Of a stretch of DNA of 64,000 nucleotides, positions 1 through 64,000 are shown in pieces. The notes beneath the pieces are model-generated. The model worked only from the letters and a program-made list of their open reading frames with translations. It did no database searches and was not told where the DNA came from. Both the position numbers and the translations under genes were made by a program. Location: the IMG/VR virus record IMGVR_UViG_3300043184_000020. One strand, written 5' to 3'. Position 1 is the stretch's first letter; each line of letters begins with the position of its first letter. The DNA comes from a virus.

Positions 1-39
1 CGTCCACGACACCATCAAAGAAGCATCGGAGCACGTAAG

Positions 40-1044
40 ATGAAACCCTTCTTCAAGCTACTGTTCGGATCACACCTCTACGGCACGAGCACTCCTGAGT
101 CTGATAAGGACTGGAAGCAGCTCTACGTCCCAAGCGCGAGGGAGATCGTGCTCGGAAGGTTTTCCAAGACCGTCCAGTCGGGAAGGAAGAAAGCTTCCTG
201 CGAGCGGAACACCAAGGACGACGTAGACGTTGAGACCTTCAGCCTGTGTAGATTCCTGGAACTCCTGATGGAAGGCCAGACCGTAGCGCTCGACATCCTG
301 TTCGGCTACCGGGTTACCGGACAGGTCAACGGAGCTGAAGGCTTCGAGATCATGGACGAGGTGTACGACAATCGTAGTCGACTGCTGACCCGAAACGTGA
401 ACGCCTTCGTAGGCTACGCCAGACAGCAAGCGGCTAAGTACGGCATCAAAGGCTCAAGACTCGACGCCCTAAAGCGCACGATGGAGATCCTGGACCAGCT
501 GCCGGAACGAGATAAGCTCTTCGACCACGTAGTCCCGATGACCGCACTGGTCGTAGCTACCAAGGAGCTGGTGTCGCTCGAGAAGAGCCCGCTGGTAGAG
601 ATCGTCATGCTCAAGGGTCCGGACAAGGTTACCCCGATGCCTCACCTTCAGGTGTGCGGTCGCAAGGTACCCTTCGGCTCGACCGTCAAGTTCGCAAAGC
701 AGGTCTTCGGCAAGATCCTTGAAGGTTACGGTCAACGAGCTAAGAAGGCCCACCTTGAGGGGGGGATAGACTGGAAGGCGCTCTCCCACGCGGTCAGGGT
801 GAACGAGGAGGCGCTCGAGCTTCTGACCACCCACCACATCACCTTTCCTAGACCCGAGGCCGAGCTTCTCAAGCAGATCAAGCTTGGTCAGCTTCCCTAC
901 GAGCAGGTTGCCACCATGATCGAGGAGGGACTTTTACGCTTGACTCAGGCCCACGAAAAGTCTACCCTCAGAGAAGAACCCGATCAGGAGTGGGCTGACG
1001 ACCTGATCTTCAAAGTCTACTCAAGAAAGGTAACCCAGACATGA
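40..1044 (+). CDS. Pol-beta-superfamily nucleotidyltransferase (RlaP/PF10127-like)
   Basis: 334-aa ORF; N-terminal LFGSHLYGTSTPESDKD fits the G-S...D-x-D minimal nucleotidyltransferase signature; GGAG about 9 nt upstream of ATG. Confidence 0.6.
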   Translation: MKPFFKLLFGSHLYGTSTPESDKDWKQLYVPSAREIVLGRFSKTVQSGRKKASCERNTKDDVDVETFSLCRFLELLMEGQTVALDILFGYRVTGQVNGAEGFEIMDEVYDNRSRLLTRNVNAFVGYARQQAAKYGIKGSRLDALKRTMEILDQLPERDKLFDHVVPMTALVVATKELVSLEKSPLVEIVMLKGPDKVTPMPHLQVCGRKVPFGSTVKFAKQVFGKILEGYGQRAKKAHLEGGIDWKALSHAVRVNEEALELLTTHHITFPRPEAELLKQIKLGQLPYEQVATMIEEGLLRLTQAHEKSTLREEPDQEWADDLIFKVYSRKVTQT

Positions 1045-1403
1045 AGCACGAAGAACTTACCAGAGCCTTTGAACTGATGTTTAAGGCCATCGGCCTGAGC
1101 GGAATGCAGCTTGAGGTTCGAGTTGACGCCTCCCGCTACGACCGAGTATCCGTAGGCCTGTTCACAAGCGTGCAGGTGAGCCCTTTAGACGCCCGTCCGT
1201 CTTTTGCGAAGTTTGAGGAAGAGCTACACAACAACGTATTGAACTCCCAGCTCGTAACTGGCGAGATCCAAGAATGGAAGGATAGGCTACAAGTCTCCCA
1301 GTCAAAGCGGGACGAGCTTGAGCGGGAGAATCAAGAACTCGAGAAGTACAAGACCCACTACGACCTCCAGTTCAACCTCCAGCACGGGAAGAAACCGACA
1401 TGA
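1041..1403 (+). CDS. hypothetical protein, C-terminal coiled coil
   Basis: ATGA overlap with upstream ORF; heptad-like KRDELERENQELEKYK segment. Confidence 0.5.
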   Translation: MKHEELTRAFELMFKAIGLSGMQLEVRVDASRYDRVSVGLFTSVQVSPLDARPSFAKFEEELHNNVLNSQLVTGEIQEWKDRLQVSQSKRDELERENQELEKYKTHYDLQFNLQHGKKPT

Positions 1404-1675
1404 CGGAGACCAAGATCAACTGGAAGAAGGTCAAGAGGGACGCGGACGAGTTTCAGCACATGCAGAAGGCCCACGTCGAGATCTTCGGACCCTGGCTCAA
1501 GGAGCGGGGGTGGGCTCAGTGGTACAACGAGCACGCCTGGTACAAAGAGCCCCTTAACGACACCTACTCCTGCGTCCCCGCCGACGTCGCGGTCATGCTC
1601 GAGCTTGGGCTCAAGAAGGTCCGGGGCTCTTTCTTAAACCAACCGGTCTTCGACAACAGAAGGGATGAAGCTTGA
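1400..1675 (+). CDS. hypothetical protein
   Basis: 4-nt overlap coupling with both neighbours in a + strand operon. Confidence 0.5.
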   Translation: MTETKINWKKVKRDADEFQHMQKAHVEIFGPWLKERGWAQWYNEHAWYKEPLNDTYSCVPADVAVMLELGLKKVRGSFLNQPVFDNRRDEA

Positions 1676-2109
1676 GCAAGCTCATCAGACTCCTCCGACG
1701 AGCCCACGCCATAGAGGTGGGAGCTTACCACGCCTACGAGGGACACTGGCGCTCCGTCAAACCTGTGAGCGATCCGGTCAGGGGTAAGATCAAGGACATC
1801 CAGATAGACGAGCTTATCCATCGGGAGAATCTGTTTCGGATGCTCTCAGAACTCAACTCCAAGCCCAGTCGCGCCCAGGACCTAATCCTGCTCCTCGTCG
1901 GAAAACTGGTATCTGCATCCTGTCGGATACTCCCACGGCGCTTGGCTGCCTACGGAGCTTACGTCATGGAGATCCTAGGAGACGTATGCTACGCCCAGCT
2001 CGCTCAGGTTGCGAGGGACGAGGGATATCCTGCCATGGCGGTCGAGCTTGACTACATGCAGCGGACCGAACAAGAACACAAGAGCTTCATGAAAGCTTTA
2101 TCAAAATAG
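1672..2109 (+). CDS. ferritin-like di-iron protein (COQ7/rubrerythrin-like fold)
   Basis: TTG start overlapping the upstream stop; two E-x-x-H motifs (DELIH, EQEH) plus EVGAY and MEILGD helices typical of four-helix-bundle di-iron proteins. Confidence 0.45.
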   Translation: MSKLIRLLRRAHAIEVGAYHAYEGHWRSVKPVSDPVRGKIKDIQIDELIHRENLFRMLSELNSKPSRAQDLILLLVGKLVSASCRILPRRLAAYGAYVMEILGDVCYAQLAQVARDEGYPAMAVELDYMQRTEQEHKSFMKALSK

Positions 2110-2569
2110 TCAACTAATATACCTAGAAACCTACACACATGACGACCCTACAGGGGGTAATAACCTGTTGACCAAACCCAAGCAACCTGGTAAGGTCGTA
2201 AGTGAGCCCTGGTCAGTACCGTAGCGTGAGGATAGTGTGGCGTAGCCAACGGTGTCACCTATCACCAGGCATGGTGTGAGAAAGGAAGTTCATCACCCAT
2301 GAAGCTCAAACCCGTCACCTGGGTATCGAAGTGGTGAGGCTGGCTGGCCTTGAAGGACGCAAGTTTGATACCGAGCCGTACTTGCCGTGAGTCCCCTACG
2401 ACAGTGGGGACACCCACCGCTAGATCACTATCACGCTTGCAGAAACATTACGCAGAGCGATCCCGAGCCCTCAGACCACCATAAACACCTAGTCCCGTCA
2501 AACACTTAGCCACGGGGCGTATAGAGCGTATAACGAAACATTACGCATGATGGGGTGGGGTTAATATAG

Positions 2570-2597
2570 TTGACTGGATTAGAGGGGGACTTATAAA
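2570..2597 (+). promoter_or_regulatory. sigma70-like promoter, TTGACT-N16-TATAAA
   Basis: Best -35/-10 match in the ORF-free region; fires into ORF-free sequence. Confidence 0.5.
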
Positions 2598-2805
2598 AAG
2601 GTCCCATGGTGTGGGAGGGAACTAGGTACCCTACATGGGGGGTCGGACACAGTGTCAGGGACTACCCCCCCGGCCTATCTATCGGATACCATTAGAGAAT
2701 AGGCCGCAAGCTTAGGCCTAACGCGGTCTAGGCTTGATAATGTATGTTATCGCGCCGGTTATCGGGTTAGACCATGCGTCTAGTTCAACGATTAATCCCA
2801 TACGT

Positions 2806-2820
2806 TGGCACGGATCTTGC
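2806..2820 (+). promoter_or_regulatory. sigma54-type -24/-12 element, TGGCACGgatcTTGC
   Basis: Exact match to TGGCACG-N4-TTGC. Confidence 0.45.
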
Positions 2821-2835
2821 GTGCGTCGGGATAGT

Positions 2836-2961
2836 CCCTAGGCTAACCCCCTAAACCCTAACCCCATACCCTTTCCAGTGATACCAATACCTTAACCCTT
2901 GCAAGCCTTAGCCCTAACCCTTTAAACCCCTAAACCCTAACGCCTAACCTATCGCTAACCC
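2836..2961 (+). repeat. unidirectional array of about 12 degenerate TAACCC/CCCTAA units
   Basis: ccctaggctaaccccctaaaccctaacccc...ccttaaccc...ccttagccctaaccctttaaacccctaaaccctaacgcctaacctatcgctaaccc. Confidence 0.8.
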
Positions 2962-2972
2962 ATGCTAGGCCT

Positions 2973-2988
2973 TGGCACGCTGTATGCA
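2973..2988 (+). promoter_or_regulatory. sigma54-type -24/-12 element, TGGCACGctgtATGCA
   Basis: GG and GC dinucleotides at the canonical 10-nt spacing. Confidence 0.4.
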
Positions 2989-3125
2989 TGCGTTATAGGT
3001 GTCTAAGCCTTTGACGCATGCCTATAAGTTGTGCAGCTGATATCCTTAGGGTTTTCCCGTTTTCGCCTATTCCCTTGACGCGTCCGTTATGACCCATCCT
3101 TGAAACCCTTAGGGAATATCCCGGC

Positions 3126-3308
3126 ATGACCCTTGCTTTCACTATATGCATGAAAGTCTATCAGATTGAACTTGAAAGCGGACGGGTCGAATTTATAAAG
3201 GCGTCAACTAGTACGCAAGCGGTCAAGGCGTTATGCGAGTCTATGCGCAAGCGTGGCCGTCCCGTATATATCAGGGTCAAGCGTATCAGCATGGTTAAGG
3301 GTTTTTGA
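3126..3308 (+). CDS. hypothetical protein
   Basis: 60-aa ORF, first ORF after the ORF-free region; weak RBS. Confidence 0.3.
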   Translation: MTLAFTICMKVYQIELESGRVEFIKASTSTQAVKALCESMRKRGRPVYIRVKRISMVKGF

Positions 3309-3317
3309 TAATAATAC

Positions 3318-3346
3318 TTGACGGGTTTAATAAGGCTTGATATCCT
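3318..3346 (+). promoter_or_regulatory. early promoter, TTGACG-N17-TATCCT
   Basis: Shared architecture AATACTTGAC...GGC(C)TTGATATCCTG with the promoter at 5598. Confidence 0.5.
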
Positions 3347-3367
3347 GTTAATGAAAGGTAGGACGTT

Positions 3368-3658
3368 ATGCGTAGATTTTTTTTGATGCGAAAGGTAGAC
3401 GTTTCCGGGACTAGCGGCGTGGGGGTCGTGGCCGAAGGGGTCGTATTTGATAACGGCAAGGCCGCCATGACTTGGCTTTCAGACGTCAAGTCGGTTACGT
3501 GTTTCGACCGCTTGACCGAAGTTATCAAGATTCACGGGCACGGCGGCGCGACGGTCATGGTACTGGAAGGCCGCAAGTCGGACGCGAAAGCTTTCGAGTC
3601 ATGCCTTGACGCGGTACGGGCACGAAAGGCCAAGGCTAAGCATGCGGGGGTCATATGA
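3368..3658 (+). CDS. hypothetical early protein
   Basis: GAAAGG RBS, preceded by TTGACG-N17-TATCCT promoter. Confidence 0.6.
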   Translation: MRRFFLMRKVDVSGTSGVGVVAEGVVFDNGKAAMTWLSDVKSVTCFDRLTEVIKIHGHGGATVMVLEGRKSDAKAFESCLDAVRARKAKAKHAGVI

Positions 3659-3885
3659 TCGACCGAAGGCGTCCCGAAGCGTATAGGCTAAGGGTTTATA
3701 TCGATGCGATTAAGGAAGTCGAAAGCATGACCGATGCGGCGTGGCTTGACCGGTACGTGCAAGCGGCCTTGATCAATCGCAATGCGGCATGGTTTCCGCG
3801 TTTCGCGTGGCTTGAATATCTTAAGGCTTGCGCCTTGCGTGAGTCTGAAAGCTTGCTAGCGGCGTCTGAAAGGGACGCGGCCTAG
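3655..3885 (+). CDS. hypothetical early protein
   Basis: ATGA overlap with upstream ORF. Confidence 0.55.
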   Translation: MIDRRRPEAYRLRVYIDAIKEVESMTDAAWLDRYVQAALINRNAAWFPRFAWLEYLKACALRESESLLAASERDAA

Positions 3886-3898
3886 GCAAAAAAACCCC

Positions 3899-3927
3899 TT
3901 GACGGGTCGACCGTCCGGGGATAACCT
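3899..3927 (+). promoter_or_regulatory. early promoter, TTGACG-N17-TAACCT
   Basis: Same spacing class; directly upstream of the conserved RBS block. Confidence 0.45.
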
Positions 3928-3952
3928 GAAAGGGAAAGGAAAGGGAAAACGT

Positions 3953-4414
3953 ATGGGATACACTCACTATTGGAACTTTGCGAAAGCGCCGAAGGGCAAG
4001 GCGTCGGAAACCGAAGCGGCCTATCAAGCGGCGTTAATTGAATGTCAAAGGATCGTCAAGGCCTATTATCGCGAAAACGGCGGCCTTTCAGGCTATACCG
4101 CGCACGCTAAAACCGGTCAATACGGCGGCCTTAACGTCAACGGTAAGGGGGACGATGCGCACGAAACTTTCGCGATGCGGGAACACTTCAGCGAAAACGA
4201 CGGTTTCGGTTTTTGTAAGACGGCGCGGAAACCCTATGACGTCGTCGTGACGGCATGCCTTGCCGTGCTAGCGTACCGCTTGCCGGGACTAGTCACGGTA
4301 TCAAGCGACGGACGGCCTAAAGACTGGACCGAAGGCGTGGCGCTTGCGCGAAAGGTGTTAAGGCGAAAGGTACCTAACCCGATCGGCGGCGAGTCTGAAG
4401 CTAAGGCCGCCTAA
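3953..4414 (+). CDS. hypothetical early protein
   Basis: ORF track starts at 3899, but the conserved GAAAGGGAAAAC-RTATG initiation region places the start at ATG 3953 (MGYTHYW...). Confidence 0.6.
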   Translation: MGYTHYWNFAKAPKGKASETEAAYQAALIECQRIVKAYYRENGGLSGYTAHAKTGQYGGLNVNGKGDDAHETFAMREHFSENDGFGFCKTARKPYDVVVTACLAVLAYRLPGLVTVSSDGRPKDWTEGVALARKVLRRKVPNPIGGESEAKAA

Positions 4415-4484
4415 GGTTTAGACGATCGTCTAAAAGTTATGCGCCGTTTTTGTCACGGCGCTAACGATATCAACGGGTTAAGCG

Positions 4485-4500
4485 TGGCACAGGCCTTGCT
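4485..4500 (+). promoter_or_regulatory. sigma54-type -24/-12 element, TGGCACAggccTTGCT
   Basis: Consensus match about 25 nt upstream of the ATG at 4526. Confidence 0.5.
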
Positions 4501-4525
4501 TGATCATAACTGAAAGGGAAAACAT

Positions 4526-4654
4526 ATGACTAACTTGATGATGACCGAAACCGTCCGAAACCTTGAGACCGTGTTAACCGTGACCTATGTCATCGTGACC
4601 ATATCCATGGGGGTCATGGTCGCGGGTATCGTGGCGAGTTTCAGAAAAGAATAG
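4526..4654 (+). CDS. small membrane protein (42 aa)
   Basis: Below the ORF-track cutoff; same 26-bp RBS and start block as the next gene; MTNLMMTETVRNLETVLTVTYVIVTISMGVMVAGIVASFRKE has one TM helix. Confidence 0.5.
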   Translation: MTNLMMTETVRNLETVLTVTYVIVTISMGVMVAGIVASFRKE

Positions 4655-4683
4655 TTGACTAAACGCATAGGCCTTGAGATCAT
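4655..4683 (+). promoter_or_regulatory. early promoter, TTGACT-N17-GATCAT
   Basis: TAGTTGACT...GGCCTTGA aligned with the other early promoters. Confidence 0.4.
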
Positions 4684-4727
4684 AAAACTAAGCCGGGGAT
4701 GATCCCGGCGCATGAAAGGGAAAACAT

Positions 4728-5543
4728 ATGACTAACTTAATCCTGAACACTAACCCGATCGAAGCGGTCAACCCCGCGTCTCACCTTAACCCCGAAACGT
4801 ACGGTTTCACGTCGACGCGTGAGATTCTAGACGCTTTCGCGGCGCATGGATGGACGCCGGTTTCGAAGCAAGTTGCACGCGTCCGAAACTCGGACCGCCA
4901 AGGGTTTCAAAAACACCTTATCCGACTTGAAAACCCCGCGTTTCAAGGTATCGAAGGCCTTTCGAGCGGTAACGCTTCCCGGCCTCAACTTGTAGTCCTA
5001 AACTCACATGACGGGTCGTCTAGCCTACAGATTTTTTGGGGGTTAGTCCGCATCGCGTGCCTTAACGGTATCATTGCGGGGTCGTCGCTTTCGAGTTTCC
5101 GCTTGATTCACTCTAAGCGAGTCACGGACCGCTTGCCCGAAGCGATAGAACACCTAGTCGGAAACTTCCCGGCCTTTATCAGTCAAGTTCAAAGCTTGCA
5201 AGGCCTCAAGTTTTCCGACGCGGCCTTGACCGAACTAGTCCGGACCGTGTACGATGCACGCTTGCAAGGCGTCGGGAAGGTGTTAGCGGTCGACTATTCC
5301 TTGCCTAACCTTGCACGCGCCGAAGATAACGCGACGGACGCCTTCACGGTTTTTAACCGTGTTCAGGAAGTTCTAATCCGTGGCGGTATCCGGTACCGCG
5401 CCGAAAGGAATAGGCTTGACGATAACGGGCAAGTTATCGAGACGCGCATCGTCGACGCTAAGACTCGAAAACTTTCGAGCGTCACGCAACAAGTCAATCT
5501 AAACCGTGTCGTGTATGACACGGCCTTGAAGCTTGCGGCCTAA
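4728..5543 (+). CDS. DUF932-family protein
   Basis: LNSHDGSSSLQIFWGLVRIACLNGIIAG resembles the NSHDGS...R.vC.NG core of DUF932 (PF06067) phage/plasmid proteins. Confidence 0.55.
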   Translation: MTNLILNTNPIEAVNPASHLNPETYGFTSTREILDAFAAHGWTPVSKQVARVRNSDRQGFQKHLIRLENPAFQGIEGLSSGNASRPQLVVLNSHDGSSSLQIFWGLVRIACLNGIIAGSSLSSFRLIHSKRVTDRLPEAIEHLVGNFPAFISQVQSLQGLKFSDAALTELVRTVYDARLQGVGKVLAVDYSLPNLARAEDNATDAFTVFNRVQEVLIRGGIRYRAERNRLDDNGQVIETRIVDAKTRKLSSVTQQVNLNRVVYDTALKLAA

Positions 5544-5556
5544 CTGAAAACCGGCG

Positions 5557-5592
5557 GCGTCGGGGTCAAAAAACCCCGGCGCTTGCCGTTTT
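5557..5592 (+). terminator. terminator-like hairpin
   Basis: GCGTCGGGG-tcaaaaaa-CCCCGGCGC stem (one G-T wobble), then ttgccgTTTT. Confidence 0.4.
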
Positions 5593-5597
5593 AATAC

Positions 5598-5626
5598 TTG
5601 ACTAGTTTTATAGGCCTTGATATCCT
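5598..5626 (+). promoter_or_regulatory. early promoter, TTGACT-N17-TATCCT
   Basis: Follows a terminator-like hairpin and precedes the RBS of ORF 5647. Confidence 0.5.
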
Positions 5627-5646
5627 GAAAGCGAAAGGGAAAACAT

Positions 5647-6363
5647 ATGCAAAAAATTATAGGTTTCGAAAACGCGAAAACTTCTAAGGGTACCGCGCAC
5701 GGGTACCTAACCGGTATCGTCTACCTTGCGCCGTATAACCTAAGCGGCGTCAACTTGTGCCCGAAGGCGTCTAAGGGATGCGCGGCGGCGTGCCTTTACA
5801 CGGCGGGTCGTGGCGCTTTCAAGTCGATTCAAGCGGCGCGTATGGCAAAAACTCAATGGTTTTTGAATGACCGCGCCGGTTTCGTCGATCAACTTAAGCG
5901 TGAGATTAAGGCCGCGCAAAAACGCGCCGCGAAACTAGGCCTTAAGCTTGCGATAAGACTCAACGGGACGTCGGATATCGTATGGGAAAGGATAACGGAC
6001 GTTATCCAAAGTTTTCCGGACGTGCAATTCTATGACTATACAAAAATCGCAAAGCGTTTCCTTTGGGACCGTCCCGCTAACTATGACTTGACGTTTTCCC
6101 TTTCAGAGGATAACGAAACGGACGCCGCTTTCGTGCTAGCGCGTGGCGGTCGGGTCGCGGCGGTTTTCCGTGACCGAAACTTTCCCGCGTCGTTCTTAGG
6201 CGTGCCCGTGGTATCAGGCGATGACCATGACTTGCGTTTCCTAGACGCGTCCGGGGTCGTTGTCGGACTATACGCGAAAGGCAAGGCGCGAAAGGATGCG
6301 TCGGGTTTCGTACGGGATACCGAAACCGCGAAAGGATGCGACGGCCTCAAGGCCGCCGCTTAA
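5647..6363 (+). CDS. conserved phage protein, possibly GP88 (PF17338)-like
   Basis: 238 aa; Cys-rich N-terminus (LCPKASKGCAAACLYTAGRG), NGTSD and YDYTK motifs recalled from that family; family assignment is from memory only. Confidence 0.4.
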   Translation: MQKIIGFENAKTSKGTAHGYLTGIVYLAPYNLSGVNLCPKASKGCAAACLYTAGRGAFKSIQAARMAKTQWFLNDRAGFVDQLKREIKAAQKRAAKLGLKLAIRLNGTSDIVWERITDVIQSFPDVQFYDYTKIAKRFLWDRPANYDLTFSLSEDNETDAAFVLARGGRVAAVFRDRNFPASFLGVPVVSGDDHDLRFLDASGVVVGLYAKGKARKDASGFVRDTETAKGCDGLKAAA

Positions 6364-6375
6364 GGGGGTCAAGTC

Positions 6376-6573
6376 ATGACCGCGTCAAAGCTTGATCAAC
6401 TTAACCAACTAAGGCAAGCAATACATAACTTGCGCATGCGGTTTCCGATCGGTATCAAGTCGATCACCGACGCGCACGACGCTAAGCTTGACCGCTTGCA
6501 AAAACTGCTAGAACTTCAGACGAAAGGGGTTAACCATGAAAGCAAAAAACAAAAACGAAACGCTAACACTTGA
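6376..6573 (+). CDS. hypothetical protein
   Basis: AAGGGGG RBS; 38-nt overlap with the next small ORF. Confidence 0.4.
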   Translation: MTASKLDQLNQLRQAIHNLRMRFPIGIKSITDAHDAKLDRLQKLLELQTKGVNHESKKQKRNANT

Positions 6574-6703
6574 AACGCTGAAACGCTTAGTTTCAGACTT
6601 TCCCGGCCTATCGGACGGGGAAACCGAAGTCAACGGCGCGGACCTAGTCGACGCCTTGACCGAAGCGGTCGAAAACTTGAAACGGAAAGGGGTTAAGTTA
6701 TGA
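6536..6703 (+). CDS. hypothetical protein (55 aa)
   Basis: Below the track cutoff; GAAAGGGGTTA RBS repeated three times in this stretch; ATGA coupling to the 6700 ORF. Confidence 0.45.
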   Translation: MKAKNKNETLTLETLKRLVSDFPGLSDGETEVNGADLVDALTEAVENLKRKGVKL

Positions 6704-6933
6704 CGGTCAATCGGGTTTATATCGTGCGACGCGGTCCCGTGCATCGTCGCCTTAGGGTTAAGATTGACGGGAAAACGTACACTTGCGGTCAATCGGTACG
6801 ATGCGCAAGCGGCGCGGCGTTTTATATCCACGCGATACATGCAAGCGGACTAGTCGAATTCAGGACGTCGCATGGGTTAGGGTTTTCGATCGAAACGAAA
6901 GGGGTTAGTCATGGTCAAAGTTCTATCGGTTAA
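6700..6933 (+). CDS. hypothetical protein
   Basis: GAAAGGGGTTAAGTT-ATG initiation region. Confidence 0.4.
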   Translation: MTVNRVYIVRRGPVHRRLRVKIDGKTYTCGQSVRCASGAAFYIHAIHASGLVEFRTSHGLGFSIETKGVSHGQSSIG

Positions 6934-7045
6934 GCGACGCGACGCGTCGACGGTTATGGTCAAGGTTTCGGTACCCTTCGAAGCGTGAAAACACGCGGCG
7001 AAAACCGGAAACCTAGGTTTTCTCTATGGGGTCGATATCTCAAAC

Positions 7046-7279
7046 TTGATCTATAGGACGCACGGGGTCGCGGCGTATAACCCGACCGTGGACGATACCG
7101 CGAAACCGTCAAGCGGGGTCAAGGTCATTGACCTATACTATCAGGACGCCGCATGGGTCGAAAGGCCGCTAGCGGACGTTATCCGGGTTGACTTCAAAGC
7201 ACGGCGGCGCATAACCGAAGGCGAGACCGCGCAAGCGCTCGAAACCTTGCCGAAGGGTACCGGGAAAGGGTTAGCATGA
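7046..7279 (+). CDS. hypothetical protein
   Basis: TTG start, weak RBS; coupled to the downstream ORF. Confidence 0.3.
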   Translation: MIYRTHGVAAYNPTVDDTAKPSSGVKVIDLYYQDAAWVERPLADVIRVDFKARRRITEGETAQALETLPKGTGKGLA

Positions 7280-7515
7280 GACCGCGCAAGCTTCGAAAGC
7301 TTAAGGCCTTGCATGCCGCTTTCATGCAAGCGATTATCGACCGCGCCGATACCGAAGCGGCGGACTATTGGAAGCGTGAAAACTTCAGGTTTCAGCATGG
7401 GGTTAACCCCCCGACGTCCGAAGCGGTTAAGCGGTCGGCGGCAAGGCTAGACGCCACGCGGGACGCCTTGCGCCGCGCATGGGGTCATGACCGAAGGCCT
7501 CAAGGGAAAGGATGA
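7276..7515 (+). CDS. hypothetical protein
   Basis: GGGAAAGGG RBS, ATGA overlap. Confidence 0.5.
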   Translation: MRPRKLRKLKALHAAFMQAIIDRADTEAADYWKRENFRFQHGVNPPTSEAVKRSAARLDATRDALRRAWGHDRRPQGKG

Positions 7516-7518
7516 CTC

Positions 7519-7899
7519 ATGGGATACAAGAACTATGCCAGTCAAGAATCGTGCCAAGACGGGGACCGTGTCACGGAAGACGCACGTCAAGCCGGACATG
7601 GGTCCGATCCGACACGTGTCACCGATGACACAGGTCAACTTGGACGCGTGTCCGACGAGACACAGGACGCCTTTGCAATGCTCGTGCCAGCCCGAGATTT
7701 TAAGCTTGGCACGCGATATGCAGGGACTCCCGTCGGAGAGTTTCAGCGCGACGCGGACGGTCGCTATTGGTGGCGACGGGTAGACGGCTCTATCATGGAA
7801 GTTTTCCCCCATCCTTCGGCATTGTTCATGCCTTTGAAAGCGGGGGGATCGGTAGCGGACCCGTATCATGGAGAACTAGACACGCGGGGAGACGCCTAG
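7519..7899 (+). CDS. hypothetical protein
   Basis: GGAAAGGA RBS; preferred over the overlapping frame 7487..7783. Confidence 0.5.
   Translation: MGYKNYASQESCQDGDRVTEDARQAGHGSDPTRVTDDTGQLGRVSDETQDAFAMLVPARDFKLGTRYAGTPVGEFQRDADGRYWWRRVDGSIMEVFPHPSALFMPLKAGGSVADPYHGELDTRGDA
7707..7722 (+). promoter_or_regulatory. sigma54-type -24/-12 element, TGGCACGcgatATGCA (intragenic)
   Basis: Same motif inside ORF 7519..7899, upstream of the tandem 27-bp motifs. Confidence 0.3.
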
Positions 7900-8005
7900 C
7901 GTAGAGAATTCAGCACGCGGGGAGAATCACCCTATAGAGAACTCTGTAGGTGGGTAAGATCGGACACCCCACCCCCTATAGAGAACTTAACAAGCGGGGA
8001 GAATC
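7869..8005 (+). promoter_or_regulatory. four tandem copies of the 27-bp motif (T/G)(A/G)GAGAA(C/T)-N9-GGG(G/T)A(G/A)(A/G)(A/C)(T/G)C
   Basis: Copies at 7869-7895, 7902-7928, 7935-7961 and 7979-8005, each with a 9-nt spacer. Confidence 0.5.
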
Positions 8006-8015
8006 GAGGTTTCAC

Positions 8016-8222
8016 ATGTTTAAGAGTTTCCCATACCCTAACGCCACGCCTTCAAAGGTTCGCATGGTATACGACGCCGCACGACTCCTAGGCTATCCCG
8101 CGCCTTCCTACCTGAAAGCTCAGGAAGCGGCGCACAAGTTCACAGCTGAGGAACTCGAAAGGCTAGTCCGCATCGGTTCACGTCGAAAACTTGCGAGAAC
8201 ACGCTTGACCGTGGTCAAGTAG
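8016..8222 (+). CDS. hypothetical protein (68 aa)
   Basis: Track ORF 7950..8222 trimmed to ATG 8016, which lies 10 nt after the third tandem copy of the 27-bp motif. Confidence 0.5.
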   Translation: MFKSFPYPNATPSKVRMVYDAARLLGYPAPSYLKAQEAAHKFTAEELERLVRIGSRRKLARTRLTVVK

Positions 8223-8276
8223 TTTGATAAGGTGAGTCTATCCCCGAGACGTTCCCCCTAACGTCTCTCCCCCCGA

Positions 8277-8326
8277 CCCCTGAGAGGTTCCCCCCCCCCC
8301 CTTTCGCCTCTCGGGGGTTTTTTTTG
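8277..8326 (+). terminator. rho-independent terminator with C12 tract in the loop
   Basis: CCCCTGAGAGG ... CCTCTCGGGGG 11-bp stem (one G-T wobble) followed by T8; ends the early block. Confidence 0.65.
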
Positions 8327-8417
8327 TCCTTAGACTTACTGTCAAACATCTTTACAGCTGCTGAAAAGTTCGACGACATACCGACGACACGGCCTAAGGA
8401 TTTCAAATACTTACAGC

Positions 8418-8433
8418 TGGCACGGTCGATGCA
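8418..8433 (+). promoter_or_regulatory. sigma54-type -24/-12 element, TGGCACGgtcgATGCA
   Basis: In the intergenic region after a terminator, flanked by 16-bp direct repeats, upstream of ORF 8488 and rIIA. Confidence 0.45.
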
Positions 8434-8487
8434 TTAACTATCTGTAACGGCGACGACATACCGACGCCGCAAACGAAAGGACCGAAC

Positions 8488-8658
8488 ATGGGAAACAAGA
8501 TCAAAGGTTACGAGTGGGAAGGCATGAGTCTTGCAATGTACGCCGAGGGTAACACCTTCCGCGTGGTGTCGATCTGCGACGGTTTTCGTAGCGACAAGAT
8601 TTTTATTGACTACTCGGAAGCCTCAAGTTACTTTGATGGTGTACTCACGGGGAACTAA
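8488..8658 (+). CDS. hypothetical protein (56 aa)
   Basis: Below the track cutoff; GAAAGGA RBS; downstream of a sigma54-like promoter. Confidence 0.45.
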   Translation: MGNKIKGYEWEGMSLAMYAEGNTFRVVSICDGFRSDKIFIDYSEASSYFDGVLTGN

Positions 8659-8679
8659 TCCTAACGAAAGGGAAAGAAT

Positions 8680-10710
8680 ATGAGACTAGCACAGCACGCA
8701 AACAAGCTCGAAACTAACGTCCAGGTTGAAAGTCAAAACTTCGGAATCGGTGACGCATCGGTCGTCATCGAGATCTTGAGAAACCGACTCTATCAGCATA
8801 AGATTCGCACGCTCGTTCAAGAGTATATCTGTAACGCGAGGGATGCCCATAGAGAAGTTGACTCGCGGGAAAAATTGATCGTGACGGTACCTAACCGCTT
8901 GAATCCTATCTTTAAGGTTCGAGACTTCGGTCCTGGTATCTCTCCCGACCGCATGCGCGACGTGTTCATCATGTACGGCGCTAGCACTAAGCGCGGGACT
9001 AACAAGCAGACCGGCGGTTTCGGCATCGGTGCAAAGTCAGCATGGAGCTACACCGACTCTTTCACGATCGTGTCGATCACCGAAGGCAAGCGTCGCACCT
9101 ACGTGGCGCATACCGGAGTGAACAACAACGGACGCCTTGACCTCATCGAGACCGTCGACACGGACGAGCCTAACGGCACCGAGATTCAGGTTTCCGTCAA
9201 GCCTAGCGACCTCGAAGAGTTTAAGAACTCAGTGCTCCGAGCTATCCACTTCTGGCCTCAAAAACCTACGCTCAAGGGTTTGGTGGACGCTCCTACTGAC
9301 TCAGGCTTACAGCAAGGTCTGAGCCTTGAACTCGGAAAGCACTTCGAACTCGTGACCGGACTCCCATGGTACGTATCAGGTTCGAACTCATACAGCCGTG
9401 ACCTAATCGCGGTCATCGATGGAGTACCTTACGCTATCAATAGAGAACTTCGCGAGCGGGTAGCTTCGCTTGATGAACTCGCTACCTTGTGCCGTCAGCA
9501 CATGATCTTTCACGTAGGTAACGGACTCATCGAAGTTTCGGCGTCCCGTGAATCTATCGCGGACTCAAAGCAGACGATCGAAGCGCTTGACAAGCTTGCC
9601 TCTGCAGCTATCAAGGAAGTGAAAGCCTACGTCAAGGCCGAGTTTGACAAGGTGAGATCGGTTCACGATTTCATGGGTACGTATTCCCGACTAGAAAAGT
9701 ACGTTACGCTTGACGCGAGCCTCGCTGAGTTTCAAGGCTACAAGATCGAACGCGGAGCCATGAGTAACGCTACGCTTGAGCCTCACTACTTGAAGGAGAC
9801 CGTATCGCCTCAGTATCGCAGTAACTCGGTGGCCGACGGCGTGCGTCGTAACGACAAGACCTCGAAACCCTTCGCGCTTGCAGACTACGGAAACATCTAC
9901 TACGTCGACGTGGTGGAGTCTCGGGTCATCGAGAATCGTCGCCTACGCACTATCCTGGCAACGGCTCGAAACGGTTTCGTACTGATCAAGAAGCACGACA
10001 AGAGCGACCCTAAGCTTTGGAATCAGCTGATCACGGACCTCAACGCTATCCCGCTTTCAAGTGTTCAGATGACGAAAGCCGCTCCGGTTCAGCGAGTCGC
10101 TAAGGCCGTAACCGAGATCACGGTTCACATCCCACGGTCTAACAATCGCGAGACGGCGACCATCAACATAACTTCCAGCATGCACGACTACGTGTACGTG
10201 GAAACGCAAGCCGGTGAGTTTTTGGGATACCGACGCGAAGACCTCACAGATCTTGCCCGGTATCTCGATCAGCACCACGGCGTCAAGCTCGTAGGCTTGG
10301 CACCTTTGACGATCAAGAAGGTCCAAGGTCTGAGCAACTTCCAGTCTCTCGAAAGTTTCTGGAAGGCGTACAAGCCTGAGACTAAGGACCTACGCATCGC
10401 GAAGCGTACACTTTCGAAGAGCTTCGAGATCATGTCGGCTCTTAGTAAAGGTCCGAAGACGCGCTGTAAGTTCTTCTCAAAGATGCAGCTGGAGTATGCA
10501 GACATCGCAAGCTTTGCGAACGAGAGTACTCCTAAGATCATGATCAAGGTTCTTGAGAAGCTCGACGAGGTTAAAGACTTCGTAGAGAACGACTCCAAGC
10601 TCCAAGGTCAGATCGAAACTAAGTACAAGCTGCTCAAGATGTTTGACGCTTATAACCGATTCCGTGGAGATTCTGCAGAGTGGGTTGAATATATTAACGC
10701 TAAGTCCTAA
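8680..10710 (+). CDS. rIIA: rIIA-like protein (GHKL ATPase fold)
   Basis: N-box ICNARDA, G1 box VRDFGPGIS and G2 box GGFGIGAKS; 676 aa; directly upstream of an rIIB homolog. Confidence 0.75.
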   Translation: MRLAQHANKLETNVQVESQNFGIGDASVVIEILRNRLYQHKIRTLVQEYICNARDAHREVDSREKLIVTVPNRLNPIFKVRDFGPGISPDRMRDVFIMYGASTKRGTNKQTGGFGIGAKSAWSYTDSFTIVSITEGKRRTYVAHTGVNNNGRLDLIETVDTDEPNGTEIQVSVKPSDLEEFKNSVLRAIHFWPQKPTLKGLVDAPTDSGLQQGLSLELGKHFELVTGLPWYVSGSNSYSRDLIAVIDGVPYAINRELRERVASLDELATLCRQHMIFHVGNGLIEVSASRESIADSKQTIEALDKLASAAIKEVKAYVKAEFDKVRSVHDFMGTYSRLEKYVTLDASLAEFQGYKIERGAMSNATLEPHYLKETVSPQYRSNSVADGVRRNDKTSKPFALADYGNIYYVDVVESRVIENRRLRTILATARNGFVLIKKHDKSDPKLWNQLITDLNAIPLSSVQMTKAAPVQRVAKAVTEITVHIPRSNNRETATINITSSMHDYVYVETQAGEFLGYRREDLTDLARYLDQHHGVKLVGLAPLTIKKVQGLSNFQSLESFWKAYKPETKDLRIAKRTLSKSFEIMSALSKGPKTRCKFFSKMQLEYADIASFANESTPKIMIKVLEKLDEVKDFVENDSKLQGQIETKYKLLKMFDAYNRFRGDSAEWVEYINAKS

Positions 10711-10711
10711 A

Positions 10712-10738
10712 TAGAGAACGAAAGAAGAGGGTAAAATC
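10712..10738 (+). promoter_or_regulatory. 27-bp motif copy, TAGAGAAC-N9-GGGTAAAATC
   Basis: Ends immediately before the rIIB ATG. Confidence 0.45.
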
Positions 10739-11551
10739 ATGAACTACATCATCCTAAACGACTCGATGGTACTGAACTACGGCGGTAAGACGATCTCGAT
10801 CGCTAACACTGACGAACGATACACGAAGGTCATCGACCTGATTCGAGACAACAAGCTGGAAGAGATCCCAGCGGTCATCGAAGCGCAAGCCTTAGCCTTC
10901 AGCGGCGAAGGTGTGGAGCTGCGAGACGGAGTCATCGTGGTTGACGGCGTGGCTATCCCGCACGAGCTTTCCGATCGAGTGTTGAAGTTCCGTGAACAGA
11001 AGCTTCCCTTCGAACCACTTTTGAACTTCTGGCGTAACCTGAGGAAGAATCCTTCCTTTAACTCTCGTCAGATGCTCTACAAGTTTCTGGAGCATAACGG
11101 TCATCCGATCACTCCGGACGGCTGCTTCATCGCGTACCGTGGCATCCGAGACGACCTGAAGGACATGCACACCGGTACCTTTAACAACGCGCCTGGACAA
11201 GTGTGTGAGATTGCTCGCGATCAGGTTGATGACAATCCGAATAACACTTGCTCGCACGGTCTTCACGTGGCATGCTTCGACTACGCCAAGGGTTTTGGTC
11301 AGAAGCTCGTAGAGGTTAAAGTTAACCCTTCGGACGTGGTCGCGGTACCCACCGACTACAACGGCACCAAGATGCGGGTTTGCAAGTTCGAAGTTCTAAA
11401 CCTGATCGATAAGCCAAGAGCCGAAGAGCTTGCATCCGACGTGGAAGGTTCGGACTACATGACCGAGGACGAGGTTGACGAGCAGGAAGCTAACGACTGG
11501 GACAGCGAAGATGATTACCACAGCTGTGACTGTGAATTCTGCACGGAATAA
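10739..11551 (+). CDS. rIIB: rIIB-like protein
   Basis: NNTCSHGLHVA...VKVNPSDVVAVPTDYNGTKMRVCKFEV closely parallels the T4 rIIB C-terminus (TCSRGLHV...VKVHPRDVVSIPIDYNDAKMRTCQYEV). Confidence 0.85.
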   Translation: MNYIILNDSMVLNYGGKTISIANTDERYTKVIDLIRDNKLEEIPAVIEAQALAFSGEGVELRDGVIVVDGVAIPHELSDRVLKFREQKLPFEPLLNFWRNLRKNPSFNSRQMLYKFLEHNGHPITPDGCFIAYRGIRDDLKDMHTGTFNNAPGQVCEIARDQVDDNPNNTCSHGLHVACFDYAKGFGQKLVEVKVNPSDVVAVPTDYNGTKMRVCKFEVLNLIDKPRAEELASDVEGSDYMTEDEVDEQEANDWDSEDDYHSCDCEFCTE

Positions 11552-11566
11552 GAAAGGAAGAATGTT

Positions 11567-11902
11567 ATGAACGCTTTAAAAGTAAGAAGTTGCAAGCACT
11601 GCGGAGAGTCTAAACACATGCGAAAGCTTGTGGACGCTGAGTATGGAATCTTCAGTGAGCGATACTGGACCTGTTTCCAGTGTCATCCTGAGCTTGACTC
11701 GTCGGCTATCAACAACAGCGGTCAGAGTGGTGGACTCAAGGCGATGCGAAGCGAAGACGACGGTATGGGCGACGTATACTGCGACAGCTTTGATAAAGAT
11801 CTTGACGAGGAAGCTCAAGAAAAGTATGCTGATGAGGATACGGAGCTTGAACTCGAAGACGATACCGTAGAGAACTTTCAAGGTGGGGAGAATCATGGGT
11901 AG
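11567..11902 (+). CDS. zinc-ribbon protein with acidic tail
   Basis: CKHCG...CFQCH four-Cys ribbon; D/E-rich C-terminus. Confidence 0.5.
   Translation: MNALKVRSCKHCGESKHMRKLVDAEYGIFSERYWTCFQCHPELDSSAINNSGQSGGLKAMRSEDDGMGDVYCDSFDKDLDEEAQEKYADEDTELELEDDTVENFQGGENHG
11868..11894 (+). promoter_or_regulatory. 27-bp motif copy, TAGAGAAC-N9-GGGGAGAATC
   Basis: Ends immediately before the HNH endonuclease ATG. Confidence 0.5.
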
Positions 11903-12272
11903 AAGCGGAGACCTGAAGGCGGTGAACGACGACTTGATTCGTCAGCTGCTAGAAGATCCGCTCTACGAGGTGAGACCCGACGGTACAATCCTGACGCTGA
12001 AAACGGTTACTGGAAAGGTAAGTGCAAACAGTGTGTGGAGAAAAGCTGGCAGGTACGAGTCTAACGGTTACGTCCAGATATCGTATGCAGGTAAGCGGTT
12101 ACTAGCACACAGAATCGTATATCAGAAGTTTAAAGGAGGACTCAAGTGCGATTTAGTAGTTGACCACGGTAACGGAATAAGAGATGATAATAGGCCTGAG
12201 AACCTAAGTTTGGTTACAGCAAAGTCAAATCACTTCTACGTGAAGAGGAGAAAAAGCAATGAAAGTTCGTAG
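11895..12272 (+). CDS. HNH homing endonuclease
   Basis: LAHRIVY...VVDHGNGIRDDNRPENL (HNH_3-type motif); start moved to ATG 11895 directly after the 27-bp motif. Confidence 0.8.
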   Translation: MGRSGDLKAVNDDLIRQLLEDPLYEVRPDGTILTLKTVTGKVSANSVWRKAGRYESNGYVQISYAGKRLLAHRIVYQKFKGGLKCDLVVDHGNGIRDDNRPENLSLVTAKSNHFYVKRRKSNESS

Positions 12273-13155
12273 TTTGTATCTTATGGTGATGATCGCGGCC
12301 CTCGTGGGTTGTGGTCCTGATCGAGAAGTCGTTCAGGTTTACAAGGGAGATCCTGGTCAGAACGGGACGTCGTGTTCCGTAGGACCCGCCCTCGACGAAG
12401 AAACCTTCTCGGTGATTGGAGCAAAGATCTCGTGTACCGACGGTTCATCGTCGCTAGTACTGAACGGCGCTCAAGGCCCACAAGGCGTTCAAGGCCCTCA
12501 AGGTCAGCAGGGTATCCAAGGCCCGGTCGGTCAGACCGGCGCAGCTGGAGCGAGCTGTCAAGCGTATCGATCCATCCTCTTCTCAGGAGTATGGCTTGCA
12601 TGTCCTAACCAGTTTCCGGTCTTGATCAAAGACGGCGAAGATGGAGAAGACGGCGAAGATTGTAAGGTGAAACAGTTGTCTAACGGCGCACGCATCACAT
12701 GCGGAAGTTCAGTGGCCTACGTTTACAACGGACAAAACGGTCAGAACGGGACTTCATGCTCTATCAGCAACGCGACCGGAGGAGCGCAGATCACTTGCGG
12801 AAGCACGAGTCAGATGATCTACGACGGTCAGAACGGAGCTGTCGGACCAGTTGGCCCCCCCGGACCTCAAGGACAGCCTGGACAGAACGCACTTGCTAAC
12901 GCTATCGGAATCAAAGGCTACATCTATCCATGCGGTCAAGAGTTTGCAAACGATGAGATCTTCTTGCGACTCACGGACGGAAAGATTTTGGCTCTCTACG
13001 ATGGTGGACCTCACGAGGATCGATTGGCACTTCTCGCACCGGGTAACTACATCACGACGGACCGTAACAAGAACCAGGCTTGTCAGCTCACGGTTGACTC
13101 TAACCTTAACGTGACGTCTAACCCACCGACTACTGGTCTCGGGTTGAACAACTAA
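12259..13155 (+). CDS. lipoprotein with collagen-like G-X-Y repeats
   Basis: Lipobox ALVGC; GAQGPQGVQGPQGQQGIQGPVGQTGAAGAS and GQNGAVGPVGPPGPQGQPGQN tracts; internal (I/A)(S/T)CG repeats. Confidence 0.75.
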   Translation: MKVRSLYLMVMIAALVGCGPDREVVQVYKGDPGQNGTSCSVGPALDEETFSVIGAKISCTDGSSSLVLNGAQGPQGVQGPQGQQGIQGPVGQTGAAGASCQAYRSILFSGVWLACPNQFPVLIKDGEDGEDGEDCKVKQLSNGARITCGSSVAYVYNGQNGQNGTSCSISNATGGAQITCGSTSQMIYDGQNGAVGPVGPPGPQGQPGQNALANAIGIKGYIYPCGQEFANDEIFLRLTDGKILALYDGGPHEDRLALLAPGNYITTDRNKNQACQLTVDSNLNVTSNPPTTGLGLNN

Positions 13156-13160
13156 GGAGT

Positions 13161-13652
13161 ATGAACATGAAGTACCTAATCATTGCGATGCTTGTGAGTT
13201 TTGGAGCCCACGCAGCTGAGCCTGTGTGTAGCGAGGAGAACAGCCAAGAGGTGGCTACTGAGACGAAGGAGATCACTACCGACGTTCCAAGCCATCTTAA
13301 GGGAGCTACGATCATCGTTCGTACTGCGGACGGTCGTGAATCCTCGGTCCCAGCTGAGAAGTTCAAGGTCGTTCCTCGTAAGCAGCAGTTCATCGTGACT
13401 AAGACTGAGAAGGCTAAGGTCCTAAGCTGTACTACGAACGAGCCTAAGAAGAACCGAGTGGCCGTACTAGGCGGGCACGGTGCTCAAGGTGGTTTGAAGT
13501 CTAGTCAGTCGGGGTCGACCGTTGAAGTTGAGTCCAAGACCGGGGCTGTAGGCGGATTACAGTACCAGCGAATGCTGAACGACACGTTGTCGATTGGTGT
13601 TCAAGGTCAGACTAACAAGACAGGATCACTGCTCATCGGCATCGACTTCTAA
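13161..13652 (+). CDS. secreted protein, possible small outer-membrane beta-barrel
   Basis: Signal peptide ...SFGAHA-AEP; Gly/Ser-rich alternating C-terminal half ending in a terminal Phe (LLIGIDF). Confidence 0.5.
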   Translation: MNMKYLIIAMLVSFGAHAAEPVCSEENSQEVATETKEITTDVPSHLKGATIIVRTADGRESSVPAEKFKVVPRKQQFIVTKTEKAKVLSCTTNEPKKNRVAVLGGHGAQGGLKSSQSGSTVEVESKTGAVGGLQYQRMLNDTLSIGVQGQTNKTGSLLIGIDF

Positions 13653-13715
13653 CAAAGTTCCTTGGTGGACCAAACGTCAGGCTGGCGTGACAGGCGGGGA
13701 GAGACCCGCACCTAA

Positions 13716-13742
13716 TAGAGAACTTTACAAGAGGGGAGAATC
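13716..13742 (+). promoter_or_regulatory. 27-bp motif copy, TAGAGAAC-N9-GGGGAGAATC
   Basis: Ends 2 nt before the lipoprotein ATG at 13745. Confidence 0.5.
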
Positions 13743-13744
13743 GA

Positions 13745-13984
13745 ATGAGACTCTTTTTACTAGCTTCTGTACTGCTAATGACAACGGGTTGTGGTGACAT
13801 CAAAGTTACGCAGCCGAAAGACTTCGTAGTGAAGCATCAGGTAGATCTTGAGAACTTGGAAGTCTACTTCCGAAAGCTCTGCGAAGAGGAGTTGTCTCAA
13901 GACGGAACGTACGAACCCACTGCGCTTGAAGTAGATACCTGTGTTGACGTTAAGATCGCAGAGTTCTTAGACGCGATCACTTAG
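13745..13984 (+). CDS. small lipoprotein
   Basis: Lipobox LMTTGC; start 2 nt after the 27-bp motif. Confidence 0.6.
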   Translation: MRLFLLASVLLMTTGCGDIKVTQPKDFVVKHQVDLENLEVYFRKLCEEELSQDGTYEPTALEVDTCVDVKIAEFLDAIT

Positions 13985-14174
13985 ACTGATTGACGAAGGT
14001 CTTCAGCTCGTTGACGAACTGTAGGCCTTCCTTTTCAAGACGATCCAAAACTCTAACACCTTTGGTCTTAGAGTCTAGAAACTTCTCTACGTCCCTAAGC
14101 GCCAAACCTTCTGACGCTAGGAAGTGGACAAGCTGTGTGAGGGCTATCTCGAAGTCACTCAGCTCCCTGTTCAT
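13977..14174 (-). CDS. hypothetical protein
   Basis: Last ORF of the long minus-strand block; its 3' end overlaps the convergent + strand ORF by 8 nt. Confidence 0.4.
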   Translation of the reverse strand: MNRELSDFEIALTQLVHFLASEGLALRDVEKFLDSKTKGVRVLDRLEKEGLQFVNELKTFVNQSK

Positions 14175-14979
14175 CCTGTGGCGCTTCTTCTTGCTGAATA
14201 GGCTCGTAAGGTTTTACAGGAGCTTCGACGTCTACGAAGAACTTAACGTACTGCTGAGGAACTAAGACCCCGTAGTGTAGTTCTCTAGATCCGGAAGCGA
14301 AGACTAGACCAGCGATATGACCTTCTGAGTCAAAAACCGCAGAGCCTGAGTTACCTGGTAGTACCAGAGCGGAGGTGTGTTGAGAGTCGTACTTCTTGGT
14401 TACAGGAAAGCCGAAAAGACACTGAAATCCGTGCTCTTCAAACTCTTCTTTGGTGCATGGACGAACGTCAACTACGATCTCAACTTCCATTCGATCACCA
14501 AAGGTGCCCCTAGAAACCGTGTGAGGGTAGAGTCTAGGATGTCCAGAGATGATAGCAGCATCTCCGAACTCGGGTGCCTTCTTGGAAACTTCAGTGCGGA
14601 TCTTCAGGTTTTCTTTGATCTTAACCAAGCAGAGATCATGCTGCTCAGACTTCTTAAGTGCGATGACTTTATGCTTACCCTTGCGAGAGACGACTACGCC
14701 ACCCTTCTCAGCAACCTCACAGACGTGTCGGTTGGTCAGGATCTCAGAGCCAGTCTCGTCGGAGTTGAGGATAACTCCGCTACCTCCACCGTTCTCCTTC
14801 AGGTTCATGATCTTGACGGAAGTCTCCGCAAGCTCCTGAGTCGTGGTAGGTTCGATAAGCTTGGTGCTCACTGCTTGGTGATAGGTCCCAAGACCCAGCG
14901 CAAGCACGATAGCGACCATGGAAGCACGAACGGCCCTACGACCGGGTTTCAGTTTGGAGGCCAACTTTTTTAAACTCAT
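14155..14979 (-). CDS. membrane-anchored trypsin-like (S1) serine protease
   Basis: N-terminal signal anchor; TNRHV (His), HDLCLV (Asp) and GNSGSAVF (Ser) triad context; no PDZ domain. Confidence 0.75.
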   Translation of the reverse strand: MSLKKLASKLKPGRRAVRASMVAIVLALGLGTYHQAVSTKLIEPTTTQELAETSVKIMNLKENGGGSGVILNSDETGSEILTNRHVCEVAEKGGVVVSRKGKHKVIALKKSEQHDLCLVKIKENLKIRTEVSKKAPEFGDAAIISGHPRLYPHTVSRGTFGDRMEVEIVVDVRPCTKEEFEEHGFQCLFGFPVTKKYDSQHTSALVLPGNSGSAVFDSEGHIAGLVFASGSRELHYGVLVPQQYVKFFVDVEAPVKPYEPIQQEEAPQDEQGAE

Positions 14980-14981
14980 TA

Positions 14982-15248
14982 CTAGTTCACACTTTCAGTC
15001 ATGGGATTAACTTCAGTGTGAGCTTGACTGAGCGCCATACTCACCTGCGTGACGTTCTGAAGATGAGCTGCGGATAGCTGCATCAGAGTTTTACGCAGTT
15101 CAGGGTCCATCGCTTTAGAACCCCTGATCTCTTGGAACTCCACTCCCATGACCTGAATGACGTCCGACAAGATCTTCAAAGCCAGGAGATACTCCCGCCT
15201 TTTGACGATCATAACATCTTTGATTTGCTGTTTTTTCTTACGACCCAT
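14982..15248 (-). CDS. hypothetical protein
   Basis: Track ORF trimmed to ATG 15248, 1 nt after the ClpP stop. Confidence 0.4.
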   Translation of the reverse strand: MGRKKKQQIKDVMIVKRREYLLALKILSDVIQVMGVEFQEIRGSKAMDPELRKTLMQLSAAHLQNVTQVSMALSQAHTEVNPMTESVN

Positions 15249-15249
15249 C

Positions 15250-15828
15250 TTAGGATTCTGACACAATCCGATCGATAAGTCCAAGTTTGAGGGTTTCTTC
15301 AGAGGTAAGGTAGCAGTCCCGTTCGCAAAGCTTCTCGAAAGTTCGAGCTTTAGTGGTACCTTTTGAGAACTCTTCGTACATCATGCACATCTGTTTCTCT
15401 AATGTTTCCGTATGCTTAAGCTGAATCTTAAGGTCAGACAGCGTGCCCTTAATCCAGTCGGAGATCTCATGGATCATGAGCCAGGAATGCCTACCCATCA
15501 AGCGTTCGTCACCCGCCGCAAGGATGAAGGTGGCTGCAGACATGATCTTACCCCACCCCCGAGTGATGATATGGCAGGGAGAGGACCTGATACGATCGAC
15601 GATGCCCATCATGTCGTAGACCGAACCGCCGTAGGAGCTGATCTCTATTCGGATCTGAGCCTCTGGATTCTTGTCCATCTCGTCGAGAGCCTTCATGACA
15701 AGCTCAAGGGAGCACTCGTCGACGTCGTCGTTAAGGTAGATTACTCGTTCTCTGAAGTTGACGTTGCGCTCGAAGATGTTGTCATAGTGATCGGTGTTTC
15801 TTTCACGAGCCACATCGTCTCCTTTCAA
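15250..15828 (-). CDS. ClpP-family (S14) serine protease
   Basis: ISSYGGSVYDMMGIVDRI...GKIMSAATFILAAGD...WLMIHE matches the ClpP core with Ser and His in place; start uncertain (TTG 15828 or GTG 15813 after AAGGAG). Confidence 0.8.
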   Translation of the reverse strand: MKGDDVARERNTDHYDNIFERNVNFRERVIYLNDDVDECSLELVMKALDEMDKNPEAQIRIEISSYGGSVYDMMGIVDRIRSSPCHIITRGWGKIMSAATFILAAGDERLMGRHSWLMIHEISDWIKGTLSDLKIQLKHTETLEKQMCMMYEEFSKGTTKARTFEKLCERDCYLTSEETLKLGLIDRIVSES

Positions 15829-16021
15829 GTATTAAAAGTTAGGCCGATCTCCCACGGTAGGAGTTATCGCGCTCGGCTATCACACACGATAGAAGCTACC
15901 CTCGAGCCTCTAAACAGAGAGCAGTATCGGATCACTGACTAAGATCGCCTGGTCTACGTACCAAGTCCGCCGAGCAACCTCGATTTACGTGATGCCGCTA
16001 AGTCACGGATACCCGTCGGTA

Positions 16022-16714
16022 TCAAGCTTGAGAAGTAGATTCTGGGGAAGCTTCAGCTTGCTTCGCAGCCTCTTCTGCTTCCTTAGCCTTAGCAGCGGCT
16101 TCCGCAGCAGCTTTAGCTTGGAGTTCTGCCTTGAGTCGGTTGTGCTGTTTGATCAGCTCGCCAACTACAGAAGTCTTGTAAGGAGTACGAACTTCGTGGA
16201 TGTGAAGATAAAACTTAGCTTTGCGGCTCTTAAGATGCTCAGGGTAGTTCTCAGGGAATTGAACCGTGACCTCGATCTCTTCACCAGCCTTACGACCGAT
16301 GAGAGCGTCTTCAAAGCCAGCGATCATCTTGCCCGTTCCGAGTCCGTTCAGGATGAACAGCTCGCTGTTACCACCGTCGAACAGGGCTGGAACTCCAGGA
16401 GCAAGCTCTTCCATGGAGCCGTCTTCCTTGAGCAGCACACCAGCGTAGTCCATCAGGACGTTGTCGCCAGCTTTGGAAGCTTCAGTGGTAGCTACGGAAG
16501 CTTCCCACTCTTGGATCTGACCAAGATTCTGAGTGACTTCTTGTTGAAGTCGAGAATGACCTTGAAGCAAGCTCATGATCATCTGACCTTGACGTTGAAG
16601 GATCGACTCGTGCTTCTGAGCGATCGTGGCGTTCTCTTGCATCACCTGCCCTTTGGTGGGCTGGGGAGCTTGTCGAAAACCTTTGCGGAACTGACTGACG
16701 TTATCGTTGGACAT
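16022..16714 (-). CDS. trigger-factor-like FKBP-type PPIase domain protein
   Basis: GDNVLMDYAG...GKMIAGFEDALIGRKAGEEIEVTVQFPENYPEHLKSRKAKFYLHIHEV parallels the E. coli Tig PPIase domain (RVTIDFTG...[49 protein letters not shown]); AAGGAG RBS. Confidence 0.75.
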   Translation of the reverse strand: MSNDNVSQFRKGFRQAPQPTKGQVMQENATIAQKHESILQRQGQMIMSLLQGHSRLQQEVTQNLGQIQEWEASVATTEASKAGDNVLMDYAGVLLKEDGSMEELAPGVPALFDGGNSELFILNGLGTGKMIAGFEDALIGRKAGEEIEVTVQFPENYPEHLKSRKAKFYLHIHEVRTPYKTSVVGELIKQHNRLKAELQAKAAAEAAAKAKEAEEAAKQAEASPESTSQA

Positions 16715-16741
16715 GTATAGTTCTCCTTTTAGAGTTACAGT

Positions 16742-17275
16742 TTAGCTGATGAAGGTTAGATCGTCAAGAGGGATCTTCATCATCCCCCCTCTTCGTGAGT
16801 GAACCGCAGACACCATACCGTGTACGTCGGTCTTATCAGGGTCCGGCACGTAGACTTCGTCATCGATGACGGCGTACTTACGAGCCTCGCCACGGATGTT
16901 CTCTGTGATCTGAATCTTGGCCTTCTTAGGCTCAGCAATCTTTTGAGGTTTGGGAGCTTCCGGGATGGAGGTAGGCTGTGAGGCTTGAGGAGTAGGAGCT
17001 TCAGACTTAGGCAAGGTAGAGCGCTTCATGGCAGCTGCAGCTACAAGCTTTAGGGTCTGAACTTCATCTGAACTAAAGGTTTCAGGGGTCGAACTATAAG
17101 AGTTTTCGCCCATAGCCAGCTTCTGGGCTATGTCACACAAGCGTTGTGTCACTTCTTGTGTCACATCTTCTGGGAGCTTGGCGGTCTTTGGAAAGTTGAT
17201 CTGAACACTCTGGTAAGCTTTCTTCAAAGCCACCTCGCGCTCTAGCTGCTTGATCTTAGATTCTAAATCGCTCAC
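16742..17275 (-). CDS. hypothetical protein (coiled-coil N-terminus, Pro-rich linker; possible scaffold)
   Basis: Track ORF starts at 17491 with no RBS; GGAGG lies 5 nt before GTG 17275; the upstream 216 nt use atypical codons. Confidence 0.45.
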   Translation of the reverse strand: MSDLESKIKQLEREVALKKAYQSVQINFPKTAKLPEDVTQEVTQRLCDIAQKLAMGENSYSSTPETFSSDEVQTLKLVAAAAMKRSTLPKSEAPTPQASQPTSIPEAPKPQKIAEPKKAKIQITENIRGEARKYAVIDDEVYVPDPDKTDVHGMVSAVHSRRGGMMKIPLDDLTFIS

Positions 17276-17520
17276 GAGACCTCCGATTAAGTGTACGGGC
17301 AGGGCGCTACTCCTACTCCAGTCGTTAACTGGGGGCATTAACGCCTGACTTACGCCCGACGTTGCACCGCGTGTCTCCAGTAGCTTAGGTCGCCCATCAT
17401 GAACCGATTGCATGACATTCACGACTACGGTCCCATTCAGCACCAAGGCAATCTCGGATGCGCCACTACAGCTTTCCACGCCGCCGTACATTATGAGGTT
17501 AGCAATTTAGATGATTAAGG

Positions 17521-18357
17521 TCAAGCTTTTTTCTTAGGCTTGTGGACGTGCAGCTGACAGCGGCATCGCGGGTGAGTCGGTCCTACCGTAGGCAACCAGT
17601 CTCGCTTCTTCTTTCCGAAGTTAGAGCCGTTTGCTTGGAGTTCCGATAACTTATAGAGCTTGGGCGTACCGTCAGCGTTGGTGTAGAACCTTCTGCACCA
17701 TTGACATAGACGAGCATCGCTGATAACAGTCTTGTAGACGAGTTGGTCCTTGGGAGCTTCCCCGGTGAACAAGCTGTCTGAGGTGGCGTTGTCTAGGATG
17801 GCGTCGTTTACGACGTGCGTTAGCGTGGTGGTGAACCCTCGTTCGAACTGACTGGCTACGGAAGCCATGATGATAGGAATATAGTTTAGAAGTTCTTGCT
17901 TCTCGGCTTGGAGACGTTCTTGAACTTGTTCGGGAGACGTCACACGGTTAACGGCGACGACCTGTCGGTGCTTGCGGTTGGCGTCTACCAGCTTCTGTCT
18001 GAGCTGCTTCTTAAGCTCTTCTCTGCTGGTCTCTATGACGTCCGTGAAGGCCGCCTTAGCGGTGTCGAGAGTGCCTTGCTGAGCATCGTTCAGGATAGGA
18101 AGTGTTCGAAGTCTGGCTTGGTCTAGTAAGCTTGAGATGGAAGAGTTCTTAGGGTACCCGTTGTCTGGTCGGTTCCTGAGAAGCACGTAAAGGAGTTCTA
18201 TGACAGCTCTCTGGCCCAGTATGAGACCTAGTTGTTCTACCTTGATCTTGTCCTCGTCAGACATCAAAGCGTCACCGACGAGCGCAAACAAGAGCCCTAA
18301 GTAGGCCTTGTCTACGATCTCGTCGATGTTCTTGTAGAGCCGTCTATCAGCGAGCAT
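17521..18357 (-). CDS. MuF/SPP1 gp7-like head morphogenesis protein
   Basis: C-terminal THPRCRCQL (H-x-x-CRC motif of PF04233); position just after the portal gene. Confidence 0.7.
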   Translation of the reverse strand: MLADRRLYKNIDEIVDKAYLGLLFALVGDALMSDEDKIKVEQLGLILGQRAVIELLYVLLRNRPDNGYPKNSSISSLLDQARLRTLPILNDAQQGTLDTAKAAFTDVIETSREELKKQLRQKLVDANRKHRQVVAVNRVTSPEQVQERLQAEKQELLNYIPIIMASVASQFERGFTTTLTHVVNDAILDNATSDSLFTGEAPKDQLVYKTVISDARLCQWCRRFYTNADGTPKLYKLSELQANGSNFGKKKRDWLPTVGPTHPRCRCQLHVHKPKKKA

Positions 18358-18565
18358 GGCGTTCGATCTCCTGCCTTATCTCGCTCTCGATCTGTTCAAG
18401 CGTAGCGGCGTGCATCTTTAGAAGGTCGTCGTGAAGCTTGTTCAACCATTCGTCGGAGTACTTCTCTCCGTCCGTACAGTCGTGCTTAGCTTTGAGCGCC
18501 TTCTCTAGAAACTCGTCAGCATCTTCCGGATGCTCGTGCGGTAAGAGTTCAATCTTGACCTTCAC
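18347..18565 (-). CDS. hypothetical protein
   Basis: 72-aa acidic ORF between the portal and MuF-like genes. Confidence 0.45.
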   Translation of the reverse strand: MKVKIELLPHEHPEDADEFLEKALKAKHDCTDGEKYSDEWLNKLHDDLLKMHAATLEQIESEIRQEIERHAR

Positions 18566-18568
18566 GAC

Positions 18569-20359
18569 TTAATCTTCCTTGATGAAGTATTCGATAGCTA
18601 CCGCTTGCGATTTCTTTGTTTCTTCTTTGGAGCTTGCTTCGGCAGCTTTACTGTCGGCTTCAAGCTCTTTTGACACTTCGTCAACCGCTGTACTAATCGC
18701 TTGATCGAGAGAGTCAACGTCTTCACCAAGTGAGCCGTCAACATCTTGACCTTCTGAATTATCTTGTCCATCTGGACCCCCTTCTGGTCCACCGTCCATC
18801 ATCTGCTGCTCAGCTTGTTCCTGAGCTTGCTTCTGCGCCAAGTACTGAGTGTACGTAGCGTTTAGCACGATGTCCCCGTTATCGATAGGCGGATACCCCA
18901 TCTCGATCCGCACTTCGTTCAGCGTCTTATACGTCTGAACTTCTTCCTTCAAGCGATCGAGTTCTTGTTTTCTCGATTCCGCCTGAAACCCTACGAACTT
19001 AAACTTGTACTTAGCCGCATACTCTTTGTTCCAGTAGCGGATGATATGATTGTTGAGCAGGTTCTCGATCATGTCGAGAAGAGGTCTGAGACCTTTGTCG
19101 CGAGACTGCTTTAGTCGCTGCTCGTTGTTAGCTTCTTGGAGCGTACTGGTGCCCGTCTTAGAGATGTCAAAGTTGATCTCCGCCGGATCGATCTGAAACA
19201 CCGCGCAGCAGATCTTGATGAGGTAGTTCATCCACTGCTCAAACTCCATCTCCTTATTGGTCTGAGCAAGCGAGACCCACTTAACCTCTTCAGCCATACC
19301 GATGATCGGTGGGCGGAAAGCGTTACGAGAGTTTACGACCTGGTTGAACCACTGACGCTTGAAGGCCTCGAGCTGAGAACGGCTGATGTTGTCGCCCTTG
19401 ATGTGAAGGATACCTTTGGTACCGATACCTTGCGTGAAGAAGTTTCTGTTGTGAGCTTCCGCGTAGAGGTGTGCGGTGATGATGTTGATCAGGAACTCAA
19501 GCTCACCCGGCGCGTAACCGTTATCCTCAGGATCAATAGTCGGAGTTGCGGGTTCGAAGATCAGTTCGTCTTCGGTGAAAGCAGCAACGACCTTTCCTCG
19601 AAGGATCTGGACGTATCTGAAAGGCTTCTTAGCGTCGAAACGCTTCTTGGTACGACGACGCTCCGCATCGTTTCGCATGATCTCATCGTTCTGCTTTTGA
19701 TTACGCTGAGAAACGTAACGGATGGTGCCGGAAGATATCGGATAGTAGTGGTGAAGCTTCTCGCCGTCGCGAGTAGGCACAAGCTCCACGCCCATGTAGT
19801 TGTAGGTCAAACGATCTTCTACGATGGCGGTAACGAACTTGTCGAAGTCCCATCGGCGTTCTGTGGTGTCAGTCTCGTCAGGAGCCATACCGCAGTGAGA
19901 GATGAACTCGCAGATCTCCATGATCTCTTTTCTCTGAGCTTCTTTGAGCTTCGAGAGCTTCTGGTCCATCTCGTACTTGAGGTCAGCGTAGGTCTTCTCG
20001 TCCAGGTTAGGGTCCGCGAGCTTAAGCTTATCTTCAGGAGATAGGTCAGCTGGCTCCACGGCTTCGATGACCCAACCCTCAGAGTAGCGGTCTTTCTGAG
20101 GTTTAGTAAAGGTTTTTACTTGAGCAAGACGCGTGTTGATGATAGATCTTATGATGGAATCCTTACGGGCCATGCTCTTGAGCACGTTAGGTCCGATCAA
20201 CCCGGCCTTCTCCTTCCAACCGTACTGCTCGTCGTCAGGGTACGACAGGTCCACGAAACCTTTACGTTCCGCACCCTCTGCCGTGGTGGTCTTAGCCTTC
20301 GTGATGTAGGTGTCCAGCGCCGCGTTAGTCGCGTCTAGAACTTTTTGGAATATGCTCAT
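18569..20359 (-). CDS. portal protein
   Basis: 596 aa, immediately downstream of TerL, acidic C-terminal tail; assigned by size and synteny, not by motif. Confidence 0.7.
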   Translation of the reverse strand: MSIFQKVLDATNAALDTYITKAKTTTAEGAERKGFVDLSYPDDEQYGWKEKAGLIGPNVLKSMARKDSIIRSIINTRLAQVKTFTKPQKDRYSEGWVIEAVEPADLSPEDKLKLADPNLDEKTYADLKYEMDQKLSKLKEAQRKEIMEICEFISHCGMAPDETDTTERRWDFDKFVTAIVEDRLTYNYMGVELVPTRDGEKLHHYYPISSGTIRYVSQRNQKQNDEIMRNDAERRRTKKRFDAKKPFRYVQILRGKVVAAFTEDELIFEPATPTIDPEDNGYAPGELEFLINIITAHLYAEAHNRNFFTQGIGTKGILHIKGDNISRSQLEAFKRQWFNQVVNSRNAFRPPIIGMAEEVKWVSLAQTNKEMEFEQWMNYLIKICCAVFQIDPAEINFDISKTGTSTLQEANNEQRLKQSRDKGLRPLLDMIENLLNNHIIRYWNKEYAAKYKFKFVGFQAESRKQELDRLKEEVQTYKTLNEVRIEMGYPPIDNGDIVLNATYTQYLAQKQAQEQAEQQMMDGGPEGGPDGQDNSEGQDVDGSLGEDVDSLDQAISTAVDEVSKELEADSKAAEASSKEETKKSQAVAIEYFIKED

Positions 20360-20373
20360 AGAACCTCACTCAT

Positions 20374-20402
20374 ATAATACCAGGGAAGTAGGGATATGTC
20401 CA
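20374..20402 (-). promoter_or_regulatory. promoter, TGGACA-N17 with extended -10 TGgTATTAT
   Basis: Minus-strand reading of the terL-portal gap. Confidence 0.5.
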
Positions 20403-20404
20403 GC

Positions 20405-22183
20405 TCAGAAAGTGAACCAGAAATCTCCATCCTCGTCTTCCTTCTCTTTTTGTTCCTGCTCTTTACGACCGTCGTAAAACTGCGTTAAACCTTGGATGTC
20501 CGCGATGTCTTGGGCTGTGGGAGTCCCGATGTAGTTACCTAACGCGTCCTTGTTGCTTGCTGACCCGTCGTCCTCATCGTCACGGCTGTACCCGATGTAG
20601 ACCGGAGATGTCTTATCAAATTGGTAAACTACTCCTGCTATGACGATAGCGTAGTCGTCATGACTGTTCGCCGCAGCTGCGATCTGAACCTTGTTTGATA
20701 TGGCGCTTCGCCTCTCCCGAAGATCCTTAAGATGCTGAACGGCGATAGGGTTATGCACCATGAGGAAGCTCTTCGTGTTGAGCGCTACCTGCAGCGAGTA
20801 CATCATCTTGATCTTGGAGGAGTTGTGAAGCGTGTACTCCTTGAGCACGATACCTTCTTTGGCGAACAGAGGTTTGAGCGCTCCGAAGGCGTATTGATCG
20901 GCGAGACAGAACGGCACCTGATACTTCTTAAGGATGTGGCAGATCTCGGGAACGACCTCTGCGGGGTCAAGCTCTGCTCCGTCGCTTCCTCTCCAGTGTA
21001 CTAGGACGTCGCAGTACACCTTCTCGAGCTTGTCCTTGGAGTTAGGGTCCATGACGTACTCTTTGTGCCCCACCGCGAGAGTCCAGTAGTCGTTTCGAGT
21101 AGCGTAGTCGATCATGGCTACGTAGCGGTAACCTTTCTGGTAGTCCAGCTCTTCGGTTCCTCGGATGATTCCAAGCTCGATGAGGTTCGGGTCCAAGTAG
21201 GAAGCTTCAGAAGCCGTGTACTCAGCTCCGTACTCTCGGTTGAAGTAGTTCATCCCCTTCTTCTTCTGCTTCTCAAGGTAGCTTACGGCAAGCTTAGGGT
21301 TAGCGTACCAGGAGGGAACTTGTAGGTGTAATACGTCTTTGTCGGTGCGGCCTAGGTAGTCGTTGAACTGAAGCCCGGCTTGTCCGTTCGGAGACGAGAT
21401 CTTAAGCACGAGCGCCATACCCTCGATCTGTTGAAACTGCGAGAGGGCCGGGGCTAGAGCTTCGTAGATACCTTTGTCGGTGTTCTTCGTGTCGTTACCC
21501 TCAACTCCGAAGAAGCAGTTCTCGTCCAGGATCGCGAAAGGTACGGCCATACCTCGGATCTTTGAGACGTCAGCAGCCATGACCTTGATCACGACCTTGT
21601 TGTTGAGCTTGATCTGTCCACCCTTGATGGAGCCTGGGTTCTTGAGGTCTTCCTCAGAGTACTCGGCCTGGATGTTGTCGATCTTACCGTCGAGGAACTT
21701 ATCGAATATCCAAGGAGATTTCAGGCAGAAGTTCTTGATCGCAGCGAACACCTCACCGGCCTGTTCTTTCGTGGCCGAGATGATCGGAATGGTTGCGTGA
21801 GGAGAAGTACCAAGGTAGGGTATATAGTCAAACTGGGTGGCGTAATACAAGGCGAGCCCCGCTCCGATGGTCGTAGACTTACCCGAGCGTCGACCAAAGC
21901 ACAGCGAGGCGTCGGAGTAGTGCTGCATCGCGTAGCTCTCCTTGCCGGAGAAGTGCAGGAACATCTCGATCTCGTTCTTGAAAACGTAGGTCTCCCCATC
22001 TTCCGCAGTGTACGCGAACGGAGATTCCTGATAGACGTGAGACTTCGGGATAGGTGCGAAAGCGTCCAGCGGCTCACAGCGGATGGCCTTCAGCGTAACC
22101 TTCTGAACAGGAGAAAGGTTCGTGACGTCTAGGATGGTCTCGAAGAAGTCGATGATGGGAAGTTGGTGAAGCTTGGTGCTCAC
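20405..22183 (-). CDS. terL: terminase large subunit
   Basis: Walker A GRRSGKST, Walker B AILDE, C-terminal nuclease-type acidic residues; 592 aa. Confidence 0.9.
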   Translation of the reverse strand: MSTKLHQLPIIDFFETILDVTNLSPVQKVTLKAIRCEPLDAFAPIPKSHVYQESPFAYTAEDGETYVFKNEIEMFLHFSGKESYAMQHYSDASLCFGRRSGKSTTIGAGLALYYATQFDYIPYLGTSPHATIPIISATKEQAGEVFAAIKNFCLKSPWIFDKFLDGKIDNIQAEYSEEDLKNPGSIKGGQIKLNNKVVIKVMAADVSKIRGMAVPFAILDENCFFGVEGNDTKNTDKGIYEALAPALSQFQQIEGMALVLKISSPNGQAGLQFNDYLGRTDKDVLHLQVPSWYANPKLAVSYLEKQKKKGMNYFNREYGAEYTASEASYLDPNLIELGIIRGTEELDYQKGYRYVAMIDYATRNDYWTLAVGHKEYVMDPNSKDKLEKVYCDVLVHWRGSDGAELDPAEVVPEICHILKKYQVPFCLADQYAFGALKPLFAKEGIVLKEYTLHNSSKIKMMYSLQVALNTKSFLMVHNPIAVQHLKDLRERRSAISNKVQIAAAANSHDDYAIVIAGVVYQFDKTSPVYIGYSRDDEDDGSASNKDALGNYIGTPTAQDIADIQGLTQFYDGRKEQEQKEKEDEDGDFWFTF

Positions 22184-22785
22184 TTAGTCTCCGAGTTCTT
22201 CGCGTGCTGCGCAGCGATGAGTGCCATGGCTTCCTGGACGGTGATGTGCTTGCCAGCCTTCTTCATCTCGAGCGCTAGTCGAACAGCATCGTCCATGTCG
22301 ACCTTCTGGATATGAACCACTTCCTTACGCTCAACGCCGTCGGTCTTGATCGACTGATCGGTCTTTACGAGCTTCTCAAGCATCGCGGTGTACTTGTTCA
22401 GCGAGTCGGCCATGGCCATAGCGGTCAGGTCAGGAGCCTTCTCAGAACCGATGTCCCGCATCAACTTGGCTAGGTTCATGCCTTGGATCTTGAGCAGGAG
22501 TTTCAGGTTTCCTTCAGCTACGGCCTTAGTGGTGGAGTCTTCGCGAAGTAGGTGTCTGATGGAGTCGCGGTACTTGCTCATGAGGTCTAGCTCACGATCA
22601 CGCTCCTCCTTCCAGCCCTTCTCTCTGGCCCAACGGTACAACGTAGCTTCGACCATCCCGTACTCTCTTGCGAGCTGTGGGATGCCTTTTCCTCGTATGT
22701 ACTCTTCTCTCACGGCCTCTAGGTTAGGCGGGCTATCTTCCCTCTCCTGCTCGGCTTGCGAGGGTTGTGTGTTTTCTTCGGACAT
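22180..22785 (-). CDS. terS: terminase small subunit (HTH)
   Basis: HTH IPQLAREYGMVEATLYRWAREKGW; 4-nt overlap with terL. Confidence 0.6.
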   Translation of the reverse strand: MSEENTQPSQAEQEREDSPPNLEAVREEYIRGKGIPQLAREYGMVEATLYRWAREKGWKEERDRELDLMSKYRDSIRHLLREDSTTKAVAEGNLKLLLKIQGMNLAKLMRDIGSEKAPDLTAMAMADSLNKYTAMLEKLVKTDQSIKTDGVERKEVVHIQKVDMDDAVRLALEMKKAGKHITVQEAMALIAAQHAKNSETK

Positions 22786-23311
22786 CTGGCAACCTCTTGA
22801 TAACTTTCAAGTGGGTATGCAGCTTCTCTTTGTAGACCGTTCTCAGGCTTGGAGTAAAGCTGTGGAACCGTGTATACCATACCCGACCGTTCCTGGCATC
22901 TATCATAGCATACTTCTGCTTAAGATCTGATAGGTACCTAGCAGTTTCTTCGATCGCGTACCGTTTGTCGGTTAGTAGACGACCTAAGTCAAGTTTTAGG
23001 TGACGAATAGTCTTATGGTTGAACTGCGAGATCCCGTAGTCGTGAGACTCCCAGTTGACCGCCTTGTAGTTGAAGTTAGACTCCTGCTTCACTATCGCGA
23101 TGATGACCCACCACTCGACGTTGTGCTGCTTAGCGGCGCTCTCTACGTGGTAGGCGAGCTTGTCAGCGTAGGCCTGATCAAGACTTGGGGTCAGCTTTAG
23201 GATCGCTTGCTTGATCTCCTGGTTCACCTTCGGCTTTGTCTGCTTCGCCTGACCGACCTGGGTCGGCGTCCAAAGAAACATCAAGGTCGCGAGCATTGCT
23301 AGGTATCTCAT
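22733..23311 (-). CDS. lytic transglycosylase (SLT domain) with signal peptide
   Basis: IVKQESNFN...YGISQFN SLT motifs; start set to ATG 23311 after GGAG. Confidence 0.75.
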   Translation of the reverse strand: MRYLAMLATLMFLWTPTQVGQAKQTKPKVNQEIKQAILKLTPSLDQAYADKLAYHVESAAKQHNVEWWVIIAIVKQESNFNYKAVNWESHDYGISQFNHKTIRHLKLDLGRLLTDKRYAIEETARYLSDLKQKYAMIDARNGRVWYTRFHSFTPSLRTVYKEKLHTHLKVIKRLPDVRRKHTTLASRAGEGR

Positions 23312-23660
23312 GTGATTTCTCCACACCTTTCTTGTATCGTCTCAACTCCACCGTGATCTCGTAGCCAGACAGGTATTCCCGAAGGAATTCGGTTACCCGA
23401 GTGACCAGTTTGTCGCGGTTAGAGAAGAGCAGAGTTAAAGTCGGGAAGTATAGCACCACCAGTACCCTCCGAGCGTCTGGATTGCGAGGTAGGAAGTACT
23501 CTACATACCTGACCTTCGGAAAGGCTACGTACAGGTTTGCCACGATCGCGTTGTGCGCGAAGGAGGTGACTACGCCGTACTTGCGTAGCCATGCATCACC
23601 TGCGGCGATGACAGCTTCGAGTTCGGTTGGACCTGGTTTAGACTTTCCGTCGTTCATCAC
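23178..23660 (-). CDS. hypothetical protein
   Basis: GTG 23660 or ATG 23657 start; disordered acidic tail overlaps the SLT gene by about 134 nt in another frame. Confidence 0.4.
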   Translation of the reverse strand: MMNDGKSKPGPTELEAVIAAGDAWLRKYGVVTSFAHNAIVANLYVAFPKVRYVEYFLPRNPDARRVLVVLYFPTLTLLFSNRDKLVTRVTEFLREYLSGYEITVELRRYKKGVEKSHEIPSNARDLDVSLDADPGRSGEADKAEGEPGDQASDPKADPKS

Positions 23661-23665
23661 CTACT

Positions 23666-23694
23666 AAGGTAGCAGGTTTTACCTTACCGGTCAA
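23666..23694 (-). promoter_or_regulatory. promoter, TTGACC-N17-TACCTT
   Basis: -10 hexamer ends 5 nt before GTG 23660 and 8 nt before ATG 23657. Confidence 0.4.
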
Positions 23695-23857
23695 GAAAGA
23701 ATGTACTTAATGATATCAGGTACTTAGAGTGGTCGGTTGACGTCCGGGGGTTCCTCTCCTACCCGGTCCTCATGCTTACGCGAACACCATCCGCTTCTTT
23801 ACGCGGACACGCCAACCTAGGTCGGCACCTTCGGAGGCGCGACCTTACTTGAGTATA

Positions 23858-24463
23858 TCACTTGTCTACGTGTTCAAGCCATGCAGTACCCAACGCGATA
23901 GCATCCACTTCGTCCGCGTCGGTGTCGTTCTCCCATACGTTGAAGGTCTTCTTGAAGCGCACGTTTACCCAACGCTGCGCAAGTACTTTCCAGTCGATCA
24001 GAGGGGACTTCTCAGAGGCTTTCTTTCGTCGATTCTTGAGGCGCAAGTTGGCGTTCACCTCTTTGTCAGTATCAGACAGCTTGAGACCAAGCATACCTCT
24101 CCAACCTTTGCGACCGTTAGAGTCGATGTACTGCCAGGTCTTAACGAGATCAGGACGAACCATCATCACGTAGTCTAGTACGAAGAAGTGTAGAGCGTCA
24201 AGACCTTTCTGCGAAATCCTTCCGATGCCACGGTTAACTTCTTCGCATACGATGATCTCGGGAGCAAGCTCAACGACGAGGTCTCTTACCTGAGAAGCGA
24301 CCGACTTCATCTTAGCAAGTACGGCCTCAGGGTATTTAAGCTTGTGAACTCCGGGCACCTTAGGTTTGATAACACCATGCTTGATGGGCTTCTTAGTCTT
24401 TCGGTCGAACACCGCGAAGCCTGTAGACGACGTGCTAAGGTCTAAGGCCAGCATCGTGGTCAT
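23858..24463 (-). CDS. RuvC-like Holliday junction resolvase
   Basis: LALDLSTSSTGFAVF (Asp1), IIVCEEVN (Glu), DEVDAIALG (C-terminal Asp pair). Confidence 0.8.
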   Translation of the reverse strand: MTTMLALDLSTSSTGFAVFDRKTKKPIKHGVIKPKVPGVHKLKYPEAVLAKMKSVASQVRDLVVELAPEIIVCEEVNRGIGRISQKGLDALHFFVLDYVMMVRPDLVKTWQYIDSNGRKGWRGMLGLKLSDTDKEVNANLRLKNRRKKASEKSPLIDWKVLAQRWVNVRFKKTFNVWENDTDADEVDAIALGTAWLEHVDK

Positions 24464-24648
24464 ACCTGCTTCTCCAGCACCGTCTTGTAGTGATCAAACA
24501 GCTTCTTAGCGCAGTTCTGTAGGTCTTTGAGTTCTTCTTGGATCTTCTTACGAGCTTCCTCGTTTCGAACGCGAACGAGCTGACCCTCGATCCTCTGAAG
24601 ATCTAGGTGTATCTCGCTCAGCACTTTGAGGTTAAGCTTTAGGTTCAT
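24460..24648 (-). CDS. hypothetical protein
   Basis: Coupled to ruvC-like gene by a 4-nt overlap. Confidence 0.45.
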   Translation of the reverse strand: MNLKLNLKVLSEIHLDLQRIEGQLVRVRNEEARKKIQEELKDLQNCAKKLFDHYKTVLEKQV

Positions 24649-24958
24649 CTTTCTTCTCGAACAAGTCCTCAGGTTCTACCCACTTAGATAAGGTTACCTT
24701 CAGCTCCACGATACCACACTCAGACCAGCAAGTTCGCTTGGCTTTTAGCTTCTCAACGCTGGAATACAAAGGCATCCTACCTTCTAGGTCAGGAGCCTCT
24801 CCCATCTCGTGCCGCCAGTCTACTCCGCACGAGTACATCAACTTCGTCACGCGCTTTATCTTTCGCCTTGCGGCGGTTCGCTTTCTTCGTGGTCTTTCGC
24901 TCTTTGGTGCAGAGGAAGCAACCGTCTCCTTTGATCTTTTTCGACTTCTTGTAGCCAT
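24632..24958 (-). CDS. hypothetical basic protein
   Basis: 108-aa ORF with a K/R-rich N-terminus. Confidence 0.4.
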   Translation of the reverse strand: MATRSRKRSKETVASSAPKSERPRRKRTAARRKIKRVTKLMYSCGVDWRHEMGEAPDLEGRMPLYSSVEKLKAKRTCWSECGIVELKVTLSKWVEPEDLFEKKDEPKA

Positions 24959-24964
24959 AAGGTT

Positions 24965-25273
24965 TCATACCTTCTTCACTTTCTTGGTCCACCCTGAACG
25001 AACGGCGTCTTCTAGACCGTGTTGGTCGATCTTTCGCTCAAGCTCATGCCGATCATGATGATCGTTGTAGCGCTTCTTGAGCTGTTGATCCAACCCTTTC
25101 TTAACCTGGACACCTCGGTAGGCGTCTCTGGTCTCCATCGTGGTAGACGTCATGGTTGTTGGAAGTTGAGGTTCAAGCCATCCTCCGCACTGACACATGA
25201 TAGAATCCCGCTTAGACATAAGCTTCTTTTCTTCTCTTCCACAGTCTTCACACTGAAGCTTAAATATAGGCAT
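24965..25273 (-). CDS. zinc-ribbon protein
   Basis: CEDCG...CQCGG four-Cys motif. Confidence 0.5.
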   Translation of the reverse strand: MPIFKLQCEDCGREEKKLMSKRDSIMCQCGGWLEPQLPTTMTSTTMETRDAYRGVQVKKGLDQQLKKRYNDHHDRHELERKIDQHGLEDAVRSGWTKKVKKV

Positions 25274-25638
25274 TACTCCTCCGTCTTACCAGGCTCGTAC
25301 TTCTTCATCTTGGTCCTGCGGTTACACCCATCACATACCCTTTGGTAGTGTGGGCCGTCTAACCTGTCCCAGACCTTAAGCCTGAGCGTTCCTTGGTTAC
25401 AGCTCCAGCACTTCCACTTCTCTATGGAGATCTGCTTCTCGCGCTTACGAGCTTCCTGCTCCATCTCGATCTCGTCGATGCGGTCAAGAGCTTCTTTGAA
25501 GGACTGGAACCGGTCAAGGTCCAACCTAGCTATCTGTTTTCTGAGCTTCCCTAGCTCGCGCTTGAGCTTCGAGTTCTCATGCTTCAACCGTTGCAGCTGA
25601 TCGTTCTCAGAATCAGCGTAGCTTCGCCTACGAGACAT
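25273..25638 (-). CDS. coiled-coil zinc-ribbon protein
   Basis: CWSC...CDGC motif; AAGGAG RBS. Confidence 0.5.
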   Translation of the reverse strand: MSRRRSYADSENDQLQRLKHENSKLKRELGKLRKQIARLDLDRFQSFKEALDRIDEIEMEQEARKREKQISIEKWKCWSCNQGTLRLKVWDRLDGPHYQRVCDGCNRRTKMKKYEPGKTEE

Positions 25639-25658
25639 CTAGGTCTCCTTCTTAAAGT

Positions 25659-25667
25659 ATCTTATCA
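25659..25667 (-). promoter_or_regulatory. extended -10, TGaTAAGAT
   Basis: In the 46-bp gap upstream of ORF 25273..25638. Confidence 0.35.
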
Positions 25668-25684
25668 GGTTGCAGGTTTTGTGT

Positions 25685-26692
25685 CTAGCGGATATGGTTC
25701 TTCTTGAAGTCTTCCAGAGCAGCTTTGTCTGCGGGAAGCATCCCAGAAGCCACGGTATAAACCGTGGAGATCGCCATCACGTGCGAGATGTGGTTCTTCT
25801 TGACCTCGATCTTAGTCTCAAGGCCTATGACCAGATCTTTACCCTTGACGGTAGCGCTGAGGTCGCGTACCCTACGAAGCCGAATGTTCAAGGCGCAGCT
25901 GTAAGGGGCACCGTCCCCTCCGTAAGGAGTCTCCACGCTCGGAGCTGGAGGCATGGGCATAGACTGGTATGACTGGTTGAGAAGCAAGATCCCGCATCGC
26001 TGACGAACCTTTGAGAGGAGGTGGTTGATTCGTTTCGTCAAGTTCTTGATAGCCTTTGCTGGCTTACCCATCGACTTGTCCCAGTCGGTGTGGTCGTACT
26101 CCATCTCGGACTCAGACATAGTATTACCCAGAGAGTCCATGAAGATGAAGCAGTCTTGGTTCGTCATGTCCATGACCTCGTCCTTCTCCTCGCCTTCGAT
26201 CACGATCTGACCTACAGAGAGGTCTCGAAGGATCTTCTCCATGAAACCGTACGCTTGCTCGATAGAGTCGGCGTGGAACACGAGGATAGCTTCTGGGTCC
26301 GCGCCCATGAACTTAGGGAGCCTGGTGAAGTCGAACTTGTGCTCGGTCAAGATCAGGATGGGAAGGATACCCTGCTTCTGAGCCTGAGAGATGGCCTCCA
26401 TCAGCATCGTCGTCTTTCCGGTGTTAGGCTTACCGTAGACGTGCGTGATGTTACCGAACGGGAGTCCTGGAAGCTGAATGGCTTCCGAGAACGCCGTAGG
26501 CATCTTGAGCCACTTCGACACCGTGACCTTGGCGATCGTTGCGGTGTCGGGTGTGTACGCGACGCTGTCGTTGTACTGAGCGTTCATGTACTTCTTGAAC
26601 TTAGAGGCGACGGACTTGAGCTTCTGCATCCCTTCGTCTTCTGTAGGCTTAGGGGCTTCTGCGTCGACCAGTTTGATGTCTTTCTTACTCAT
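25685..26692 (-). CDS. uvsX: UvsX/RecA-like recombinase
   Basis: Walker A GKPNTGKT; FMDSLGNTMSESE and TPYGGDGAPYS parallel T4 UvsX FIDSIGNMASKKE and MTGGTGVMYS. Confidence 0.8.
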   Translation of the reverse strand: MSKKDIKLVDAEAPKPTEDEGMQKLKSVASKFKKYMNAQYNDSVAYTPDTATIAKVTVSKWLKMPTAFSEAIQLPGLPFGNITHVYGKPNTGKTTMLMEAISQAQKQGILPILILTEHKFDFTRLPKFMGADPEAILVFHADSIEQAYGFMEKILRDLSVGQIVIEGEEKDEVMDMTNQDCFIFMDSLGNTMSESEMEYDHTDWDKSMGKPAKAIKNLTKRINHLLSKVRQRCGILLLNQSYQSMPMPPAPSVETPYGGDGAPYSCALNIRLRRVRDLSATVKGKDLVIGLETKIEVKKNHISHVMAISTVYTVASGMLPADKAALEDFKKNHIR

Positions 26693-27150
26693 GTCAGTTC
26701 CTTCCTCAAGTTTGCGCTCAGATCTTTAAGCATCTCGTGTCTCTGAGCAAAAGCTTTCACGATGCCTTCAAATTCTACCTCGAGTTCCTTTGCGTCGGCA
26801 AGCTCGGTCTTAAGCTTCTGGATGGTCTCGTCCTTACAGACCATGGCCTGAACTTCAGCAACCTTGCGACCCTTACCGTCGCTCGAGAGTTCCATGACGA
26901 GCTGACTCTCTCGGTAGTCGAGCTGCTGCTCTACGGCTGCAACTTTTCGTTTGATCTTGGCAAGCTCACGAGTGTACTTTCGAAAGTACAATGGTTGGTC
27001 CATGATCTCTTCGTTCAGGTAGTTCTGGTCTATAGACAGCTCCTGATCGATGCCTTCTTTGATCACCTCACGACGCTTGATGCGCGGAGGTTCTGCAGGT
27101 TTGTCGAAACCGCCAGCTGTCTTCTGCTTACTGTTAAAGATTCTCGACAT
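26689..27150 (-). CDS. hypothetical coiled-coil protein (possible UvsY-like mediator)
   Basis: 153 aa, coupled downstream of the recombinase; only loose resemblance to UvsY. Confidence 0.3.
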   Translation of the reverse strand: MSRIFNSKQKTAGGFDKPAEPPRIKRREVIKEGIDQELSIDQNYLNEEIMDQPLYFRKYTRELAKIKRKVAAVEQQLDYRESQLVMELSSDGKGRKVAEVQAMVCKDETIQKLKTELADAKELEVEFEGIVKAFAQRHEMLKDLSANLRKELT

Positions 27151-27352
27151 CGTACACCTTCCAGTTCTTAACCTTATCCTTAGGAATGTAGTGACTCTCC
27201 GGGTTGAAGTCGATCACGAAGGGCTTCTTCGGATTAGTGATGTTCAACCAGATCACCTTAACCTTCCAGGCTTGCTTCTCTTCGATCCAGTAAGATTTGA
27301 GCACCTGCATTGCAACGTCAGTGTTGCATACATGCTTGTATACACCTTTCAT
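27134..27352 (-). CDS. hypothetical protein
   Basis: 72-aa ORF. Confidence 0.45.
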   Translation of the reverse strand: MKGVYKHVCNTDVAMQVLKSYWIEEKQAWKVKVIWLNITNPKKPFVIDFNPESHYIPKDKVKNWKVYDVENL

Positions 27353-27525
27353 CGCGCCATCTCCTGGTAGAGTTGTATAAGATCTTTCTGACCGTTCAGT
27401 TGATTACCAAGCTCCGAAAGCCAAGTGCTGAAGGTGAACATGAAGATAGCAGCAACGATCGCTATAGCTAGCGAGTAGCCTAGGATGAACGCGTTTCTTA
27501 ATGCGGCGGTAAGCTTATCGCGCAA
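27349..27525 (-). CDS. small single-TM protein (58 aa, TTG start)
   Basis: Not in the track; fills an apparent gap; FILGYSLAIAIVAAIFMFTFSTWL helix; its stop overlaps the downstream ATG (ATGA). Confidence 0.35.
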   Translation of the reverse strand: MRDKLTAALRNAFILGYSLAIAIVAAIFMFTFSTWLSELGNQLNGQKDLIQLYQEMAR

Positions 27526-27910
27526 GCTGACCTGCCCCCCACACAGCTAAGCTGGTGGCAACAACTCCGATTCCGAAGTACAACCACTGGTTCGTAGACT
27601 TTAGACGCTCCATGCTGTTGACTCGATCTTCAAGCTTGAACGCGGTGTTCATCCACTTGTCAGCACGCTCTTCCTGAACCTTGATTCCTAGGTCTTTAAG
27701 CTCGATGGTCTTCTCAAGCTTAGCAACCTGCTCCTCACGATCCTTAAGATCTTCCTGGATCTTTCCGACCTTCTTGTGACAGTCGGGGGTGTAAAGGTAA
27801 CCACCCTCAACCTTGGTGATACCTTTACTAAAGTCGCAGTCAGCTGCTGCCTGAAGCGGGGCTAGAGCTATGCTCAGGGCCAGAGCTACGGCGAGAAGTA
27901 GCTTACTCAT
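27515..27910 (-). CDS. secreted coiled-coil protein with C-terminal TM anchor (spanin-like topology)
   Basis: Signal peptide MSKLLLAVALALSIALAPLQA, central coiled coil, C-terminal WLYFGIGVVATSLAVWGAG helix. Confidence 0.45.
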   Translation of the reverse strand: MSKLLLAVALALSIALAPLQAAADCDFSKGITKVEGGYLYTPDCHKKVGKIQEDLKDREEQVAKLEKTIELKDLGIKVQEERADKWMNTAFKLEDRVNSMERLKSTNQWLYFGIGVVATSLAVWGAGQLAR

Positions 27911-28205
27911 CTTTAGGAACTCCGGTCTCACAGTCGAACTCCTTCATCTCACCGTTATGGTAAGACTTACGAACTTCTTTCTTAGGAGCTTCCATCGGGA
28001 TGGTGATCATACCGTTAGAGGCCATGATTAAGTAGTTGTTCTTGTTCTCGTCAAGGATCATCAGCTGAACGAGCATGCCGTTACCTGCGTTGACCACGAA
28101 GCACTTACCCTTTAGGTCTACGGTCGCCTTCCGGTACTCCGTCACTCCAAGTCCGATACCGATCGCCAGTACTAGTGTCAGTGCGGCCAGTGTGATCTTC
28201 TTCAT
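27903..28205 (-). CDS. N-terminally anchored periplasmic protein
   Basis: Start set to ATG 28205 after GGAGAG; MKKITLAALTLVLAIGIGLG anchor. Confidence 0.45.
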   Translation of the reverse strand: MKKITLAALTLVLAIGIGLGVTEYRKATVDLKGKCFVVNAGNGMLVQLMILDENKNNYLIMASNGMITIPMEAPKKEVRKSYHNGEMKEFDCETGVPKDE

Positions 28206-28289
28206 GTTTCTCTCCATCCTTAACATCCCCTTGGGTTGTGGCCGGGTGAACCAGGGGAGCGGTCCATCGGTCGTTGTATTCTTTCCTTC

Positions 28290-28580
28290 TCATGACTTCT
28301 TGTGCCAGTCCTCGTCGACGTCTTCTTCTTTCCTGTCGGCGATGCGCTTACCAGCGGCGTCAGCTTCAGCCTTCGTGATTGCAGCTTGCTTATCAAGCTC
28401 GTCGGCCTGAGCCTTAAGCTTGTCGTCTTCCTTTCGAGCCTCATCAGCAGTCTTCCTAGCAGAGCTTGCGAGCAGCGAGAAGAGTACGTCCTTGAATATC
28501 CAAAGAGCGATCAGGGGGATCAGAAGGAAGAACAAGATCTTGTTGTTGTTGTTCCAGAGGTTCTTAATCTTCTCGTCCAT
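28290..28580 (-). CDS. single-TM coiled-coil protein
   Basis: ILFFLLIPLIALWIF helix followed by a K/E/A-rich coiled coil; AGGAG 6 nt before ATG 28580. Confidence 0.45.
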   Translation of the reverse strand: MDEKIKNLWNNNNKILFFLLIPLIALWIFKDVLFSLLASSARKTADEARKEDDKLKAQADELDKQAAITKAEADAAGKRIADRKEEDVDEDWHKKS

Positions 28581-28650
28581 GTTCATCTCCTTTGATGATC
28601 CACCAGGTTATTCCGAGGGCCAAAAGTAATAGTAGGCCTAGGGCTTCCAT
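28564..28650 (-). CDS. micro-ORF, 28-aa TM peptide
   Basis: TGATG coupling to the upstream stop; MEALGLLLLLALGITWWIIKGDEHGRED. Confidence 0.3.
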   Translation of the reverse strand: MEALGLLLLLALGITWWIIKGDEHGRED

Positions 28651-28973
28651 CACTTAGGCTCCGTGGGAGCGTCTACCGAAGCTCCGTCGATGCTGATCTT
28701 CTTACCGTCACCTTGAAACTTTCGCCCCAGGTACCCACCCAGGCTCACGCCGAGCAGCCATAGTGCGTTGTTGTAGTCTACATCTCCGACTACTTTGGTC
28801 ACCTTACCAGCAAGCAAGATCACGCACACACCGAAGGACACGACCGTCATGGTGGCGGTGATGGAGCCTTTACCTGACTTCGGGTCTCGGATGGTAGGAA
28901 CAGGGATACCGTCAGCGTTACCGGACGCTACAGCTTTCTTAAGGGACTCTACGATCTTGTTTGCGATGCTCAA
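28650..28973 (-). CDS. two-TM membrane protein (holin candidate)
   Basis: TTG start after AGGAG; two hydrophobic helices (ITATMTVVSFGVCVILLAG and ALWLLGVSLGGYLG). Confidence 0.4.
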   Translation of the reverse strand: MSIANKIVESLKKAVASGNADGIPVPTIRDPKSGKGSITATMTVVSFGVCVILLAGKVTKVVGDVDYNNALWLLGVSLGGYLGRKFQGDGKKISIDGASVDAPTEPK

Positions 28974-29314
28974 GGGGACTCCTTCTTGCGGAAGAGGTTT
29001 TCAACGTCTATGTAAGCATAGCCCGGTTCGCCCGTCTGTGTCAAGCCCGGACCGATGTCTAAGCTTAGCCACGCGACCGATCTTTTAGCTTGTTCTTTGC
29101 TGAAGCACTTTCCAGTCTTAACAGCCCAGTCGATCGCGATGTCTACCAACTTTTCGTTGTCCTTCATAGTAACCTTGACAGCGGATACGTTGATGTATTG
29201 TCCTTCCGGGATACCACCAACCTTCTTTGCGGCCATCATGTGAACTCTGGTGTAGGGGTCGTATTTCTTGCTGTGCTTCTTGAGAGCTTCCCAGCTGATC
29301 TTGAACCTCTTCAT
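28970..29314 (-). CDS. hypothetical protein
   Basis: Track start 29416 replaced by ATG 29314, which lies 5 nt after GGAGG and 2 nt after the CYTH stop. Confidence 0.45.
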   Translation of the reverse strand: MKRFKISWEALKKHSKKYDPYTRVHMMAAKKVGGIPEGQYINVSAVKVTMKDNEKLVDIAIDWAVKTGKCFSKEQAKRSVAWLSLDIGPGLTQTGEPGYAYIDVENLFRKKESP

Positions 29315-29316
29315 GC

Positions 29317-29949
29317 CTACCTCCGATACATCTCCCATAAGGATCTGCGCATGCGCTTCTGCGGCGTTATCCCGAGCGGAGACAAGATCTTCTCGTACTT
29401 CTCGATGATACCCCACGCCTCTGCCTCGGTCAATCCTTCTTTACTGATCTTCTCTTCTGAGACTTCGATCTCTACGAAGTGATCTACTCGGTTGGAGGTC
29501 TCACCTCCGGTGATGTCGTATACCGTGTAGTACACCAGGGTCGCATCTTCAAACTTGTAGATGTGGCAGTTCTTCGTGATCACGAAGTTAGGCTTGAAGC
29601 CCATCAGCTCTACACCGCGTTTGATGTCTTCCTCAGGAGTCTTATCCACTCGCCAGTTGATCTCTAACCTCTGAATGCTGTTCTTGGCACCCTTAGGCTT
29701 AAACTTAACAGTCCACTCGGCTCGCCCGCCGTCCAGCCCAAACGAAGGCCTACGGTACCTACCGAAGGATGAGTCGTCGAAGTCTGGATGCGAGTAGTAG
29801 CAGTCAGGGCCTTCTACGTACAGGAAAGCTTGGATGTCCGAGAGCTGTTCTACCAGCTTCTTGAACATAGGCTGTACGTTCTGCTCGACCCTGTACTTGC
29901 ACTCGAACTCGGTGTTCTGGTCAAGTTTAGGACTCGTTTGCATCTTCAC
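29317..29949 (-). CDS. CYTH-domain protein (triphosphate tunnel metalloenzyme)
   Basis: N-terminal E-x-E-x-K (EFECKYRV) and C-terminal FVEIEV strands characteristic of CYTH/CyaB-ThTPase. Confidence 0.6.
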   Translation of the reverse strand: MKMQTSPKLDQNTEFECKYRVEQNVQPMFKKLVEQLSDIQAFLYVEGPDCYYSHPDFDDSSFGRYRRPSFGLDGGRAEWTVKFKPKGAKNSIQRLEINWRVDKTPEEDIKRGVELMGFKPNFVITKNCHIYKFEDATLVYYTVYDITGGETSNRVDHFVEIEVSEEKISKEGLTEAEAWGIIEKYEKILSPLGITPQKRMRRSLWEMYRR

Positions 29950-30688
29950 GCCTCACGTACCGGAACTTGGACTCCGGTTTATCCTCGCTAGGTGTTCCTA
30001 GGTCTAGCTTCTTAAGCAGCGACTCAAGCTCCTTCAAGCTTCCAGAGTTGTCGATCACAGACTCGGTGAGCAAGGATCGAATCTTCTGCGTCTCAAGCTC
30101 AGATGGGTGAGTGGCTTCGGCAAGCTTCTCGTCAGCTTCAGGACGGCTGACGTAGTAGGCTTTGTATGCTGAACCGAACTTTGAGCTTAGAAACTCGTGC
30201 TCGTTCAGGAAACGAACGTCGGTTACGCAGTAGGTTCCGCTCTTCTTAAGCTTCTTCGTCGCTTCAGGCGAGAAGGCAGCTTCCATGTGAAAGTTCTTGT
30301 AGAGACGGTCTCGGATGAGATCGGTACCGATGACCTGCATGAGTTCTCGAGGAGTCTTGAACACGCGACCTTCCAAGCCGACTACAGAAAGCGCGGCTGG
30401 GTTATACTTGATGTACCCGTCTTCGGTTACCGGATCTACGTACTGCTCACACAGGTCGCGAATAGCGCGGATGTGTTTGAGGTTGAGCGTGATGGGTTCC
30501 TTCAGCTCCTTCTCCTTCAAGATTGGGTCGTTGAGAAGGTTGACGTGAAGCCCGAACACCTGCTCGCAGATCTTCTTAAGGGGTCCAGCGAAGCTGATCT
30601 TACCGTCTACACGCTTAAGCTCCTGAAGAAGCTCGAAGCTTGTGTCTTTGCCGCTGCCTTTGGGTCCGATGAGTCCGATAATTCGCAT
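29927..30688 (-). CDS. dNMP kinase (T4 gp1-like)
   Basis: P-loop GPKGSGKDT; LMQVIGTDLIRDRLYKNF and IDNSGSLKELESLLKK parallel T4 gp1 LMQALGTDLIVNNFDRMYW and ITNDGSLEELFSKIK. Confidence 0.85.
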   Translation of the reverse strand: MRIIGLIGPKGSGKDTSFELLQELKRVDGKISFAGPLKKICEQVFGLHVNLLNDPILKEKELKEPITLNLKHIRAIRDLCEQYVDPVTEDGYIKYNPAALSVVGLEGRVFKTPRELMQVIGTDLIRDRLYKNFHMEAAFSPEATKKLKKSGTYCVTDVRFLNEHEFLSSKFGSAYKAYYVSRPEADEKLAEATHPSELETQKIRSLLTESVIDNSGSLKELESLLKKLDLGTPSEDKPESKFRYVRREDANES

Positions 30689-30699
30689 GAAAGTTCTCC

Positions 30700-30912
30700 T
30701 TAGATGTCGCGACGGATTAAGTTGTTCTCTGCAACAATGATACCAAAGTCTTTCTTAAGAGCTTGAAAAGTCTTAAGAAGAGTAAAACTATGTTCAGTAT
30801 CTGGGATGATCAAGACACGTTTATTGTCGATATCATCCTCGTAAACTCCGACGCATCCAGCGTATCGGCCTTTTACGATCGTAACCTTGTCACCGTAGTT
30901 AAGTTGTTTCAT
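30700..30912 (-). CDS. hypothetical protein (KOW-like motif)
   Basis: GDKVTIVKGRYAGCVGVY resembles a KOW motif. Confidence 0.35.
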   Translation of the reverse strand: MKQLNYGDKVTIVKGRYAGCVGVYEDDIDNKRVLIIPDTEHSFTLLKTFQALKKDFGIIVAENNLIRRDI

Positions 30913-30932
30913 AAGATCATCTCCTTAAGATG

Positions 30933-30961
30933 ACCTTATCAAATCCTTGTACCTAGGTCAA
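30933..30961 (-). promoter_or_regulatory. promoter, TTGACC-N17-TAAGGT
   Basis: In the 57-bp gap upstream of ORF 30700..30912; followed by an AAGGAG RBS. Confidence 0.45.
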
Positions 30962-30969
30962 GAACTTTC

Positions 30970-32259
30970 TTACAGCTTAGCTTTGAAAGGTTTGATGATG
31001 AGATCGAGCTTCTCGTTGGTGTCCGCGTCCCGAAGTCGGATTAAACGGATGTCACCTACTGCGTGGCCCTTAACGACCTCAAACAAGGTCTGGGTAGCGT
31101 TCTTAGAGAAGATGCCCAAAGACTGGGCGTAGGCATCAAGACCTGACATGGTCCCGTTGATAAGCAGCATGGTGCCGCCTTCAGTCTCCTGAACCGTAGG
31201 GACGTGTACGTGCCCCACCACGATCGCAGCGAAGTTCTCGTCCCCGCGTATCAGCTGAGAGTTGACCTTGTTGATCTGCTCGTTGATGGACTTCATGTTC
31301 AGGTTCTTACCTGGGTTACCGACGTTGATCACGGTGTCTCCGTGAGTCACGAGGAACTTATGTCCCTGGATGTCCACGATGGCGTACGGTGCTTCAGGAA
31401 TCACGAACTCCACGTTCTTAAACTTACCCTTCATGATCTCGCGAAGTGCTACGTAGATCATGTTCTCGTAAGAGTCCCACTTGTGAGTCATGGCTCGGTC
31501 CTTAGCGGACTTGTGCATGGCCCTACCGTGGTTACCTGGAGTACACACTACTCGAACCTTCCCGAAGCTCTGAGCGGCGTAGCTGATGGCTTGGACGAAG
31601 ATGTTGATGGCCCCGGCGAACTGCGTGGTGAGTAGGTCAACTGCCCACTCTTGGTCATGGATCACTCCAGCGATGATGTCGCCGTTGATCAGCATGACGA
31701 GTTCTGTCTGGTCGCGGTATTGAGGCTTGTAGGTTACGACCTGATCCATCAGGAGCGCGGTTCGGCGAGCAGCGATGGTCCAGCTGTACTCGTTGATGTT
31801 GTTCAGCTCCTCACGGTCGATGTTGCAGCCGAAGTGAGTGTCTGAGAAGTGAACGACTAGGGATCTTTGAATCTTGGTAGCGGTCTTCTTCTGAGGCTTA
31901 ACCGGAGCATGAATCGATACGGGGTTCTTCTCCATGACCTCTCGAAGCACGTTCAGGAACTCGTCTTTCAGGAAAATCTCACGACCGTACTGAGACTCAA
32001 GCTTGTTACGATATCCTCGCACTAGCTTAGAAGCGGAGTCCAGGATGATGTTCTTCTCTGGAGGGAAGTAGATGTCCATCAGCTTCTTAAAGCCGCCGAT
32101 CTTTCGCATCTCCCACTCGGAGAGCGTCGACTTGATCTGAGCTGTAAAGTAGTCAGCCTTACTGACCTCTTTCGGCTCGACGCCAAGCTCGTTCGCTACG
32201 TCGCACACAGATTTGTAGAACTTATCACCGATAGAGTCTGGCTTCTTACGCTTCTTCAT
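30970..32259 (-). CDS. calcineurin-like metallophosphoesterase (Mre11/SbcD-class nuclease candidate)
   Basis: Motifs HFSDTHFG, NGDIIAG, GNHGR, VTHGD, VGHVHV in canonical order. Confidence 0.75.
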   Translation of the reverse strand: MKKRKKPDSIGDKFYKSVCDVANELGVEPKEVSKADYFTAQIKSTLSEWEMRKIGGFKKLMDIYFPPEKNIILDSASKLVRGYRNKLESQYGREIFLKDEFLNVLREVMEKNPVSIHAPVKPQKKTATKIQRSLVVHFSDTHFGCNIDREELNNINEYSWTIAARRTALLMDQVVTYKPQYRDQTELVMLINGDIIAGVIHDQEWAVDLLTTQFAGAINIFVQAISYAAQSFGKVRVVCTPGNHGRAMHKSAKDRAMTHKWDSYENMIYVALREIMKGKFKNVEFVIPEAPYAIVDIQGHKFLVTHGDTVINVGNPGKNLNMKSINEQINKVNSQLIRGDENFAAIVVGHVHVPTVQETEGGTMLLINGTMSGLDAYAQSLGIFSKNATQTLFEVVKGHAVGDIRLIRLRDADTNEKLDLIIKPFKAKL

Positions 32260-32267
32260 GCAATATC

Positions 32268-32297
32268 ATCCTAACACTTTCTGATTGGCTGTTGCAA
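32268..32297 (-). promoter_or_regulatory. promoter, TTGCAA-N18-TAGGAT
   Basis: In the 44-bp pol-phosphoesterase gap; ATG 32259 begins 9 nt after the -10; no SD. Confidence 0.4.
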
Positions 32298-32303
32298 GTG
32301 AAA

Positions 32304-34700
32304 TCACTTAGCTTCAGCGAAGTTATCGCTGATGACCGGTTCCGCCAAGATGGGGATGTCGATCTGCTCAGTGATGGGGTTGTTCTCCATAGCGTCTTGC
32401 AAGAGTTGTGCCGCCTTCTCGGCGTGATCCTCTCGCACGATACAGGTGATCTCGTCGTGAACCTGTAAAGCGATGTAACCGTCGATCTCAAATTCATCAA
32501 AGAGATCAGCGAGTTTAATCATAGCGGCGTTCGCCACGTGTCCGGCAGTGCCTTGAATGGGGTGGTTAGTTGACAAGTTTAGGTAACCTCTGTACTCGTA
32601 GTACGTCTTGGTACCAAACTCCTCACCGTAACGCTCCACCATCTTCTTCTTGCTCTTAAGCAGGGTGCCAAACTTTCGGTAGATCTCTCTCGCCTTCGGT
32701 AGTCGTCGGACCCGACCGAACGGAGTTTCGACCTTGCCACGAGTCGTGGCTCGAACGTGCTGGGTCGTGATGTAGTTCTTGAGTCCAGGGTAGGCGTTGA
32801 GATACTTGTCGATGATCTGCTGAGCTTCCATGTAGTCGACCTTCATGAGGCCAGCGATCCTACCCGCACCTGCGCCGTAAGCGACGGCGAGAGCGAACGT
32901 CTTAACCTTCTGTCGATACTCAGGCATGACCTTCTTCAGGTAGTTAGGAGCAGACTCGTCAGCGGATACGCCTTCTAGCCCGAACACGTCGATCGCGATC
33001 TGCGAGTACAGGTCAAGCTTCTTTCTCCAGATGTCCTTCAAGCCTTCGTCTCCAGAAACCCAGCTGAAGATCCTAGGCTCAAGAGCTGAGAAGTCGGCGT
33101 TTACGACCTTGTATCCAGGAGGAGCGATGAAGCCCTTCTTGATCCGCTTGTCGTCGCGAGGAAGAGTTTGCAAGTTCAAACCACCAGCGCAGGAGTAGCG
33201 TCCAGAAGTAGTTCCGAACTGGAGCATGCCTGGATAGAGCCAACCGTCGACGTGCTTCTCTAGAATTGGACGTACGTAGGTTGACAACAGCTTCTCGGTC
33301 TTCTTAAGCTCAAGCAGCTTCTTGATGAAAGGTAGGTCGTCGTAGGTTTCAAGTGAGTTCTTGTCGACCGTAGGTTTGCCGGTCTCCTTGGAGTGTGAAC
33401 GCGGCTCGACGCCGTAGCACTCAAAGAGTAGCCATGACAGGTCTTCGTTAGATGACAAGTTAAAAACGTGAGGGAGGTCGGGATCTTTCTCTACAAAGAT
33501 CTCCCGCTTCACGGCATAGCGAACCTGGTCCGGGATCGTCGGTGCGCCTTCAGGTAATGGTAACGGCACCTTGCGTTGCTTGGTGACCGTTATCTTAGTT
33601 CCGTCCGGCTGCTCAACCTCTTCTGTGTAAGTCTCTACGTCGAACGGAGGGTCGTAGAGTAACCACAGAATGGCAGGGTGCTCAGGAAAGGCTTCGAGAA
33701 GAGGTCGCAGCTCACTTTTAGCCAGTGTGGGCTTTCCCGTCCGTTTATTTGTAGGAATCGGGATCGAATAATGCTGCAACAACCGCTCGGCATATTTGCC
33801 TGTCCTGGTCTCCTTCACGGCTTCGTCGAGAAGTTGCCGAACGTAAGGTTCAGCTTTCTCTTCGATGACCGAGAAGATCTCACCAGTCAGCTTCAGTATA
33901 TCATCTTGGAGTTCCTTTTCCAACTTGCGGAAGTATTCTACGTCGACGAATATCCCACCTAAACGCATGGGTATGGTAGCCTTCTTGTAGAGAGGCATGA
34001 CCTCTTCGTCGTAGAAGAACTCTTCTAAACCTTCTTCGGACAGTTTAGGGTGTAAGTAGTTGAAAAGCTTGAGAGTTAGGTCGGTATCGGCACACGCGTA
34101 GGTCCCTATGATCTGAGGGTCCCCCATGTAGATGTCTTTGTTCTCTTTGTTCCACTTCCCACCGCGAGCTATGACCGACTCCTTCAGTAGCTGCTGTTCT
34201 TGGTTAGCTGCTTCCTCTGCGGTGAAGCCGATGTACTCCTTGTACTTCTCTGCGATCTCTTTGAGACCGAAAGGGCGCTCCTCGTCTAGCGTATGCTTGA
34301 GCACCGTGGTATCGGCTACCAGAGCTTCTGTCAGGTTTACCTTGTACCGATGATGGATGACCGCGATGTCGAACACTCCGTTGTGCATGACGAGGTTCTT
34401 CTTAAGAAGGATGTCGCAGAGCCACTGCATCAGGTCCTTCTCTTCCTGCTCGGGAAGTAGGGCTACTAGCTTCTTGTTAACCTCGTCCCACTCTCTCAGA
34501 ACGATGTACGCGCCTTGGTTCTCTTCCCAGGAGAACGACACACCGATGACGTTACAACGCACCTCGACGAGACCATCCGTCTCGATGTCGAAAGATACTA
34601 GGTCGTCTGCAGCTTCAAGCTCGTTAAGAAGAGCGATCGTTGCGTCGACGTTGGTTGTACGCACCACTCGGTACTGTTTGCCGTTCATCATCCCTCGCAT
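32304..34700 (-). CDS. family A DNA polymerase with 3'-5' exonuclease domain
   Basis: Exo I FDIETDGL, Exo II HNGVFD, Exo III YACADTD; Pol motif A DFSALEPRI, motif B RQKVKTFALAVAYG, motif C QVHDE. Confidence 0.95.
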   Translation of the reverse strand: MRGMMNGKQYRVVRTTNVDATIALLNELEAADDLVSFDIETDGLVEVRCNVIGVSFSWEENQGAYIVLREWDEVNKKLVALLPEQEEKDLMQWLCDILLKKNLVMHNGVFDIAVIHHRYKVNLTEALVADTTVLKHTLDEERPFGLKEIAEKYKEYIGFTAEEAANQEQQLLKESVIARGGKWNKENKDIYMGDPQIIGTYACADTDLTLKLFNYLHPKLSEEGLEEFFYDEEVMPLYKKATIPMRLGGIFVDVEYFRKLEKELQDDILKLTGEIFSVIEEKAEPYVRQLLDEAVKETRTGKYAERLLQHYSIPIPTNKRTGKPTLAKSELRPLLEAFPEHPAILWLLYDPPFDVETYTEEVEQPDGTKITVTKQRKVPLPLPEGAPTIPDQVRYAVKREIFVEKDPDLPHVFNLSSNEDLSWLLFECYGVEPRSHSKETGKPTVDKNSLETYDDLPFIKKLLELKKTEKLLSTYVRPILEKHVDGWLYPGMLQFGTTSGRYSCAGGLNLQTLPRDDKRIKKGFIAPPGYKVVNADFSALEPRIFSWVSGDEGLKDIWRKKLDLYSQIAIDVFGLEGVSADESAPNYLKKVMPEYRQKVKTFALAVAYGAGAGRIAGLMKVDYMEAQQIIDKYLNAYPGLKNYITTQHVRATTRGKVETPFGRVRRLPKAREIYRKFGTLLKSKKKMVERYGEEFGTKTYYEYRGYLNLSTNHPIQGTAGHVANAAMIKLADLFDEFEIDGYIALQVHDEITCIVREDHAEKAAQLLQDAMENNPITEQIDIPILAEPVISDNFAEAK

Positions 34701-36891
34701 CTTGTTCCTGCTGTTGAGCTAACCGCTTAACCTCAGAACTCAAGGTTTCATCTTTCAAAACTTCTTTGACTCGGTCGACCGTGGACTTCTCCTTGCTCTT
34801 AAAGATCCTAGGAGCACGATTCTCCTTAGGAGGCATAGAGCCAAACTTACCAGCACTGCGTCCGCGATCAGCTACCGGAACATCATCCTCTTTGTTAGGC
34901 TCGTCGAACCAGTTAAACTTCGGCCTGTCGAGACCAGCTTGCTCCATGGCTACGCAGTAGTCTTCAAACTCGTCTTGTCTAAGCTCGTACACGGTACCAG
35001 TCTTACCTTCCCATCCGAACACGTTCTCGCCTAGAGGACCGGAGCGGTTCTTTGCCACGTAGATGTGTATGTACTTATCTTCTCCGTCTACGCCGCTTCC
35101 TAGCGGTCTCCAGCACGTGAGCACGCAGGTAGCGTTCTCTTCCCAAGCTCCGGAGTCCTTCGAAACCCGGCTAGACCTGAGAGGGTCCGTATGGTCACCG
35201 TTCTCTCGAGAGACCTGAGCTAAGAAGAGGAAGTGACAGTTCGTACGCTTGGCCACGTCGTTAGCCATCATAGCGTTCTGGGTAGAGGAGGCGTATTGGT
35301 TTTCGAACTCGCCCATCAACCGACCAGCGTAGTCAACGATAGCTAGCTGAAGGTTGTCGTACACCTGCTTAAGACTCATCACGGTCTGCTCGATGTACTG
35401 AAGTGTGACCGCTGAGCTAAAGTCGAACAAGGTGAAAGGCATTCTATCCTTCACGGCCTTCATAACCTCAGCGATGATCACGGAGTTTCTAGTGTTCACG
35501 TTGAACGCAGCTTCGATCTGACGCTGAGAGTACTGAGTGTACTTAGCTCCTAGCTTCTCGAAGATCGAAGAGTCCGCCATGTCCATGGAGAAGAACACGT
35601 GAAAGATCTTCTGATCGTTCAGAGCCTCCATCGTCTGGATCATCAGAGACGTTTTACCTGACCCGTTTGCTCCAGCAAGGATGCTGAAGTTCTTAGGTCG
35701 AAGTCTGACTCGCTCGTCGAGCCAAGGTATGCCCATCTTGGGGTAGGAAAGCTTCGCCTCTTCGCCGTACTTGACGTACCTGTTAGCAAGCTGTTCGATC
35801 GAGATTACGTTTCGGATCTTGACCTTAGCATCGTTATAGCAAGGACCGTTACCATGGTCACACTTGGACTGCAGCAAGGTGTCGGTCTTACATGAGTAGG
35901 TACCGCCCTTCCAATCCTTACCGTACACCTGGTCGATCTCTCGGTTAACCTCGGCCTCGTCGACCTGGTTAGCTTCTGGAAACAAGGATGAACGGTTATG
36001 AAGCGCCTGTTCGATCAGCTCACCTGCATACTCACGAGAGTAGCTTTGACCCTTGTAGTACGCCGCAAGCCTGAGTACAGCTTCGTGCCTCTGACCTGGA
36101 GTGATATCACCTTGCTCTAAGGCGTATACGCAGCGCCTATGACCTGGAGGGCATAAGCTGAAGTCTACGATAGGCTCTGAGAAGACTTGCTCAGTCTCGC
36201 CATCCACACCACCCTCGCTGAGTCGTAAGGGAGTCTTACGCTTAGGATGAGCGACGATGTTGGCGTACTTTTTCTTGAGCGCCTCTGCGTCTACAGGCTG
36301 GATGTCGAACTCTTCCTCACGAAGCTCCTTCGCCATGTCCTTGATCACTTCCAGCTTAAGGTCTTTTAACTCCTCTATGCTGATAGGAATCTTGTACAGC
36401 TTGGACTTCTGATGCCTGGTGTTGGGAATTCGGAAGATCCGCGTCACGTTGTAAACTGAGGTGTCGAAAACGTCCTGCGGGACCCCAGCTTCCATGGCCA
36501 AGTTATAACACACCGCTGAGACCTCGGTGGGCAAGAACCTAGACTTGGTGTGAAGAATGACGTGGAAGCCTTTAGACCCAGAGAAGAATATCTCTAAAGC
36601 CTTTGAGAAGCCCAACCCAGCAAGATGATCACAGAGTGCGATGGCGGCCTTACGAGCCTTTCCAGTGTCCGTCTCTGAGTCGAGATCGAACCACAGGATA
36701 GACGAGTAAGTCTCTCCGTTGTACCCTTTGATGCTCTCTTCGTTGGCTTCCCAGTAGTCCTTGGCGTCCTCGCCGTAAACGTAGGCGGAGCGGTACCAGT
36801 CGACCTCGCGGTCGGTGATTACCTTGGACACATCCGAAGGACGTACCAGTACACCACGGTCGTTGACCGTTCGTGTTACCCGTACGTACAT
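34624..36891 (-). CDS. AEP prim-pol / DnaB-like helicase fusion
   Basis: AEP motifs WFDLDSE and SGSKGFHVILH; helicase Walker A GANGSGKTS and Walker B LAIVDYAG. Confidence 0.85.
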   Translation of the reverse strand: MYVRVTRTVNDRGVLVRPSDVSKVITDREVDWYRSAYVYGEDAKDYWEANEESIKGYNGETYSSILWFDLDSETDTGKARKAAIALCDHLAGLGFSKALEIFFSGSKGFHVILHTKSRFLPTEVSAVCYNLAMEAGVPQDVFDTSVYNVTRIFRIPNTRHQKSKLYKIPISIEELKDLKLEVIKDMAKELREEEFDIQPVDAEALKKKYANIVAHPKRKTPLRLSEGGVDGETEQVFSEPIVDFSLCPPGHRRCVYALEQGDITPGQRHEAVLRLAAYYKGQSYSREYAGELIEQALHNRSSLFPEANQVDEAEVNREIDQVYGKDWKGGTYSCKTDTLLQSKCDHGNGPCYNDAKVKIRNVISIEQLANRYVKYGEEAKLSYPKMGIPWLDERVRLRPKNFSILAGANGSGKTSLMIQTMEALNDQKIFHVFFSMDMADSSIFEKLGAKYTQYSQRQIEAAFNVNTRNSVIIAEVMKAVKDRMPFTLFDFSSAVTLQYIEQTVMSLKQVYDNLQLAIVDYAGRLMGEFENQYASSTQNAMMANDVAKRTNCHFLFLAQVSRENGDHTDPLRSSRVSKDSGAWEENATCVLTCWRPLGSGVDGEDKYIHIYVAKNRSGPLGENVFGWEGKTGTVYELRQDEFEDYCVAMEQAGLDRPKFNWFDEPNKEDDVPVADRGRSAGKFGSMPPKENRAPRIFKSKEKSTVDRVKEVLKDETLSSEVKRLAQQQEQDARDDERQTVPSGAYNQRRRNDRSS

Positions 36892-36904
36892 GTGATACTC
36901 CGTA

Positions 36905-37312
36905 TTAGTCGTTTGCTTTCGAGATCTTTCCTACGACGAACTCCTTGTCCTTGTCGCTGACTCGGAAGTCGACGAGAAGACGATCGCCCGTACGAAGCTC
37001 GACAGACTCAACACCTTTGGGAAGATACACGCTGCAGTTCAGCTTGATAGCCTCGTTACCGCGCATATCGTTAAGGATGGCGTCACGAGTGTCGTCGTCG
37101 ACCGACTTAGCAACCGTCAGGGTGCCAAGCTTGGTGAAGGCGTAGTCCTTGTTACCACGAGACTGGCCTGGACGACTCTCACCACGATCAGAGTCACGAG
37201 AGTTGCGGGAAGAATACCCACCACTGCTACGACGCTCCGAACCACCTTCCGAGCGGTTGCTTCCGCCACCACCACGGCTAAAACGCGAACTGTTACGCTT
37301 AAAGTTACTCAT
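36905..37312 (-). CDS. RGG/SR-rich protein with C-terminal beta-rich domain (possible ssDNA-binding protein)
   Basis: 55-aa N-terminus of R/G/S repeats; position between the primase-helicase and recombination-type genes. Confidence 0.3.
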   Translation of the reverse strand: MSNFKRNSSRFSRGGGGSNRSEGGSERRSSGGYSSRNSRDSDRGESRPGQSRGNKDYAFTKLGTLTVAKSVDDDTRDAILNDMRGNEAIKLNCSVYLPKGVESVELRTGDRLLVDFRVSDKDKEFVVGKISKAND

Positions 37313-37317
37313 ACTAC

Positions 37318-37779
37318 TTACTCCTCATTGTTTTTGCTCTTATTGAGCGGTTTGAACACACGTGCCGGTCGGAGAGACTTGGGAACCTCAGGAGAGTCAG
37401 AAACCTCCCGAGATCCCCTAGCGTCAGCCTCCGCCTTAGAACTTTTTCGATCTTGAAACTTAGCCATCTCCTCAGAGCTGGCGATAGACTTCTCGACCTG
37501 AAAACCTGCTAGCGCAAGCGCCCTACCTACCGACACCGTTTCAGTATATTCGCCAACCTTCTCACCGTCAAGGTTATCTAGGAAGGCGTGGCCCATAGAA
37601 AAGGGCTTATCGTCGTCAGGCTTACGGAAGAGCTTTGCTTCCATGACCAGACGTCCATCGATGATGCTGTAGTGCGTCTCGACACGGCCTTCTGGATGTT
37701 TACTCCAGAACTCCATGAGTCGAGTGTTTACGCTTACGTAGGATTCCTTATCAAAATCGTCGTCGTTTCGAAAGCTCAT
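37318..37779 (-). CDS. hypothetical protein
   Basis: 153-aa ORF; TETVSVGRALALAGF segment recalls phage DNA-binding/annealing accessory proteins, but this is not assignable by eye. Confidence 0.35.
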   Translation of the reverse strand: MSFRNDDDFDKESYVSVNTRLMEFWSKHPEGRVETHYSIIDGRLVMEAKLFRKPDDDKPFSMGHAFLDNLDGEKVGEYTETVSVGRALALAGFQVEKSIASSEEMAKFQDRKSSKAEADARGSREVSDSPEVPKSLRPARVFKPLNKSKNNEE

Positions 37780-37907
37780 GGAGCCTCCTTGGTGATCAGG
37801 GCTTTAGTTCCCCGATCGATCTGTTGTGGGTTGAAGTGCTTAGTTCCTAGGATCACTGCTGCGGCGAAAAGCGCTGCGATGACCACTGAATAGAATGACT
37901 CGGTCAT
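37776..37907 (-). CDS. small TM protein (43 aa)
   Basis: Track ORF trimmed to ATG 37907, 4 nt after AAGGAG; SVVIAALFAAAVILG helix. Confidence 0.45.
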   Translation of the reverse strand: MTESFYSVVIAALFAAAVILGTKHFNPQQIDRGTKALITKEAP

Positions 37908-37908
37908 G

Positions 37909-39012
37909 TTACTCCTTCGCTTTCTTGTCTTCGAGATACGAGATCTCTTCGAGCTTCTTACGACCCCAGCAGTGCTCGTAGAACTCACACGGTTTTCCGT
38001 AAGCCATACAGCTTGTGGGGTTCTTGAAGTTAACCTCGTTCTTGATGGCGGCCACGACGTTTGCGTAGTCTTCCATCAGGTCCTCGATCTCTTCTTCGGA
38101 ATACTCTTTGAACACGAGCTGCGTCTCTCCTCGAAGCTTAGCGATCGTGTACTGACCCTTGCCGCACTTCTTGCAGTTCTTGGCCATACCTTCGCGCTCT
38201 GCACCGCAGTTGTCGCAGGACTTGTCGATCTTAACCTTCTTGAGAAGGATGGCGTAACCTGCTTTGTTAGACCCGATCTCGTTACCAAGCGCGGCTACGT
38301 AGGTTCTGAGCTGCTCAGACGACTCAAGCGCATGCCGGTCGTAGGGGTAAGAAGCTGTCTTCAAGTCTAGGATCAGCCAGCCGTGAGTCTTGTGAAAGAC
38401 TACGTAGTCGACGTACCCAGAGATCTTGTCGCCTTTGTCCCCGACCATGGCGATCTCTCGCTGCTTTGCGAGATGCTCGGTCTTGGTCATGTCAAGCTCA
38501 GGAAGGATCTCACGCTCGAACGCCTCGACCATGGCGTTACCACGAATACGGCAACACTCCCAGATGACTCGGTTGTAGAAGGCAAGCTCGGAGTCGGTGA
38601 CTCCCTTAGGAGACTTGATAGCCTCACCAACCTCCTCGAAAGCCTCAAGCCATCGCTTCTCTGGTCCGATAAGCTCAGCTGCCCAAGCGTCGAGTTTTGC
38701 TTCATCTTGAGCGGTCGCGAACAGGTTCTTGTCGAAGTCTGACGCGTAGAACTGGATCTCAAGGTTGTCGAAGATCTGTCGATACTCGCTACCTTTGATG
38801 TGCTCGACCTCCCAGTTAGCCGCAAAGGCTTGCTGAGCGTCCTCTAACGTGCCGCCGTCCATCAGAACGTCAACGCCCTTCTCGACCGCCTTACCGAAAG
38901 GAAAAGCTGACGAGATGCGTCGGTCTTGCCAACGCTTCGAGAGGAAGAACTTGGTAGGGCACTGCTTGTACTTAGAAGCTCCCGAGTAAGAAACGAAAAC
39001 AGGTCTGCTCAT
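37909..39012 (-). CDS. PD-(D/E)XK nuclease, Cas4/RecB-like, with inserted zinc ribbon
   Basis: GYVDYVVF...ILDLKT nuclease core; N-terminal Cys plus C-terminal C-x6-C-x5-C (Fe-S-type); internal CDNCG-x10-CKKCG ribbon. Confidence 0.7.
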   Translation of the reverse strand: MSRPVFVSYSGASKYKQCPTKFFLSKRWQDRRISSAFPFGKAVEKGVDVLMDGGTLEDAQQAFAANWEVEHIKGSEYRQIFDNLEIQFYASDFDKNLFATAQDEAKLDAWAAELIGPEKRWLEAFEEVGEAIKSPKGVTDSELAFYNRVIWECCRIRGNAMVEAFEREILPELDMTKTEHLAKQREIAMVGDKGDKISGYVDYVVFHKTHGWLILDLKTASYPYDRHALESSEQLRTYVAALGNEIGSNKAGYAILLKKVKIDKSCDNCGAEREGMAKNCKKCGKGQYTIAKLRGETQLVFKEYSEEEIEDLMEDYANVVAAIKNEVNFKNPTSCMAYGKPCEFYEHCWGRKKLEEISYLEDKKAKE

Positions 39013-39119
39013 GATTGCACCGCCCAGTTAATTAAGGTTAGGGCAAAGAAGAGCGCTGCCCAGTGATAAGCCTTGTCTAGAAGATTTACTACGCACATGA
39101 TCGCCATGAGGTACGTCAT
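39009..39119 (-). CDS. micro-ORF, 36-aa TM peptide
   Basis: ATGA overlaps at both ends (GroEL stop and nuclease start); MTYLMAIMCVVNLLDKAYHWAALFFALTLINWAVQS. Confidence 0.4.
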   Translation of the reverse strand: MTYLMAIMCVVNLLDKAYHWAALFFALTLINWAVQS

Positions 39120-40777
39120 CCCATCAACCCCGCTAGAGGATTAGGCATTCCGTCCTTAGACTCGGCATCAGCTACGATAGCGCCTCCGGTCGTAAGAAGC
39201 AAGCCTACGATCGATACCGCGTTCTCGAGGGCGGACTTCGTGACCTTGAGGGGGTCGATGATTCCTGACTCGAGAAGATTTACGAACTCCTTCTTACGCG
39301 CATCATAACCAACGCCCGGTTTTCCTTCATAGGAAAGCTTGGTCAAGATGACCGAAGGATCTCCTCCGGAGTTTGCGATGATCCGCTTGATGGGCTCCTG
39401 AAGAGCCTCGTGCATGATCTGTCTGGCTACGGTGTTAGTGTCCATGGCCTGAGCGATCCGGTACAGGGAGTAACCTCCACCGGGGAGCACACCTTCCGTG
39501 ATCGCAACTTTTGCGGCGCAGAGCGCGTCTTCGATGCGGTCCTTGCGCTCCTTCATCTCAAGCTCTGAAGCTCCGCCGACTCGAATGATGGCGACACCGC
39601 CGGTAAGTTTACCGATACGTAGCCTGAGGTTGTCCTTGTCGAACTCGTGAGCGGTCTCTTCGAGCTGCTTCTTAAGATCGTCAACACGACTAAGCACAGC
39701 TTCCTCAGAACCTTCTCCGCCGTAGAACACGGTCTCTTCCGGACCGATTACCACACGCTCGCAGCATCCAAGATGCTCGTCTGAGATCTTTGACAGGTCC
39801 AAGATTCCTCGAGCCATGACGGTTCCGCCTAGGAGAGCCGCGAGATCTTCCATCATCTGGGTCCTGGTGTTAGGAGAACCATCGAAAGGGGCTTTGATGG
39901 CCGCGATGGGCATCTTACCTTGAACTCGTAAAGCCATGAGATGGTTCTTCACGTCGTCAGAGTAGTCGTAAGCGATGAACAATATAGGAAAGGGAGCTAC
40001 CTGAGGCATCCCACTCTCGTCTAGCTGCCAGAGTCTCTTAAGAACGTCAGACACCTCAAGCTCAGTCTTGATCTCACCTGCGTAGGTTAACACGGCGGGA
40101 CGCTCAAGATCGCAGATGTTGCGAGCACGGTTGTTCACCATGTGGAAGCCTAGAGGGCCAAACTTACGCCAACCTTGTTTGTAGTGTGCGCCTTCGATCT
40201 TCTCAAGCTTCGTGTCTCGGGAGTAGCCGTCTTCGAGCGAGATGTGTCCATCTTCGCCTACAGCCTTGATGGCTTCGGCTACGACCTGAGCAGTCTCCTC
40301 GTCTCCGTTTGAGGAGATGCGGGCCACGTCTACCAGACGCTCCTCAGAGATCGGTACCGACATCTTGACGAGGTAGTGAACCACTTCGTCCTTCAGCTGC
40401 TTAAGCTCCTCGTAGAGCCCGATGCCGTTGATACCTTGACGAACGTGCTTAAGCCCAGCGCGGAGCATAGCGTCCGCAAGTACGATGGAGGTGGTAGTGC
40501 CGTCACCGGCCTGGTTTACGGTGTTCTTAGCGACCTGTAGGATGGTCTGCGCGATGGTATTCTTAGTGTGATTACGATAAGTTACGTGCTCTGCGACGGT
40601 CACGCCGTCTTTGGTGATGACAGGAGACTTAGGGTTTCCGTAGGGATCGGTTCCGTGCTGCTCGAGGATGATCGGGTTACCGCCTGGGCCGAGGGTCTGG
40701 CCTACGATCTGAGCGATCTCAGATACGGTCTCCTGAGCGATCTGGCGGGCATCCTGAGCGCCTACGATCTTACGCAT
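39116..40777 (-). CDS. groEL: GroEL-type chaperonin
   Basis: AGDGTTTSIVLA, GGVAIIRVGGASELEMKERKDRIEDAL and EGVLPGGG match GroEL signatures; 553 aa; C-terminal tail PNPLAGLMG instead of GGM repeats. Confidence 0.95.
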   Translation of the reverse strand: MRKIVGAQDARQIAQETVSEIAQIVGQTLGPGGNPIILEQHGTDPYGNPKSPVITKDGVTVAEHVTYRNHTKNTIAQTILQVAKNTVNQAGDGTTTSIVLADAMLRAGLKHVRQGINGIGLYEELKQLKDEVVHYLVKMSVPISEERLVDVARISSNGDEETAQVVAEAIKAVGEDGHISLEDGYSRDTKLEKIEGAHYKQGWRKFGPLGFHMVNNRARNICDLERPAVLTYAGEIKTELEVSDVLKRLWQLDESGMPQVAPFPILFIAYDYSDDVKNHLMALRVQGKMPIAAIKAPFDGSPNTRTQMMEDLAALLGGTVMARGILDLSKISDEHLGCCERVVIGPEETVFYGGEGSEEAVLSRVDDLKKQLEETAHEFDKDNLRLRIGKLTGGVAIIRVGGASELEMKERKDRIEDALCAAKVAITEGVLPGGGYSLYRIAQAMDTNTVARQIMHEALQEPIKRIIANSGGDPSVILTKLSYEGKPGVGYDARKKEFVNLLESGIIDPLKVTKSALENAVSIVGLLLTTGGAIVADAESKDGMPNPLAGLMG

Positions 40778-40973
40778 CGGAAGACTCTCCAGGCTGGTTA
40801 GAAGCTAGGCGCTGAGCGTCCATGGCGGCTGCTGCGCGTTTGATCTCGGCTTCTGAAAGCTTGGAAAGGATGAACGCTTCAAGCTCCTCAACCTGGCCTT
40901 TACGGATGTTGGAAAGCTTTCCCTGCGTCACCCAGCTGTATAAGAACTTCATGCAATCGTCTCTTAGGTTCAT
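40770..40973 (-). CDS. hypothetical protein (not GroES-like)
   Basis: 67-aa helical ORF; ATG 40973 lies 7 nt after a -10-like hexamer. Confidence 0.45.
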   Translation of the reverse strand: MNLRDDCMKFLYSWVTQGKLSNIRKGQVEELEAFILSKLSEAEIKRAAAAMDAQRLASNQPGESSDA

Positions 40974-40980
40974 GTTTAAG

Positions 40981-41009
40981 ATCCTACCTTCTTAGTGGTT
41001 CTAGGTCAA
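40981..41009 (-). promoter_or_regulatory. promoter, TTGACC-N17-TAGGAT
   Basis: ATG 40973 begins 8 nt after the -10; no SD; divergent from the helicase promoter. Confidence 0.45.
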
Positions 41010-41023
41010 GAGTTTTTTATTAG

Positions 41024-41052
41024 TTGACTGTCTCACCGTGTTATGGCATCCT
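41024..41052 (+). promoter_or_regulatory. promoter, TTGACT-N17-CATCCT
   Basis: ATG 41059 begins 7 nt after the -10; no SD. Confidence 0.4.
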
Positions 41053-41058
41053 AGTTAC

Positions 41059-42486
41059 ATGGTTAAGCTTACCGTCCAGAACAGCTACTGTCAAGTCGAA
41101 GGTCTCACCTCAGAGCTTGAGAAGCGCCTTAAGGAAGAGATGCGCTACATGAACCAGTCGGTAGCTTACACCTACCACTCGAACCAGCGCGAGATCAACA
41201 GAATCCAGGCCATCCTGAACGACAAGTCGATGAAGCACGACGGATCTCTAGAAGGTCGTCTGAAGTTCTTGGAAGCTCAGAATCGTGGGTTGTTTCGAGA
41301 TCTCTACAAGGTCTTGTTCCGAGACGGACAGTTTCCCACCGGACTTCTTCCTAAGTTTAAGTCCATCATGGACGGATGCGGAGCAGAGTATCAAGTATCT
41401 GATCTGAGGCGTGAGCCCAAGAAGAAGCAGCTGAACTTCGTGCTCGCTAGGAGCTTCCCTCTTATGCGCTACTACCAGAGAGCGGCGTCTAGGGTCGCGA
41501 TGGAGAAGGGTCGTGGTATCGTGGTCGCGCCGACGGGTACCGGCAAGACCTTGACCGTGGCACGTATGATCTGGGAGATGGGCGTTAAGACTCTGATCAT
41601 CACACCTAACAAGGCGATCACGGACAACATGCTAGATACTCTTACTCACTACTTCGGTAAGGGTAAGGTAGCAAAACTTTCAACTAAGTCTGTAAAGACC
41701 AAGGCCATAAACGTGGTCAACATCCAAGCTCTGATCAAGATCGACGCTAAGGTTTTCGAAGACGTCGACATGGTCATCATCGACGAGTTTCACCACGCTG
41801 CGGCGGCTACGTACCTAGAGGTTAATCAGAATCATCTGAAGAACGTGTACTACCGCATCGGTCTTACGGCTACGAACTTTCGAAACGACGGTGCGGACAT
41901 CGCTTTAGAGAGTGTGCTGTCGGAAGTTCTGTACGAGTACACCATCAAGCAAGCCATCGCTGATGAGTTTTTAGTTAAGCCCGAGTTCGAGATCGTGCCC
42001 ATCGAGCATGAGGGTAGGTCAAACTATCAGACTGAGTACAAGGAGTGTCTGGTCGAGAACGACGAGCGTAACGGTGTGGTAGCTGAGATCGTGGAACATC
42101 ACAAGAACGACTCGGTGATCGTGCTGGTTCAACAGATCGAACACGGTGAGCGCTTGGAGAAGCTCGTCAAAGGCTCTAAGTTCATCCACGGTGAAGAGAA
42201 GGATGATGTTCGTCAGAAGGCTATGGAAGACTTCCGGGCTGGTAGGCTAAAGTGCCTGATCGGGTCTAGCGTGATCGGTGAGGGTGTGGATCTTCCGAGA
42301 GCTAACATCCTGATCATGGCGGGTGGAGGTAAGGCTAGGTCTACGGTGATGCAGCAGATCGGTCGAGTGCTTCGACCTTTCGAAGGTAAGACGAAGGCCG
42401 TAGTGTACGACTTCAGCGACGAGGGTGCTTCGTACTTAGAAGAACACTCTGTACTTAGACAGGAGATCTACAATACTTATGCTTAA
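41059..42486 (+). CDS. SF2 DNA helicase (DEAD/DEAH, ResIII-type)
   Basis: Motif I APTGTGKT, motif II DEFHH, motif III TATNFR, motif VI QQIGRVLR; start moved from GTG 41038 to ATG 41059. Confidence 0.85.
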   Translation: MVKLTVQNSYCQVEGLTSELEKRLKEEMRYMNQSVAYTYHSNQREINRIQAILNDKSMKHDGSLEGRLKFLEAQNRGLFRDLYKVLFRDGQFPTGLLPKFKSIMDGCGAEYQVSDLRREPKKKQLNFVLARSFPLMRYYQRAASRVAMEKGRGIVVAPTGTGKTLTVARMIWEMGVKTLIITPNKAITDNMLDTLTHYFGKGKVAKLSTKSVKTKAINVVNIQALIKIDAKVFEDVDMVIIDEFHHAAAATYLEVNQNHLKNVYYRIGLTATNFRNDGADIALESVLSEVLYEYTIKQAIADEFLVKPEFEIVPIEHEGRSNYQTEYKECLVENDERNGVVAEIVEHHKNDSVIVLVQQIEHGERLEKLVKGSKFIHGEEKDDVRQKAMEDFRAGRLKCLIGSSVIGEGVDLPRANILIMAGGGKARSTVMQQIGRVLRPFEGKTKAVVYDFSDEGASYLEEHSVLRQEIYNTYA

Positions 42487-42724
42487 GTTTCAGTGTGAGT
42501 GCCGCTACTGCGGGTTCAGATGGGTTAAGCAGGTTACCGAGTACGCCGCCAGGACCGGAGACCTTGATGGTATCCGCTGCACGAACGGTAGCTGTAACGA
42601 TCGTAACGTGAAGGTTACGGAACTTAGTAAGTCTGGAGGAGACGCGTTTGGTTATCGCTTCAGTCCAGACTTTCCTAAGGAAGATTTCAGCGGTCCTGGT
42701 TACTGGGGTCAGTATTCGGACTAG
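42479..42724 (+). CDS. zinc-ribbon protein
   Basis: CECRYCG...CTNGSC motif. Confidence 0.45.
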   Translation: MLKFQCECRYCGFRWVKQVTEYAARTGDLDGIRCTNGSCNDRNVKVTELSKSGGDAFGYRFSPDFPKEDFSGPGYWGQYSD

Positions 42725-45372
42725 ATCTCTGAGATCGTAAGTTCTGAATCTGAGCCAGACAGGGTAGCCGTACCACCGTTTACGCGCCAGTACATGTCAA
42801 GCTTGTGAACTCCGGCTGGAAGGTAGATCTGTTTTGACAAGTTTACTGGAAAGTTTCTGTTGGCTGTCGGGACTTCTACGACCCAGCGTGTTCCTGATAC
42901 CGGCGCTGAGTTTGCGTACAACTGCATTATGATCTGGTTGTTAGCGCCGTTGTTTGAGGCGTTTGCTCCGAAGTCCACTTTGAACCATCCGCCTTTAGAG
43001 GGTACGGTTAAAGACATGTCTGGAAGAGGGATAACGGTAGTGGATGTGGTGGTAGGGCTGCTAGTTACTCCAGTAGCAACTCCTCTGAACTTCTGCCGCT
43101 CTACCAAGCTCTCTACAGGGGAACGCTTCCTGGAGTCTGCGATAGCGCAGCTTCCGATAGGAAGAGTGTTCTGGATCTCGACGTTGCTAGCGACAGGTGA
43201 GTGGACAGGAGTGATGACGTCTACCGTGTCGATCCAGTGAACCGACGTAGTGTTGTTCTGAATTCGAAGTCTGTAAAGAGCTAGAGGTAGGCCACTTACT
43301 CGCATCATGTGTCCGTCGCCAGATCCAGTAGTCATGTTCAAGACGCCGGTCGTGTTGGTGAAGGTCCACCCAGACGTAGAAGAGGACACCAAGGATGGGA
43401 AGTTAGCTAGGGTCAGGTTAACTCCGTTTAAGGAAAGCTGCACGTTGTTAGCTAAAGACCCACCAGCCTCTCCTCGAATTTCAAATCCGGTTCCGTAAAA
43501 CGAGAGTTCTCGAGCAGAACCGCTCGCGTTACTTCCGGCTTCGTACCCCGCGATGTTTGCGGCTGGACTAAATCCTACAGACCACGAAGCGCCCAAGTAC
43601 GTAAACTCTCTGGTCGCCGTCTTGCGAAGAAGACCTGAGCCGATCGAGTGAACGCTAGCTGCGCTGGTGGGTACGTAGTCAGCCATCAGGAAGTGTTCAG
43701 CAAGTTCGATGGCTCCAGATGGGATGGACGGTTTCTTAGGAGCGTAGGTGATAAACCTCGAGATCCAAGGGCTGTTGGTGCCACCCAGTAAGTTTTGAAA
43801 ACGAACAACGTGAGTGCCGTAAGGAAGTCCAGACACAACCTTGCGGAGCTGTCTGACAGATCCCGAGGTTGAGATGGTTCCGATAGAAGTGTTGTTGACG
43901 AACACTTCCATACTTAGGGTACCACCACTTGCTAAGATCTCTACGTCAAGTCCGGTTCCCACGAACGTCAGGGATACAAAGTTTGAGGTGCCGTCGTGAG
44001 CAGCTACGCCTTCAACTCCGTTAACAGGGTCGATACGGCCTTGTAGGGCGGTGAGTGTCGTAGTACCGTCTTCAAGCGTGAAAGCTCGACTAGAGTTTGT
44101 AGGAGTCAAGGTGCTGAAGTCGTCAGAACGGTTTGCTCCGAATTCCCTAGGGCGATATACGCGGATGATGTCTTCGTAGGTGTGGTCAGCTGATGTAAGG
44201 TTCGCTTGCGCGGAGTTCACCGCCGTAGCAGCCTTAGCTACCGACCCGTCAGACTTAAGGTATGTAACTACGCGAGCACCGCGTGCTCCGATGGTGCTTA
44301 CAGAAGCGCCGTCTCTAACGATGGACTCAAAGCCGGTGGTCAAAGCTTGTTGAGCCTCGGAGATCAGGCTGATCTTCTTTGCAGAAGCTGATGCGGTTCC
44401 TGGACGAACTCGCACGTTCTGAGTTTCGCACAGAATCTCAACTCCACTTACTCCGAACGACCACGCTGGAGCGTTAGCCAGTCTGACCTTCACGGTATGA
44501 AGTCCCAGAGCGAGGTTGCTCGTAGCAGGGATGACGTTGTTTGGGTTGTAGTTTCGACCTGAAAGAAGAGTGTTCGCCACAGGCCAGATGTTACCGCCTT
44601 CTGCGCCTCCGTCTACGGACACGCGAACATCGGGGCTAGGGCTTCCGCTACCACCAAGAACTAGGAGGTTAAGTGCCGTTCCGTAGAAGGTAACTTCAAG
44701 ATAATCACCGCTCGTGGTGCTGATGGGCCTGAAGCCGTTTGCGTCGATGGTGTTGGTCCAGCCGTATCCTACGAAGCGAATGAGGTCTCGAGAGTCTCCG
44801 AGCACGCTGAACACTCGCTCACCTGCAGGTCCAAACTCGTTCTCGGTCTCAGTCACGCGGTTGATCGCGATACGCTCGACGCCGAAACGAGCTTTTAGGT
44901 CGTTGGCTAGGTCCGGGATGCGTTTACGGTTTACGATCTGAGTGTTAGGAACTGCGATGGTAAACGATTCGTCTACGAAAGCTTCAAATCCTTTTCCCAT
45001 CACGTCGTAGAGCTGTGTGAAGCGGGAGTCAGTCTGAAGCTCCTGGTCACGCTTAGCTCCGAGCTTGATCACCTCGATGGAGGTGCCTTCGGCCATAGGG
45101 GCGTTAAGGGTGATCTGTGAGCTATTACCTGACTGGTCTACTGAGGTAAAGGAGTAGTTACCGGTCTTAGAAAGAACCTTACCGTCGATGATGACTAGGA
45201 TGTTGTCCGAGTCGGATGCCTGGACGCTGAAGTTAAGGTTGATCACGGACTGCGCTGCGGTGGCAGCGGCCTCAAAGCGGTTCATCACCGGCATTCCCAG
45301 GTTCTGTGGGATGTCGGCGTTGGTTCTCTGCTTGATGTTTACCTTACGATTCAGGTCTAGAGTTTTTGGCAT
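42721..45372 (-). CDS. tail fibre / receptor-binding protein, paralog A
   Basis: 883 aa; shares a module of about 740 aa with two neighbours, including IVNR(K/R)RIPD, VRVSVDGGAEG and four F-x-GTG...G-x-H repeats. Confidence 0.65.
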   Translation of the reverse strand: MPKTLDLNRKVNIKQRTNADIPQNLGMPVMNRFEAAATAAQSVINLNFSVQASDSDNILVIIDGKVLSKTGNYSFTSVDQSGNSSQITLNAPMAEGTSIEVIKLGAKRDQELQTDSRFTQLYDVMGKGFEAFVDESFTIAVPNTQIVNRKRIPDLANDLKARFGVERIAINRVTETENEFGPAGERVFSVLGDSRDLIRFVGYGWTNTIDANGFRPISTTSGDYLEVTFYGTALNLLVLGGSGSPSPDVRVSVDGGAEGGNIWPVANTLLSGRNYNPNNVIPATSNLALGLHTVKVRLANAPAWSFGVSGVEILCETQNVRVRPGTASASAKKISLISEAQQALTTGFESIVRDGASVSTIGARGARVVTYLKSDGSVAKAATAVNSAQANLTSADHTYEDIIRVYRPREFGANRSDDFSTLTPTNSSRAFTLEDGTTTLTALQGRIDPVNGVEGVAAHDGTSNFVSLTFVGTGLDVEILASGGTLSMEVFVNNTSIGTISTSGSVRQLRKVVSGLPYGTHVVRFQNLLGGTNSPWISRFITYAPKKPSIPSGAIELAEHFLMADYVPTSAASVHSIGSGLLRKTATREFTYLGASWSVGFSPAANIAGYEAGSNASGSARELSFYGTGFEIRGEAGGSLANNVQLSLNGVNLTLANFPSLVSSSTSGWTFTNTTGVLNMTTGSGDGHMMRVSGLPLALYRLRIQNNTTSVHWIDTVDVITPVHSPVASNVEIQNTLPIGSCAIADSRKRSPVESLVERQKFRGVATGVTSSPTTTSTTVIPLPDMSLTVPSKGGWFKVDFGANASNNGANNQIIMQLYANSAPVSGTRWVVEVPTANRNFPVNLSKQIYLPAGVHKLDMYWRVNGGTATLSGSDSELTISEI

Positions 45373-45398
45373 CTTTCTTCTCTTATTCTTTAGGCTTC

Positions 45399-45407
45399 AT
45401 TATACCA
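45399..45407 (-). promoter_or_regulatory. extended -10, TGgTATAAT
   Basis: Upstream of fibre paralog A. Confidence 0.5.
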
Positions 45408-45413
45408 GGTTCT

Positions 45414-47699
45414 TTAAAGCTCTTTAACTGTGAAGCTTCTATTACCACCTACCATAGTAGATGTTCCGGAACTTGTTCTCCAGTAAACGTCAAGCTTATG
45501 AGTGCCTGGGGGAAGATATGTTATCAGCGAGTCGGCTAGGACTCCGGTAGCTCCAGCTGTATACGACATAAAGTTACGCTCGGAAGAAATTATAGATCCG
45601 TTAAGCGAGATGGACGCTATGGTTTGAACCCCCGCCACGCTACCGGATGCTGTTCCAGAGTAAGAGATCTCAAACCAACCGCCTTTAGAAGGTACGGTTA
45701 AGGACATGTCCACCATCGGTACTGAAGAAGTGCTTGTGGTGGTCGGGCTTGAGGTAATTGCGTTTGCTGTTGCCCTAAATTTTCTATCGGACGGATTCAC
45801 ACTAGCGTTTAGTACACGACGATCTGCCATGGACATAGATCCGATAGGCAGCGAGTTTTGCAACTCGACCGCCGACTCAGAGTAGCTATGCGTAGGAGTA
45901 ATGATGTCGAGCGTATTTACGATCACGAAGCTGCTAGCGGTGTTGTTGTTGAACCTGACCGTGTAACGAGCTAGAGGCAATCCACTGATTCTTAATCCTG
46001 CGCCTACTGTGGTAGATGCGTCGTTCTGGTCAAGGGTCCCTGACGAGAACGTGACTCCAGTTCCGTAAACACTAGAAGCGAGCGTAGGGAAGTTAGCGGT
46101 AGTTGCAGCAAGGCCGTTGAGCGTTACGCTGATGTTTGTGGATCGGTTAGAAGACGCTCCGAACCTTAGCTCGAATCCAGTTCCGAAGAACGTGTGTTCA
46201 ATGTATGAGTTAGTTCTATCCGATCCAACTTCTACAAATCCGATCGCGCTTGTGTTGACGGTTACGGGAGAGTTAAAGTTCTGAGTTCCACCCGTTCCGT
46301 TTACGTAGATGAACTCTCGGCTGCATTGTTTTCTGAGAACTCCGGTAGCAATCGTATCAAGCCCCGCTGTCGCGTTAGCAACGAAGTCTGCCATGACGTT
46401 GTAGTCGGCTAGTTCGATAGCTCCAGCTGGGATGGAAGGTTTGCGAGGTTGATAAACGGTAAAACTTCTAAAAAAGATTCCTGGGAAAGAAACTCCGCTA
46501 CGAGTAATTCTTACGACATGAGTTCCGTAAGGAAGACCAGACACTAACTTAGTGACTCGAGTACTAAGCGACTGAGTTGATATCGTACCTATACTAGATC
46601 CGTCCACAGACACCGTATAAGTGTCGATTGTGCCGCCTTGGTAGGTAATCTCTGCATCAAGACCAGTTCCCACGAAGGTTAAAGCTATAAAAGAAGTGTC
46701 TTGAAGTTGTATCGCTTCTCCGTTATTAGAAGGAGTTTGACCGACTAAAGTAGTGGTTCCGTCTTCTAAAGTAAAAAATCTACTAGAAGCGGAAGTTCCC
46801 AGCGTACTAAAGTCAGTGGACAGTCCCGCGCCAAACTCGCGAAAGTTATACACACGTGCGATCTCTTCGTTTGCGTGATCGGCTGCGGCGAGGTTCTGTT
46901 GAGTTGCGTTTACAGGTTGTACCGCAGACTGGATGCTTCCTGCAGACGCGAAGAGGACAACTCGTCCACCTCGAGATCCCGTAAGAGCTGTAGGCTTAGG
47001 AGGTAGTGTGACATCGCTTGCGTTGGTTACACGCCGTTGGTTCTGGATCAGAGAACCTTGAAGAACACGTACGTTGGTCGCTTCGTTTAGGATCTCAAAG
47101 CCCCAAGTGTTCATGTACTGAACAGCTGTATGGTTCTTACGAATTCTTACCGTATGAACTCCGGGAGACAGGCCGGAAACTACGGGAAGAATTACGTTAG
47201 CGTTCGTGTTCAAACCGTAAAGATTGATAGACCCACTTACAGCTGTAGCTGCTGTGATATTTGAGCCTTCAGCGCCTCCGTCTACGGACACGCGAACGTC
47301 CATAGAAGCTAGGCCTCCTGGAGCACACAACCAGTTAAGACTTGTTCCATAGAAGGTGATTTCGATGTATGAAGTGGTGTCGTTAGTAGCGCCTACTGCG
47401 CGGTCTACTCGAGCGCCTGAGTTATCGTTCGAGTTCTGCCAGTTTCCTACAAAGCGGATACGATCTTGTACTTCTCCGAGCGGAGCGTACACTCGTTCTC
47501 CGTTCGGACCAAACTCGTTCTGAAGAAGCTCAGCTCGATTGAACTGAACTCGCTCGACTCCGAACACCGCAGCCATAGATTTAGCTGGGTCTGGGATTCT
47601 TCGGCGATTAACGATCTGCGTAAAAGGCACGGCGATCGTAGACGCGTCCTGGAAGGAGACGTCTGGACTGCCTACGAAGTGTTTACCTAATGCCTTCAT
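45414..47699 (-). CDS. tail fibre / receptor-binding protein, paralog B
   Basis: 761 aa; begins directly at the shared module and has no N-terminal extension. Confidence 0.65.
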   Translation of the reverse strand: MKALGKHFVGSPDVSFQDASTIAVPFTQIVNRRRIPDPAKSMAAVFGVERVQFNRAELLQNEFGPNGERVYAPLGEVQDRIRFVGNWQNSNDNSGARVDRAVGATNDTTSYIEITFYGTSLNWLCAPGGLASMDVRVSVDGGAEGSNITAATAVSGSINLYGLNTNANVILPVVSGLSPGVHTVRIRKNHTAVQYMNTWGFEILNEATNVRVLQGSLIQNQRRVTNASDVTLPPKPTALTGSRGGRVVLFASAGSIQSAVQPVNATQQNLAAADHANEEIARVYNFREFGAGLSTDFSTLGTSASSRFFTLEDGTTTLVGQTPSNNGEAIQLQDTSFIALTFVGTGLDAEITYQGGTIDTYTVSVDGSSIGTISTQSLSTRVTKLVSGLPYGTHVVRITRSGVSFPGIFFRSFTVYQPRKPSIPAGAIELADYNVMADFVANATAGLDTIATGVLRKQCSREFIYVNGTGGTQNFNSPVTVNTSAIGFVEVGSDRTNSYIEHTFFGTGFELRFGASSNRSTNISVTLNGLAATTANFPTLASSVYGTGVTFSSGTLDQNDASTTVGAGLRISGLPLARYTVRFNNNTASSFVIVNTLDIITPTHSYSESAVELQNSLPIGSMSMADRRVLNASVNPSDRKFRATANAITSSPTTTSTSSVPMVDMSLTVPSKGGWFEISYSGTASGSVAGVQTIASISLNGSIISSERNFMSYTAGATGVLADSLITYLPPGTHKLDVYWRTSSGTSTMVGGNRSFTVKEL
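46374..46454. repeat. 81-bp perfect repeat, copy 1 (in fibre paralog B)
   Basis: Identical to 49134..49214 by direct comparison of the printed sequence. Confidence 0.95.
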
Positions 47700-47742
47700 A
47701 CACTGATCCCTTCATTCTCGAGTTTAAGCCCGTCGGTCACCA

Positions 47743-48123
47743 TTACAGTCCGAGAGCTTCGTCGCTGACTTCAGAGTCAAGGCTAAGATACAACTTGCGC
47801 TCAACCGAGTCCATGTTTGCCCAGGTCTTCTCAAGCATTCCGATCTTCTTGAGTCGGATAGCTTCTGCACGAGCTTCAGACTGAGCCTGAACCTGTGCCC
47901 TAGACCTGTAGCTGACAACCATCTCATGTTGATCGTCGTCAAGCTCGTCCCACTTTGCGCGGATTGCGTCTTCTTGGGCCTGAGAGTCTTCGGTGAGATG
48001 CACCACACACTTGGAGTGCGCAGAAACACCAGTACAGTCGCTGTTAGCTCTGCACCACTGCTCGAACGCGCTCAAGTTCACGTTGTGCGCTTTCCATTCC
48101 AGTTCTACGTTACGTTTGATCAT
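47743..48123 (-). CDS. hypothetical protein between fibre paralogs
   Basis: 126-aa ORF with AAGGAG RBS. Confidence 0.45.
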   Translation of the reverse strand: MIKRNVELEWKAHNVNLSAFEQWCRANSDCTGVSAHSKCVVHLTEDSQAQEDAIRAKWDELDDDQHEMVVSYRSRAQVQAQSEARAEAIRLKKIGMLEKTWANMDSVERKLYLSLDSEVSDEALGL

Positions 48124-48141
48124 TGATCGTCTCCTTCTTTG

Positions 48142-48170
48142 ATCTTACCCTTATGGGTAACTTTTTACAA
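48142..48170 (-). promoter_or_regulatory. promoter, TTGTAA-N17-TAAGAT
   Basis: In the 41-bp gap upstream of ORF 47743..48123. Confidence 0.4.
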
Positions 48171-51100
48171 TTCTTTGACTGTTAGTTGTCTAGTAGCTGA
48201 CGAATCGTCTACGTTACTAGTAAACTGTAATGTTCCAGTACTCGTTCTAAACTGAACCTGCAGATGGTGTACTCCTGGAGGTAGGTAGAATACCGCCTTA
48301 TGAGTAAACTGGATCACAGAACCGATTGAAGGCGGTTGAGTGTAGGTAGGTTGTCCTACGGGAGATCCGTTCACCGTAAACCTGATGTAAGCAGCTCCGT
48401 TAGCGACGGTGCTGTATGCTCCGGTCAAGAAGTCAGCTTCAAACCAACCACCTTTAGACGGAATGATGATCTGAGTGTTCGGTACCGGTACGAAGCTGGT
48501 AGAGCTTGTCGAAGGGTTAGTTAGACCGTACGAAACCGCTCTAAACTTGCGCTGCTCTTGAAGATCGAGGATGCTGGTCTTACGAGTGTCTCTGATTCCG
48601 ATGCTACCTACAGGCAGCGTGTTAGAGATGTCGAAAGGTTCCTCTGAAAGAGGGCTATGAACAGGGGTGATGACGTCAAGAGCTGCGACGTCCATAACGG
48701 CAGTTCCGCCAGAGTTCTGAGTAGCTCTGAAGGTGTAAAAACCTAACGGTAGTCCAGAAACTCTCAAAGTTCTTTCAGGTCCGTTGGTTGCGCTTTGTGA
48801 CAAAACACCTGTTGCCGAGTTGAACGTAGCCGGAGAAGTTACGCTGAAGGTAGCCGTCGGGAAGTTGGCAGTAGTTGCAGCAAGACCGTTGATCGTGATC
48901 AGGTTGTTAGAGGAGTAGCTAGGATCTGTGTAGAACCTAAACTCAAATCCAGTTCCGAAGAACGGAAGCTGAGCAAAAGATCCGTTTGCTACGGAGCCTC
49001 CGGCGGGAGTAAATCCACCTGAGTAGTTCTGAGGGGCAACAGAAGACATGCTCCAGCCGCCTTGATAAAAGAACTCTCTTACAGGGTACTTCCTAAGAAC
49101 ACCTGTCCCCATGGTGCCTAGACCGGAGGTAGAGTTAGCAACGAAGTCTGCCATGACGTTGTAGTCGGCTAGTTCGATAGCTCCAGCTGGGATGGAAGGT
49201 TTGCGAGGTTGATAGACTATTAATCTAGAGATGGAGCCGGAGTCAAAAGTACCGCCGCTCAAGCTAGCGTTTCTAATCCTAACCGTGTGGGTTCCATAAG
49301 GAAGGCCGGATACTGCTTTGTACTGGATAGCTCGATCTAGTGCGCTTGGTGCTCCTCTAGTTCCTACGGACACGCCGTCTACTATGATCTCGAGCCTAGC
49401 GTTGGTCTCGTAATCTTCGATCACGTAATCCAACCCGGTTCCTACGAACGTGATCATGAGAGAGTCTGTGGTGTTGGATAGGTAGATACCTTCCGCCCCA
49501 GAAAATAGGATAGAAGTTCCGGCGTTAGTTGCAGCTAAAGATGTGGTTCCGTCTTCTAGCGTGAAAGCTCGGTTAATGACAGAAGTTCCGGCGCTAAAAT
49601 CATCGGAACGACCTGCGCCGAACTCTCTAGGATTGTAGCTTCTTAATACTTCTTCATAGGTATGATCTGCCGATCCAAGATTACCCTGAGCAGAGTTTAC
49701 CGCGTAGGCAGATTTACCGATCGTACCGTCAGATTTAAGATAGGTTACGACTCGAGCACCGCGTGCTCCCAATGTTCCTACCGAGGCTCCTTCGCGAGTG
49801 ATCGAGTCAAACGTAGCACTTGGTGAGATGTTCTGGGCAGATGCTAGTGCAACTTTTCTTCCGGAAGCAAAGGCTGAGCCGGGTCGTACGTTAATGTTTG
49901 CGGATTCGTTAAGAATCTCGAAACCATAGAAGTACATCCCGTTAGCCGAGTTGCTTCTGATCTTTACCGTGTGAAGTCCGAGAGCAAGGTTCGAGGTGAT
50001 CGGTACTATCGTGTTAGCAGAGTAGTTTCTGTTATAAAGAACTCCAGATATAGAAGCTGGGTTGATGTTAGCTCCTTCGGCTCCACCATCCACAGAAACT
50101 CTATAGTCACGAGTTGTAGAATCTAGTCCCATCAAAGCGTTCAAACCCGTTCCGTAGAAGGTAACTTCTACGTAATCGTTGATCGTGGATACGGTTCCGG
50201 CTCGCTGACCAGTTGCTCCAGCGAAAGTCGACCAAGTTCCTACGAACCTGATCTGGTCGGTATTGTCGTTTACAGGCTTCCAAACTGCTTCACCTTGTGC
50301 TCCAAACTCGTCCTGTACTAGTGCGATCTGGTTTACGTGAACACGACGAACGCCCATGCGAGCGGAGAGGTTGTTAGCCAGGTCTGGAATTCGTCTGCGA
50401 TTTACGATGGCAGTAAACGGTACGGCTACTGTTGCCGACTGGTCTACGAGACCATCGATACCAGAAGCGATCATGAGTTGTTGAAGCGAGCTGATGTTCG
50501 AAGCGTTTACGCTGGTGTTGTCGATGACGCCTACGGTGCGTTTGATCAGGAGCGAGAGTCCAAGACCGCTGTAGTCGCTGTCAAGCTCGATGACGCTGTC
50601 AGAAACTTCAACGTAGTAAGCGTCTGCGGTGATCGTAGAGTCTACGAAGCGAGGAAGAAGCTTACCGTCAAGGTAAACTTCCAGAGAACCTTGCGCCTGT
50701 CCTGCGCTGATTCCTACAGGGTAGCTCCAGCTAAGCTGAACTCGAGTCTTTCCTGACGAGGAAGAAACAGAGCAGTTTAGTTCAGTTCCGCTTCCGTCGG
50801 TTAAGCAGTACGCCTGGTTAAGAACGTCGCCTGAGGTAGCAAAGGCTTCTTCGTGTAAGAAAACCTTATAGTCAAGAAGGTTTACGAAACCGCTTCCAGA
50901 GGACTTGTTCGAGAAGAATCGAAAGCGAGCTTGAGAACCAGCAACGGGTACAGACTGGATGGACTCGTCAGTAGTCAGGTCGGTCACTCGGGTGAGCACG
51001 CTCGAGAACGTAGAGTTGTCTGCGGAGGCTTGGTACGCGACGAGCGGTGTGACGCCTTCATCGAAGATGATGTCTCCGTCAGCTTCAGAGTCACGGTAGA

Positions 51101-52142
51101 ACATCAAGAAGCTGGAGAGGTTATCAGAGATAACGTCGTTGATAGCAAGTCCTTCACCAGACGCGTCGAAGTCTCTGAGGTCTACCGTGTGAACCGCTTG
51201 CGATACGGTACATGCAGCGGAAGATAGGTTAGAGCTGAAAGCTGATTCTAAGGTATAAGAGGTCTGAGAAGAGATCGAAGCGATCCTACGAGCCTCGGTT
51301 CCGGAGCGAACGATGTCACCAGCTTTAACCGTAAAGGTCGGAGCTGCGGACATGGTAGCTGCGGTACCAGTAGTGCTGACAGTCTTAGTAGCGTCGTAAG
51401 CAAGTCTGAAGTATTCGGAAACGACTGAGTACAGGCTTCCGTCGGTGAAGCCAGCGGTTTGGTTGACCGCATCGACGTCAGAGAAGTCTTCTCCGAAGCT
51501 AGCCTTGAAACGAAGGGTTCCGAGATCATCCCCGAGACCAGACCCAGAAGTTGAAGAACCGCCACCAGCTCCTGCGCCGAAACGATAGATCTGTGCGTTC
51601 TCGATGATGTTGGTAACCGAACCTGCGGTCTTAAAAAAGCCTGACGAGTTCGTACACTCAAGATCGATGTAACCAAGCGGGATTCCAGAAGAAGCGAACA
51701 GGCTGCCAGCGTTAGCTAGTGCGCCTTGAGTTGCTGCTTCAGCTGAGAAGATGACTTGAATCTTGCCGGAGCCGATCAGGCTGAAACCTGCTCTTCGGAA
51801 CTGTCCCACGGTGTTTGACACCGGCCAGGTGATTACGAAGTCGGCTACGTTAGATAGTGCTTGAGTTTGAAAGTTGATGAAAGCGCCGGAGAGTGCGGTG
51901 AACACCTGCTTCTTGACGGGAGAAGCTACTCGCTTAGCTCCGTCGGCTACGGTGATCTGAGAGTCAGCAAAGTTGAGTCTGGCGTCTGCGGTAGGGAAAG
52001 ATGCGTGTAGGCGTAGAGGTGCTTCAACCTCCAGCGCGATCTTAGCGTTTAGATCGGACTGGACAGTACCGGCCACAGCTCCGAGTTGTTTCAGAGCTGA
52101 ACGGTTGATAACTTGCCTTGAAGCTGGTCTGGTTAATGGCAT
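48165..52142 (-). CDS. tail fibre / receptor-binding protein, paralog C with long N-terminal extension
   Basis: 1325 aa; the C-terminal part (about 760 aa) is collinear with paralogs A and B. Confidence 0.65.
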   Translation of the reverse strand: MPLTRPASRQVINRSALKQLGAVAGTVQSDLNAKIALEVEAPLRLHASFPTADARLNFADSQITVADGAKRVASPVKKQVFTALSGAFINFQTQALSNVADFVITWPVSNTVGQFRRAGFSLIGSGKIQVIFSAEAATQGALANAGSLFASSGIPLGYIDLECTNSSGFFKTAGSVTNIIENAQIYRFGAGAGGGSSTSGSGLGDDLGTLRFKASFGEDFSDVDAVNQTAGFTDGSLYSVVSEYFRLAYDATKTVSTTGTAATMSAAPTFTVKAGDIVRSGTEARRIASISSQTSYTLESAFSSNLSSAACTVSQAVHTVDLRDFDASGEGLAINDVISDNLSSFLMFYRDSEADGDIIFDEGVTPLVAYQASADNSTFSSVLTRVTDLTTDESIQSVPVAGSQARFRFFSNKSSGSGFVNLLDYKVFLHEEAFATSGDVLNQAYCLTDGSGTELNCSVSSSSGKTRVQLSWSYPVGISAGQAQGSLEVYLDGKLLPRFVDSTITADAYYVEVSDSVIELDSDYSGLGLSLLIKRTVGVIDNTSVNASNISSLQQLMIASGIDGLVDQSATVAVPFTAIVNRRRIPDLANNLSARMGVRRVHVNQIALVQDEFGAQGEAVWKPVNDNTDQIRFVGTWSTFAGATGQRAGTVSTINDYVEVTFYGTGLNALMGLDSTTRDYRVSVDGGAEGANINPASISGVLYNRNYSANTIVPITSNLALGLHTVKIRSNSANGMYFYGFEILNESANINVRPGSAFASGRKVALASAQNISPSATFDSITREGASVGTLGARGARVVTYLKSDGTIGKSAYAVNSAQGNLGSADHTYEEVLRSYNPREFGAGRSDDFSAGTSVINRAFTLEDGTTSLAATNAGTSILFSGAEGIYLSNTTDSLMITFVGTGLDYVIEDYETNARLEIIVDGVSVGTRGAPSALDRAIQYKAVSGLPYGTHTVRIRNASLSGGTFDSGSISRLIVYQPRKPSIPAGAIELADYNVMADFVANSTSGLGTMGTGVLRKYPVREFFYQGGWSMSSVAPQNYSGGFTPAGGSVANGSFAQLPFFGTGFEFRFYTDPSYSSNNLITINGLAATTANFPTATFSVTSPATFNSATGVLSQSATNGPERTLRVSGLPLGFYTFRATQNSGGTAVMDVAALDVITPVHSPLSEEPFDISNTLPVGSIGIRDTRKTSILDLQEQRKFRAVSYGLTNPSTSSTSFVPVPNTQIIIPSKGGWFEADFLTGAYSTVANGAAYIRFTVNGSPVGQPTYTQPPSIGSVIQFTHKAVFYLPPGVHHLQVQFRTSTGTLQFTSNVDDSSATRQLTVKEL
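49134..49214. repeat. 81-bp perfect repeat, copy 2 (in fibre paralog C)
   Basis: Identical to 46374..46454; encodes the YQPRKPSIPAGAIELADYNVMADFVAN segment. Confidence 0.95.
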
Positions 52143-52170
52143 CTTCTTATCCTATTCTTATTCTTACCTT

Positions 52171-52200
52171 ATATTACCACGTAGGGTCAAGAGCTTTCAA
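52171..52200 (-). promoter_or_regulatory. promoter, TTGAAA-N18 with extended -10 TGgTAATAT
   Basis: Upstream of fibre paralog C. Confidence 0.5.
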
Positions 52201-52500
52201 CTAAGCGCCTCTGTCAACGCGGAATCGGTAACGATCGTTTACCTCTAGGTTAAAAGTGAACTGAATCTGAGTTCTGGGGGGGCTTCCGACGTAGACGTAG
52301 TCTTCGACCGGTGTCGCTCGGACCCCGTTCAGATACACTTCAAGCTCGTCATCTTCGTAGGTTTGTCCACCAGGTAGCGTTATGTTGGTACCAGCAGTGA
52401 TAGGAGAAGCTACGTCAACGAACTGGTCATAGATCGCTGGGTTGCCTGACTCCTCAAAACTGCGTAGGATACCGTTGACTATCCTGGTAAACTTTGCCAT
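52201..52500 (-). CDS. small fibre-domain protein
   Basis: 99 aa; ITAGTNITLP...LEVYLNGV...FNLEVNDRYRFRV matches a domain inside the 778-aa protein (ITAGTNISLP...LEVFLNGV...VDLEVDDELTFRL). Confidence 0.5.
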   Translation of the reverse strand: MAKFTRIVNGILRSFEESGNPAIYDQFVDVASPITAGTNITLPGGQTYEDDELEVYLNGVRATPVEDYVYVGSPPRTQIQFTFNLEVNDRYRFRVDRGA

Positions 52501-52507
52501 TCAAACC

Positions 52508-54307
52508 TTAGTTTACACCAACTACGTTGGGTTGGACAAGGATGCGGGTGGTAGTTTCTACCATACCAACTCGGGTTACCGCATGGTTAGCCGTAGAAGG
52601 TGCGGTTACCGAGAATGCTCCCGAAGCCGTCAAGAACACTGGTTTACCGATGTCAGCGGCTAGGAACGCGGAGTCGCTAGATCCAAGGTCATGAGATCCT
52701 AGGAGGGTTACGGTAACCGAATCTCCAGCGTTTACGGCTACCGTAGACATCACCACGCCGACAACGTAGAAGTTGTCAGCCGAGGTTGCGTCCCTGTCAG
52801 CCTTGTACACGCGTCCAGCAGATTCGCCGCTTCGGGCCATCCTGACCAAAAAGGTCGTGTTGGCCGCCATGGATTCACCTGCGAGCATGTTCTTACGAAC
52901 GGCTGGTGCTCTCTGAACCGCAAGCGCGGTGCCAGCTCCACCTGTAATAGTTGACTGATCTGCTACGTTGCTGTTAAGCTTGTCAGCGTTTACCGCACCG
53001 TTCTGGATCTTGGCCGTGATGACCGAATCCGTAGCAAGATGAGTAGAACCGATGCCGAGAGCTTTAACTCGAAGCGCGTTCGCGTTTCGCTCGATCGTAG
53101 CGTCATCAACCTGAACAGCTAGGCCTGAAGCTCCGGAAGCGATTGCTCCAGCGGCGTCAAGCTTAGCTTTAAGCTCGTTAGAGCCGTTGATCTCAAGAGT
53201 TGGGTTAGAAGCTTCGAGCTTGATCCTGAGCTGACCGCCAGCGTTGCCTGGGTTGGTAGACTCAAGGCCTGACACGGAAGCAAGATCGATAGTGATGGTC
53301 GATCCGCTGACGGTGATCATGTCACCGCCGATCAAGCTTGCGATCGGGTTGTAGAAGTCAAACAGGATAGGGTCAGTGCCGAGAGTAGCTACTGCGCCGT
53401 ACTGAACGTATACGCGTCCTTTGTTGACGGTACCGTTCTGAACAGGAACCCAAGCTCCGTTGATCTCGTCGATAGGAGACAGACTGTCGAAGTCCGTAGC
53501 GCGAGTCCACGCTCCAGCTGCTACGACGTAGATACCGTTCTGAGAGGTTGTGGATTGATCCTTAACGAGAACTCGATCCCCTGCGATGACCGACTCTCCG
53601 TCGATAGTCTGAGTACCTGAAAGAGTGATGTTTCCAGTGGTAGCAGCTCGAACACCTTTCTTAGGAGCGAGTCCAAGGGCAACGGCATCGACGTAAGCTT
53701 TGGTGGCCGCGTCTTGTGCGGCTGTGGGGTCTGCCACGCTGGTAAGCTTAAATCCACCGAGAGACTGATCTGCCGTGAAAGCTACCGAACCATCACGTTG
53801 AATCGCTGTAGCAACCAAGCCAAGGTTGACGTCTGCGTCCGGCATGGTGATGGTGCGGACTGTAGAAGCTGAGATGGCCGAAGCTTGGAAAGCGATCTTC
53901 TTAGAAGGTGTGGCGTCGTCGCTGATGCGGAACACGTTATCCGCGAAGTCGGTTCCACCAGCGCTGGCGAGAGCTGTATCGATAGCTTCGAGGTGGGCTC
54001 GAACATGGTTCTGAGCGGGAGTATAGTTAGTAGGGGTGGTGCCGATACCGATGCGCTCTGCGCCCATGGTGCCAGAGATCGATCCAAGCTCAGTCTCGGT
54101 AAAGTAGCGACCATCGTGCGTGTGGTACGTAGCGTCGACGTCTGAGCCGTTCTGAAGAGCGATCAGACGATCCAGGATAGTTTTCGTAAGCTCCGTAGGA
54201 GTCGAGGTACCAACCTTGAGGCTTCCGACTACCAGAGTATTCTGGGATATGTCGATGTTGCGTTGGACGCCATCGACTAATCTTGAGATTAGAGAAATAT
54301 CAGCCAT
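52508..54307 (-). CDS. tail fibre protein
   Basis: THDGRY and AAQDAATKAYVDA motifs, recalled from memory as common in phage fibre shafts; Gly/Ala/Thr/Ser-rich beta composition. Confidence 0.6.
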   Translation of the reverse strand: MADISLISRLVDGVQRNIDISQNTLVVGSLKVGTSTPTELTKTILDRLIALQNGSDVDATYHTHDGRYFTETELGSISGTMGAERIGIGTTPTNYTPAQNHVRAHLEAIDTALASAGGTDFADNVFRISDDATPSKKIAFQASAISASTVRTITMPDADVNLGLVATAIQRDGSVAFTADQSLGGFKLTSVADPTAAQDAATKAYVDAVALGLAPKKGVRAATTGNITLSGTQTIDGESVIAGDRVLVKDQSTTSQNGIYVVAAGAWTRATDFDSLSPIDEINGAWVPVQNGTVNKGRVYVQYGAVATLGTDPILFDFYNPIASLIGGDMITVSGSTITIDLASVSGLESTNPGNAGGQLRIKLEASNPTLEINGSNELKAKLDAAGAIASGASGLAVQVDDATIERNANALRVKALGIGSTHLATDSVITAKIQNGAVNADKLNSNVADQSTITGGAGTALAVQRAPAVRKNMLAGESMAANTTFLVRMARSGESAGRVYKADRDATSADNFYVVGVVMSTVAVNAGDSVTVTLLGSHDLGSSDSAFLAADIGKPVFLTASGAFSVTAPSTANHAVTRVGMVETTTRILVQPNVVGVN

Positions 54308-54313
54308 TGTAAA

Positions 54314-54541
54314 TTACCCCTGCTTCTTACGAGTTGCCTTCTTCTTAGAAGGTTTCTGAAGTTCATGTTCAAGGACCAGCTGCATCTTAGCTGACATCCC
54401 GTAAACCTTAAGGAAAGCGTTAGCTTTCTCTACGGCTTCGTCTGCGATAGTTCGCATTCGTTTACCAATTTGCTCGGCTAAAACGTCCACCTGATCTGCG
54501 CTCATCTTGGTCACATCAAGCTTCTTTTCTCGCTGAATCAT
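54314..54541 (-). CDS. hypothetical protein
   Basis: 75-aa helical ORF with AGGAAGG RBS. Confidence 0.45.
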   Translation of the reverse strand: MIQREKKLDVTKMSADQVDVLAEQIGKRMRTIADEAVEKANAFLKVYGMSAKMQLVLEHELQKPSKKKATRKKQG

Positions 54542-54565
54542 AGTATACCTTCCTAACCCTTATCC

Positions 54566-56902
54566 TTACAGCTGCCCAACTACCTGTACGTTCACGATCA
54601 GATTCTTCTGAGTCGGAACGGCAGGGTCCCGCGAGACTACCCCAATCCTAATTACGAAGTCACCAGCTACGAAGCTGTTCACGCCGATAGACGGCTTGGT
54701 GGCTGTTAGGTTTCCGGCCTTGTCGACGTACAGCACGTCGCCGTTGTTAAATCCTGACACGTTAAGTACGATACCTGAGACGGTTACGCTACCTTGAGCT
54801 GCGTTGGCGATGCCGTCTGTTACGACGCCTACCGTACCGATGCAGTCGGCCTCTACAGCTACGTCAACAGTATCCAAGAACCCGTTACTGTCAATACGAA
54901 CTGGAGTAAGCTTTGGAAGGTTTCCGCCTGACTGGTTTTCGAGAGTCAAAGCGTTAGCAGCCGAAGAGCCGCCGCCAGAGATAGCGGTAGACACGTTCGT
55001 GATGCTTGAGCCGTTCTTCTTGTACATCAGGTCGCCAGCAGCGTTAACGTACAGGCCGTCTTGGGCTGGAAGCGGGTCGGACGACTCTCGAGTGAACGTG
55101 ATACCTTTCGGGTCGATGACGCCAGATACGTCCATGTCACCGTTAACTTTTAGTAGTTTTCCAGAAGGGCCGCTGATCTCAACTGGGTTACCAGCAGTGA
55201 CCGTGATGGTACGACCAATGTTGTAAGCGTCTTGTAAAGATCCAGAGCCGCTGCCAGAAGCAAAACCTCCGGCGGTGTCGAGTCGGAACGTAAGTTCGTC
55301 GTCAACCTCTAGGTCAACTTGAATCTGAATGGTGCTTGACGAAGCTCCAGAAAGTCCGACAGGAGTCCAGTCGATACCTTCAAACAGGTACACACCGTTC
55401 AAGAAGACTTCAAGATCTCCTCGACCTACGATGTAGACTTGAGTCGTGTTGCTGTCTCTAGAGTCTAGCGGAAGAGAGATGTTAGTTCCGGCGGTGATCG
55501 GGCCAGTAACTTCGTTATCGTTGGCAGGTGCGCCGCTGACTACCAGAAGACGCTCGTCGTAGACGTTACCGGCAAGGATGGCTGCCAAGTAGTTAAGGTC
55601 GTCAGAGATCGCGCTGATCGCGGTGACCAGCGAGTCAGAGATCGTGAAGGTAGAAGGAAGAAGTACGCTTGGGACCGAGGTATAAGGAACTGAGGTTGCG
55701 GTCTCTGGATCAAATCCTAAAAACTCTCTCAGAACTTCGGTCATCTCGTCGCTGATCTGATGCGATTCTCCAGCTTCAAGCTCACCAAGGCCGCGAACGT
55801 AGATACGGCTACCAGCGTCGCGGAAAGCAAGCCAGTACACGTTATCGTTGTTCGGTACGGAACCGCGAGGAGTAATTCTGTAGTTCAGCGAAGTTACGCC
55901 TACAGAGTCGTAGGTGACGTTCGCTAGCGGATCGGGAAGCTCGACCCACAGCACGTTGTCTGCAGGGATCGTGATCGCACCAGCTGCTTGCTGGCGGGTA
56001 AGAGATAGTACGTTGGTAGAGTTGAAGAGTCTGATATACGCGAGGACATCGCTATCAAGCGGAGTTCCTGAGTCATCGCTGATGCTGAGCTGAGTACCAG
56101 ACCAGCTGAATCGAGCAGACGAGGTGGCGGCAGTAATGACGCTTAGACCTACGTTTTGAAAGATCCCGCTAAGAGTTACCGGAGCAAGCTCGAACCAGTA
56201 TGCAGTGCCTTTGATCTCACGGATAGAGTCCATGAGAGCTGCGTTCATCTGTCTCTGATTCTTGATGTCCTTATCAGCTCCTGAGAACTGCGTGTTAGCG
56301 GGTTCTGTGCGAGAGGACCAAGAATATCCAGAAAGCGGGTTTGAACCGCTGCCCAAGCGATATAGAAGATCTCTAGAGTCACGAATCGCGGTGATGACTC
56401 CGGAGCCGTTGACGTCGACTTCACAAACCTTAACCTTGTCTGGATCTCCAGAGAAGTTAGAGGTCGAGATGCTCAACTCTGCTTTAAGATATGTAAAAGT
56501 GTCGACGATCTGAGAGAACTCTGCACCAGCACCGCCAGCCGCAGTTGGGTCCCAGAAAGCTCGAGAATCTGCTCCGCCTGTGTCCTGATCGAGCGTGATC
56601 TCTACGTAGTTCGTAGTTCCAGGAGAGAGGCTTGTGGTTTGAAGGGCTGCAAGAGAGGGTGCTCCAACAAACAGTGCGCCGTCGTCTGCGCCTACGAGAC
56701 AGGCAGCGTCTGCTACAGCTACCGATAGAGTATTGGTACCGATGCCGGTGGCGAGAAAGCCTTCGACTACGAAGTTGGCGGAAGCCTGTGTCTTCTTTAG
56801 GATTTGTTTGAGATCTGCGCAAACGAAGTCCTCGATCCGTTTAAAATCCGGAAGGTCAAGTCTCTCGTTTGGAAGTATCCTAACTCGTTGGAGTAATGCC
56901 AT
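54566..56902 (-). CDS. tail fibre-like structural protein
   Basis: 778 aa; shares the leader and extended -10 signals with the fibre paralogs and a domain with the 99-aa ORF. Confidence 0.55.
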   Translation of the reverse strand: MALLQRVRILPNERLDLPDFKRIEDFVCADLKQILKKTQASANFVVEGFLATGIGTNTLSVAVADAACLVGADDGALFVGAPSLAALQTTSLSPGTTNYVEITLDQDTGGADSRAFWDPTAAGGAGAEFSQIVDTFTYLKAELSISTSNFSGDPDKVKVCEVDVNGSGVITAIRDSRDLLYRLGSGSNPLSGYSWSSRTEPANTQFSGADKDIKNQRQMNAALMDSIREIKGTAYWFELAPVTLSGIFQNVGLSVITAATSSARFSWSGTQLSISDDSGTPLDSDVLAYIRLFNSTNVLSLTRQQAAGAITIPADNVLWVELPDPLANVTYDSVGVTSLNYRITPRGSVPNNDNVYWLAFRDAGSRIYVRGLGELEAGESHQISDEMTEVLREFLGFDPETATSVPYTSVPSVLLPSTFTISDSLVTAISAISDDLNYLAAILAGNVYDERLLVVSGAPANDNEVTGPITAGTNISLPLDSRDSNTTQVYIVGRGDLEVFLNGVYLFEGIDWTPVGLSGASSSTIQIQVDLEVDDELTFRLDTAGGFASGSGSGSLQDAYNIGRTITVTAGNPVEISGPSGKLLKVNGDMDVSGVIDPKGITFTRESSDPLPAQDGLYVNAAGDLMYKKNGSSITNVSTAISGGGSSAANALTLENQSGGNLPKLTPVRIDSNGFLDTVDVAVEADCIGTVGVVTDGIANAAQGSVTVSGIVLNVSGFNNGDVLYVDKAGNLTATKPSIGVNSFVAGDFVIRIGVVSRDPAVPTQKNLIVNVQVVGQL

Positions 56903-56931
56903 CTTCTTATACCTTATTCTTCTCTAGGTCG

Positions 56932-56940
56932 ATTTTACCA
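56932..56940 (-). promoter_or_regulatory. extended -10, TGgTAAAAT
   Basis: Upstream of the 778-aa fibre-like gene. Confidence 0.45.
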
Positions 56941-56955
56941 CAGGTCGACCTTAGG

Positions 56956-58842
56956 TTAAAACACCAGCGGTCCTTGTCCGGTCCTTGCACCTTGGTAGCT
57001 TGCAAGCTCAGGAGGTCCGCAGTCTCTGCACACGCATTCAAAAAGAGCTTCTGGGAAAGCTATGATGAAACGGATCACTACGCCAGCGGCTAGAAGCTGT
57101 CTTATGAGCTTCTGAGCGGCTGCCCGAGCTTCCTCAGTTCCTACGACGTACACTGGGTAATCGGCTCCCGTAGCCCTAGGAATCGTGGGTTGATCAGAGA
57201 TCAGGTTTACTTTCCTACCAGCGACGTGTTGATTCTGAAACGTGTAGCTGGCGTCGATAAGTAAAGTTGAGTTATTTGGTCTAGCGTTGTACTGAATCGG
57301 GCCTTCCTGCTCACTTCGTCCGAAGTTCAGCAATATCTTTCCGGGCTGGTTTGGAAAGCTTGCGGCGTTCGATAAAGAGATGCTGGGTTGAATAGAACCC
57401 GCTGAGATGTTCGAGGCTAGCTCTGTACTCGTACCGGTTACCGTAAACAGCTGTCCCACCGGATCAAAGATGTAAGCCGAGGGGTAGTTAGACAGGATCA
57501 GGTCTGGGTCTTCTTGAAGTGAGGTTGCGAAGGCTAGCAAGGTGTTAGCCGTGCCTCCTGTGATCTGATACTCTGCGGCTCCTGCAGAAGTTCGAAGTCC
57601 TACAGTCTTGTACTGATCACGAGTAGCGGTGAACGCTTCCAGGAATGGAACCTGAGCGTTGATGACGTCAACGATCTCTTCGGCAAGAACTCGAGTAGGA
57701 TCTGCGAAGTCTGATGCGTGGTTAAAGTTTACAGTAAACGGTGAACTATCAACCGTGAGGGTAAGGGTAGAAGTTGGCCCTAGGGTCGAGAAGTCAAAAA
57801 CTTCTTCCGAAGAGAAGATCTCTGTCTTAGTCTGCTTAGGGTGCGCCGAGCCAAGTAGCGATCGTCTGAGAACTGGAACAGAGCTTGGGATCTTTACCAC
57901 GATCTCGTTCGGGTTAACCTCAAACACCGAGCATCGAACGTCTGTCTGCTTGGTCAGAGAGAAGTTCAATCTTGCTGGGCTGTTAGCATCGCCTCCGGTG
58001 ACCTGGATAGCTCCTAGAAGACCTGCGGTGTTAGTACGGATGTTCAAGCGGTTACCAGCGATAGGATCTAGGTACTTACTTGCCGTGATGAACTTAGAGT
58101 GTTCGGGGCTTGCGTTGATAAACGCTACGAGTTCGTCTACGGTTACGGCAGTGATGTTGGCGAAAGCGTTTGGTGTAAATCGTATGGTACGTTCTTCTCT
58201 AGAATCTGAAGAGTAGGAAAGCTCTCTGATGACTCCTTTTGACACGGCTACGTTGACAGCTACGGGGCTGTTCCATGGCGTGCTAAGTTCTAGAAGAGTG
58301 TTGTTGAAGATCGCCGAAACTTTCTGATAGGTGTATCCGGACGCCGTGGCTACCTTGATGTAGTCGCCTGGGTTCAGTTCCGTAGTAAACGAAGTCCCTA
58401 CGCCTTTTACGCGGTTGTCGCCTTTCACGAAAGAAGCGGTTCCAGTCAGTACGGACGCGGGACCAAAGTTGTAAGTCTCTACGTTGCCGCTGTTCACGTT
58501 AGGTCTGGTAAACCCCTGACCCCAGAACACGTCAAGCAAGGCGATGATAGTCTGACGAACTTGTTTCGGAAAGAAGGACAGAACAGGAATCAAATTCCTG
58601 AAGTCATCGTCGCCTAAGCCTAAATCTGGATCTCTGGGAACGCCTACGTTGTTGCCGAGATAGTCTAGGTATCGACCTTCAGCTTCGTCTACGAACAGCT
58701 GAGACTTAGTATTCTTGATCTGAATGTCAATCTCGTCGTCGGACAGACCCCAAGCCTGGAGTAGTCCTCGGATCATAGTGTTCGTTTCGGCCTTGTAGAA
58801 CCCCGGAAGAGTTCTAGCCATGCGTTCAAACTTTGATGGCAT
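56956..58842 (-). CDS. baseplate/tail structural protein
   Basis: 628 aa; shares modules of about 65 aa and 55 aa with the adjacent baseplate-J-like giant protein. Confidence 0.5.
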   Translation of the reverse strand: MPSKFERMARTLPGFYKAETNTMIRGLLQAWGLSDDEIDIQIKNTKSQLFVDEAEGRYLDYLGNNVGVPRDPDLGLGDDDFRNLIPVLSFFPKQVRQTIIALLDVFWGQGFTRPNVNSGNVETYNFGPASVLTGTASFVKGDNRVKGVGTSFTTELNPGDYIKVATASGYTYQKVSAIFNNTLLELSTPWNSPVAVNVAVSKGVIRELSYSSDSREERTIRFTPNAFANITAVTVDELVAFINASPEHSKFITASKYLDPIAGNRLNIRTNTAGLLGAIQVTGGDANSPARLNFSLTKQTDVRCSVFEVNPNEIVVKIPSSVPVLRRSLLGSAHPKQTKTEIFSSEEVFDFSTLGPTSTLTLTVDSSPFTVNFNHASDFADPTRVLAEEIVDVINAQVPFLEAFTATRDQYKTVGLRTSAGAAEYQITGGTANTLLAFATSLQEDPDLILSNYPSAYIFDPVGQLFTVTGTSTELASNISAGSIQPSISLSNAASFPNQPGKILLNFGRSEQEGPIQYNARPNNSTLLIDASYTFQNQHVAGRKVNLISDQPTIPRATGADYPVYVVGTEEARAAAQKLIRQLLAAGVVIRFIIAFPEALFECVCRDCGPPELASYQGARTGQGPLVF

Positions 58843-58851
58843 TACTCCTCC

Positions 58852-61800
58852 TTATCCGATGATCAGGTCCGCTTGAGCAAGACGTGCAAGCTCCCCGTCC
58901 GCGATCACGATGTTGTTAGTGTGGTTAGAGATCTCCACGTCATAGACTCCTGCAACGGACTGAGCTGCGGCTACGATCTCCGAAAGAACGACATCTTGGC
59001 CTACACCTCTAGAGTTGATGTACTCCGAAACCGCTGTTCTGATGCCGTCGCTTACCGAGGACAAGCTGATGCCTTCTTCCGTAGTGACGTCGATGATGAG
59101 CTTGATACGAACCAAGACTGGAGGGAGAACTTCAAACTGAGTTCCCGCAGCTCCGACGCCTGGATAGTTTGTGGCATCGCGGTCGAGACCGTCGATGGTC
59201 CACTGCGCTTGCTGAATAAGTCCGGTGTAGAACTTGTAACCGTCAACACCTTCTACCTGTACGCTTGAGAAGTTCAGACCATTAACGTCTCGAATGGTTC
59301 CCTTACGTCCGGGAGTAAATCCAGTGACGTCGATGAGAGCGTTTGCTTGGTCGTTGAAGTTGATGGTGTAGGGCGCTGTCGTTCCAACGATGTCTGACAC
59401 GTAGGCTGTTCTACTGATACGGAACGTGTCGTTGACGTTGAGCGCGTTTGGAGCGGCGCTAGTAAGCACGATTTGGCCGGTCACGTTGTTGTAAGACGCG
59501 ATCGTAGTTTTATGTCCCTTACTTCCACCCGACAAGATCTCGATGGTCATGCCGGTGAAGTAGTTAGGAATAGCAGTAATCATAGAAGTGTCTACGATCG
59601 TATCGTAAGGAGCAGATACGTCTCCGGTCGTGATAACGCCGTCAACGGACAGCAGCACGAACAAGCCTTTAGCAAGACCTGCCTTAGACTGTGTCTCCAC
59701 GTCGTTGATAGGAGATCCTCCGGGAACTCCCGAGATGGCGATGCCTAGACTGTTGGCAGTTCCTCCGGTCACGAAGACTTTGCCCTGACTTCCAGGAGTC
59801 TTGGTAGAAAGCTGAACAACGTCACCAGTGATACCTACGACTTCAGGACTTGCGACGACCGAGATGGTCGTAGTGTTTAGATCCTTAAGAAGCTTCACGA
59901 CGTTCTCTGCCGTTCTAGGTACAAGGCTGAACTGGTCTCCAACCGCGATAGGGTTAGGGAGTGTGTTAGGAAACACGTCAGAGTAAGTAAACACTCCAGA
60001 AGTACCGGTGTAACCCGTAACCCTTTGAACAGAACCTTCGTTAGCGCCTGAGGTCCAGTAGATCCAGAAGTCTACGAAGTGACCGTTAGTTAGGTATTTA
60101 GCTCCTAGCGCAAGTGCTGCGAACGTGGTGAGCGTTACGGTGGTGACGGTGCCTTTGACCTCAACCGGAACAGAGAAGGTCTTGTTAAGGTTGTCGCCAT
60201 CAAAGATGGCTACCAGGGTCTGATTAGGTCCTAAGGTGAACCCTTCAGAAGCTGGGTTACCGCCTTTGTCGTCGTTGTCTGTGATGACGAACGCGGTGTT
60301 GTTTAGTTGATTAACTTGCTCAGACGTAGGAAAAGCTAAGACGCTGTTTGCAGTTCCGCCTTTGATCTGGACCTTTCCGATCTCAGAAAAGTTGGCGGTC
60401 TTGACTCGAACCTTAAGAAGGTTGGTGACCTCTGCGATTGCTCCAAGAAGCTGTGAGTTAAGCGCTGCTGCTACTTCGGTCGCCTGTGCGTTTGCGGGAT
60501 CGGCAAAATCTGTGGCGTGAGTAAAGGTTACGATCTGACACAGGACAAATTTGTCCCCGATGGAGATGGGGTTCGTAAAACCGGCTGTGGTCGTGATCTG
60601 ACCGGTAGCGGTGTTGTAGGTTGTTACGGTGGAGGTCTGTCCTATGTTAAGGCCGCTGATCCACTCGATGTGGAATCCGACGAACAGGTTAGCTTCATAT
60701 CCGATGAGCCCTGTGTCGATGAAGTTGTCGTAAGGAGCACTACCATCTCCGGTAGATACTGTTCCTTCAAACCCACCGTCTACGCACACGATAAGATCAG
60801 AGCTAGCGCCTAGTCCGGTGAAGTCATAGGTCTCTGGAATGGAGTCTACCAAAGCTCGGGTATTGATGGAGCCCGCTGTAAGCGAGTCTCCCGCGACCAA
60901 AGCTGAAGCAAGCTCGATCTGTCCGTTGGATCGGTTGAGGGTATAGTCTTTGTTTTTACCTTGTGCTACCTCGCCAAAGTTCATCTTGGACGCCGGAACA
61001 CCTGAGAGGTCATCTCCTCGGTAACCTTCCGCTAAGTACAGTACGGTATTGCTTTCGATGCTCTCGATCTTAGTCCAAGAGCCAGTACCGTCTGCGTTAG
61101 CTTTGATCCACTGACCTTCAGAAAGTTCCGTCAAGAAGGCTGTGCCTACGCCGGTCACAACCTGGCTGTTTCCGACAAAGCTTAGAGTTCCGGTCAAAGC
61201 TGCAACGCTACAGAAGCCAAGGGCAGAGGCTGCGCCACCGCCTACAACCTGCATCTTAGACTCTGCGCTGTTCTCAAGCTCAGAGATGAACTTGATGCGA
61301 GAGTTGTTTACGGCAAGCTCAACTTTAGAAAGATTAAGCTCCTTGTCGACTCTTGCAAAAACCTCGTCAGCAAGCGCTTGGCTTGCGTTCGAGAAATCGT
61401 TAGGTCCAAACGAGATGATCTCCGTCTCGTAAAGGTCACCGTTCGCGGCTACTTCTAGTTGCGGCGAGTTCCATATGATGACGTTGCCTAAACCGCCTCC
61501 GGTTGCAGGGTACGCTTCTTCCAAGATGAGCTTGGTAGCAGAAACGATGGTCTTAACTTTTCGGTAGAAGATGTCTGCGTCGGTAGAAAACTTAACGTAG
61601 TCACCTGGGCTTAACAGCTCATCGAAAGGCTCGGTACCAGACACCGCCTTAGTGACGATTCTAGAATTAGGGGTCACGGTGATGTCTGAGTCCGTACTTG
61701 TATACACAGTAGCTGCTAGGTTGTATGGTTGCGCAAGGCTGATCACCGAAGCCGTTACGCCGTCTTTAGTCAGAAGCTTGTCGTTCTTGTAAAGCTTAAG

Positions 61801-63207
61801 CGTGGCTACTTCAAGCTCAGAAAAGTTCAAAGCTGTCTGTGCGGTTGATGCTGAGTCTATCTGAACCTCTTCGTTGGTTCTTGCGCGAGGGGTGATGATA
61901 ACTTTTCGTCCTAAAGATTCGGTAACAGTTCGAGCTTCGACAAGCGTTGAACGGTTATTGATGGCTTCTGAGATCTCAGTTGCCAAAGCCTTTCCTAAGG
62001 TTTCAAAATCAGAAGCCAAGAAGGTAAAGGTCTCTTCGTCTGTACCAACTCGTACGATGATGGTTTCTGTTCCTGACAGAGCAAAGGGTTCGATGTTCTG
62101 AGATACCAAGCTCGCTTTAAGAAGCGGAAAATTTTGCAGCTGAAAGAACTGCTCGCCTCCGGTTGCTTGCGTCATCAAAGTTTCAAGGCCTATGCCAGTA
62201 AAGCTAGGTTCTAAGCCACGACCGTTGTCGATGTAGACCTTAGTCGGACCGTCTGCCAAGTTCACGGGAGGAACGACGTTTGCGCTGACGATGCTTGAGT
62301 TAGTAGCTTCGTCTACCAATCCTAGGATTCCGTTCTGGATAGATTGACGGGTTCCGCGAGAAAGAGATTGAATGGTGTTGCGGATTCTATCTCTAAGTTG
62401 TTGGTCAGTTTCTTGATCTCTGCCGTTCACGAACGGAAGCGGGTTGTTGACCGCAGCTCCGGTGAAAGGAATGTTAGGAAACGAGATAATCGAGTTCGCG
62501 GGGACTCGGTATCCGCCAGCTTGTAGCGCGGTTACGAGTACGTTCTCAAAAGTGTCTTCGCCGTCTAACAGCTCGATAGACTGGTTAAGCTCAAACTTGA
62601 TGGCCTCGCTGACGTCGCTCTCTGGAATCTCTACTTCGGTTCCGGCGTCTACAACTCGACTACCGCCCTGTGCAAGCACTACCGTCTCGTCAGTTCCGTG
62701 ATCGTTGATCAAAGCTGAGTCGAGCGTAATCTCCCAGTAGGAGGTGTTGTCCACAGGAGCTGCTGAGTAGGTTGTAGATTCAGAGTTTACAGTACCACGA
62801 CCTATGTAGATGGTTCCGGCAGCTGGTAGGTCAGACGCATCATCTACGAAGATGCTGATAGAACCTGCGGTAGGTCCGGGAAGACCTGCATAGATCTTGG
62901 TTGAGATCTTGGTAAACGTAAGATCCTTGATGGTAACAAAACCGGTATGAGACTGAGCTTGAAGTCTGGTAAGACCAAACTCGGACGCACGCTTGTCGAG
63001 GTCTTCGCCTTCAGTAGTATCTAAGTTGTAGTTCCGGATGATGTTAAGCATCTGGACGTAAGCTTGAAAATCTTCCTGCGCGGCGGCTTCTAAAAGGGTG
63101 AGGATCACCGAGCCGTCGGTAAAATCGTTGATGGGAGTCTCAGCAGCCACCTTGGCGGCCATCGAGCCTACGATTTGCGGAAAAGATTTTAGTGTCAGCT
63201 TTGCCAT
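58852..63207 (-). CDS. baseplate J-like protein with large repeat-module insertions
   Basis: N-terminus DFTDGSVILTLLEAAAQEDFQAYVQMLN...TTEGEDLDKRASEFGLTR fits the Baseplate_J (P2 gpJ / Mu gp47) pattern; 1451 aa. Confidence 0.65.
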   Translation of the reverse strand: MAKLTLKSFPQIVGSMAAKVAAETPINDFTDGSVILTLLEAAAQEDFQAYVQMLNIIRNYNLDTTEGEDLDKRASEFGLTRLQAQSHTGFVTIKDLTFTKISTKIYAGLPGPTAGSISIFVDDASDLPAAGTIYIGRGTVNSESTTYSAAPVDNTSYWEITLDSALINDHGTDETVVLAQGGSRVVDAGTEVEIPESDVSEAIKFELNQSIELLDGEDTFENVLVTALQAGGYRVPANSIISFPNIPFTGAAVNNPLPFVNGRDQETDQQLRDRIRNTIQSLSRGTRQSIQNGILGLVDEATNSSIVSANVVPPVNLADGPTKVYIDNGRGLEPSFTGIGLETLMTQATGGEQFFQLQNFPLLKASLVSQNIEPFALSGTETIIVRVGTDEETFTFLASDFETLGKALATEISEAINNRSTLVEARTVTESLGRKVIITPRARTNEEVQIDSASTAQTALNFSELEVATLKLYKNDKLLTKDGVTASVISLAQPYNLAATVYTSTDSDITVTPNSRIVTKAVSGTEPFDELLSPGDYVKFSTDADIFYRKVKTIVSATKLILEEAYPATGGGLGNVIIWNSPQLEVAANGDLYETEIISFGPNDFSNASQALADEVFARVDKELNLSKVELAVNNSRIKFISELENSAESKMQVVGGGAASALGFCSVAALTGTLSFVGNSQVVTGVGTAFLTELSEGQWIKANADGTGSWTKIESIESNTVLYLAEGYRGDDLSGVPASKMNFGEVAQGKNKDYTLNRSNGQIELASALVAGDSLTAGSINTRALVDSIPETYDFTGLGASSDLIVCVDGGFEGTVSTGDGSAPYDNFIDTGLIGYEANLFVGFHIEWISGLNIGQTSTVTTYNTATGQITTTAGFTNPISIGDKFVLCQIVTFTHATDFADPANAQATEVAAALNSQLLGAIAEVTNLLKVRVKTANFSEIGKVQIKGGTANSVLAFPTSEQVNQLNNTAFVITDNDDKGGNPASEGFTLGPNQTLVAIFDGDNLNKTFSVPVEVKGTVTTVTLTTFAALALGAKYLTNGHFVDFWIYWTSGANEGSVQRVTGYTGTSGVFTYSDVFPNTLPNPIAVGDQFSLVPRTAENVVKLLKDLNTTTISVVASPEVVGITGDVVQLSTKTPGSQGKVFVTGGTANSLGIAISGVPGGSPINDVETQSKAGLAKGLFVLLSVDGVITTGDVSAPYDTIVDTSMITAIPNYFTGMTIEILSGGSKGHKTTIASYNNVTGQIVLTSAAPNALNVNDTFRISRTAYVSDIVGTTAPYTINFNDQANALIDVTGFTPGRKGTIRDVNGLNFSSVQVEGVDGYKFYTGLIQQAQWTIDGLDRDATNYPGVGAAGTQFEVLPPVLVRIKLIIDVTTEEGISLSSVSDGIRTAVSEYINSRGVGQDVVLSEIVAAAQSVAGVYDVEISNHTNNIVIADGELARLAQADLIIG

Positions 63208-63219
63208 GATTCCTCGCCG

Positions 63220-63639
63220 TTATGTTGGTACAGCAAACTGAAGCGGTACTTCAATTCCAGTATTGGCCAACGTCACTCTCAAGTCTACTAGGATGACGTC
63301 TCCTAAAACTTGAACGGTTACGTCTACGTTATCAAATCTTGCGTCCCTAGTCAACGACTGCAGGATCTGCGTCTTGATCTCTAAGGCGTTCTTGGTCTTC
63401 TCTCCGATCTGAAGACTCGTCCCAAGCTCGGGGTGGTATACCAGACCGCCCGGCTCAACATTAAGCTTAACATAAACAGCTTGAGCAGCGTTCTGGACTC
63501 CGGCTACGAGCTTGAGGTCGTTCAGGTTGTTAAGCTCAAGATCGCCGTCTTGGTTAATCTTAAGGTCGACTCCAAGACTCTTCTCAAACTCGCTCAGGTT
63601 CTTAGTAAGTGCGTTTTCTGGGCCGCGTAAGATTGCCAT
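63220..63639 (-). CDS. baseplate wedge protein candidate (gp25/W or DUF2634-like)
   Basis: 139 aa, directly upstream of the baseplate J-like gene; GVQNAAQAVYVKL...GTSL pattern. Confidence 0.4.
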   Translation of the reverse strand: MAILRGPENALTKNLSEFEKSLGVDLKINQDGDLELNNLNDLKLVAGVQNAAQAVYVKLNVEPGGLVYHPELGTSLQIGEKTKNALEIKTQILQSLTRDARFDNVDVTVQVLGDVILVDLRVTLANTGIEVPLQFAVPT

Positions 63640-63642
63640 ACG

Positions 63643-63993
63643 TTACGCTCCTGGTACCAGCAAGGTGTCGCCGTACTTCTTGACTCCGTCGGCTGTGTTA
63701 GCGTCTACGTACGGAGCTTTCAGCTTGTTCAAGATCACAAGCTCAACCCACCGGGAAGCGTCGTTAAGTTCTCGAGCAGCGATGCGCTCAAGGGTGTCGT
63801 TCTGGCGGATGCGAACCTGGCGCACGGTTGCGGGTTTTGTGATGTTGAAGAAGTTCTGATTCACCACTCCACCTGAAGAGAAGGCTTCGTTGGCTTCGTC
63901 GTACGACGACTCTACGTCGCTCTGGAATGACTCGTTGGTGGCGAGTACTTGGTTGAGCGAATCGGTCATGTTCTGCATGTTACCTAAGATCAA
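63643..63993 (-). CDS. LysM-domain tail protein (P2 gpX / XkdP-like)
   Basis: NDTLERIAARELNDASRWVELVILN is LysM-like; position in the baseplate cluster. Confidence 0.5.
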   Translation of the reverse strand: MILGNMQNMTDSLNQVLATNESFQSDVESSYDEANEAFSSGGVVNQNFFNITKPATVRQVRIRQNDTLERIAARELNDASRWVELVILNKLKAPYVDANTADGVKKYGDTLLVPGA

Positions 63994-64000
63994 GAACTCA

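Follow-up and report, generated by a model that had tools for sequence, protein, structure and literature searches.

A phage-specific, reduced form of the bacterial trigger factor (TF), which we call mini-TF, is encoded within a conserved gene block of the viral DNA analyzed here (IMG/VR record IMGVR_UViG_3300043184_000020; the whole stretch of 64,000 nucleotides is referred to as the window). Judged by their sequence, the PPIase domain of mini-TF and the adjoining linker are of TF ancestry, and most likely the protein goes back to a cellular TF that has lost its N-domain fold and its C-terminal cradle. It belongs to a family that has not been described previously. With respect to function, we tentatively propose, with somewhat less than even confidence, that mini-TF is a TF-derived chaperone which is tethered by its signature motif, probably to the ribosome, and serves late or head proteins of the phage. 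The gene and the elements of its product are the following:

16022..16714, minus strand: mini-TF, 230 aa (FKBP_C 9.8e-9; TIGR00115 tig 5.5e-20)
16649..16684, minus strand: N-terminal motif KGFRQAPQPTKG, residues 11-22, matching the TF ribosome-docking signature GFRxGxxP
16499..16654, minus strand: helix 1 (stalk), residues 21-72 (AF2 helix 21-72, pLDDT >95)
16184..16495, minus strand: TF-type FKBP PPIase domain, residues 74-177, aligned residue by residue to E. coli TF 176-257
16025..16168, minus strand: helix 2 and A/E/K-rich tail, residues 183-230 (AF2 helix 183-222)

The NCBIfam model TIGR00115 (tig) matches mini-TF at 5.5e-20 over profile positions 125-277 of 410, with a score of 71.6 bits that lies far below the curated equivalog cut-off of 180.2 bits, while the second-best FKBP model reaches only 0.021. 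Pfam FKBP_C (PF00254) gives 35.9 bits at a gathering cut-off of 21.1. The best five matches in a PDB sequence search are all TF, as are the best five found by Foldseek with the mini-TF model. An hhalign comparison of the mini-TF family with 20 cellular TFs yields an E-value of 1.9e-35 over a span that comprises only the linker and the PPIase domain, and positions invariant in TFs are kept in the family. The initial annotation had recognized a TF-type PPIase in this protein from the peptide MIAGFEDALIGRKAGEEIEVTVQFPENYPEHLKSRKAKF (residues 130-168), and these comparisons bear it out; the domain is not a generic FKBP. The absence of the remaining TF domains, also part of that annotation, agrees with the Pfam scan, in which Trigger_N (PF05697) has no match up to an E-value of 0.1 and Trigger_C (PF05698) has none, and with the tig alignment, which stops at profile position 277.

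In the AlphaFold (AF2) model of mini-TF (pLDDT 93.4, pTM 0.73) a flexible N-terminal tail leads into a helix of 52 residues, after which come the PPIase head and a helix of 40 residues that ends in a charged tail. The C-terminal part of helix 1 matches the inter-domain linker of TF (query residues 63-75 versus TF 140-153 in hhalign), and the start of helix 2 pairs with the first helix of the TF C-domain; phmmer alignments to TF reach query residues 192-197. Within the PPIase domain the pocket residues Phe-112, Phe-120, Ile-131, Phe-134, Tyr-157 and Phe-168 pair with Phe-177, Phe-185, Ile-195, Phe-198, Tyr-221 and Phe-233 of E. coli TF. Phe-153, Pro-154, Tyr-157 and Phe-168 are invariant across the mini-TF family, and Phe-134 and Glu-135 are nearly so. 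The A/E/K-rich tail pointed out before is indeed present after helix 2, and its length and composition differ among family members.

Apart from the PPIase core, the best-conserved element of the family is the N-terminal motif K-G-F-R-x4-P-[TS]-K, which includes the stretch GFRQAPQP (residues 12-19) that had been likened to the ribosome-docking signature of TF. Of the 54 members, 51 have KGF[RK], in a family whose mean column identity is 26%. Counted per position, Lys is found in 50/51, Gly and Phe each in 51/51, Arg in 48/51 and the Pro at +7 in 40/51, the latter at a spacing equal to that of GFRxGxxP. When the N-terminus of the family was aligned with the TF N-domain by hhalign, the best local alignment fell exactly on the signature with a score of 26.0. 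None of 300 column-shuffled controls reached this value (mean 8.5, sd 1.8, maximum 17.8). The alignment spans only 9 columns, the Gly at +4 that is invariant in TFs is unconserved in the mini-TF family, and the motif stands outside any N-domain fold. On the strength of this conservation and of the alignment we take the motif, at the level of sequence, as a probable counterpart of the TF signature. Its low pLDDT in the AF2 model suggests that it lies on a flexible or disordered N-terminal tail.

The mini-TF family comprises at least 54 clusters (50% identity) of 186-290 aa with full-length matches, all from metagenomes. No member was found in isolate phage records, and the viral structure library BFVD contains no structural relative. 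The only PHROGs match is phrog_26774, a family without assigned function that represents full-length TFs in PHROGs. The initial annotation knew of no described phage trigger-factor derivative. This stands as far as the literature is concerned, since no paper on one was found; it has to be qualified in that some viral contigs encode full-length TFs that have not been described, and such TFs are also present in phrog_26774.

All open reading frames named in the initial annotation are present on the minus strand at the positions it had given. The gene block around mini-TF reads, from its head downstream:

20405..22183, minus strand: TerL (terminase large subunit), head of the operon-like block (phrog_2 8.8e-23)
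18569..20359, minus strand: portal (Pfam Phage_portal 2.7e-21; phrog_12 1.2e-52)
18347..18565, minus strand: conserved 72-aa protein between the portal and MuF-like genes, present in relatives
17521..18357, minus strand: candidate MuF/SPP1 gp7-like minor head protein, 278 aa (weak TIGR01641 match, E 0.075)
16742..17491, minus strand: protein X, raw ORF of 249 aa, whose homologues immediately precede mini-TF in all loci
15814..16021, minus strand: spacer of 208 nt between the mini-TF and ClpP-like genes
15250..15813, minus strand: stand-alone ClpP-family serine peptidase, 187 aa (CLP_protease 8.6e-30; likely GTG start at 15813)
14982..15248, minus strand: protein Y, 88 aa, between the ClpP-like and trypsin-like protease genes, position and sequence kept in relatives
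14155..14979, minus strand: trypsin-like serine protease (HtrA-type core), 274 aa, predicted to be exported or membrane-anchored (Trypsin_2 2.2e-15)
13977..14174, minus strand: conserved 65-aa protein closing the minus-strand cassette, overlapping the protease gene by 20 nt

The order TerL, portal, MuF-like, X, mini-TF, ClpP-like, Y and exported trypsin-like protease is the same in every related contig with enough flanking sequence, from 100% down to 26% identity. The pairing of the TF-like gene with ClpP, a central point of the earlier reading, holds in every related contig examined. The three outcomes that the initial annotation had named as refuting it, namely a generic FKBP domain, a GFR-like motif not conserved in homologs and a lack of synteny of the gene pair, were each checked, and none of them was observed. 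In one subclade (loci L006, L008, L011 and L029) the mini-TF and ClpP-like genes overlap by 20 nt, and the partial contigs L007, L030 and L031 show an equal overlap of mini-TF with the downstream gene. In the window, where a spacer separates the two genes, all ORFs of this spacer are shorter than 25 aa, its RNA does not fold stably (z = -0.07) and Rfam gave no match; some relatives have an ORF of 53-56 aa in this place. The ClpP-like and trypsin-like partners are either about 27-30% or 60-70% identical among relatives, and these values do not track the identity of mini-TF. The partners diverge or are exchanged independently of mini-TF, which makes it less likely that mini-TF and the protease form a tight physical complex.

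The raw ORF of the ClpP-like protein (15250-15828) begins with a TTG at 15828, but the GTG at 15813 is the likely start because it is preceded by an AAGGAG ribosome-binding site, and the resulting length of 187 aa agrees with the gene callers. The presence of a ClpP-family protease next downstream of mini-TF was correctly called: CLP_protease matches with 104.4 bits over positions 13-181 of 182. The best PHROG is the head maturation protease family phrog_94 (5.8e-37). The protein is 30% identical over its full length to a cellular ClpP, and about 30% identity is found with cellular ClpP and phage ClpP-like proteins alike. The Ser-His-Asp triad is intact, its positions matching those of the cellular ClpP and of ClpPs in the PDB. 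Scores stay below the curated cut-offs, with 97.3 bits for a ClpP equivalog (cut-off 249) and 90.7 bits for NF045542 (cut-off 120). Here and in the relatives the protein consists of the protease domain alone (187-203 aa) and carries neither a scaffold nor a targeting extension.

The portal is about 37% identical to Herelleviridae portals. The MuF label given to the following gene is weak: the sub-threshold TIGR01641 match covers only residues 243-269 with a C-terminal THPRCRC motif, and no Pfam match was obtained. This gene is kept after the portal in all relatives. Protein X probably starts at an internal GTG at about 17275 (about 177 aa), because its homologues begin MSNLES; it consists of a helical N-terminal part with the sequence LEREVALKKAY, a P/Q/A-rich linker and a small C-terminal domain, and has no Pfam, PHROG or PDB match. 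Protein Y gave no informative match. As annotated before, Y is followed by a signal-anchored trypsin-like protease without a PDZ domain. The latter carries the motifs of the catalytic His (TNRHV), Asp (HDLCLV) and Ser (GNSGSA), and its N-terminus forms a basic and hydrophobic export or anchor segment, of which the hydrophobic part is shared by the relative in L006. DegP, HtrA and MarP models align only in part and far below their cut-offs, the DegP-type match being confined to residues 58-158. Membership of the HtrA/DegP family was rejected for this protein, which has Trypsin_2 only, no PDZ domain and no room for one.

How does mini-TF compare with known systems? Its PPIase domain, linker and adjoining helix are homologous to those of bacterial TF (Tig; E. 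coli TF, PDB-codes: 1w26 and 2vrh), with the same pocket residues, and a GFR...P motif has the spacing of the TF signature. In contrast to bacterial TF, mini-TF is about half the size, lacks the Trigger_N fold and the Trigger_C cradle, presents this motif on a disordered tail and without the invariant Gly at +4, and is encoded in a phage late operon. Its position next to a ClpP homologue resembles the canonical bacterial order tig-clpP-clpX, which we also observed in a bacterial fragment. PceT/RdhT of organohalide respirers are truncated TF paralogues that act as dedicated chaperones with specific clients. They have kept the PPIase and C-domain and lost the ribosome-binding N-domain, whereas mini-TF shows the opposite, with the signature kept and the cradle lost. 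FkpA and Mip (PDB-codes: 1q6u and 8bjc) also carry an FKBP head on a long helix, and Foldseek aligns them with mini-TF over about 190 columns, but with an r.m.s.d. of about 14-15 Å and about 15% identity; unlike mini-TF, they are periplasmic or surface dimers of FKBP rather than TF subtype and have no TF signature. Stand-alone phage ClpPs and ClpP-family head maturation proteases (NF045542, phrog_94) share with the neighboring peptidase the fold, the triad and the location near a portal gene; the latter differs from them in scoring below the NF045542 cut-off and in having no fused scaffold or capsid domain. Phages are known to supply folding helpers, such as the viral chaperonins of virioplankton (PMC5649160). 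The T4 co-chaperonin gp31, the GroEL of phages EL and OBP and the virioplankton chaperonins are phage-supplied chaperones for capsid folding, and this phage encodes a GroEL as well; none of these is derived from TF or ribosome-associated, as we propose for mini-TF.

Could a signature on a flexible tail be sufficient to bring mini-TF to the ribosome? In cellular TF the FRK signature mediates docking to uL23, and NAC is anchored at the same ribosomal site by a basic N-terminal tail. We hypothesize that the basic KGFRx4P[TS]K tail tethers mini-TF in the manner of the TF signature, most probably at the exit site (uL23 and 23S rRNA). A long stalk, formed by extension of the linker helix and of the first C-domain helix, would hold the PPIase head, whose aromatic pocket may bind or isomerize phage late proteins as they emerge. 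Clients would be head-assembly proteins from the same operon, possibly passed on to the phage GroEL; cellular TF hands its clients to DnaK and GroEL. Mini-TF would be expressed together with the ClpP-type peptidase encoded next downstream, and in one subclade the two would be translationally coupled. What the sequences show is the TF ancestry of the PPIase domain and linker, the conservation of the motif and its match to the TF signature, the domain architecture and the conserved gene block; ribosome binding, the clients and any functional link to the protease are inferred. Several observations speak against the proposal: the N-domain fold that presents the signature loop in TF is absent and only 9 columns align, the TF-invariant Gly at +4 is unconserved, and the missing substrate cradle bears most of the chaperone activity of TF. 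Moreover, a scaffold or assembly factor would also be expected in a head-morphogenesis operon, and no major capsid gene lies nearby to point to the clients.

Such a scaffold or assembly chaperone of the procapsid, in which the stalk and charged tail act as scaffold, the PPIase domain chaperones coat or portal proteins, the KGFR tail binds a capsid component and the ClpP-like peptidase removes mini-TF at maturation, appears rather unlikely to us, even though the gene lies in a TerL-portal-MuF-like operon directly before a peptidase with a head maturation protease as its best PHROG. Scaffolds typically show features like the two long helices and the A/E/K-rich tail of mini-TF, the ClpP-like protein as a bare domain would need a partner, the 20-nt overlap suggests coupled synthesis, and in Herelleviridae, to which the portal is related, the order is portal, protease, scaffold, capsid. 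On the other hand, the mini-TF gene lies before the protease gene and not after it, and it has no capsid gene next to it; no capsid gene was found in the 64,000-nt window. No similarity was detected to the CP-51 scaffold or to any PHROGs scaffold family, proteins X and Y could be the scaffold just as well, and the nearest stand-alone ClpP-like genes of isolate phages can sit outside head modules. A purely structural role would also leave the near-invariant signature and the PPIase pocket unexplained.

The strict adjacency of the two genes across deep divergence, with overlap in one subclade, and the parallel to tig-clpP-clpX could instead point to an adaptor or regulator of the peptidase that binds the ring or its substrates for delivery or gating, as a phage version of TF-ClpXP cooperation without an unfoldase. 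Cellular TF binds ClpX and speeds the degradation of some substrates (PMC7804408). We regard this explanation as improbable. The contact of cellular TF is with ClpX and not ClpP and is made mainly by the C-domain arms, which mini-TF has lost, and the window contains no ClpX/ClpA-type unfoldase, as the initial annotation had noted and a scan of all ORFs >400 aa has borne out. Among relatives the ClpP-like protein is of one type or another, with identities of about 65% or about 28%, and a change of type is not matched by a change in mini-TF. ClpP docking follows the tripeptide rule [LIV]-G-[FL], which KGF does not fit because its first position is Lys (50/51). No more probable is a role in host takeover, in which the tail competes with host TF, SRP or SecA for uL23 so that host protein biogenesis is redirected or blocked, or a vestigial one, in which the motif is a relic on a generic soluble auxiliary PPIase that has no particular connection with ribosome or capsid. 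Retention of the docking motif and PPIase head alone would be the minimum needed to occupy the site, and phages are known to carry other enzymes of the ribosome exit site, such as the cyanophage peptide deformylase. However, the position in the late operon is conserved, which favors a function in virion production over early takeover, the conserved pocket implies that the head is not a mere spacer, and a relic motif would not have stayed near-invariant in a family so divergent.

A broader reading, to which we give some credence although it is doubtful, is that in this phage lineage of roughly 110-120 kb a minimal ribosome-docking TF, GroEL, the ClpP-type peptidase and the exported HtrA-like protease constitute a virus-encoded proteostasis pathway for the co-translational folding and triage of virion proteins, which may displace host TF. 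In that pathway the signature peptide alone, borne by a flexible tail, would suffice to place the PPIase head at the ribosomal exit. If the signature tail does dock on the ribosome, mini-TF would be the first phage chaperone that acts at the exit tunnel and a natural "minimal TF", in which the docking peptide occurs apart from the N-domain fold and the PPIase head apart from the cradle, and the long-standing question of the individual contributions of the TF signature and the PPIase domain would become directly testable. If mini-TF is a scaffold or protease partner instead, capsid assembly would for the first time be seen to have recruited a PPIase domain. In both cases, the broad mini-TF family is the mark of an uncultured lineage of phages whose proteostasis genes form an unusual set.

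The minus strand of the window carries, from about 13.98 to 22.18 kb, a tightly packed, operon-like gene block that includes the gene for mini-TF, a 230-aa trigger factor (TF)-like protein with a prolyl-isomerase (PPIase) domain. The initial annotation had proposed a cassette of a TF-like PPIase, a ClpP-like protease, an 88-aa ORF and a trypsin-like protease, and all of these genes were found on this strand; the peptide that it quoted corresponds to residues 130-168 of mini-TF, and its GFRQAPQP to residues 12-19.

Genes of the minus-strand block
20405-22183, minus: TerL (phrog_2, E = 8.8e-23)
18569-20359, minus: portal (Phage_portal, E = 2.7e-21)
18347-18565, minus: 72-aa ORF
17521-18357, minus: 278-aa MuF-like candidate (TIGR01641, E = 0.075, C-terminal HPRCRC motif only)
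16742-17491, minus: protein X (no Pfam or PHROG match)
16022-16714, minus: mini-TF, TF-like, 230 aa
15250-15813, minus: ClpP-like peptidase (CLP_protease, E = 8.6e-30)
14982-15248, minus: protein Y, 88 aa (no Pfam or PHROG match)
14155-14979, minus: Trypsin_2 protease (E = 2.2e-15)
13977-14174, minus: 65-aa ORF

The PPIase of mini-TF is of the TF type, as had been proposed from the sequence. In Pfam the protein matches FKBP_C alone (9.8e-9), with neither Trigger_N nor Trigger_C found, while among NCBIfam models TIGR00115 (tig) leads with 5.5e-20; the match covers positions 125-277 of its 410, a span of linker, PPIase and first C-domain helix, and the next FKBP model follows at 0.021. The best five matches among PDB sequences are all TFs (3e-12 to 1.5e-10), and the family profile aligns to a set of 20 cellular TFs with an E-value of 1.9e-35 (query 63-174, TF 140-246). 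In a residue-level alignment the TF pocket is kept, F177, F185, I195, F198, Y221 and F233 of E. coli TF being F112, F120, I131, F134, Y157 and F168 in mini-TF. A generic FKBP was ruled out as the identity of the domain, since TF models and structures are ahead by many orders of magnitude.

A word-indexed protein database returned no more than 10 proteins, all metagenomic. A profile search run exhaustively over 1.84 billion representatives yielded dozens of full-length matches (186-290 aa), as well as thousands of cellular TFs matched via the PPIase alone. The family is sizeable and undescribed. When 54 of the full-length matches were aligned (26% mean column identity), conservation in 90% or more of the sequences was confined to the PPIase core and K11-G12-F13-R14. 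AlphaFold2 gave a poor model from 9 sequences (pLDDT 57.7), and we adopted the model from the 54-sequence alignment (pLDDT 93.4, pTM 0.73).

Segments of the predicted mini-TF structure
Residues 1-20: low-confidence tail
Residues 21-72: helix 1
Residues 74-177: PPIase
Residues 183-222: helix 2, then charged tail

According to a Foldseek search of the PDB, TFs of V. cholerae and E. coli lead (1e-8 to 5e-7, at most 158 aligned columns) and other FKBPs rank behind them; the same model found nothing below E = 0.1 in BFVD.

The remainder of the TF N-domain fold is gone, and the likeness of the N-terminal GFR sequence to the Tig docking signature, to which the initial annotation had drawn attention, is borne out across the family. 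Among 51 sequences the motif reads K (50), G (51), F (51), R (48), two variable positions, K or P, one variable position, P (40), T or S (47) and K (44), with the glycine at residues 3-28 (median 9), that is, at or near the N-terminus. It has GFR, the lysine at +5 and the proline at +7 in common with the TF signature GFRxGKxP; the glycine at +4 is not shared. When the N-terminal 75 residues of the family were aligned by hhalign to the TF N-domain plus linker, the best local alignment placed KGFRqxkkP exactly on xGFRxGKxP with a score of 26.0 (P = 2.3e-4), which none of 300 column-shuffled controls reached (mean 8.5, sd 1.8, maximum 17.8). The motif is conserved, and on the strength of this conservation and of the shuffle control we reject chance resemblance to the TF signature, which appears very unlikely. 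Because the motif adjoins a domain clearly descended from TF, its retention from a TF ancestor would be the simplest reading. Docking of the KGF motif in the manner of a ClpX-like IGF loop was set aside, as this mode calls for a hydrophobic residue at the position of the invariant lysine.

In all related contigs with enough flank, down to a mini-TF identity of 26%, the gene order is kept: TerL, portal, small ORF, MuF-like gene, (small ORFs), X, mini-TF, (small ORF or overlap), ClpP-like gene, Y, Trypsin_2 and small ORF. Contigs of 110-119 kb recur among these relatives.

Mini-TF identity to the window copy in related loci
L003, L004, L005, L020: about 45%
L012, L017, L018, L023: 39-43%
L025: 61% over 33 aa, the fetched stretch holding mini-TF residues 1-32 only
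L006, L007, L008, L009, L011: 27-31%
L029: 26%

The genes of mini-TF and ClpP are separated by 208 nt in the window, a spacer in which a search for a regulatory RNA gave no fold signal and no Rfam match. In L003-L005 and L020 an additional ORF of 53-56 aa lies between them, and in the most divergent subclade (L006, L008, L011 and L029) the two genes overlap by 20 nt. The same overlap of mini-TF with the downstream gene is present in the partial contigs L007, L030 and L031. Read from gene arrangement, the overlap suggests translational coupling.

A degenerate DNA pattern for KGFRQx3PTKG gave nine matches, of which five are genuine family members in the conserved gene order and four are chance matches out of frame. 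An IMG/VR scan with one family alignment (A1) retrieved L012, the single true relative, together with another viral contig that carries a full-length TF; scans of IMG/VR with the window mini-TF alone and with three divergent members returned nothing, as did a word-index search limited to the N-terminal region (alignment A4). Against the window portal, tblastn gives a correspondingly split match in L006 and L008, whose 972-aa portal gene (4483-7401) is interrupted by an intein with a LAGLIDADG homing endonuclease. L023 (CAYLHJ010000015.1, 15.9 kb), which holds the TerL-portal-MuF-like-X-mini-TF part, is binned in a 'Candidatus Saccharibacteria' MAG, and L020 comes from Hainich groundwater; both are a weak hint at habitat or host, or plain binning artefact.

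No informative match to proteins X or Y was found in Pfam, PHROG or the PDB. The homologues of X all start with MSNLES, aligning to residue 73 of the 249-aa window ORF, and its true start is probably an internal GTG near 17275, yielding about 177 aa. With this start, about 245 nt behind the MuF-like gene appear to be non-coding; relatives carry two small ORFs at that place.

The ClpP-like protein is 30% identical to cellular ClpP over its full length, and its Ser, His and Asp positions line up with those of the cellular protein. The trypsin-like protein has His, Asp and Ser motifs, no PDZ domain and a predicted N-terminal export or anchor segment, basic and hydrophobic, that is also found in a distant relative. 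The ClpP-like and the trypsin-like genes each come in two divergent types, one sharing about 60-70% and the other about 27-30% identity with the window copy (L003-L005 and L020 compared with L006, L011, L012 and L017). Neither set of types follows TerL or mini-TF identity, a pattern that suggests module exchange inside the conserved block. The nearest stand-alone ClpP-like genes of isolate phages are about 31-33% identical, and at least one such phage, Vibrio phage pv27, carries its gene outside a head module. All window ORFs above 400 aa were scanned and, as had been stated at the outset, no ClpX/ClpA-type unfoldase is among them. About 9 kb ahead of the window start (L027, 979-1917) a 312-aa AAA (PF00004) protein is encoded, which is too small for ClpX or ClpA and could be a clamp loader.

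No nucleotide match to the cassette was found among GenBank phages by megablast, and tblastn matches in GenBank phage records were restricted to the PPIase domain. The one such locus examined in detail, MT835986 (H1/L026), was ruled out as a phage relative: its proC-tig-clpP-clpX fragment is bacterial and had been deposited under a phage label. The remaining matches to the PPIase ('Bacteriophage sp.', 'phage') are short, unannotated or bacterial-like records, which suggests contamination of the phage collection. PHROGs contains a TF-like family, phrog_26774, with function unassigned there, and a 51.8-kb viral contig (L013, IMGVR_UViG_3300009537_004348) encodes a full-length TF of 430 aa with a GFRKGKAP signature (7581-8873), between a sigma-factor-like gene and a gene for a 1140-aa DnaE-type polymerase. 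TF genes are therefore present on viral contigs, where they are uncharacterised.

Portals of Herelleviridae share about 37% identity with the window portal; mini-TF, X and the ClpP-like protein showed no similarity to the scaffold and protease of CP-51, a member of that family. A major capsid gene was found neither in the window nor in the 10 kb upstream of it, so that the ClpP-like protein may or may not be the sole prohead protease. The window also encodes a DNA polymerase, primase-helicase, helicase, exonuclease, RecA, and baseplate and fibre proteins. rIIA- and rIIB-like genes (phrog_612, 4.5e-82; Pfam Phage_T4_rIIB) lie at 8680-11551, plus strand, and a small gene at about 3368-3658, plus strand, to which precomputed Pfam annotation gives the Acb5 family label, is a possible anti-CBASS candidate. 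On the strand opposite to the cassette, 12259-13155 (plus) encodes a 298-aa protein whose N-terminus resembles that of a lipoprotein (LVGCG) and which has collagen-like GxQ/GxP triplet repeats; after it comes a 163-aa protein with a signal peptide. Three consecutive proteins of 883, 761 and 1325 aa (42721-45372, 45414-47699 and 48165-52142, minus strand) each have a CE2_N-like carbohydrate-esterase domain and probably serve as tail fibres or receptor-binding proteins whose modules modify or bind glycans. A GroEL-type chaperonin is encoded at 39116-40777, minus strand (phrog_5725, 2.6e-117; Cpn60_TCP1, 1.6e-55), with no obvious GroES-sized gene adjoining it; GroEL, mini-TF, the ClpP-like protein and the HtrA-like protease make an unusual proteostasis gene set for one genome.

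What could such a protein do in the infected cell? Mini-TF is derived from TF, is built as a head on a stalk and carries a conserved signature tail; it is encoded in an operon-like arrangement with head genes and a ClpP-type peptidase. As the best model we tentatively propose that the signature tail would anchor mini-TF at the ribosomal exit site, as in TF, and that the PPIase head would act on nascent late proteins; passing these clients to the phage GroEL would be the natural next step. It is possible, if rather unlikely, that mini-TF is an internal scaffold or assembly chaperone which is removed by the protease.

That mini-TF serves the ClpP-like peptidase as adaptor or regulator seems improbable to us, because cellular TF works on ClpX mostly via its C-domain arms, which are missing from mini-TF; moreover, the ClpP type varies without regard to mini-TF identity, which speaks against a physical complex whose parts co-evolve tightly. 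Also quite improbable is a part in host takeover as a competitor for uL23, or a vestigial PPIase. Mini-TF works like part of TF and is not a Tig orthologue: compared with Tig it lacks the N-domain fold and the C-domain and falls short of the equivalog score, whereas the PPIase subtype is the same and the signature appears in altered form. PceT and other truncated TF paralogues keep the half opposite to that of mini-TF. Phage chaperones such as gp31 and viral GroELs are not known to derive from TF, and no description of a phage TF derivative was found in the literature searched. In this minimal natural protein the contributions of the TF signature and of the PPIase can be tested directly.

Follow-up and report, generated by a model that had tools for sequence, protein, structure and literature searches.

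A diverged lineage of phage GroELs with a replaced apical groove and a small conserved gene at the usual place of groES

Phage GroELs without a GroES are already known. The chaperonins of Pseudomonas phage EL (gp146), OBP (gp246) and Bacillus phage AR9 (gp228) are active without a co-chaperonin (PMC7185714, PMC9598537). The EL chaperonin is reportedly expressed early in infection (PMC7185714), and that of OBP is without the R197-E386 pair (PMC9598537), which is also mostly lost in the lineage described below. Among virioplankton, Marine et al. (2017, ISME J) described a 'GroEL' clade on contigs without GroES, for which they gave two explanations: either no co-chaperonin is needed or the host GroES is used (PMC5649160). 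Other phages keep or supply the lid. Flavobacterium phage vB_FspM_immuto (Immutovirus) carries GroEL in its replication block in the order PolA-GroES-GroEL, where the gene immediately before GroEL is a canonical GroES (custom HMM, 4.1e-28), and T4 tailors the chaperonin system to its own proteins by supplying a lid, gp31, and borrowing the host GroEL.

We analysed a GroEL gene within a 64-kb stretch of DNA from an uncultivated phage (here called the window), part of a genome of about 116 kb. It belongs to a lineage that is a distinct variant of the GroES-less phage chaperonins. Like EL, OBP and AR9, which are jumbo phages, the present phage encodes its own chaperonin, and the search, which covered 68% of its genome, revealed no phage GroES; its genome is smaller than theirs. 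We know of no report of a conserved small upstream partner for the EL, OBP or AR9 chaperonins. Compared by description, the lineage resembles the Marine clade in being a viral GroEL with no neighbouring GroES; apical domains, helicase or exonuclease neighbours and an upstream small ORF are not mentioned in the accessible portion of that paper (PMC5649160). Immuto is the closest cultured relative by PolA (31%), but here an unrelated three-helix ORF occupies the slot of its GroES. Whereas T4 brings the lid, this phage brings the ring; no lid was found, and no PHROG match to gp31 or GroES was obtained.

A deep lineage of phage GroELs from metagenomes

The gene (Table 1) encodes a full-length group I chaperonin. 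It matches Pfam PF00118 (Cpn60_TCP1) at 1.6e-55 with 189.1 bits against a cut-off of 34.3, and phrog_5725 ('chaperonin groEL') at 2.6e-117 over residues 3-540; the ORF starts with ATG, with GGAG 9 nt upstream. Residue mapping showed that GDGTTT, D52, D398, the GGG motif and D495 are all kept. Across 35 aligned lineage sequences, the ATP-site residues T30-P33 (TLGP), K51, D52, D87-T91, D398, G414-416 and D495 are invariant or nearly so, and on this alignment the residues for ATP binding and hydrolysis are all intact in the window protein. The Pfam and PHROG matches and the ATP-site motifs agree with a sequence-only reading of this DNA, which had credited the 553-aa ORF with the hallmarks of GroEL. 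Five relatives carry an intein at the exact junction GDG/...HN/TTT, and since an intein in GDG/TTT must splice out to leave a working protein, GroEL is probably under selection for function.

The lineage is deep, monophyletic and known only from metagenomes, and consists of myovirus-like phages whose longest contigs reach about 110-124 kb. Its GroELs fall into about 110 clusters (90% identity clustering) at 48-100% identity, after which identity drops to 38%. A comparison set of 160 non-lineage GroEL loci, taken from the matches listed in a search with the lineage alignment, shows at most 39.6% identity; for scale, metagenomic GroELs share 58.6-83.8% identity with Salmonella GroEL. The lineage was monophyletic in 100/100 neighbour-joining (NJ) bootstraps, so that the phylogenetic placement proposed with the sequence-only reading yields a separate lineage. 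Relatives were elusive by routine means: megablast against GenBank phages, with 20 kb of the window as query, returned nothing, a search of IMG/VR loci with the single GroEL protein recovered no relatives, and the matches listed from the lineage-alignment search of IMG/VR and metagenome contigs (32-38% identity) had generic GroEL patterns. The lineage-specific degenerate DNA pattern for KAPFDGSPN found three IMG/VR relatives and one GTDB contig; loci L166, L176 and L177 were rejected as chance pattern matches. GC content at the relatives' loci varies between 34 and 59%. The sole hint of a host comes from one relative, whose contig was binned with a Candidatus Saccharibacteria MAG.

These data bear on the origin of the gene. 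That it is a recently captured host groEL, the circumstance named as fatal to the sequence-only reading, or a bacterial contaminant is refuted by the identity distribution and by synteny, and we give it practically no credence. Identity to non-lineage GroELs stays at or below 39.6% among the matches listed, the gene lies inside a phage replication operon conserved across relatives, and assemblies made independently of each other, one of a Logan run and one of a JGI metagenome, gave identical sequence.

The best sequence matches of the window protein are bacterial GroELs (296-332 bits), compared with 102 bits (E = 3e-28) for EL gp146 (6tmt); immuto GroEL is 34.9% identical. By these scores the window protein is far closer to bacterial GroEL than to EL gp146 and represents an independent lineage. 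The likeness to phage EL drawn earlier is one of function only, both being phage-encoded with no phage GroES found, and there is no specific kinship.

Chaperonin domains and the apical groove

The window protein has a length similar to that of the E. coli and Salmonella GroELs, matches them at the ATP-site residues and is about 36% identical to them. Its AF2 model (pLDDT 83.4) shows the three-domain fold of equatorial, intermediate and apical domains, and Foldseek aligns it with 8wuc_A at a TM of 0.85 and with 1aon_A at 0.83. It differs from bacterial GroEL in insertions at 40-46, at 204-209 and between helices H and I, in six of the eight groove residues described below, in R197, which is Q, and in having no GGM tail; a cognate cpn10 gene is likewise missing from the 68% of the genome searched. 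Among the inter-ring contact residues, the alignment shows K105 and V464 kept and R452K, with A109Q and E461D changed and E434 deleted. GGM repeats are usual in group I chaperonins, although they are not essential. Here the C-terminus reads ...KDGMPNPLAGLMG, and the PNPLAGLMG tail noticed earlier in place of these repeats proved to be conserved, with the consensus PNPLAGLxG in 35 lineage sequences and with N546 and P547 invariant.

The most distinctive changes lie in the apical domain, where the helix boundaries of the AF2 model match those of helices H and I in the Salmonella GroEL alignment. We compared Y199, Y203, F204, L234, L237, L259, V263 and V264, the groove residues of GroEL that bind the GroES mobile loop as well as substrate. 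Six of these eight are replaced in 41 lineage sequences (Y199W, Y203L/H, F204M/L, L234S/G/A/T, L259K/R and V264Q/A/E), and the exchange of L259 for K or R is found in 41/41; L237 and V263 are still hydrophobic across the lineage. The same eight residues hardly vary among 106 GroELs that have GroES as a neighbour, and 35 viral GroELs lacking that neighbour mostly retain them. As read from the alignment, the lineage does not have the hydrophobic apical groove of group I chaperonins. Most members have also lost the R197-E386 ion pair, and this loss and the change of the GGM tail to PNPLAGLxG accompany the groove change.

The locus, its small upstream gene and the search for GroES

GroEL is the second gene of a leftward early operon for replication and recombination, in keeping with its earlier placement at the head of the replication block. 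The order is small ORF, GroEL, PD-(D/E)XK nuclease, primase-helicase, PolA, UvsY-like, UvsX-like and RuvC-like. The 64 nt that separate the small ORF from the divergent helicase gene contain a promoter candidate, a consensus match only, close to the small ORF on its upstream side. The nuclease keeps its position in every relative with listed gene calls and the SF2 helicase is a conserved neighbour whose orientation differs among relatives; other neighbours of GroEL vary. The 36-aa ORF, which the earlier start at 39009 had included with GroEL, is absent from L172, L173, L179 and L180; L170 and L171 have ORFs in the corresponding position that do not align with it. The 36-aa ORF is poorly conserved and probably not functional, and for its lack of conservation among the relatives we rejected it as a chaperonin partner. 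Neither Rfam nor tRNA scanning of the window gave a match.

Table 1. Features of the GroEL locus, in window coordinates
Feature	Position	Strand	Evidence
PD-(D/E)XK nuclease, same operon, downstream of GroEL	37909..39012	-	Pfam PF12705, 3.7e-11
36-aa ORF between GroEL and nuclease	39009..39119	-	called in L001/L002
GroEL/Cpn60 homologue, diverged group I chaperonin, 553 aa	39116..40777	-	Pfam, PHROG, AF2, Foldseek, NJ
PNPLAGLMG C-terminal tail replacing GGM repeats	39119..39145	-	alignment to GroEL
Apical helices H and I, residues 239-286; L234S, L259K, V264A in window protein	39920..40063	-	alignment to Salmonella GroEL
GDGTTT nucleotide-binding motif, residues 91-96	40490..40507	-	residue mapping; intein insertion point in five relatives
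Lineage-specific three-helix protein, 67 aa	40770..40973	-	AF2, family conservation, position
Sigma-70-like promoter candidate TTGACC-17-TAGGAT	40981..41009	-	consensus scan, 9/12 match
SF2 (ResIII/DEAD) helicase, divergently transcribed	41038..42486	+	Pfam and PHROG matches

The last 8 nt of the 67-aa ORF are shared with the start of GroEL (ATGCGTAA). In 11/11 lineage phages, the gene immediately preceding GroEL is a small ORF of this kind, with stop and start overlapping or abutting; none of the 160 other GroEL loci among the matches listed has one there. Overlaps of 4-8 nt are common throughout this phage genome, and the overlap is therefore weak evidence of functional coupling. Cpn10/GroES proteins have a beta-barrel fold with a mobile loop. 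The AF2 model of the 67-aa protein (pLDDT 82.9) has helices at 3-16, 25-38 and 41-58, and hhalign against a 106-sequence GroES alignment returned a probability of 0.1%; with no Cpn10 match in Pfam or PHROG either, we rejected it as a Cpn10/GroES, and its earlier description as helical and not GroES-like stands. It had no match of any kind in Pfam, PHROG, a PDB profile search or Foldseek, and a standard homologue search recovered only the ORF itself. An index-free search of 1.84 billion proteins placed the family in only 19 representative clusters of 62-97 aa; in the relatives examined, the three-helix protein has 53-97 aa. Identity within the family is 28-42% in a five-sequence alignment, which indicates fast evolution. 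For a cofactor or regulator dedicated to the chaperonin, no better candidate than the small upstream protein presents itself, speculative as such a role is.

No Cpn10 was detected in the 64-kb window by Pfam on the called genes or by PHROGs on the small ORFs, and a six-frame scan with a custom GroES HMM found none there, with a best E of 0.29 (positive controls gave 1.6e-34 and, for immuto GroES, 4.1e-28). The earlier statement that no cpn10-like ORF exists anywhere in the 64 kb is thus upheld. Beyond the window, the search for cpn10 was again negative for the 78,803 nt (68%) of the roughly 116-kb genome that it covered, where Pfam, PHROG and the custom HMM revealed no homologue of Cpn10, GroES or gp31. 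In the relatives, the custom HMM had no match within about 10 kb of GroEL (10-11 loci), and the Cpn10 Pfam family was absent from the called genes up to 10 kb from GroEL in those with listed gene calls. When phages have both groES and groEL, the two are normally adjacent; GroES lay within the fetched flank in 36/80 IMG/VR GroEL loci.

The sequence-only reading had further proposed three tiers of proteostasis genes, adding a ClpP and a PPIase to the chaperonin. This is weak, given that the ClpP-like ORF (15250..15828), which lies near the portal gene, has its best match among head maturation proteases (phrog_94, 5.8e-37); the FKBP-domain protein (16022..16714; Pfam, 9.8e-9) belongs to the same head-morphogenesis block. 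A HATPase_c_3 protein (8680..10710) was rejected as an Hsp90-like chaperone, being rIIA.

Possible modes of action

We favour, with some reserve, a chaperonin that would assemble into one or more heptameric rings and, during infection, hold and fold phage proteins at the expense of ATP, with folding proceeding without the canonical GroES lid. This reading is based mainly on the replacement, across the lineage, of six of the eight groove residues that would contact the mobile loop and substrate. Co-chaperonin independence of the window protein is plausible. Several observations argue the other way. L237 and V263 are hydrophobic, so that some mobile-loop binding could survive; the window GroEL is much closer to the GroES-dependent bacterial GroELs than to the lid-less EL protein; and the AF2 monomer resembles GroES-bound GroEL subunits, although it is uninformative on binding. 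In addition, a distant cpn10 is possible in the approximately 37 kb (32%) of the genome outside the searched 68%. A diverged GroES or gp31-like gene in that remainder (Logan contig, about 52,990-90,324) would fit the coverage of the search, and Bracher et al. note distant GroES homologues in other phages (PMC7185714). We nevertheless regard such a gene as very improbable: phage groES and groEL are normally adjacent, as in the IMG/VR loci and immuto, no GroES was found around GroEL in the relatives' loci (n = 11), and the remaining 37 kb probably hold capsid and tail genes, since the structural genes run off the known edges.

Alternatively, the host GroES could serve as the lid, in which case no phage cpn10 would be needed. 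This is one of the two explanations of Marine et al. (PMC5649160); it agrees with the closeness of the window protein to bacterial GroEL rather than EL gp146, and where viral GroELs have no GroES next to them (n = 35), their mostly canonical groove fits host GroES use in those lineages. In the present lineage, however, the six groove replacements, above all L259 to K/R in every sequence and V264 to Q/A/E, speak against it. The 34-59% GC of the relatives likewise suggests diverse hosts with differing GroES proteins, and so speaks against a close fit to the lid of any single host. We consider the use of a host lid rather unlikely. Still less likely, in our view, is that the 67-aa protein is a new kind of cofactor (a lid, adaptor or regulator) replacing GroES. 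Its strict position upstream of GroEL while other neighbours vary, the confinement of its family to 19 representative clusters, its occupation of the GroES slot of canonical operons and the remodelling of the groove in the same lineage all point in this direction, and Bracher et al. explicitly allow that phage chaperonins without a lid may use 'an unrelated co-factor' (PMC7185714). On the other hand, the protein is too small to cap the ring as GroES does and evolves fast, and genes that stay side by side in phage operons do not necessarily encode physical partners.

In conclusion, this lineage offers a natural experiment on how a group I ring can fold proteins without a lid. The protein is near enough to bacterial GroEL for confident alignment and modelling, yet its GroES- and substrate-binding residues are replaced, and an orphan gene is conserved at the usual place of groES. 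The approximately 110 clusters and the wide GC range provide material for covariation analysis, multimer modelling and biochemistry. Should the small protein prove irrelevant, the lineage would still count as a new and well-defined, if ordinary, phage chaperonin family. A bolder possibility, to which we give little weight, is that the lineage has evolved a different system, in which a ring with a rebuilt groove works with the three-helix protein, acting as adaptor, regulator or minimal lid, in place of a Cpn10 heptamer. If this were true, the three-helix protein would answer to the 'unrelated co-factor' left open by Bracher et al. (PMC7185714).

The chaperonin gene and its operon

The sequence-only reading had described a GroEL-type ORF with a non-GGM tail, preceded by a helical ORF unlike GroES, and every feature of that description was found in the window. 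The chaperonin matches Pfam Cpn60_TCP1 (1.6e-55; 189 bits, with the cut-off at 34.3) and phrog_5725, "chaperonin groEL" (2.6e-117, residues 3-540 covered). All ATP-site residues are present (T30-P33, K51, D52, D87-T91, D398, G414-416 and D495) and are invariant or nearly so across the lineage, and the AF2 model (pLDDT 83.4) superimposes on GroEL subunits with a TM of 0.85. This is a lineage-specific phage group I chaperonin with an intact ATP site. GGM repeats are absent from its C-terminus (...KDGMPNPLAGLMG), and the PNPLAGLxG tail is kept across the lineage.

The TAA of the small upstream ORF falls inside ATGCGTAA, giving an 8-nt overlap with the start of GroEL, and a GGAG lies 9 nt 5' of the GroEL ATG. 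A 64-nt spacer has the GroEL operon on one side and a divergent SF2 helicase on the other. The start coordinate in the sequence-only reading, 39009, also covers an ORF of 36 aa, which is not conserved in relatives.

Features of the window
Feature	Coordinates	Strand	Remarks
Region without called genes, ~1 kb	2110-3125		
CTAA(A)CCC repeats, ~eight, clustered	2844-2975		resemble iterons or telomere repeats
Promoter-like AATACTTGAC...TTGATATCC repeats	3312-3358, 4650-4687, 5592-5638		precede several plus-strand genes
~33-nt motif TAGAGAAC-N(8-10)-GCGGGGAGAATC	7864-8007, 11863-11895, 13705-13744		four copies, tandem-like, 33-44 nt apart, and two distant sites
rIIA and rIIB homologues	8680-11551	plus	PHROG 4.5e-82 and 5.3e-63
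Head module	14155-23326	minus	small and large terminase, portal, FKBP protein, ClpP-like protease, trypsin-like peptidase
FKBP-type PPIase-domain protein, 230 aa	16022..16714	minus	Pfam 9.8e-9; resembles trigger factor
Primase-polymerase-like and DnaB-type helicase fusion, 755 aa	34624-36891	minus	
Chaperonin ORF, 553 aa	39116..40777	minus	Pfam and PHROG matches
Small ORF, 67 aa	40770..40973	minus	TAA stop inside ATGCGTAA
Sigma-70-like promoter candidate TTGACC-17-TAGGAT	41009..40981		64-nt spacer; consensus match only

A separate lineage with a conserved neighbourhood

Megablast of 20 kb of the window found no similar GenBank phage, and the best phage tblastn match to its GroEL was 37% identical. 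Within a 5.8-billion-protein collection, this GroEL heads a block of ~110 clusters (48-100% identity), nearly all metagenome-derived, the longest contigs reaching about 110-124 kb; after this block the next matches fall to 38%. Using a 513-column alignment of lineage members and 160 other viral and cellular GroELs, we found the window GroEL to be 49.5-82.8% identical to lineage members and at most 39.6% identical to the others, which rules out the recent, near-identical host copy that the sequence-only reading had itself considered; Salmonella GroEL was 58.6-83.8% identical to the metagenomic set. Placed against host and phage GroELs, the lineage was monophyletic in 100/100 neighbour-joining bootstraps, and its distance to other GroELs was ~2x that among them. 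Bacterial GroELs in the PDB scored 296-332 bits against the window GroEL, whereas phage EL gp146 scored only 102 bits. Because of the identity distribution, the tree and these bit scores, we regard the window GroEL as neither a recent host copy nor an EL-type member.

Five lineage GroELs of 879-889 aa (P0030, P0081, P0091, P0107 and P0109) carry inteins of ~330 aa each, exactly at the nucleotide-binding motif GDG|TTT (corresponding to window 40499/40498); Hom_end and/or LAGLIDADG_3 Pfam matches are on record for three of the five. This fits a GroEL gene that has to remain functional. The C-terminal junction reads ...THN|T, and the N-terminal residue is Pro, which is unusual.

Ten relatives with DNA were sampled (GroEL identity 48-73%, GC 34-59%). 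The order SF2 helicase, small ORF, GroEL, PD-(D/E)XK nuclease, several small genes, primase-DnaB and PolA holds at every relative locus with listed gene calls, and is identical in an intein-bearing relative represented by gene calls without DNA. The GC range suggests that hosts of the lineage are diverse. One member, on a 26,862-nt contig (CAYLHJ010000010.1, L178) with a 72% identical GroEL and the small ORF, is binned into a Candidatus Saccharibacteria MAG, the sole, weak host hint.

In 11/11 lineage phages an HMM of the small ORF found its match immediately 5' of GroEL (E 1e-16 to 1e-36); it matched at none of the 160 non-lineage GroEL loci. Exhaustive HMMER searching of 1.84 billion representative proteins returned only 19 clusters, all of 62-97 aa, with the conserved core FLYxWVxxGKIPxIRKGMVEDLExFI. 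Its AF2 model has three helices (pLDDT 82.9), and Foldseek, PDB profile search and Pfam gave no match. Identity with GroES was rejected (hhalign probability 0.1%). Occupying the position of groES, this conserved three-helix ORF offers a genuine lead that can be tested, as a speculative candidate for a chaperonin partner.

Phage gene content

The phage looks like a myovirus, since a sheath initiator and a baseplate J protein are encoded. Other genes include PolA, UvsX-like, UvsY-like and RuvC-like resolvase genes, rIIA/rIIB, and the primase-DnaB fusion, which overlaps the PolA ORF by 77 nt. An Hsp90-like chaperone was rejected, as the GHKL/HATPase_c_3 Pfam match belongs to rIIA. The closest cultured PolA relative (31% identity) is from Flavobacterium phage immuto, in which PolA, GroES and GroEL are consecutive.

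A trigger factor-like PPIase and ClpP had been counted with GroEL as three tiers of proteostasis. The PPIase domain is real, but for the ClpP-like ORF the best match is to head maturation proteases (phrog_94, 5.8e-37). The FKBP-domain protein lies between the portal block and this protease, and because both sit in the portal/terminase block, a role in capsid assembly is the better reading for the two genes. A longer ORF over the FKBP gene (15989-16720, plus strand) is an antisense artefact. No major capsid gene was recognisable in the head module; it presumably lies in the remaining ~37 kb of the genome.

The gene-free region has zero Rfam matches and could be an origin or regulatory region. 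The TAGAGAAC/GCGGGGAGAATC motifs, around which 6363-8680 holds dubious ORFs only, probably serve as promoter or regulatory repeats specific to the phage. After the AATACTTGAC...TTGATATCC elements comes a ribosome-binding/start context, GAAAGGGAAAACATATG, which is conserved.

A rebuilt groove and the GroES lid

Fenton et al. (1994) reportedly found eight apical residues to be required for GroES and polypeptide binding alike: Y199, Y203, F204, L234, L237, L259, V263 and V264. These bear on the main rival to a lidless chaperonin, namely that host GroES serves as the lid. The eight residues hardly vary among 106 GroELs with adjacent GroES and are mostly retained in 35 viral GroELs without it. Across 41 lineage sequences (E. 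coli numbering) the groove is rebuilt: Y199 is W in 40/41 and L259 is K or R in 41/41, while Y203 is L or H, F204 M or L, L234 S, G, A or T, L237 L, I, V or M, V263 L, M, V or I, and V264 Q, A or E. An alignment artefact was rejected because the boundaries of predicted helices 239-249 and 274-285 coincide with those of helices H and I of E. coli in the alignment. Of the R197-E386 pair, R197 is replaced by Q in the window GroEL and most of the lineage; the phage OBP chaperonin is likewise reported to lack this pair (PMC9598537).

A minor rival places a cpn10 gene in the remaining 37 kb of the genome. Throughout their overlap, the window and Logan contig SRR13020431_38772 (109,981 nt) are identical, and since 6.2 kb of the window is missing from the contig, the genome is ~116.1 kb; the same GroEL also occurs on another contig, 116,349 nt long. 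With 10-kb extensions at both ends our search spanned 78,803 nt, and within this 68% of the genome there is no detectable phage GroES. Pfam scans found no Cpn10 among called genes and PHROG scans no GroES or gp31 family among small ORFs. An HMM built from the 106 GroES sequences adjoining GroEL in 160 unrelated loci, run in all six frames with HMMER filters off, gave a best match of just E = 0.29 (7 bits), against 1.6e-34 for Salmonella GroES and 4.1e-28 for phage immuto GroES as positive controls. The claim that the 64 kb hold no cpn10-like ORF was thus upheld. Among relatives, the listed gene calls show no Cpn10 Pfam family at distances up to 10 kb from GroEL, and the GroES HMM had zero matches across all lineage loci.

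The earlier observation is confirmed and its interpretation partly supported. Our main inference is that the chaperonin would form a ring and act as an ATP-driven chaperone for phage proteins, and would do so without a canonical GroES lid, like those of EL, OBP and AR9 (PMC7185714, PMC9598537). Phage GroELs without GroES are known already (EL, OBP, AR9; Marine et al. 2017, PMC5649160). This lineage is more than just another member because of its lineage-wide groove remodelling, conserved non-GGM tail and obligate orphan neighbour, which set it apart.
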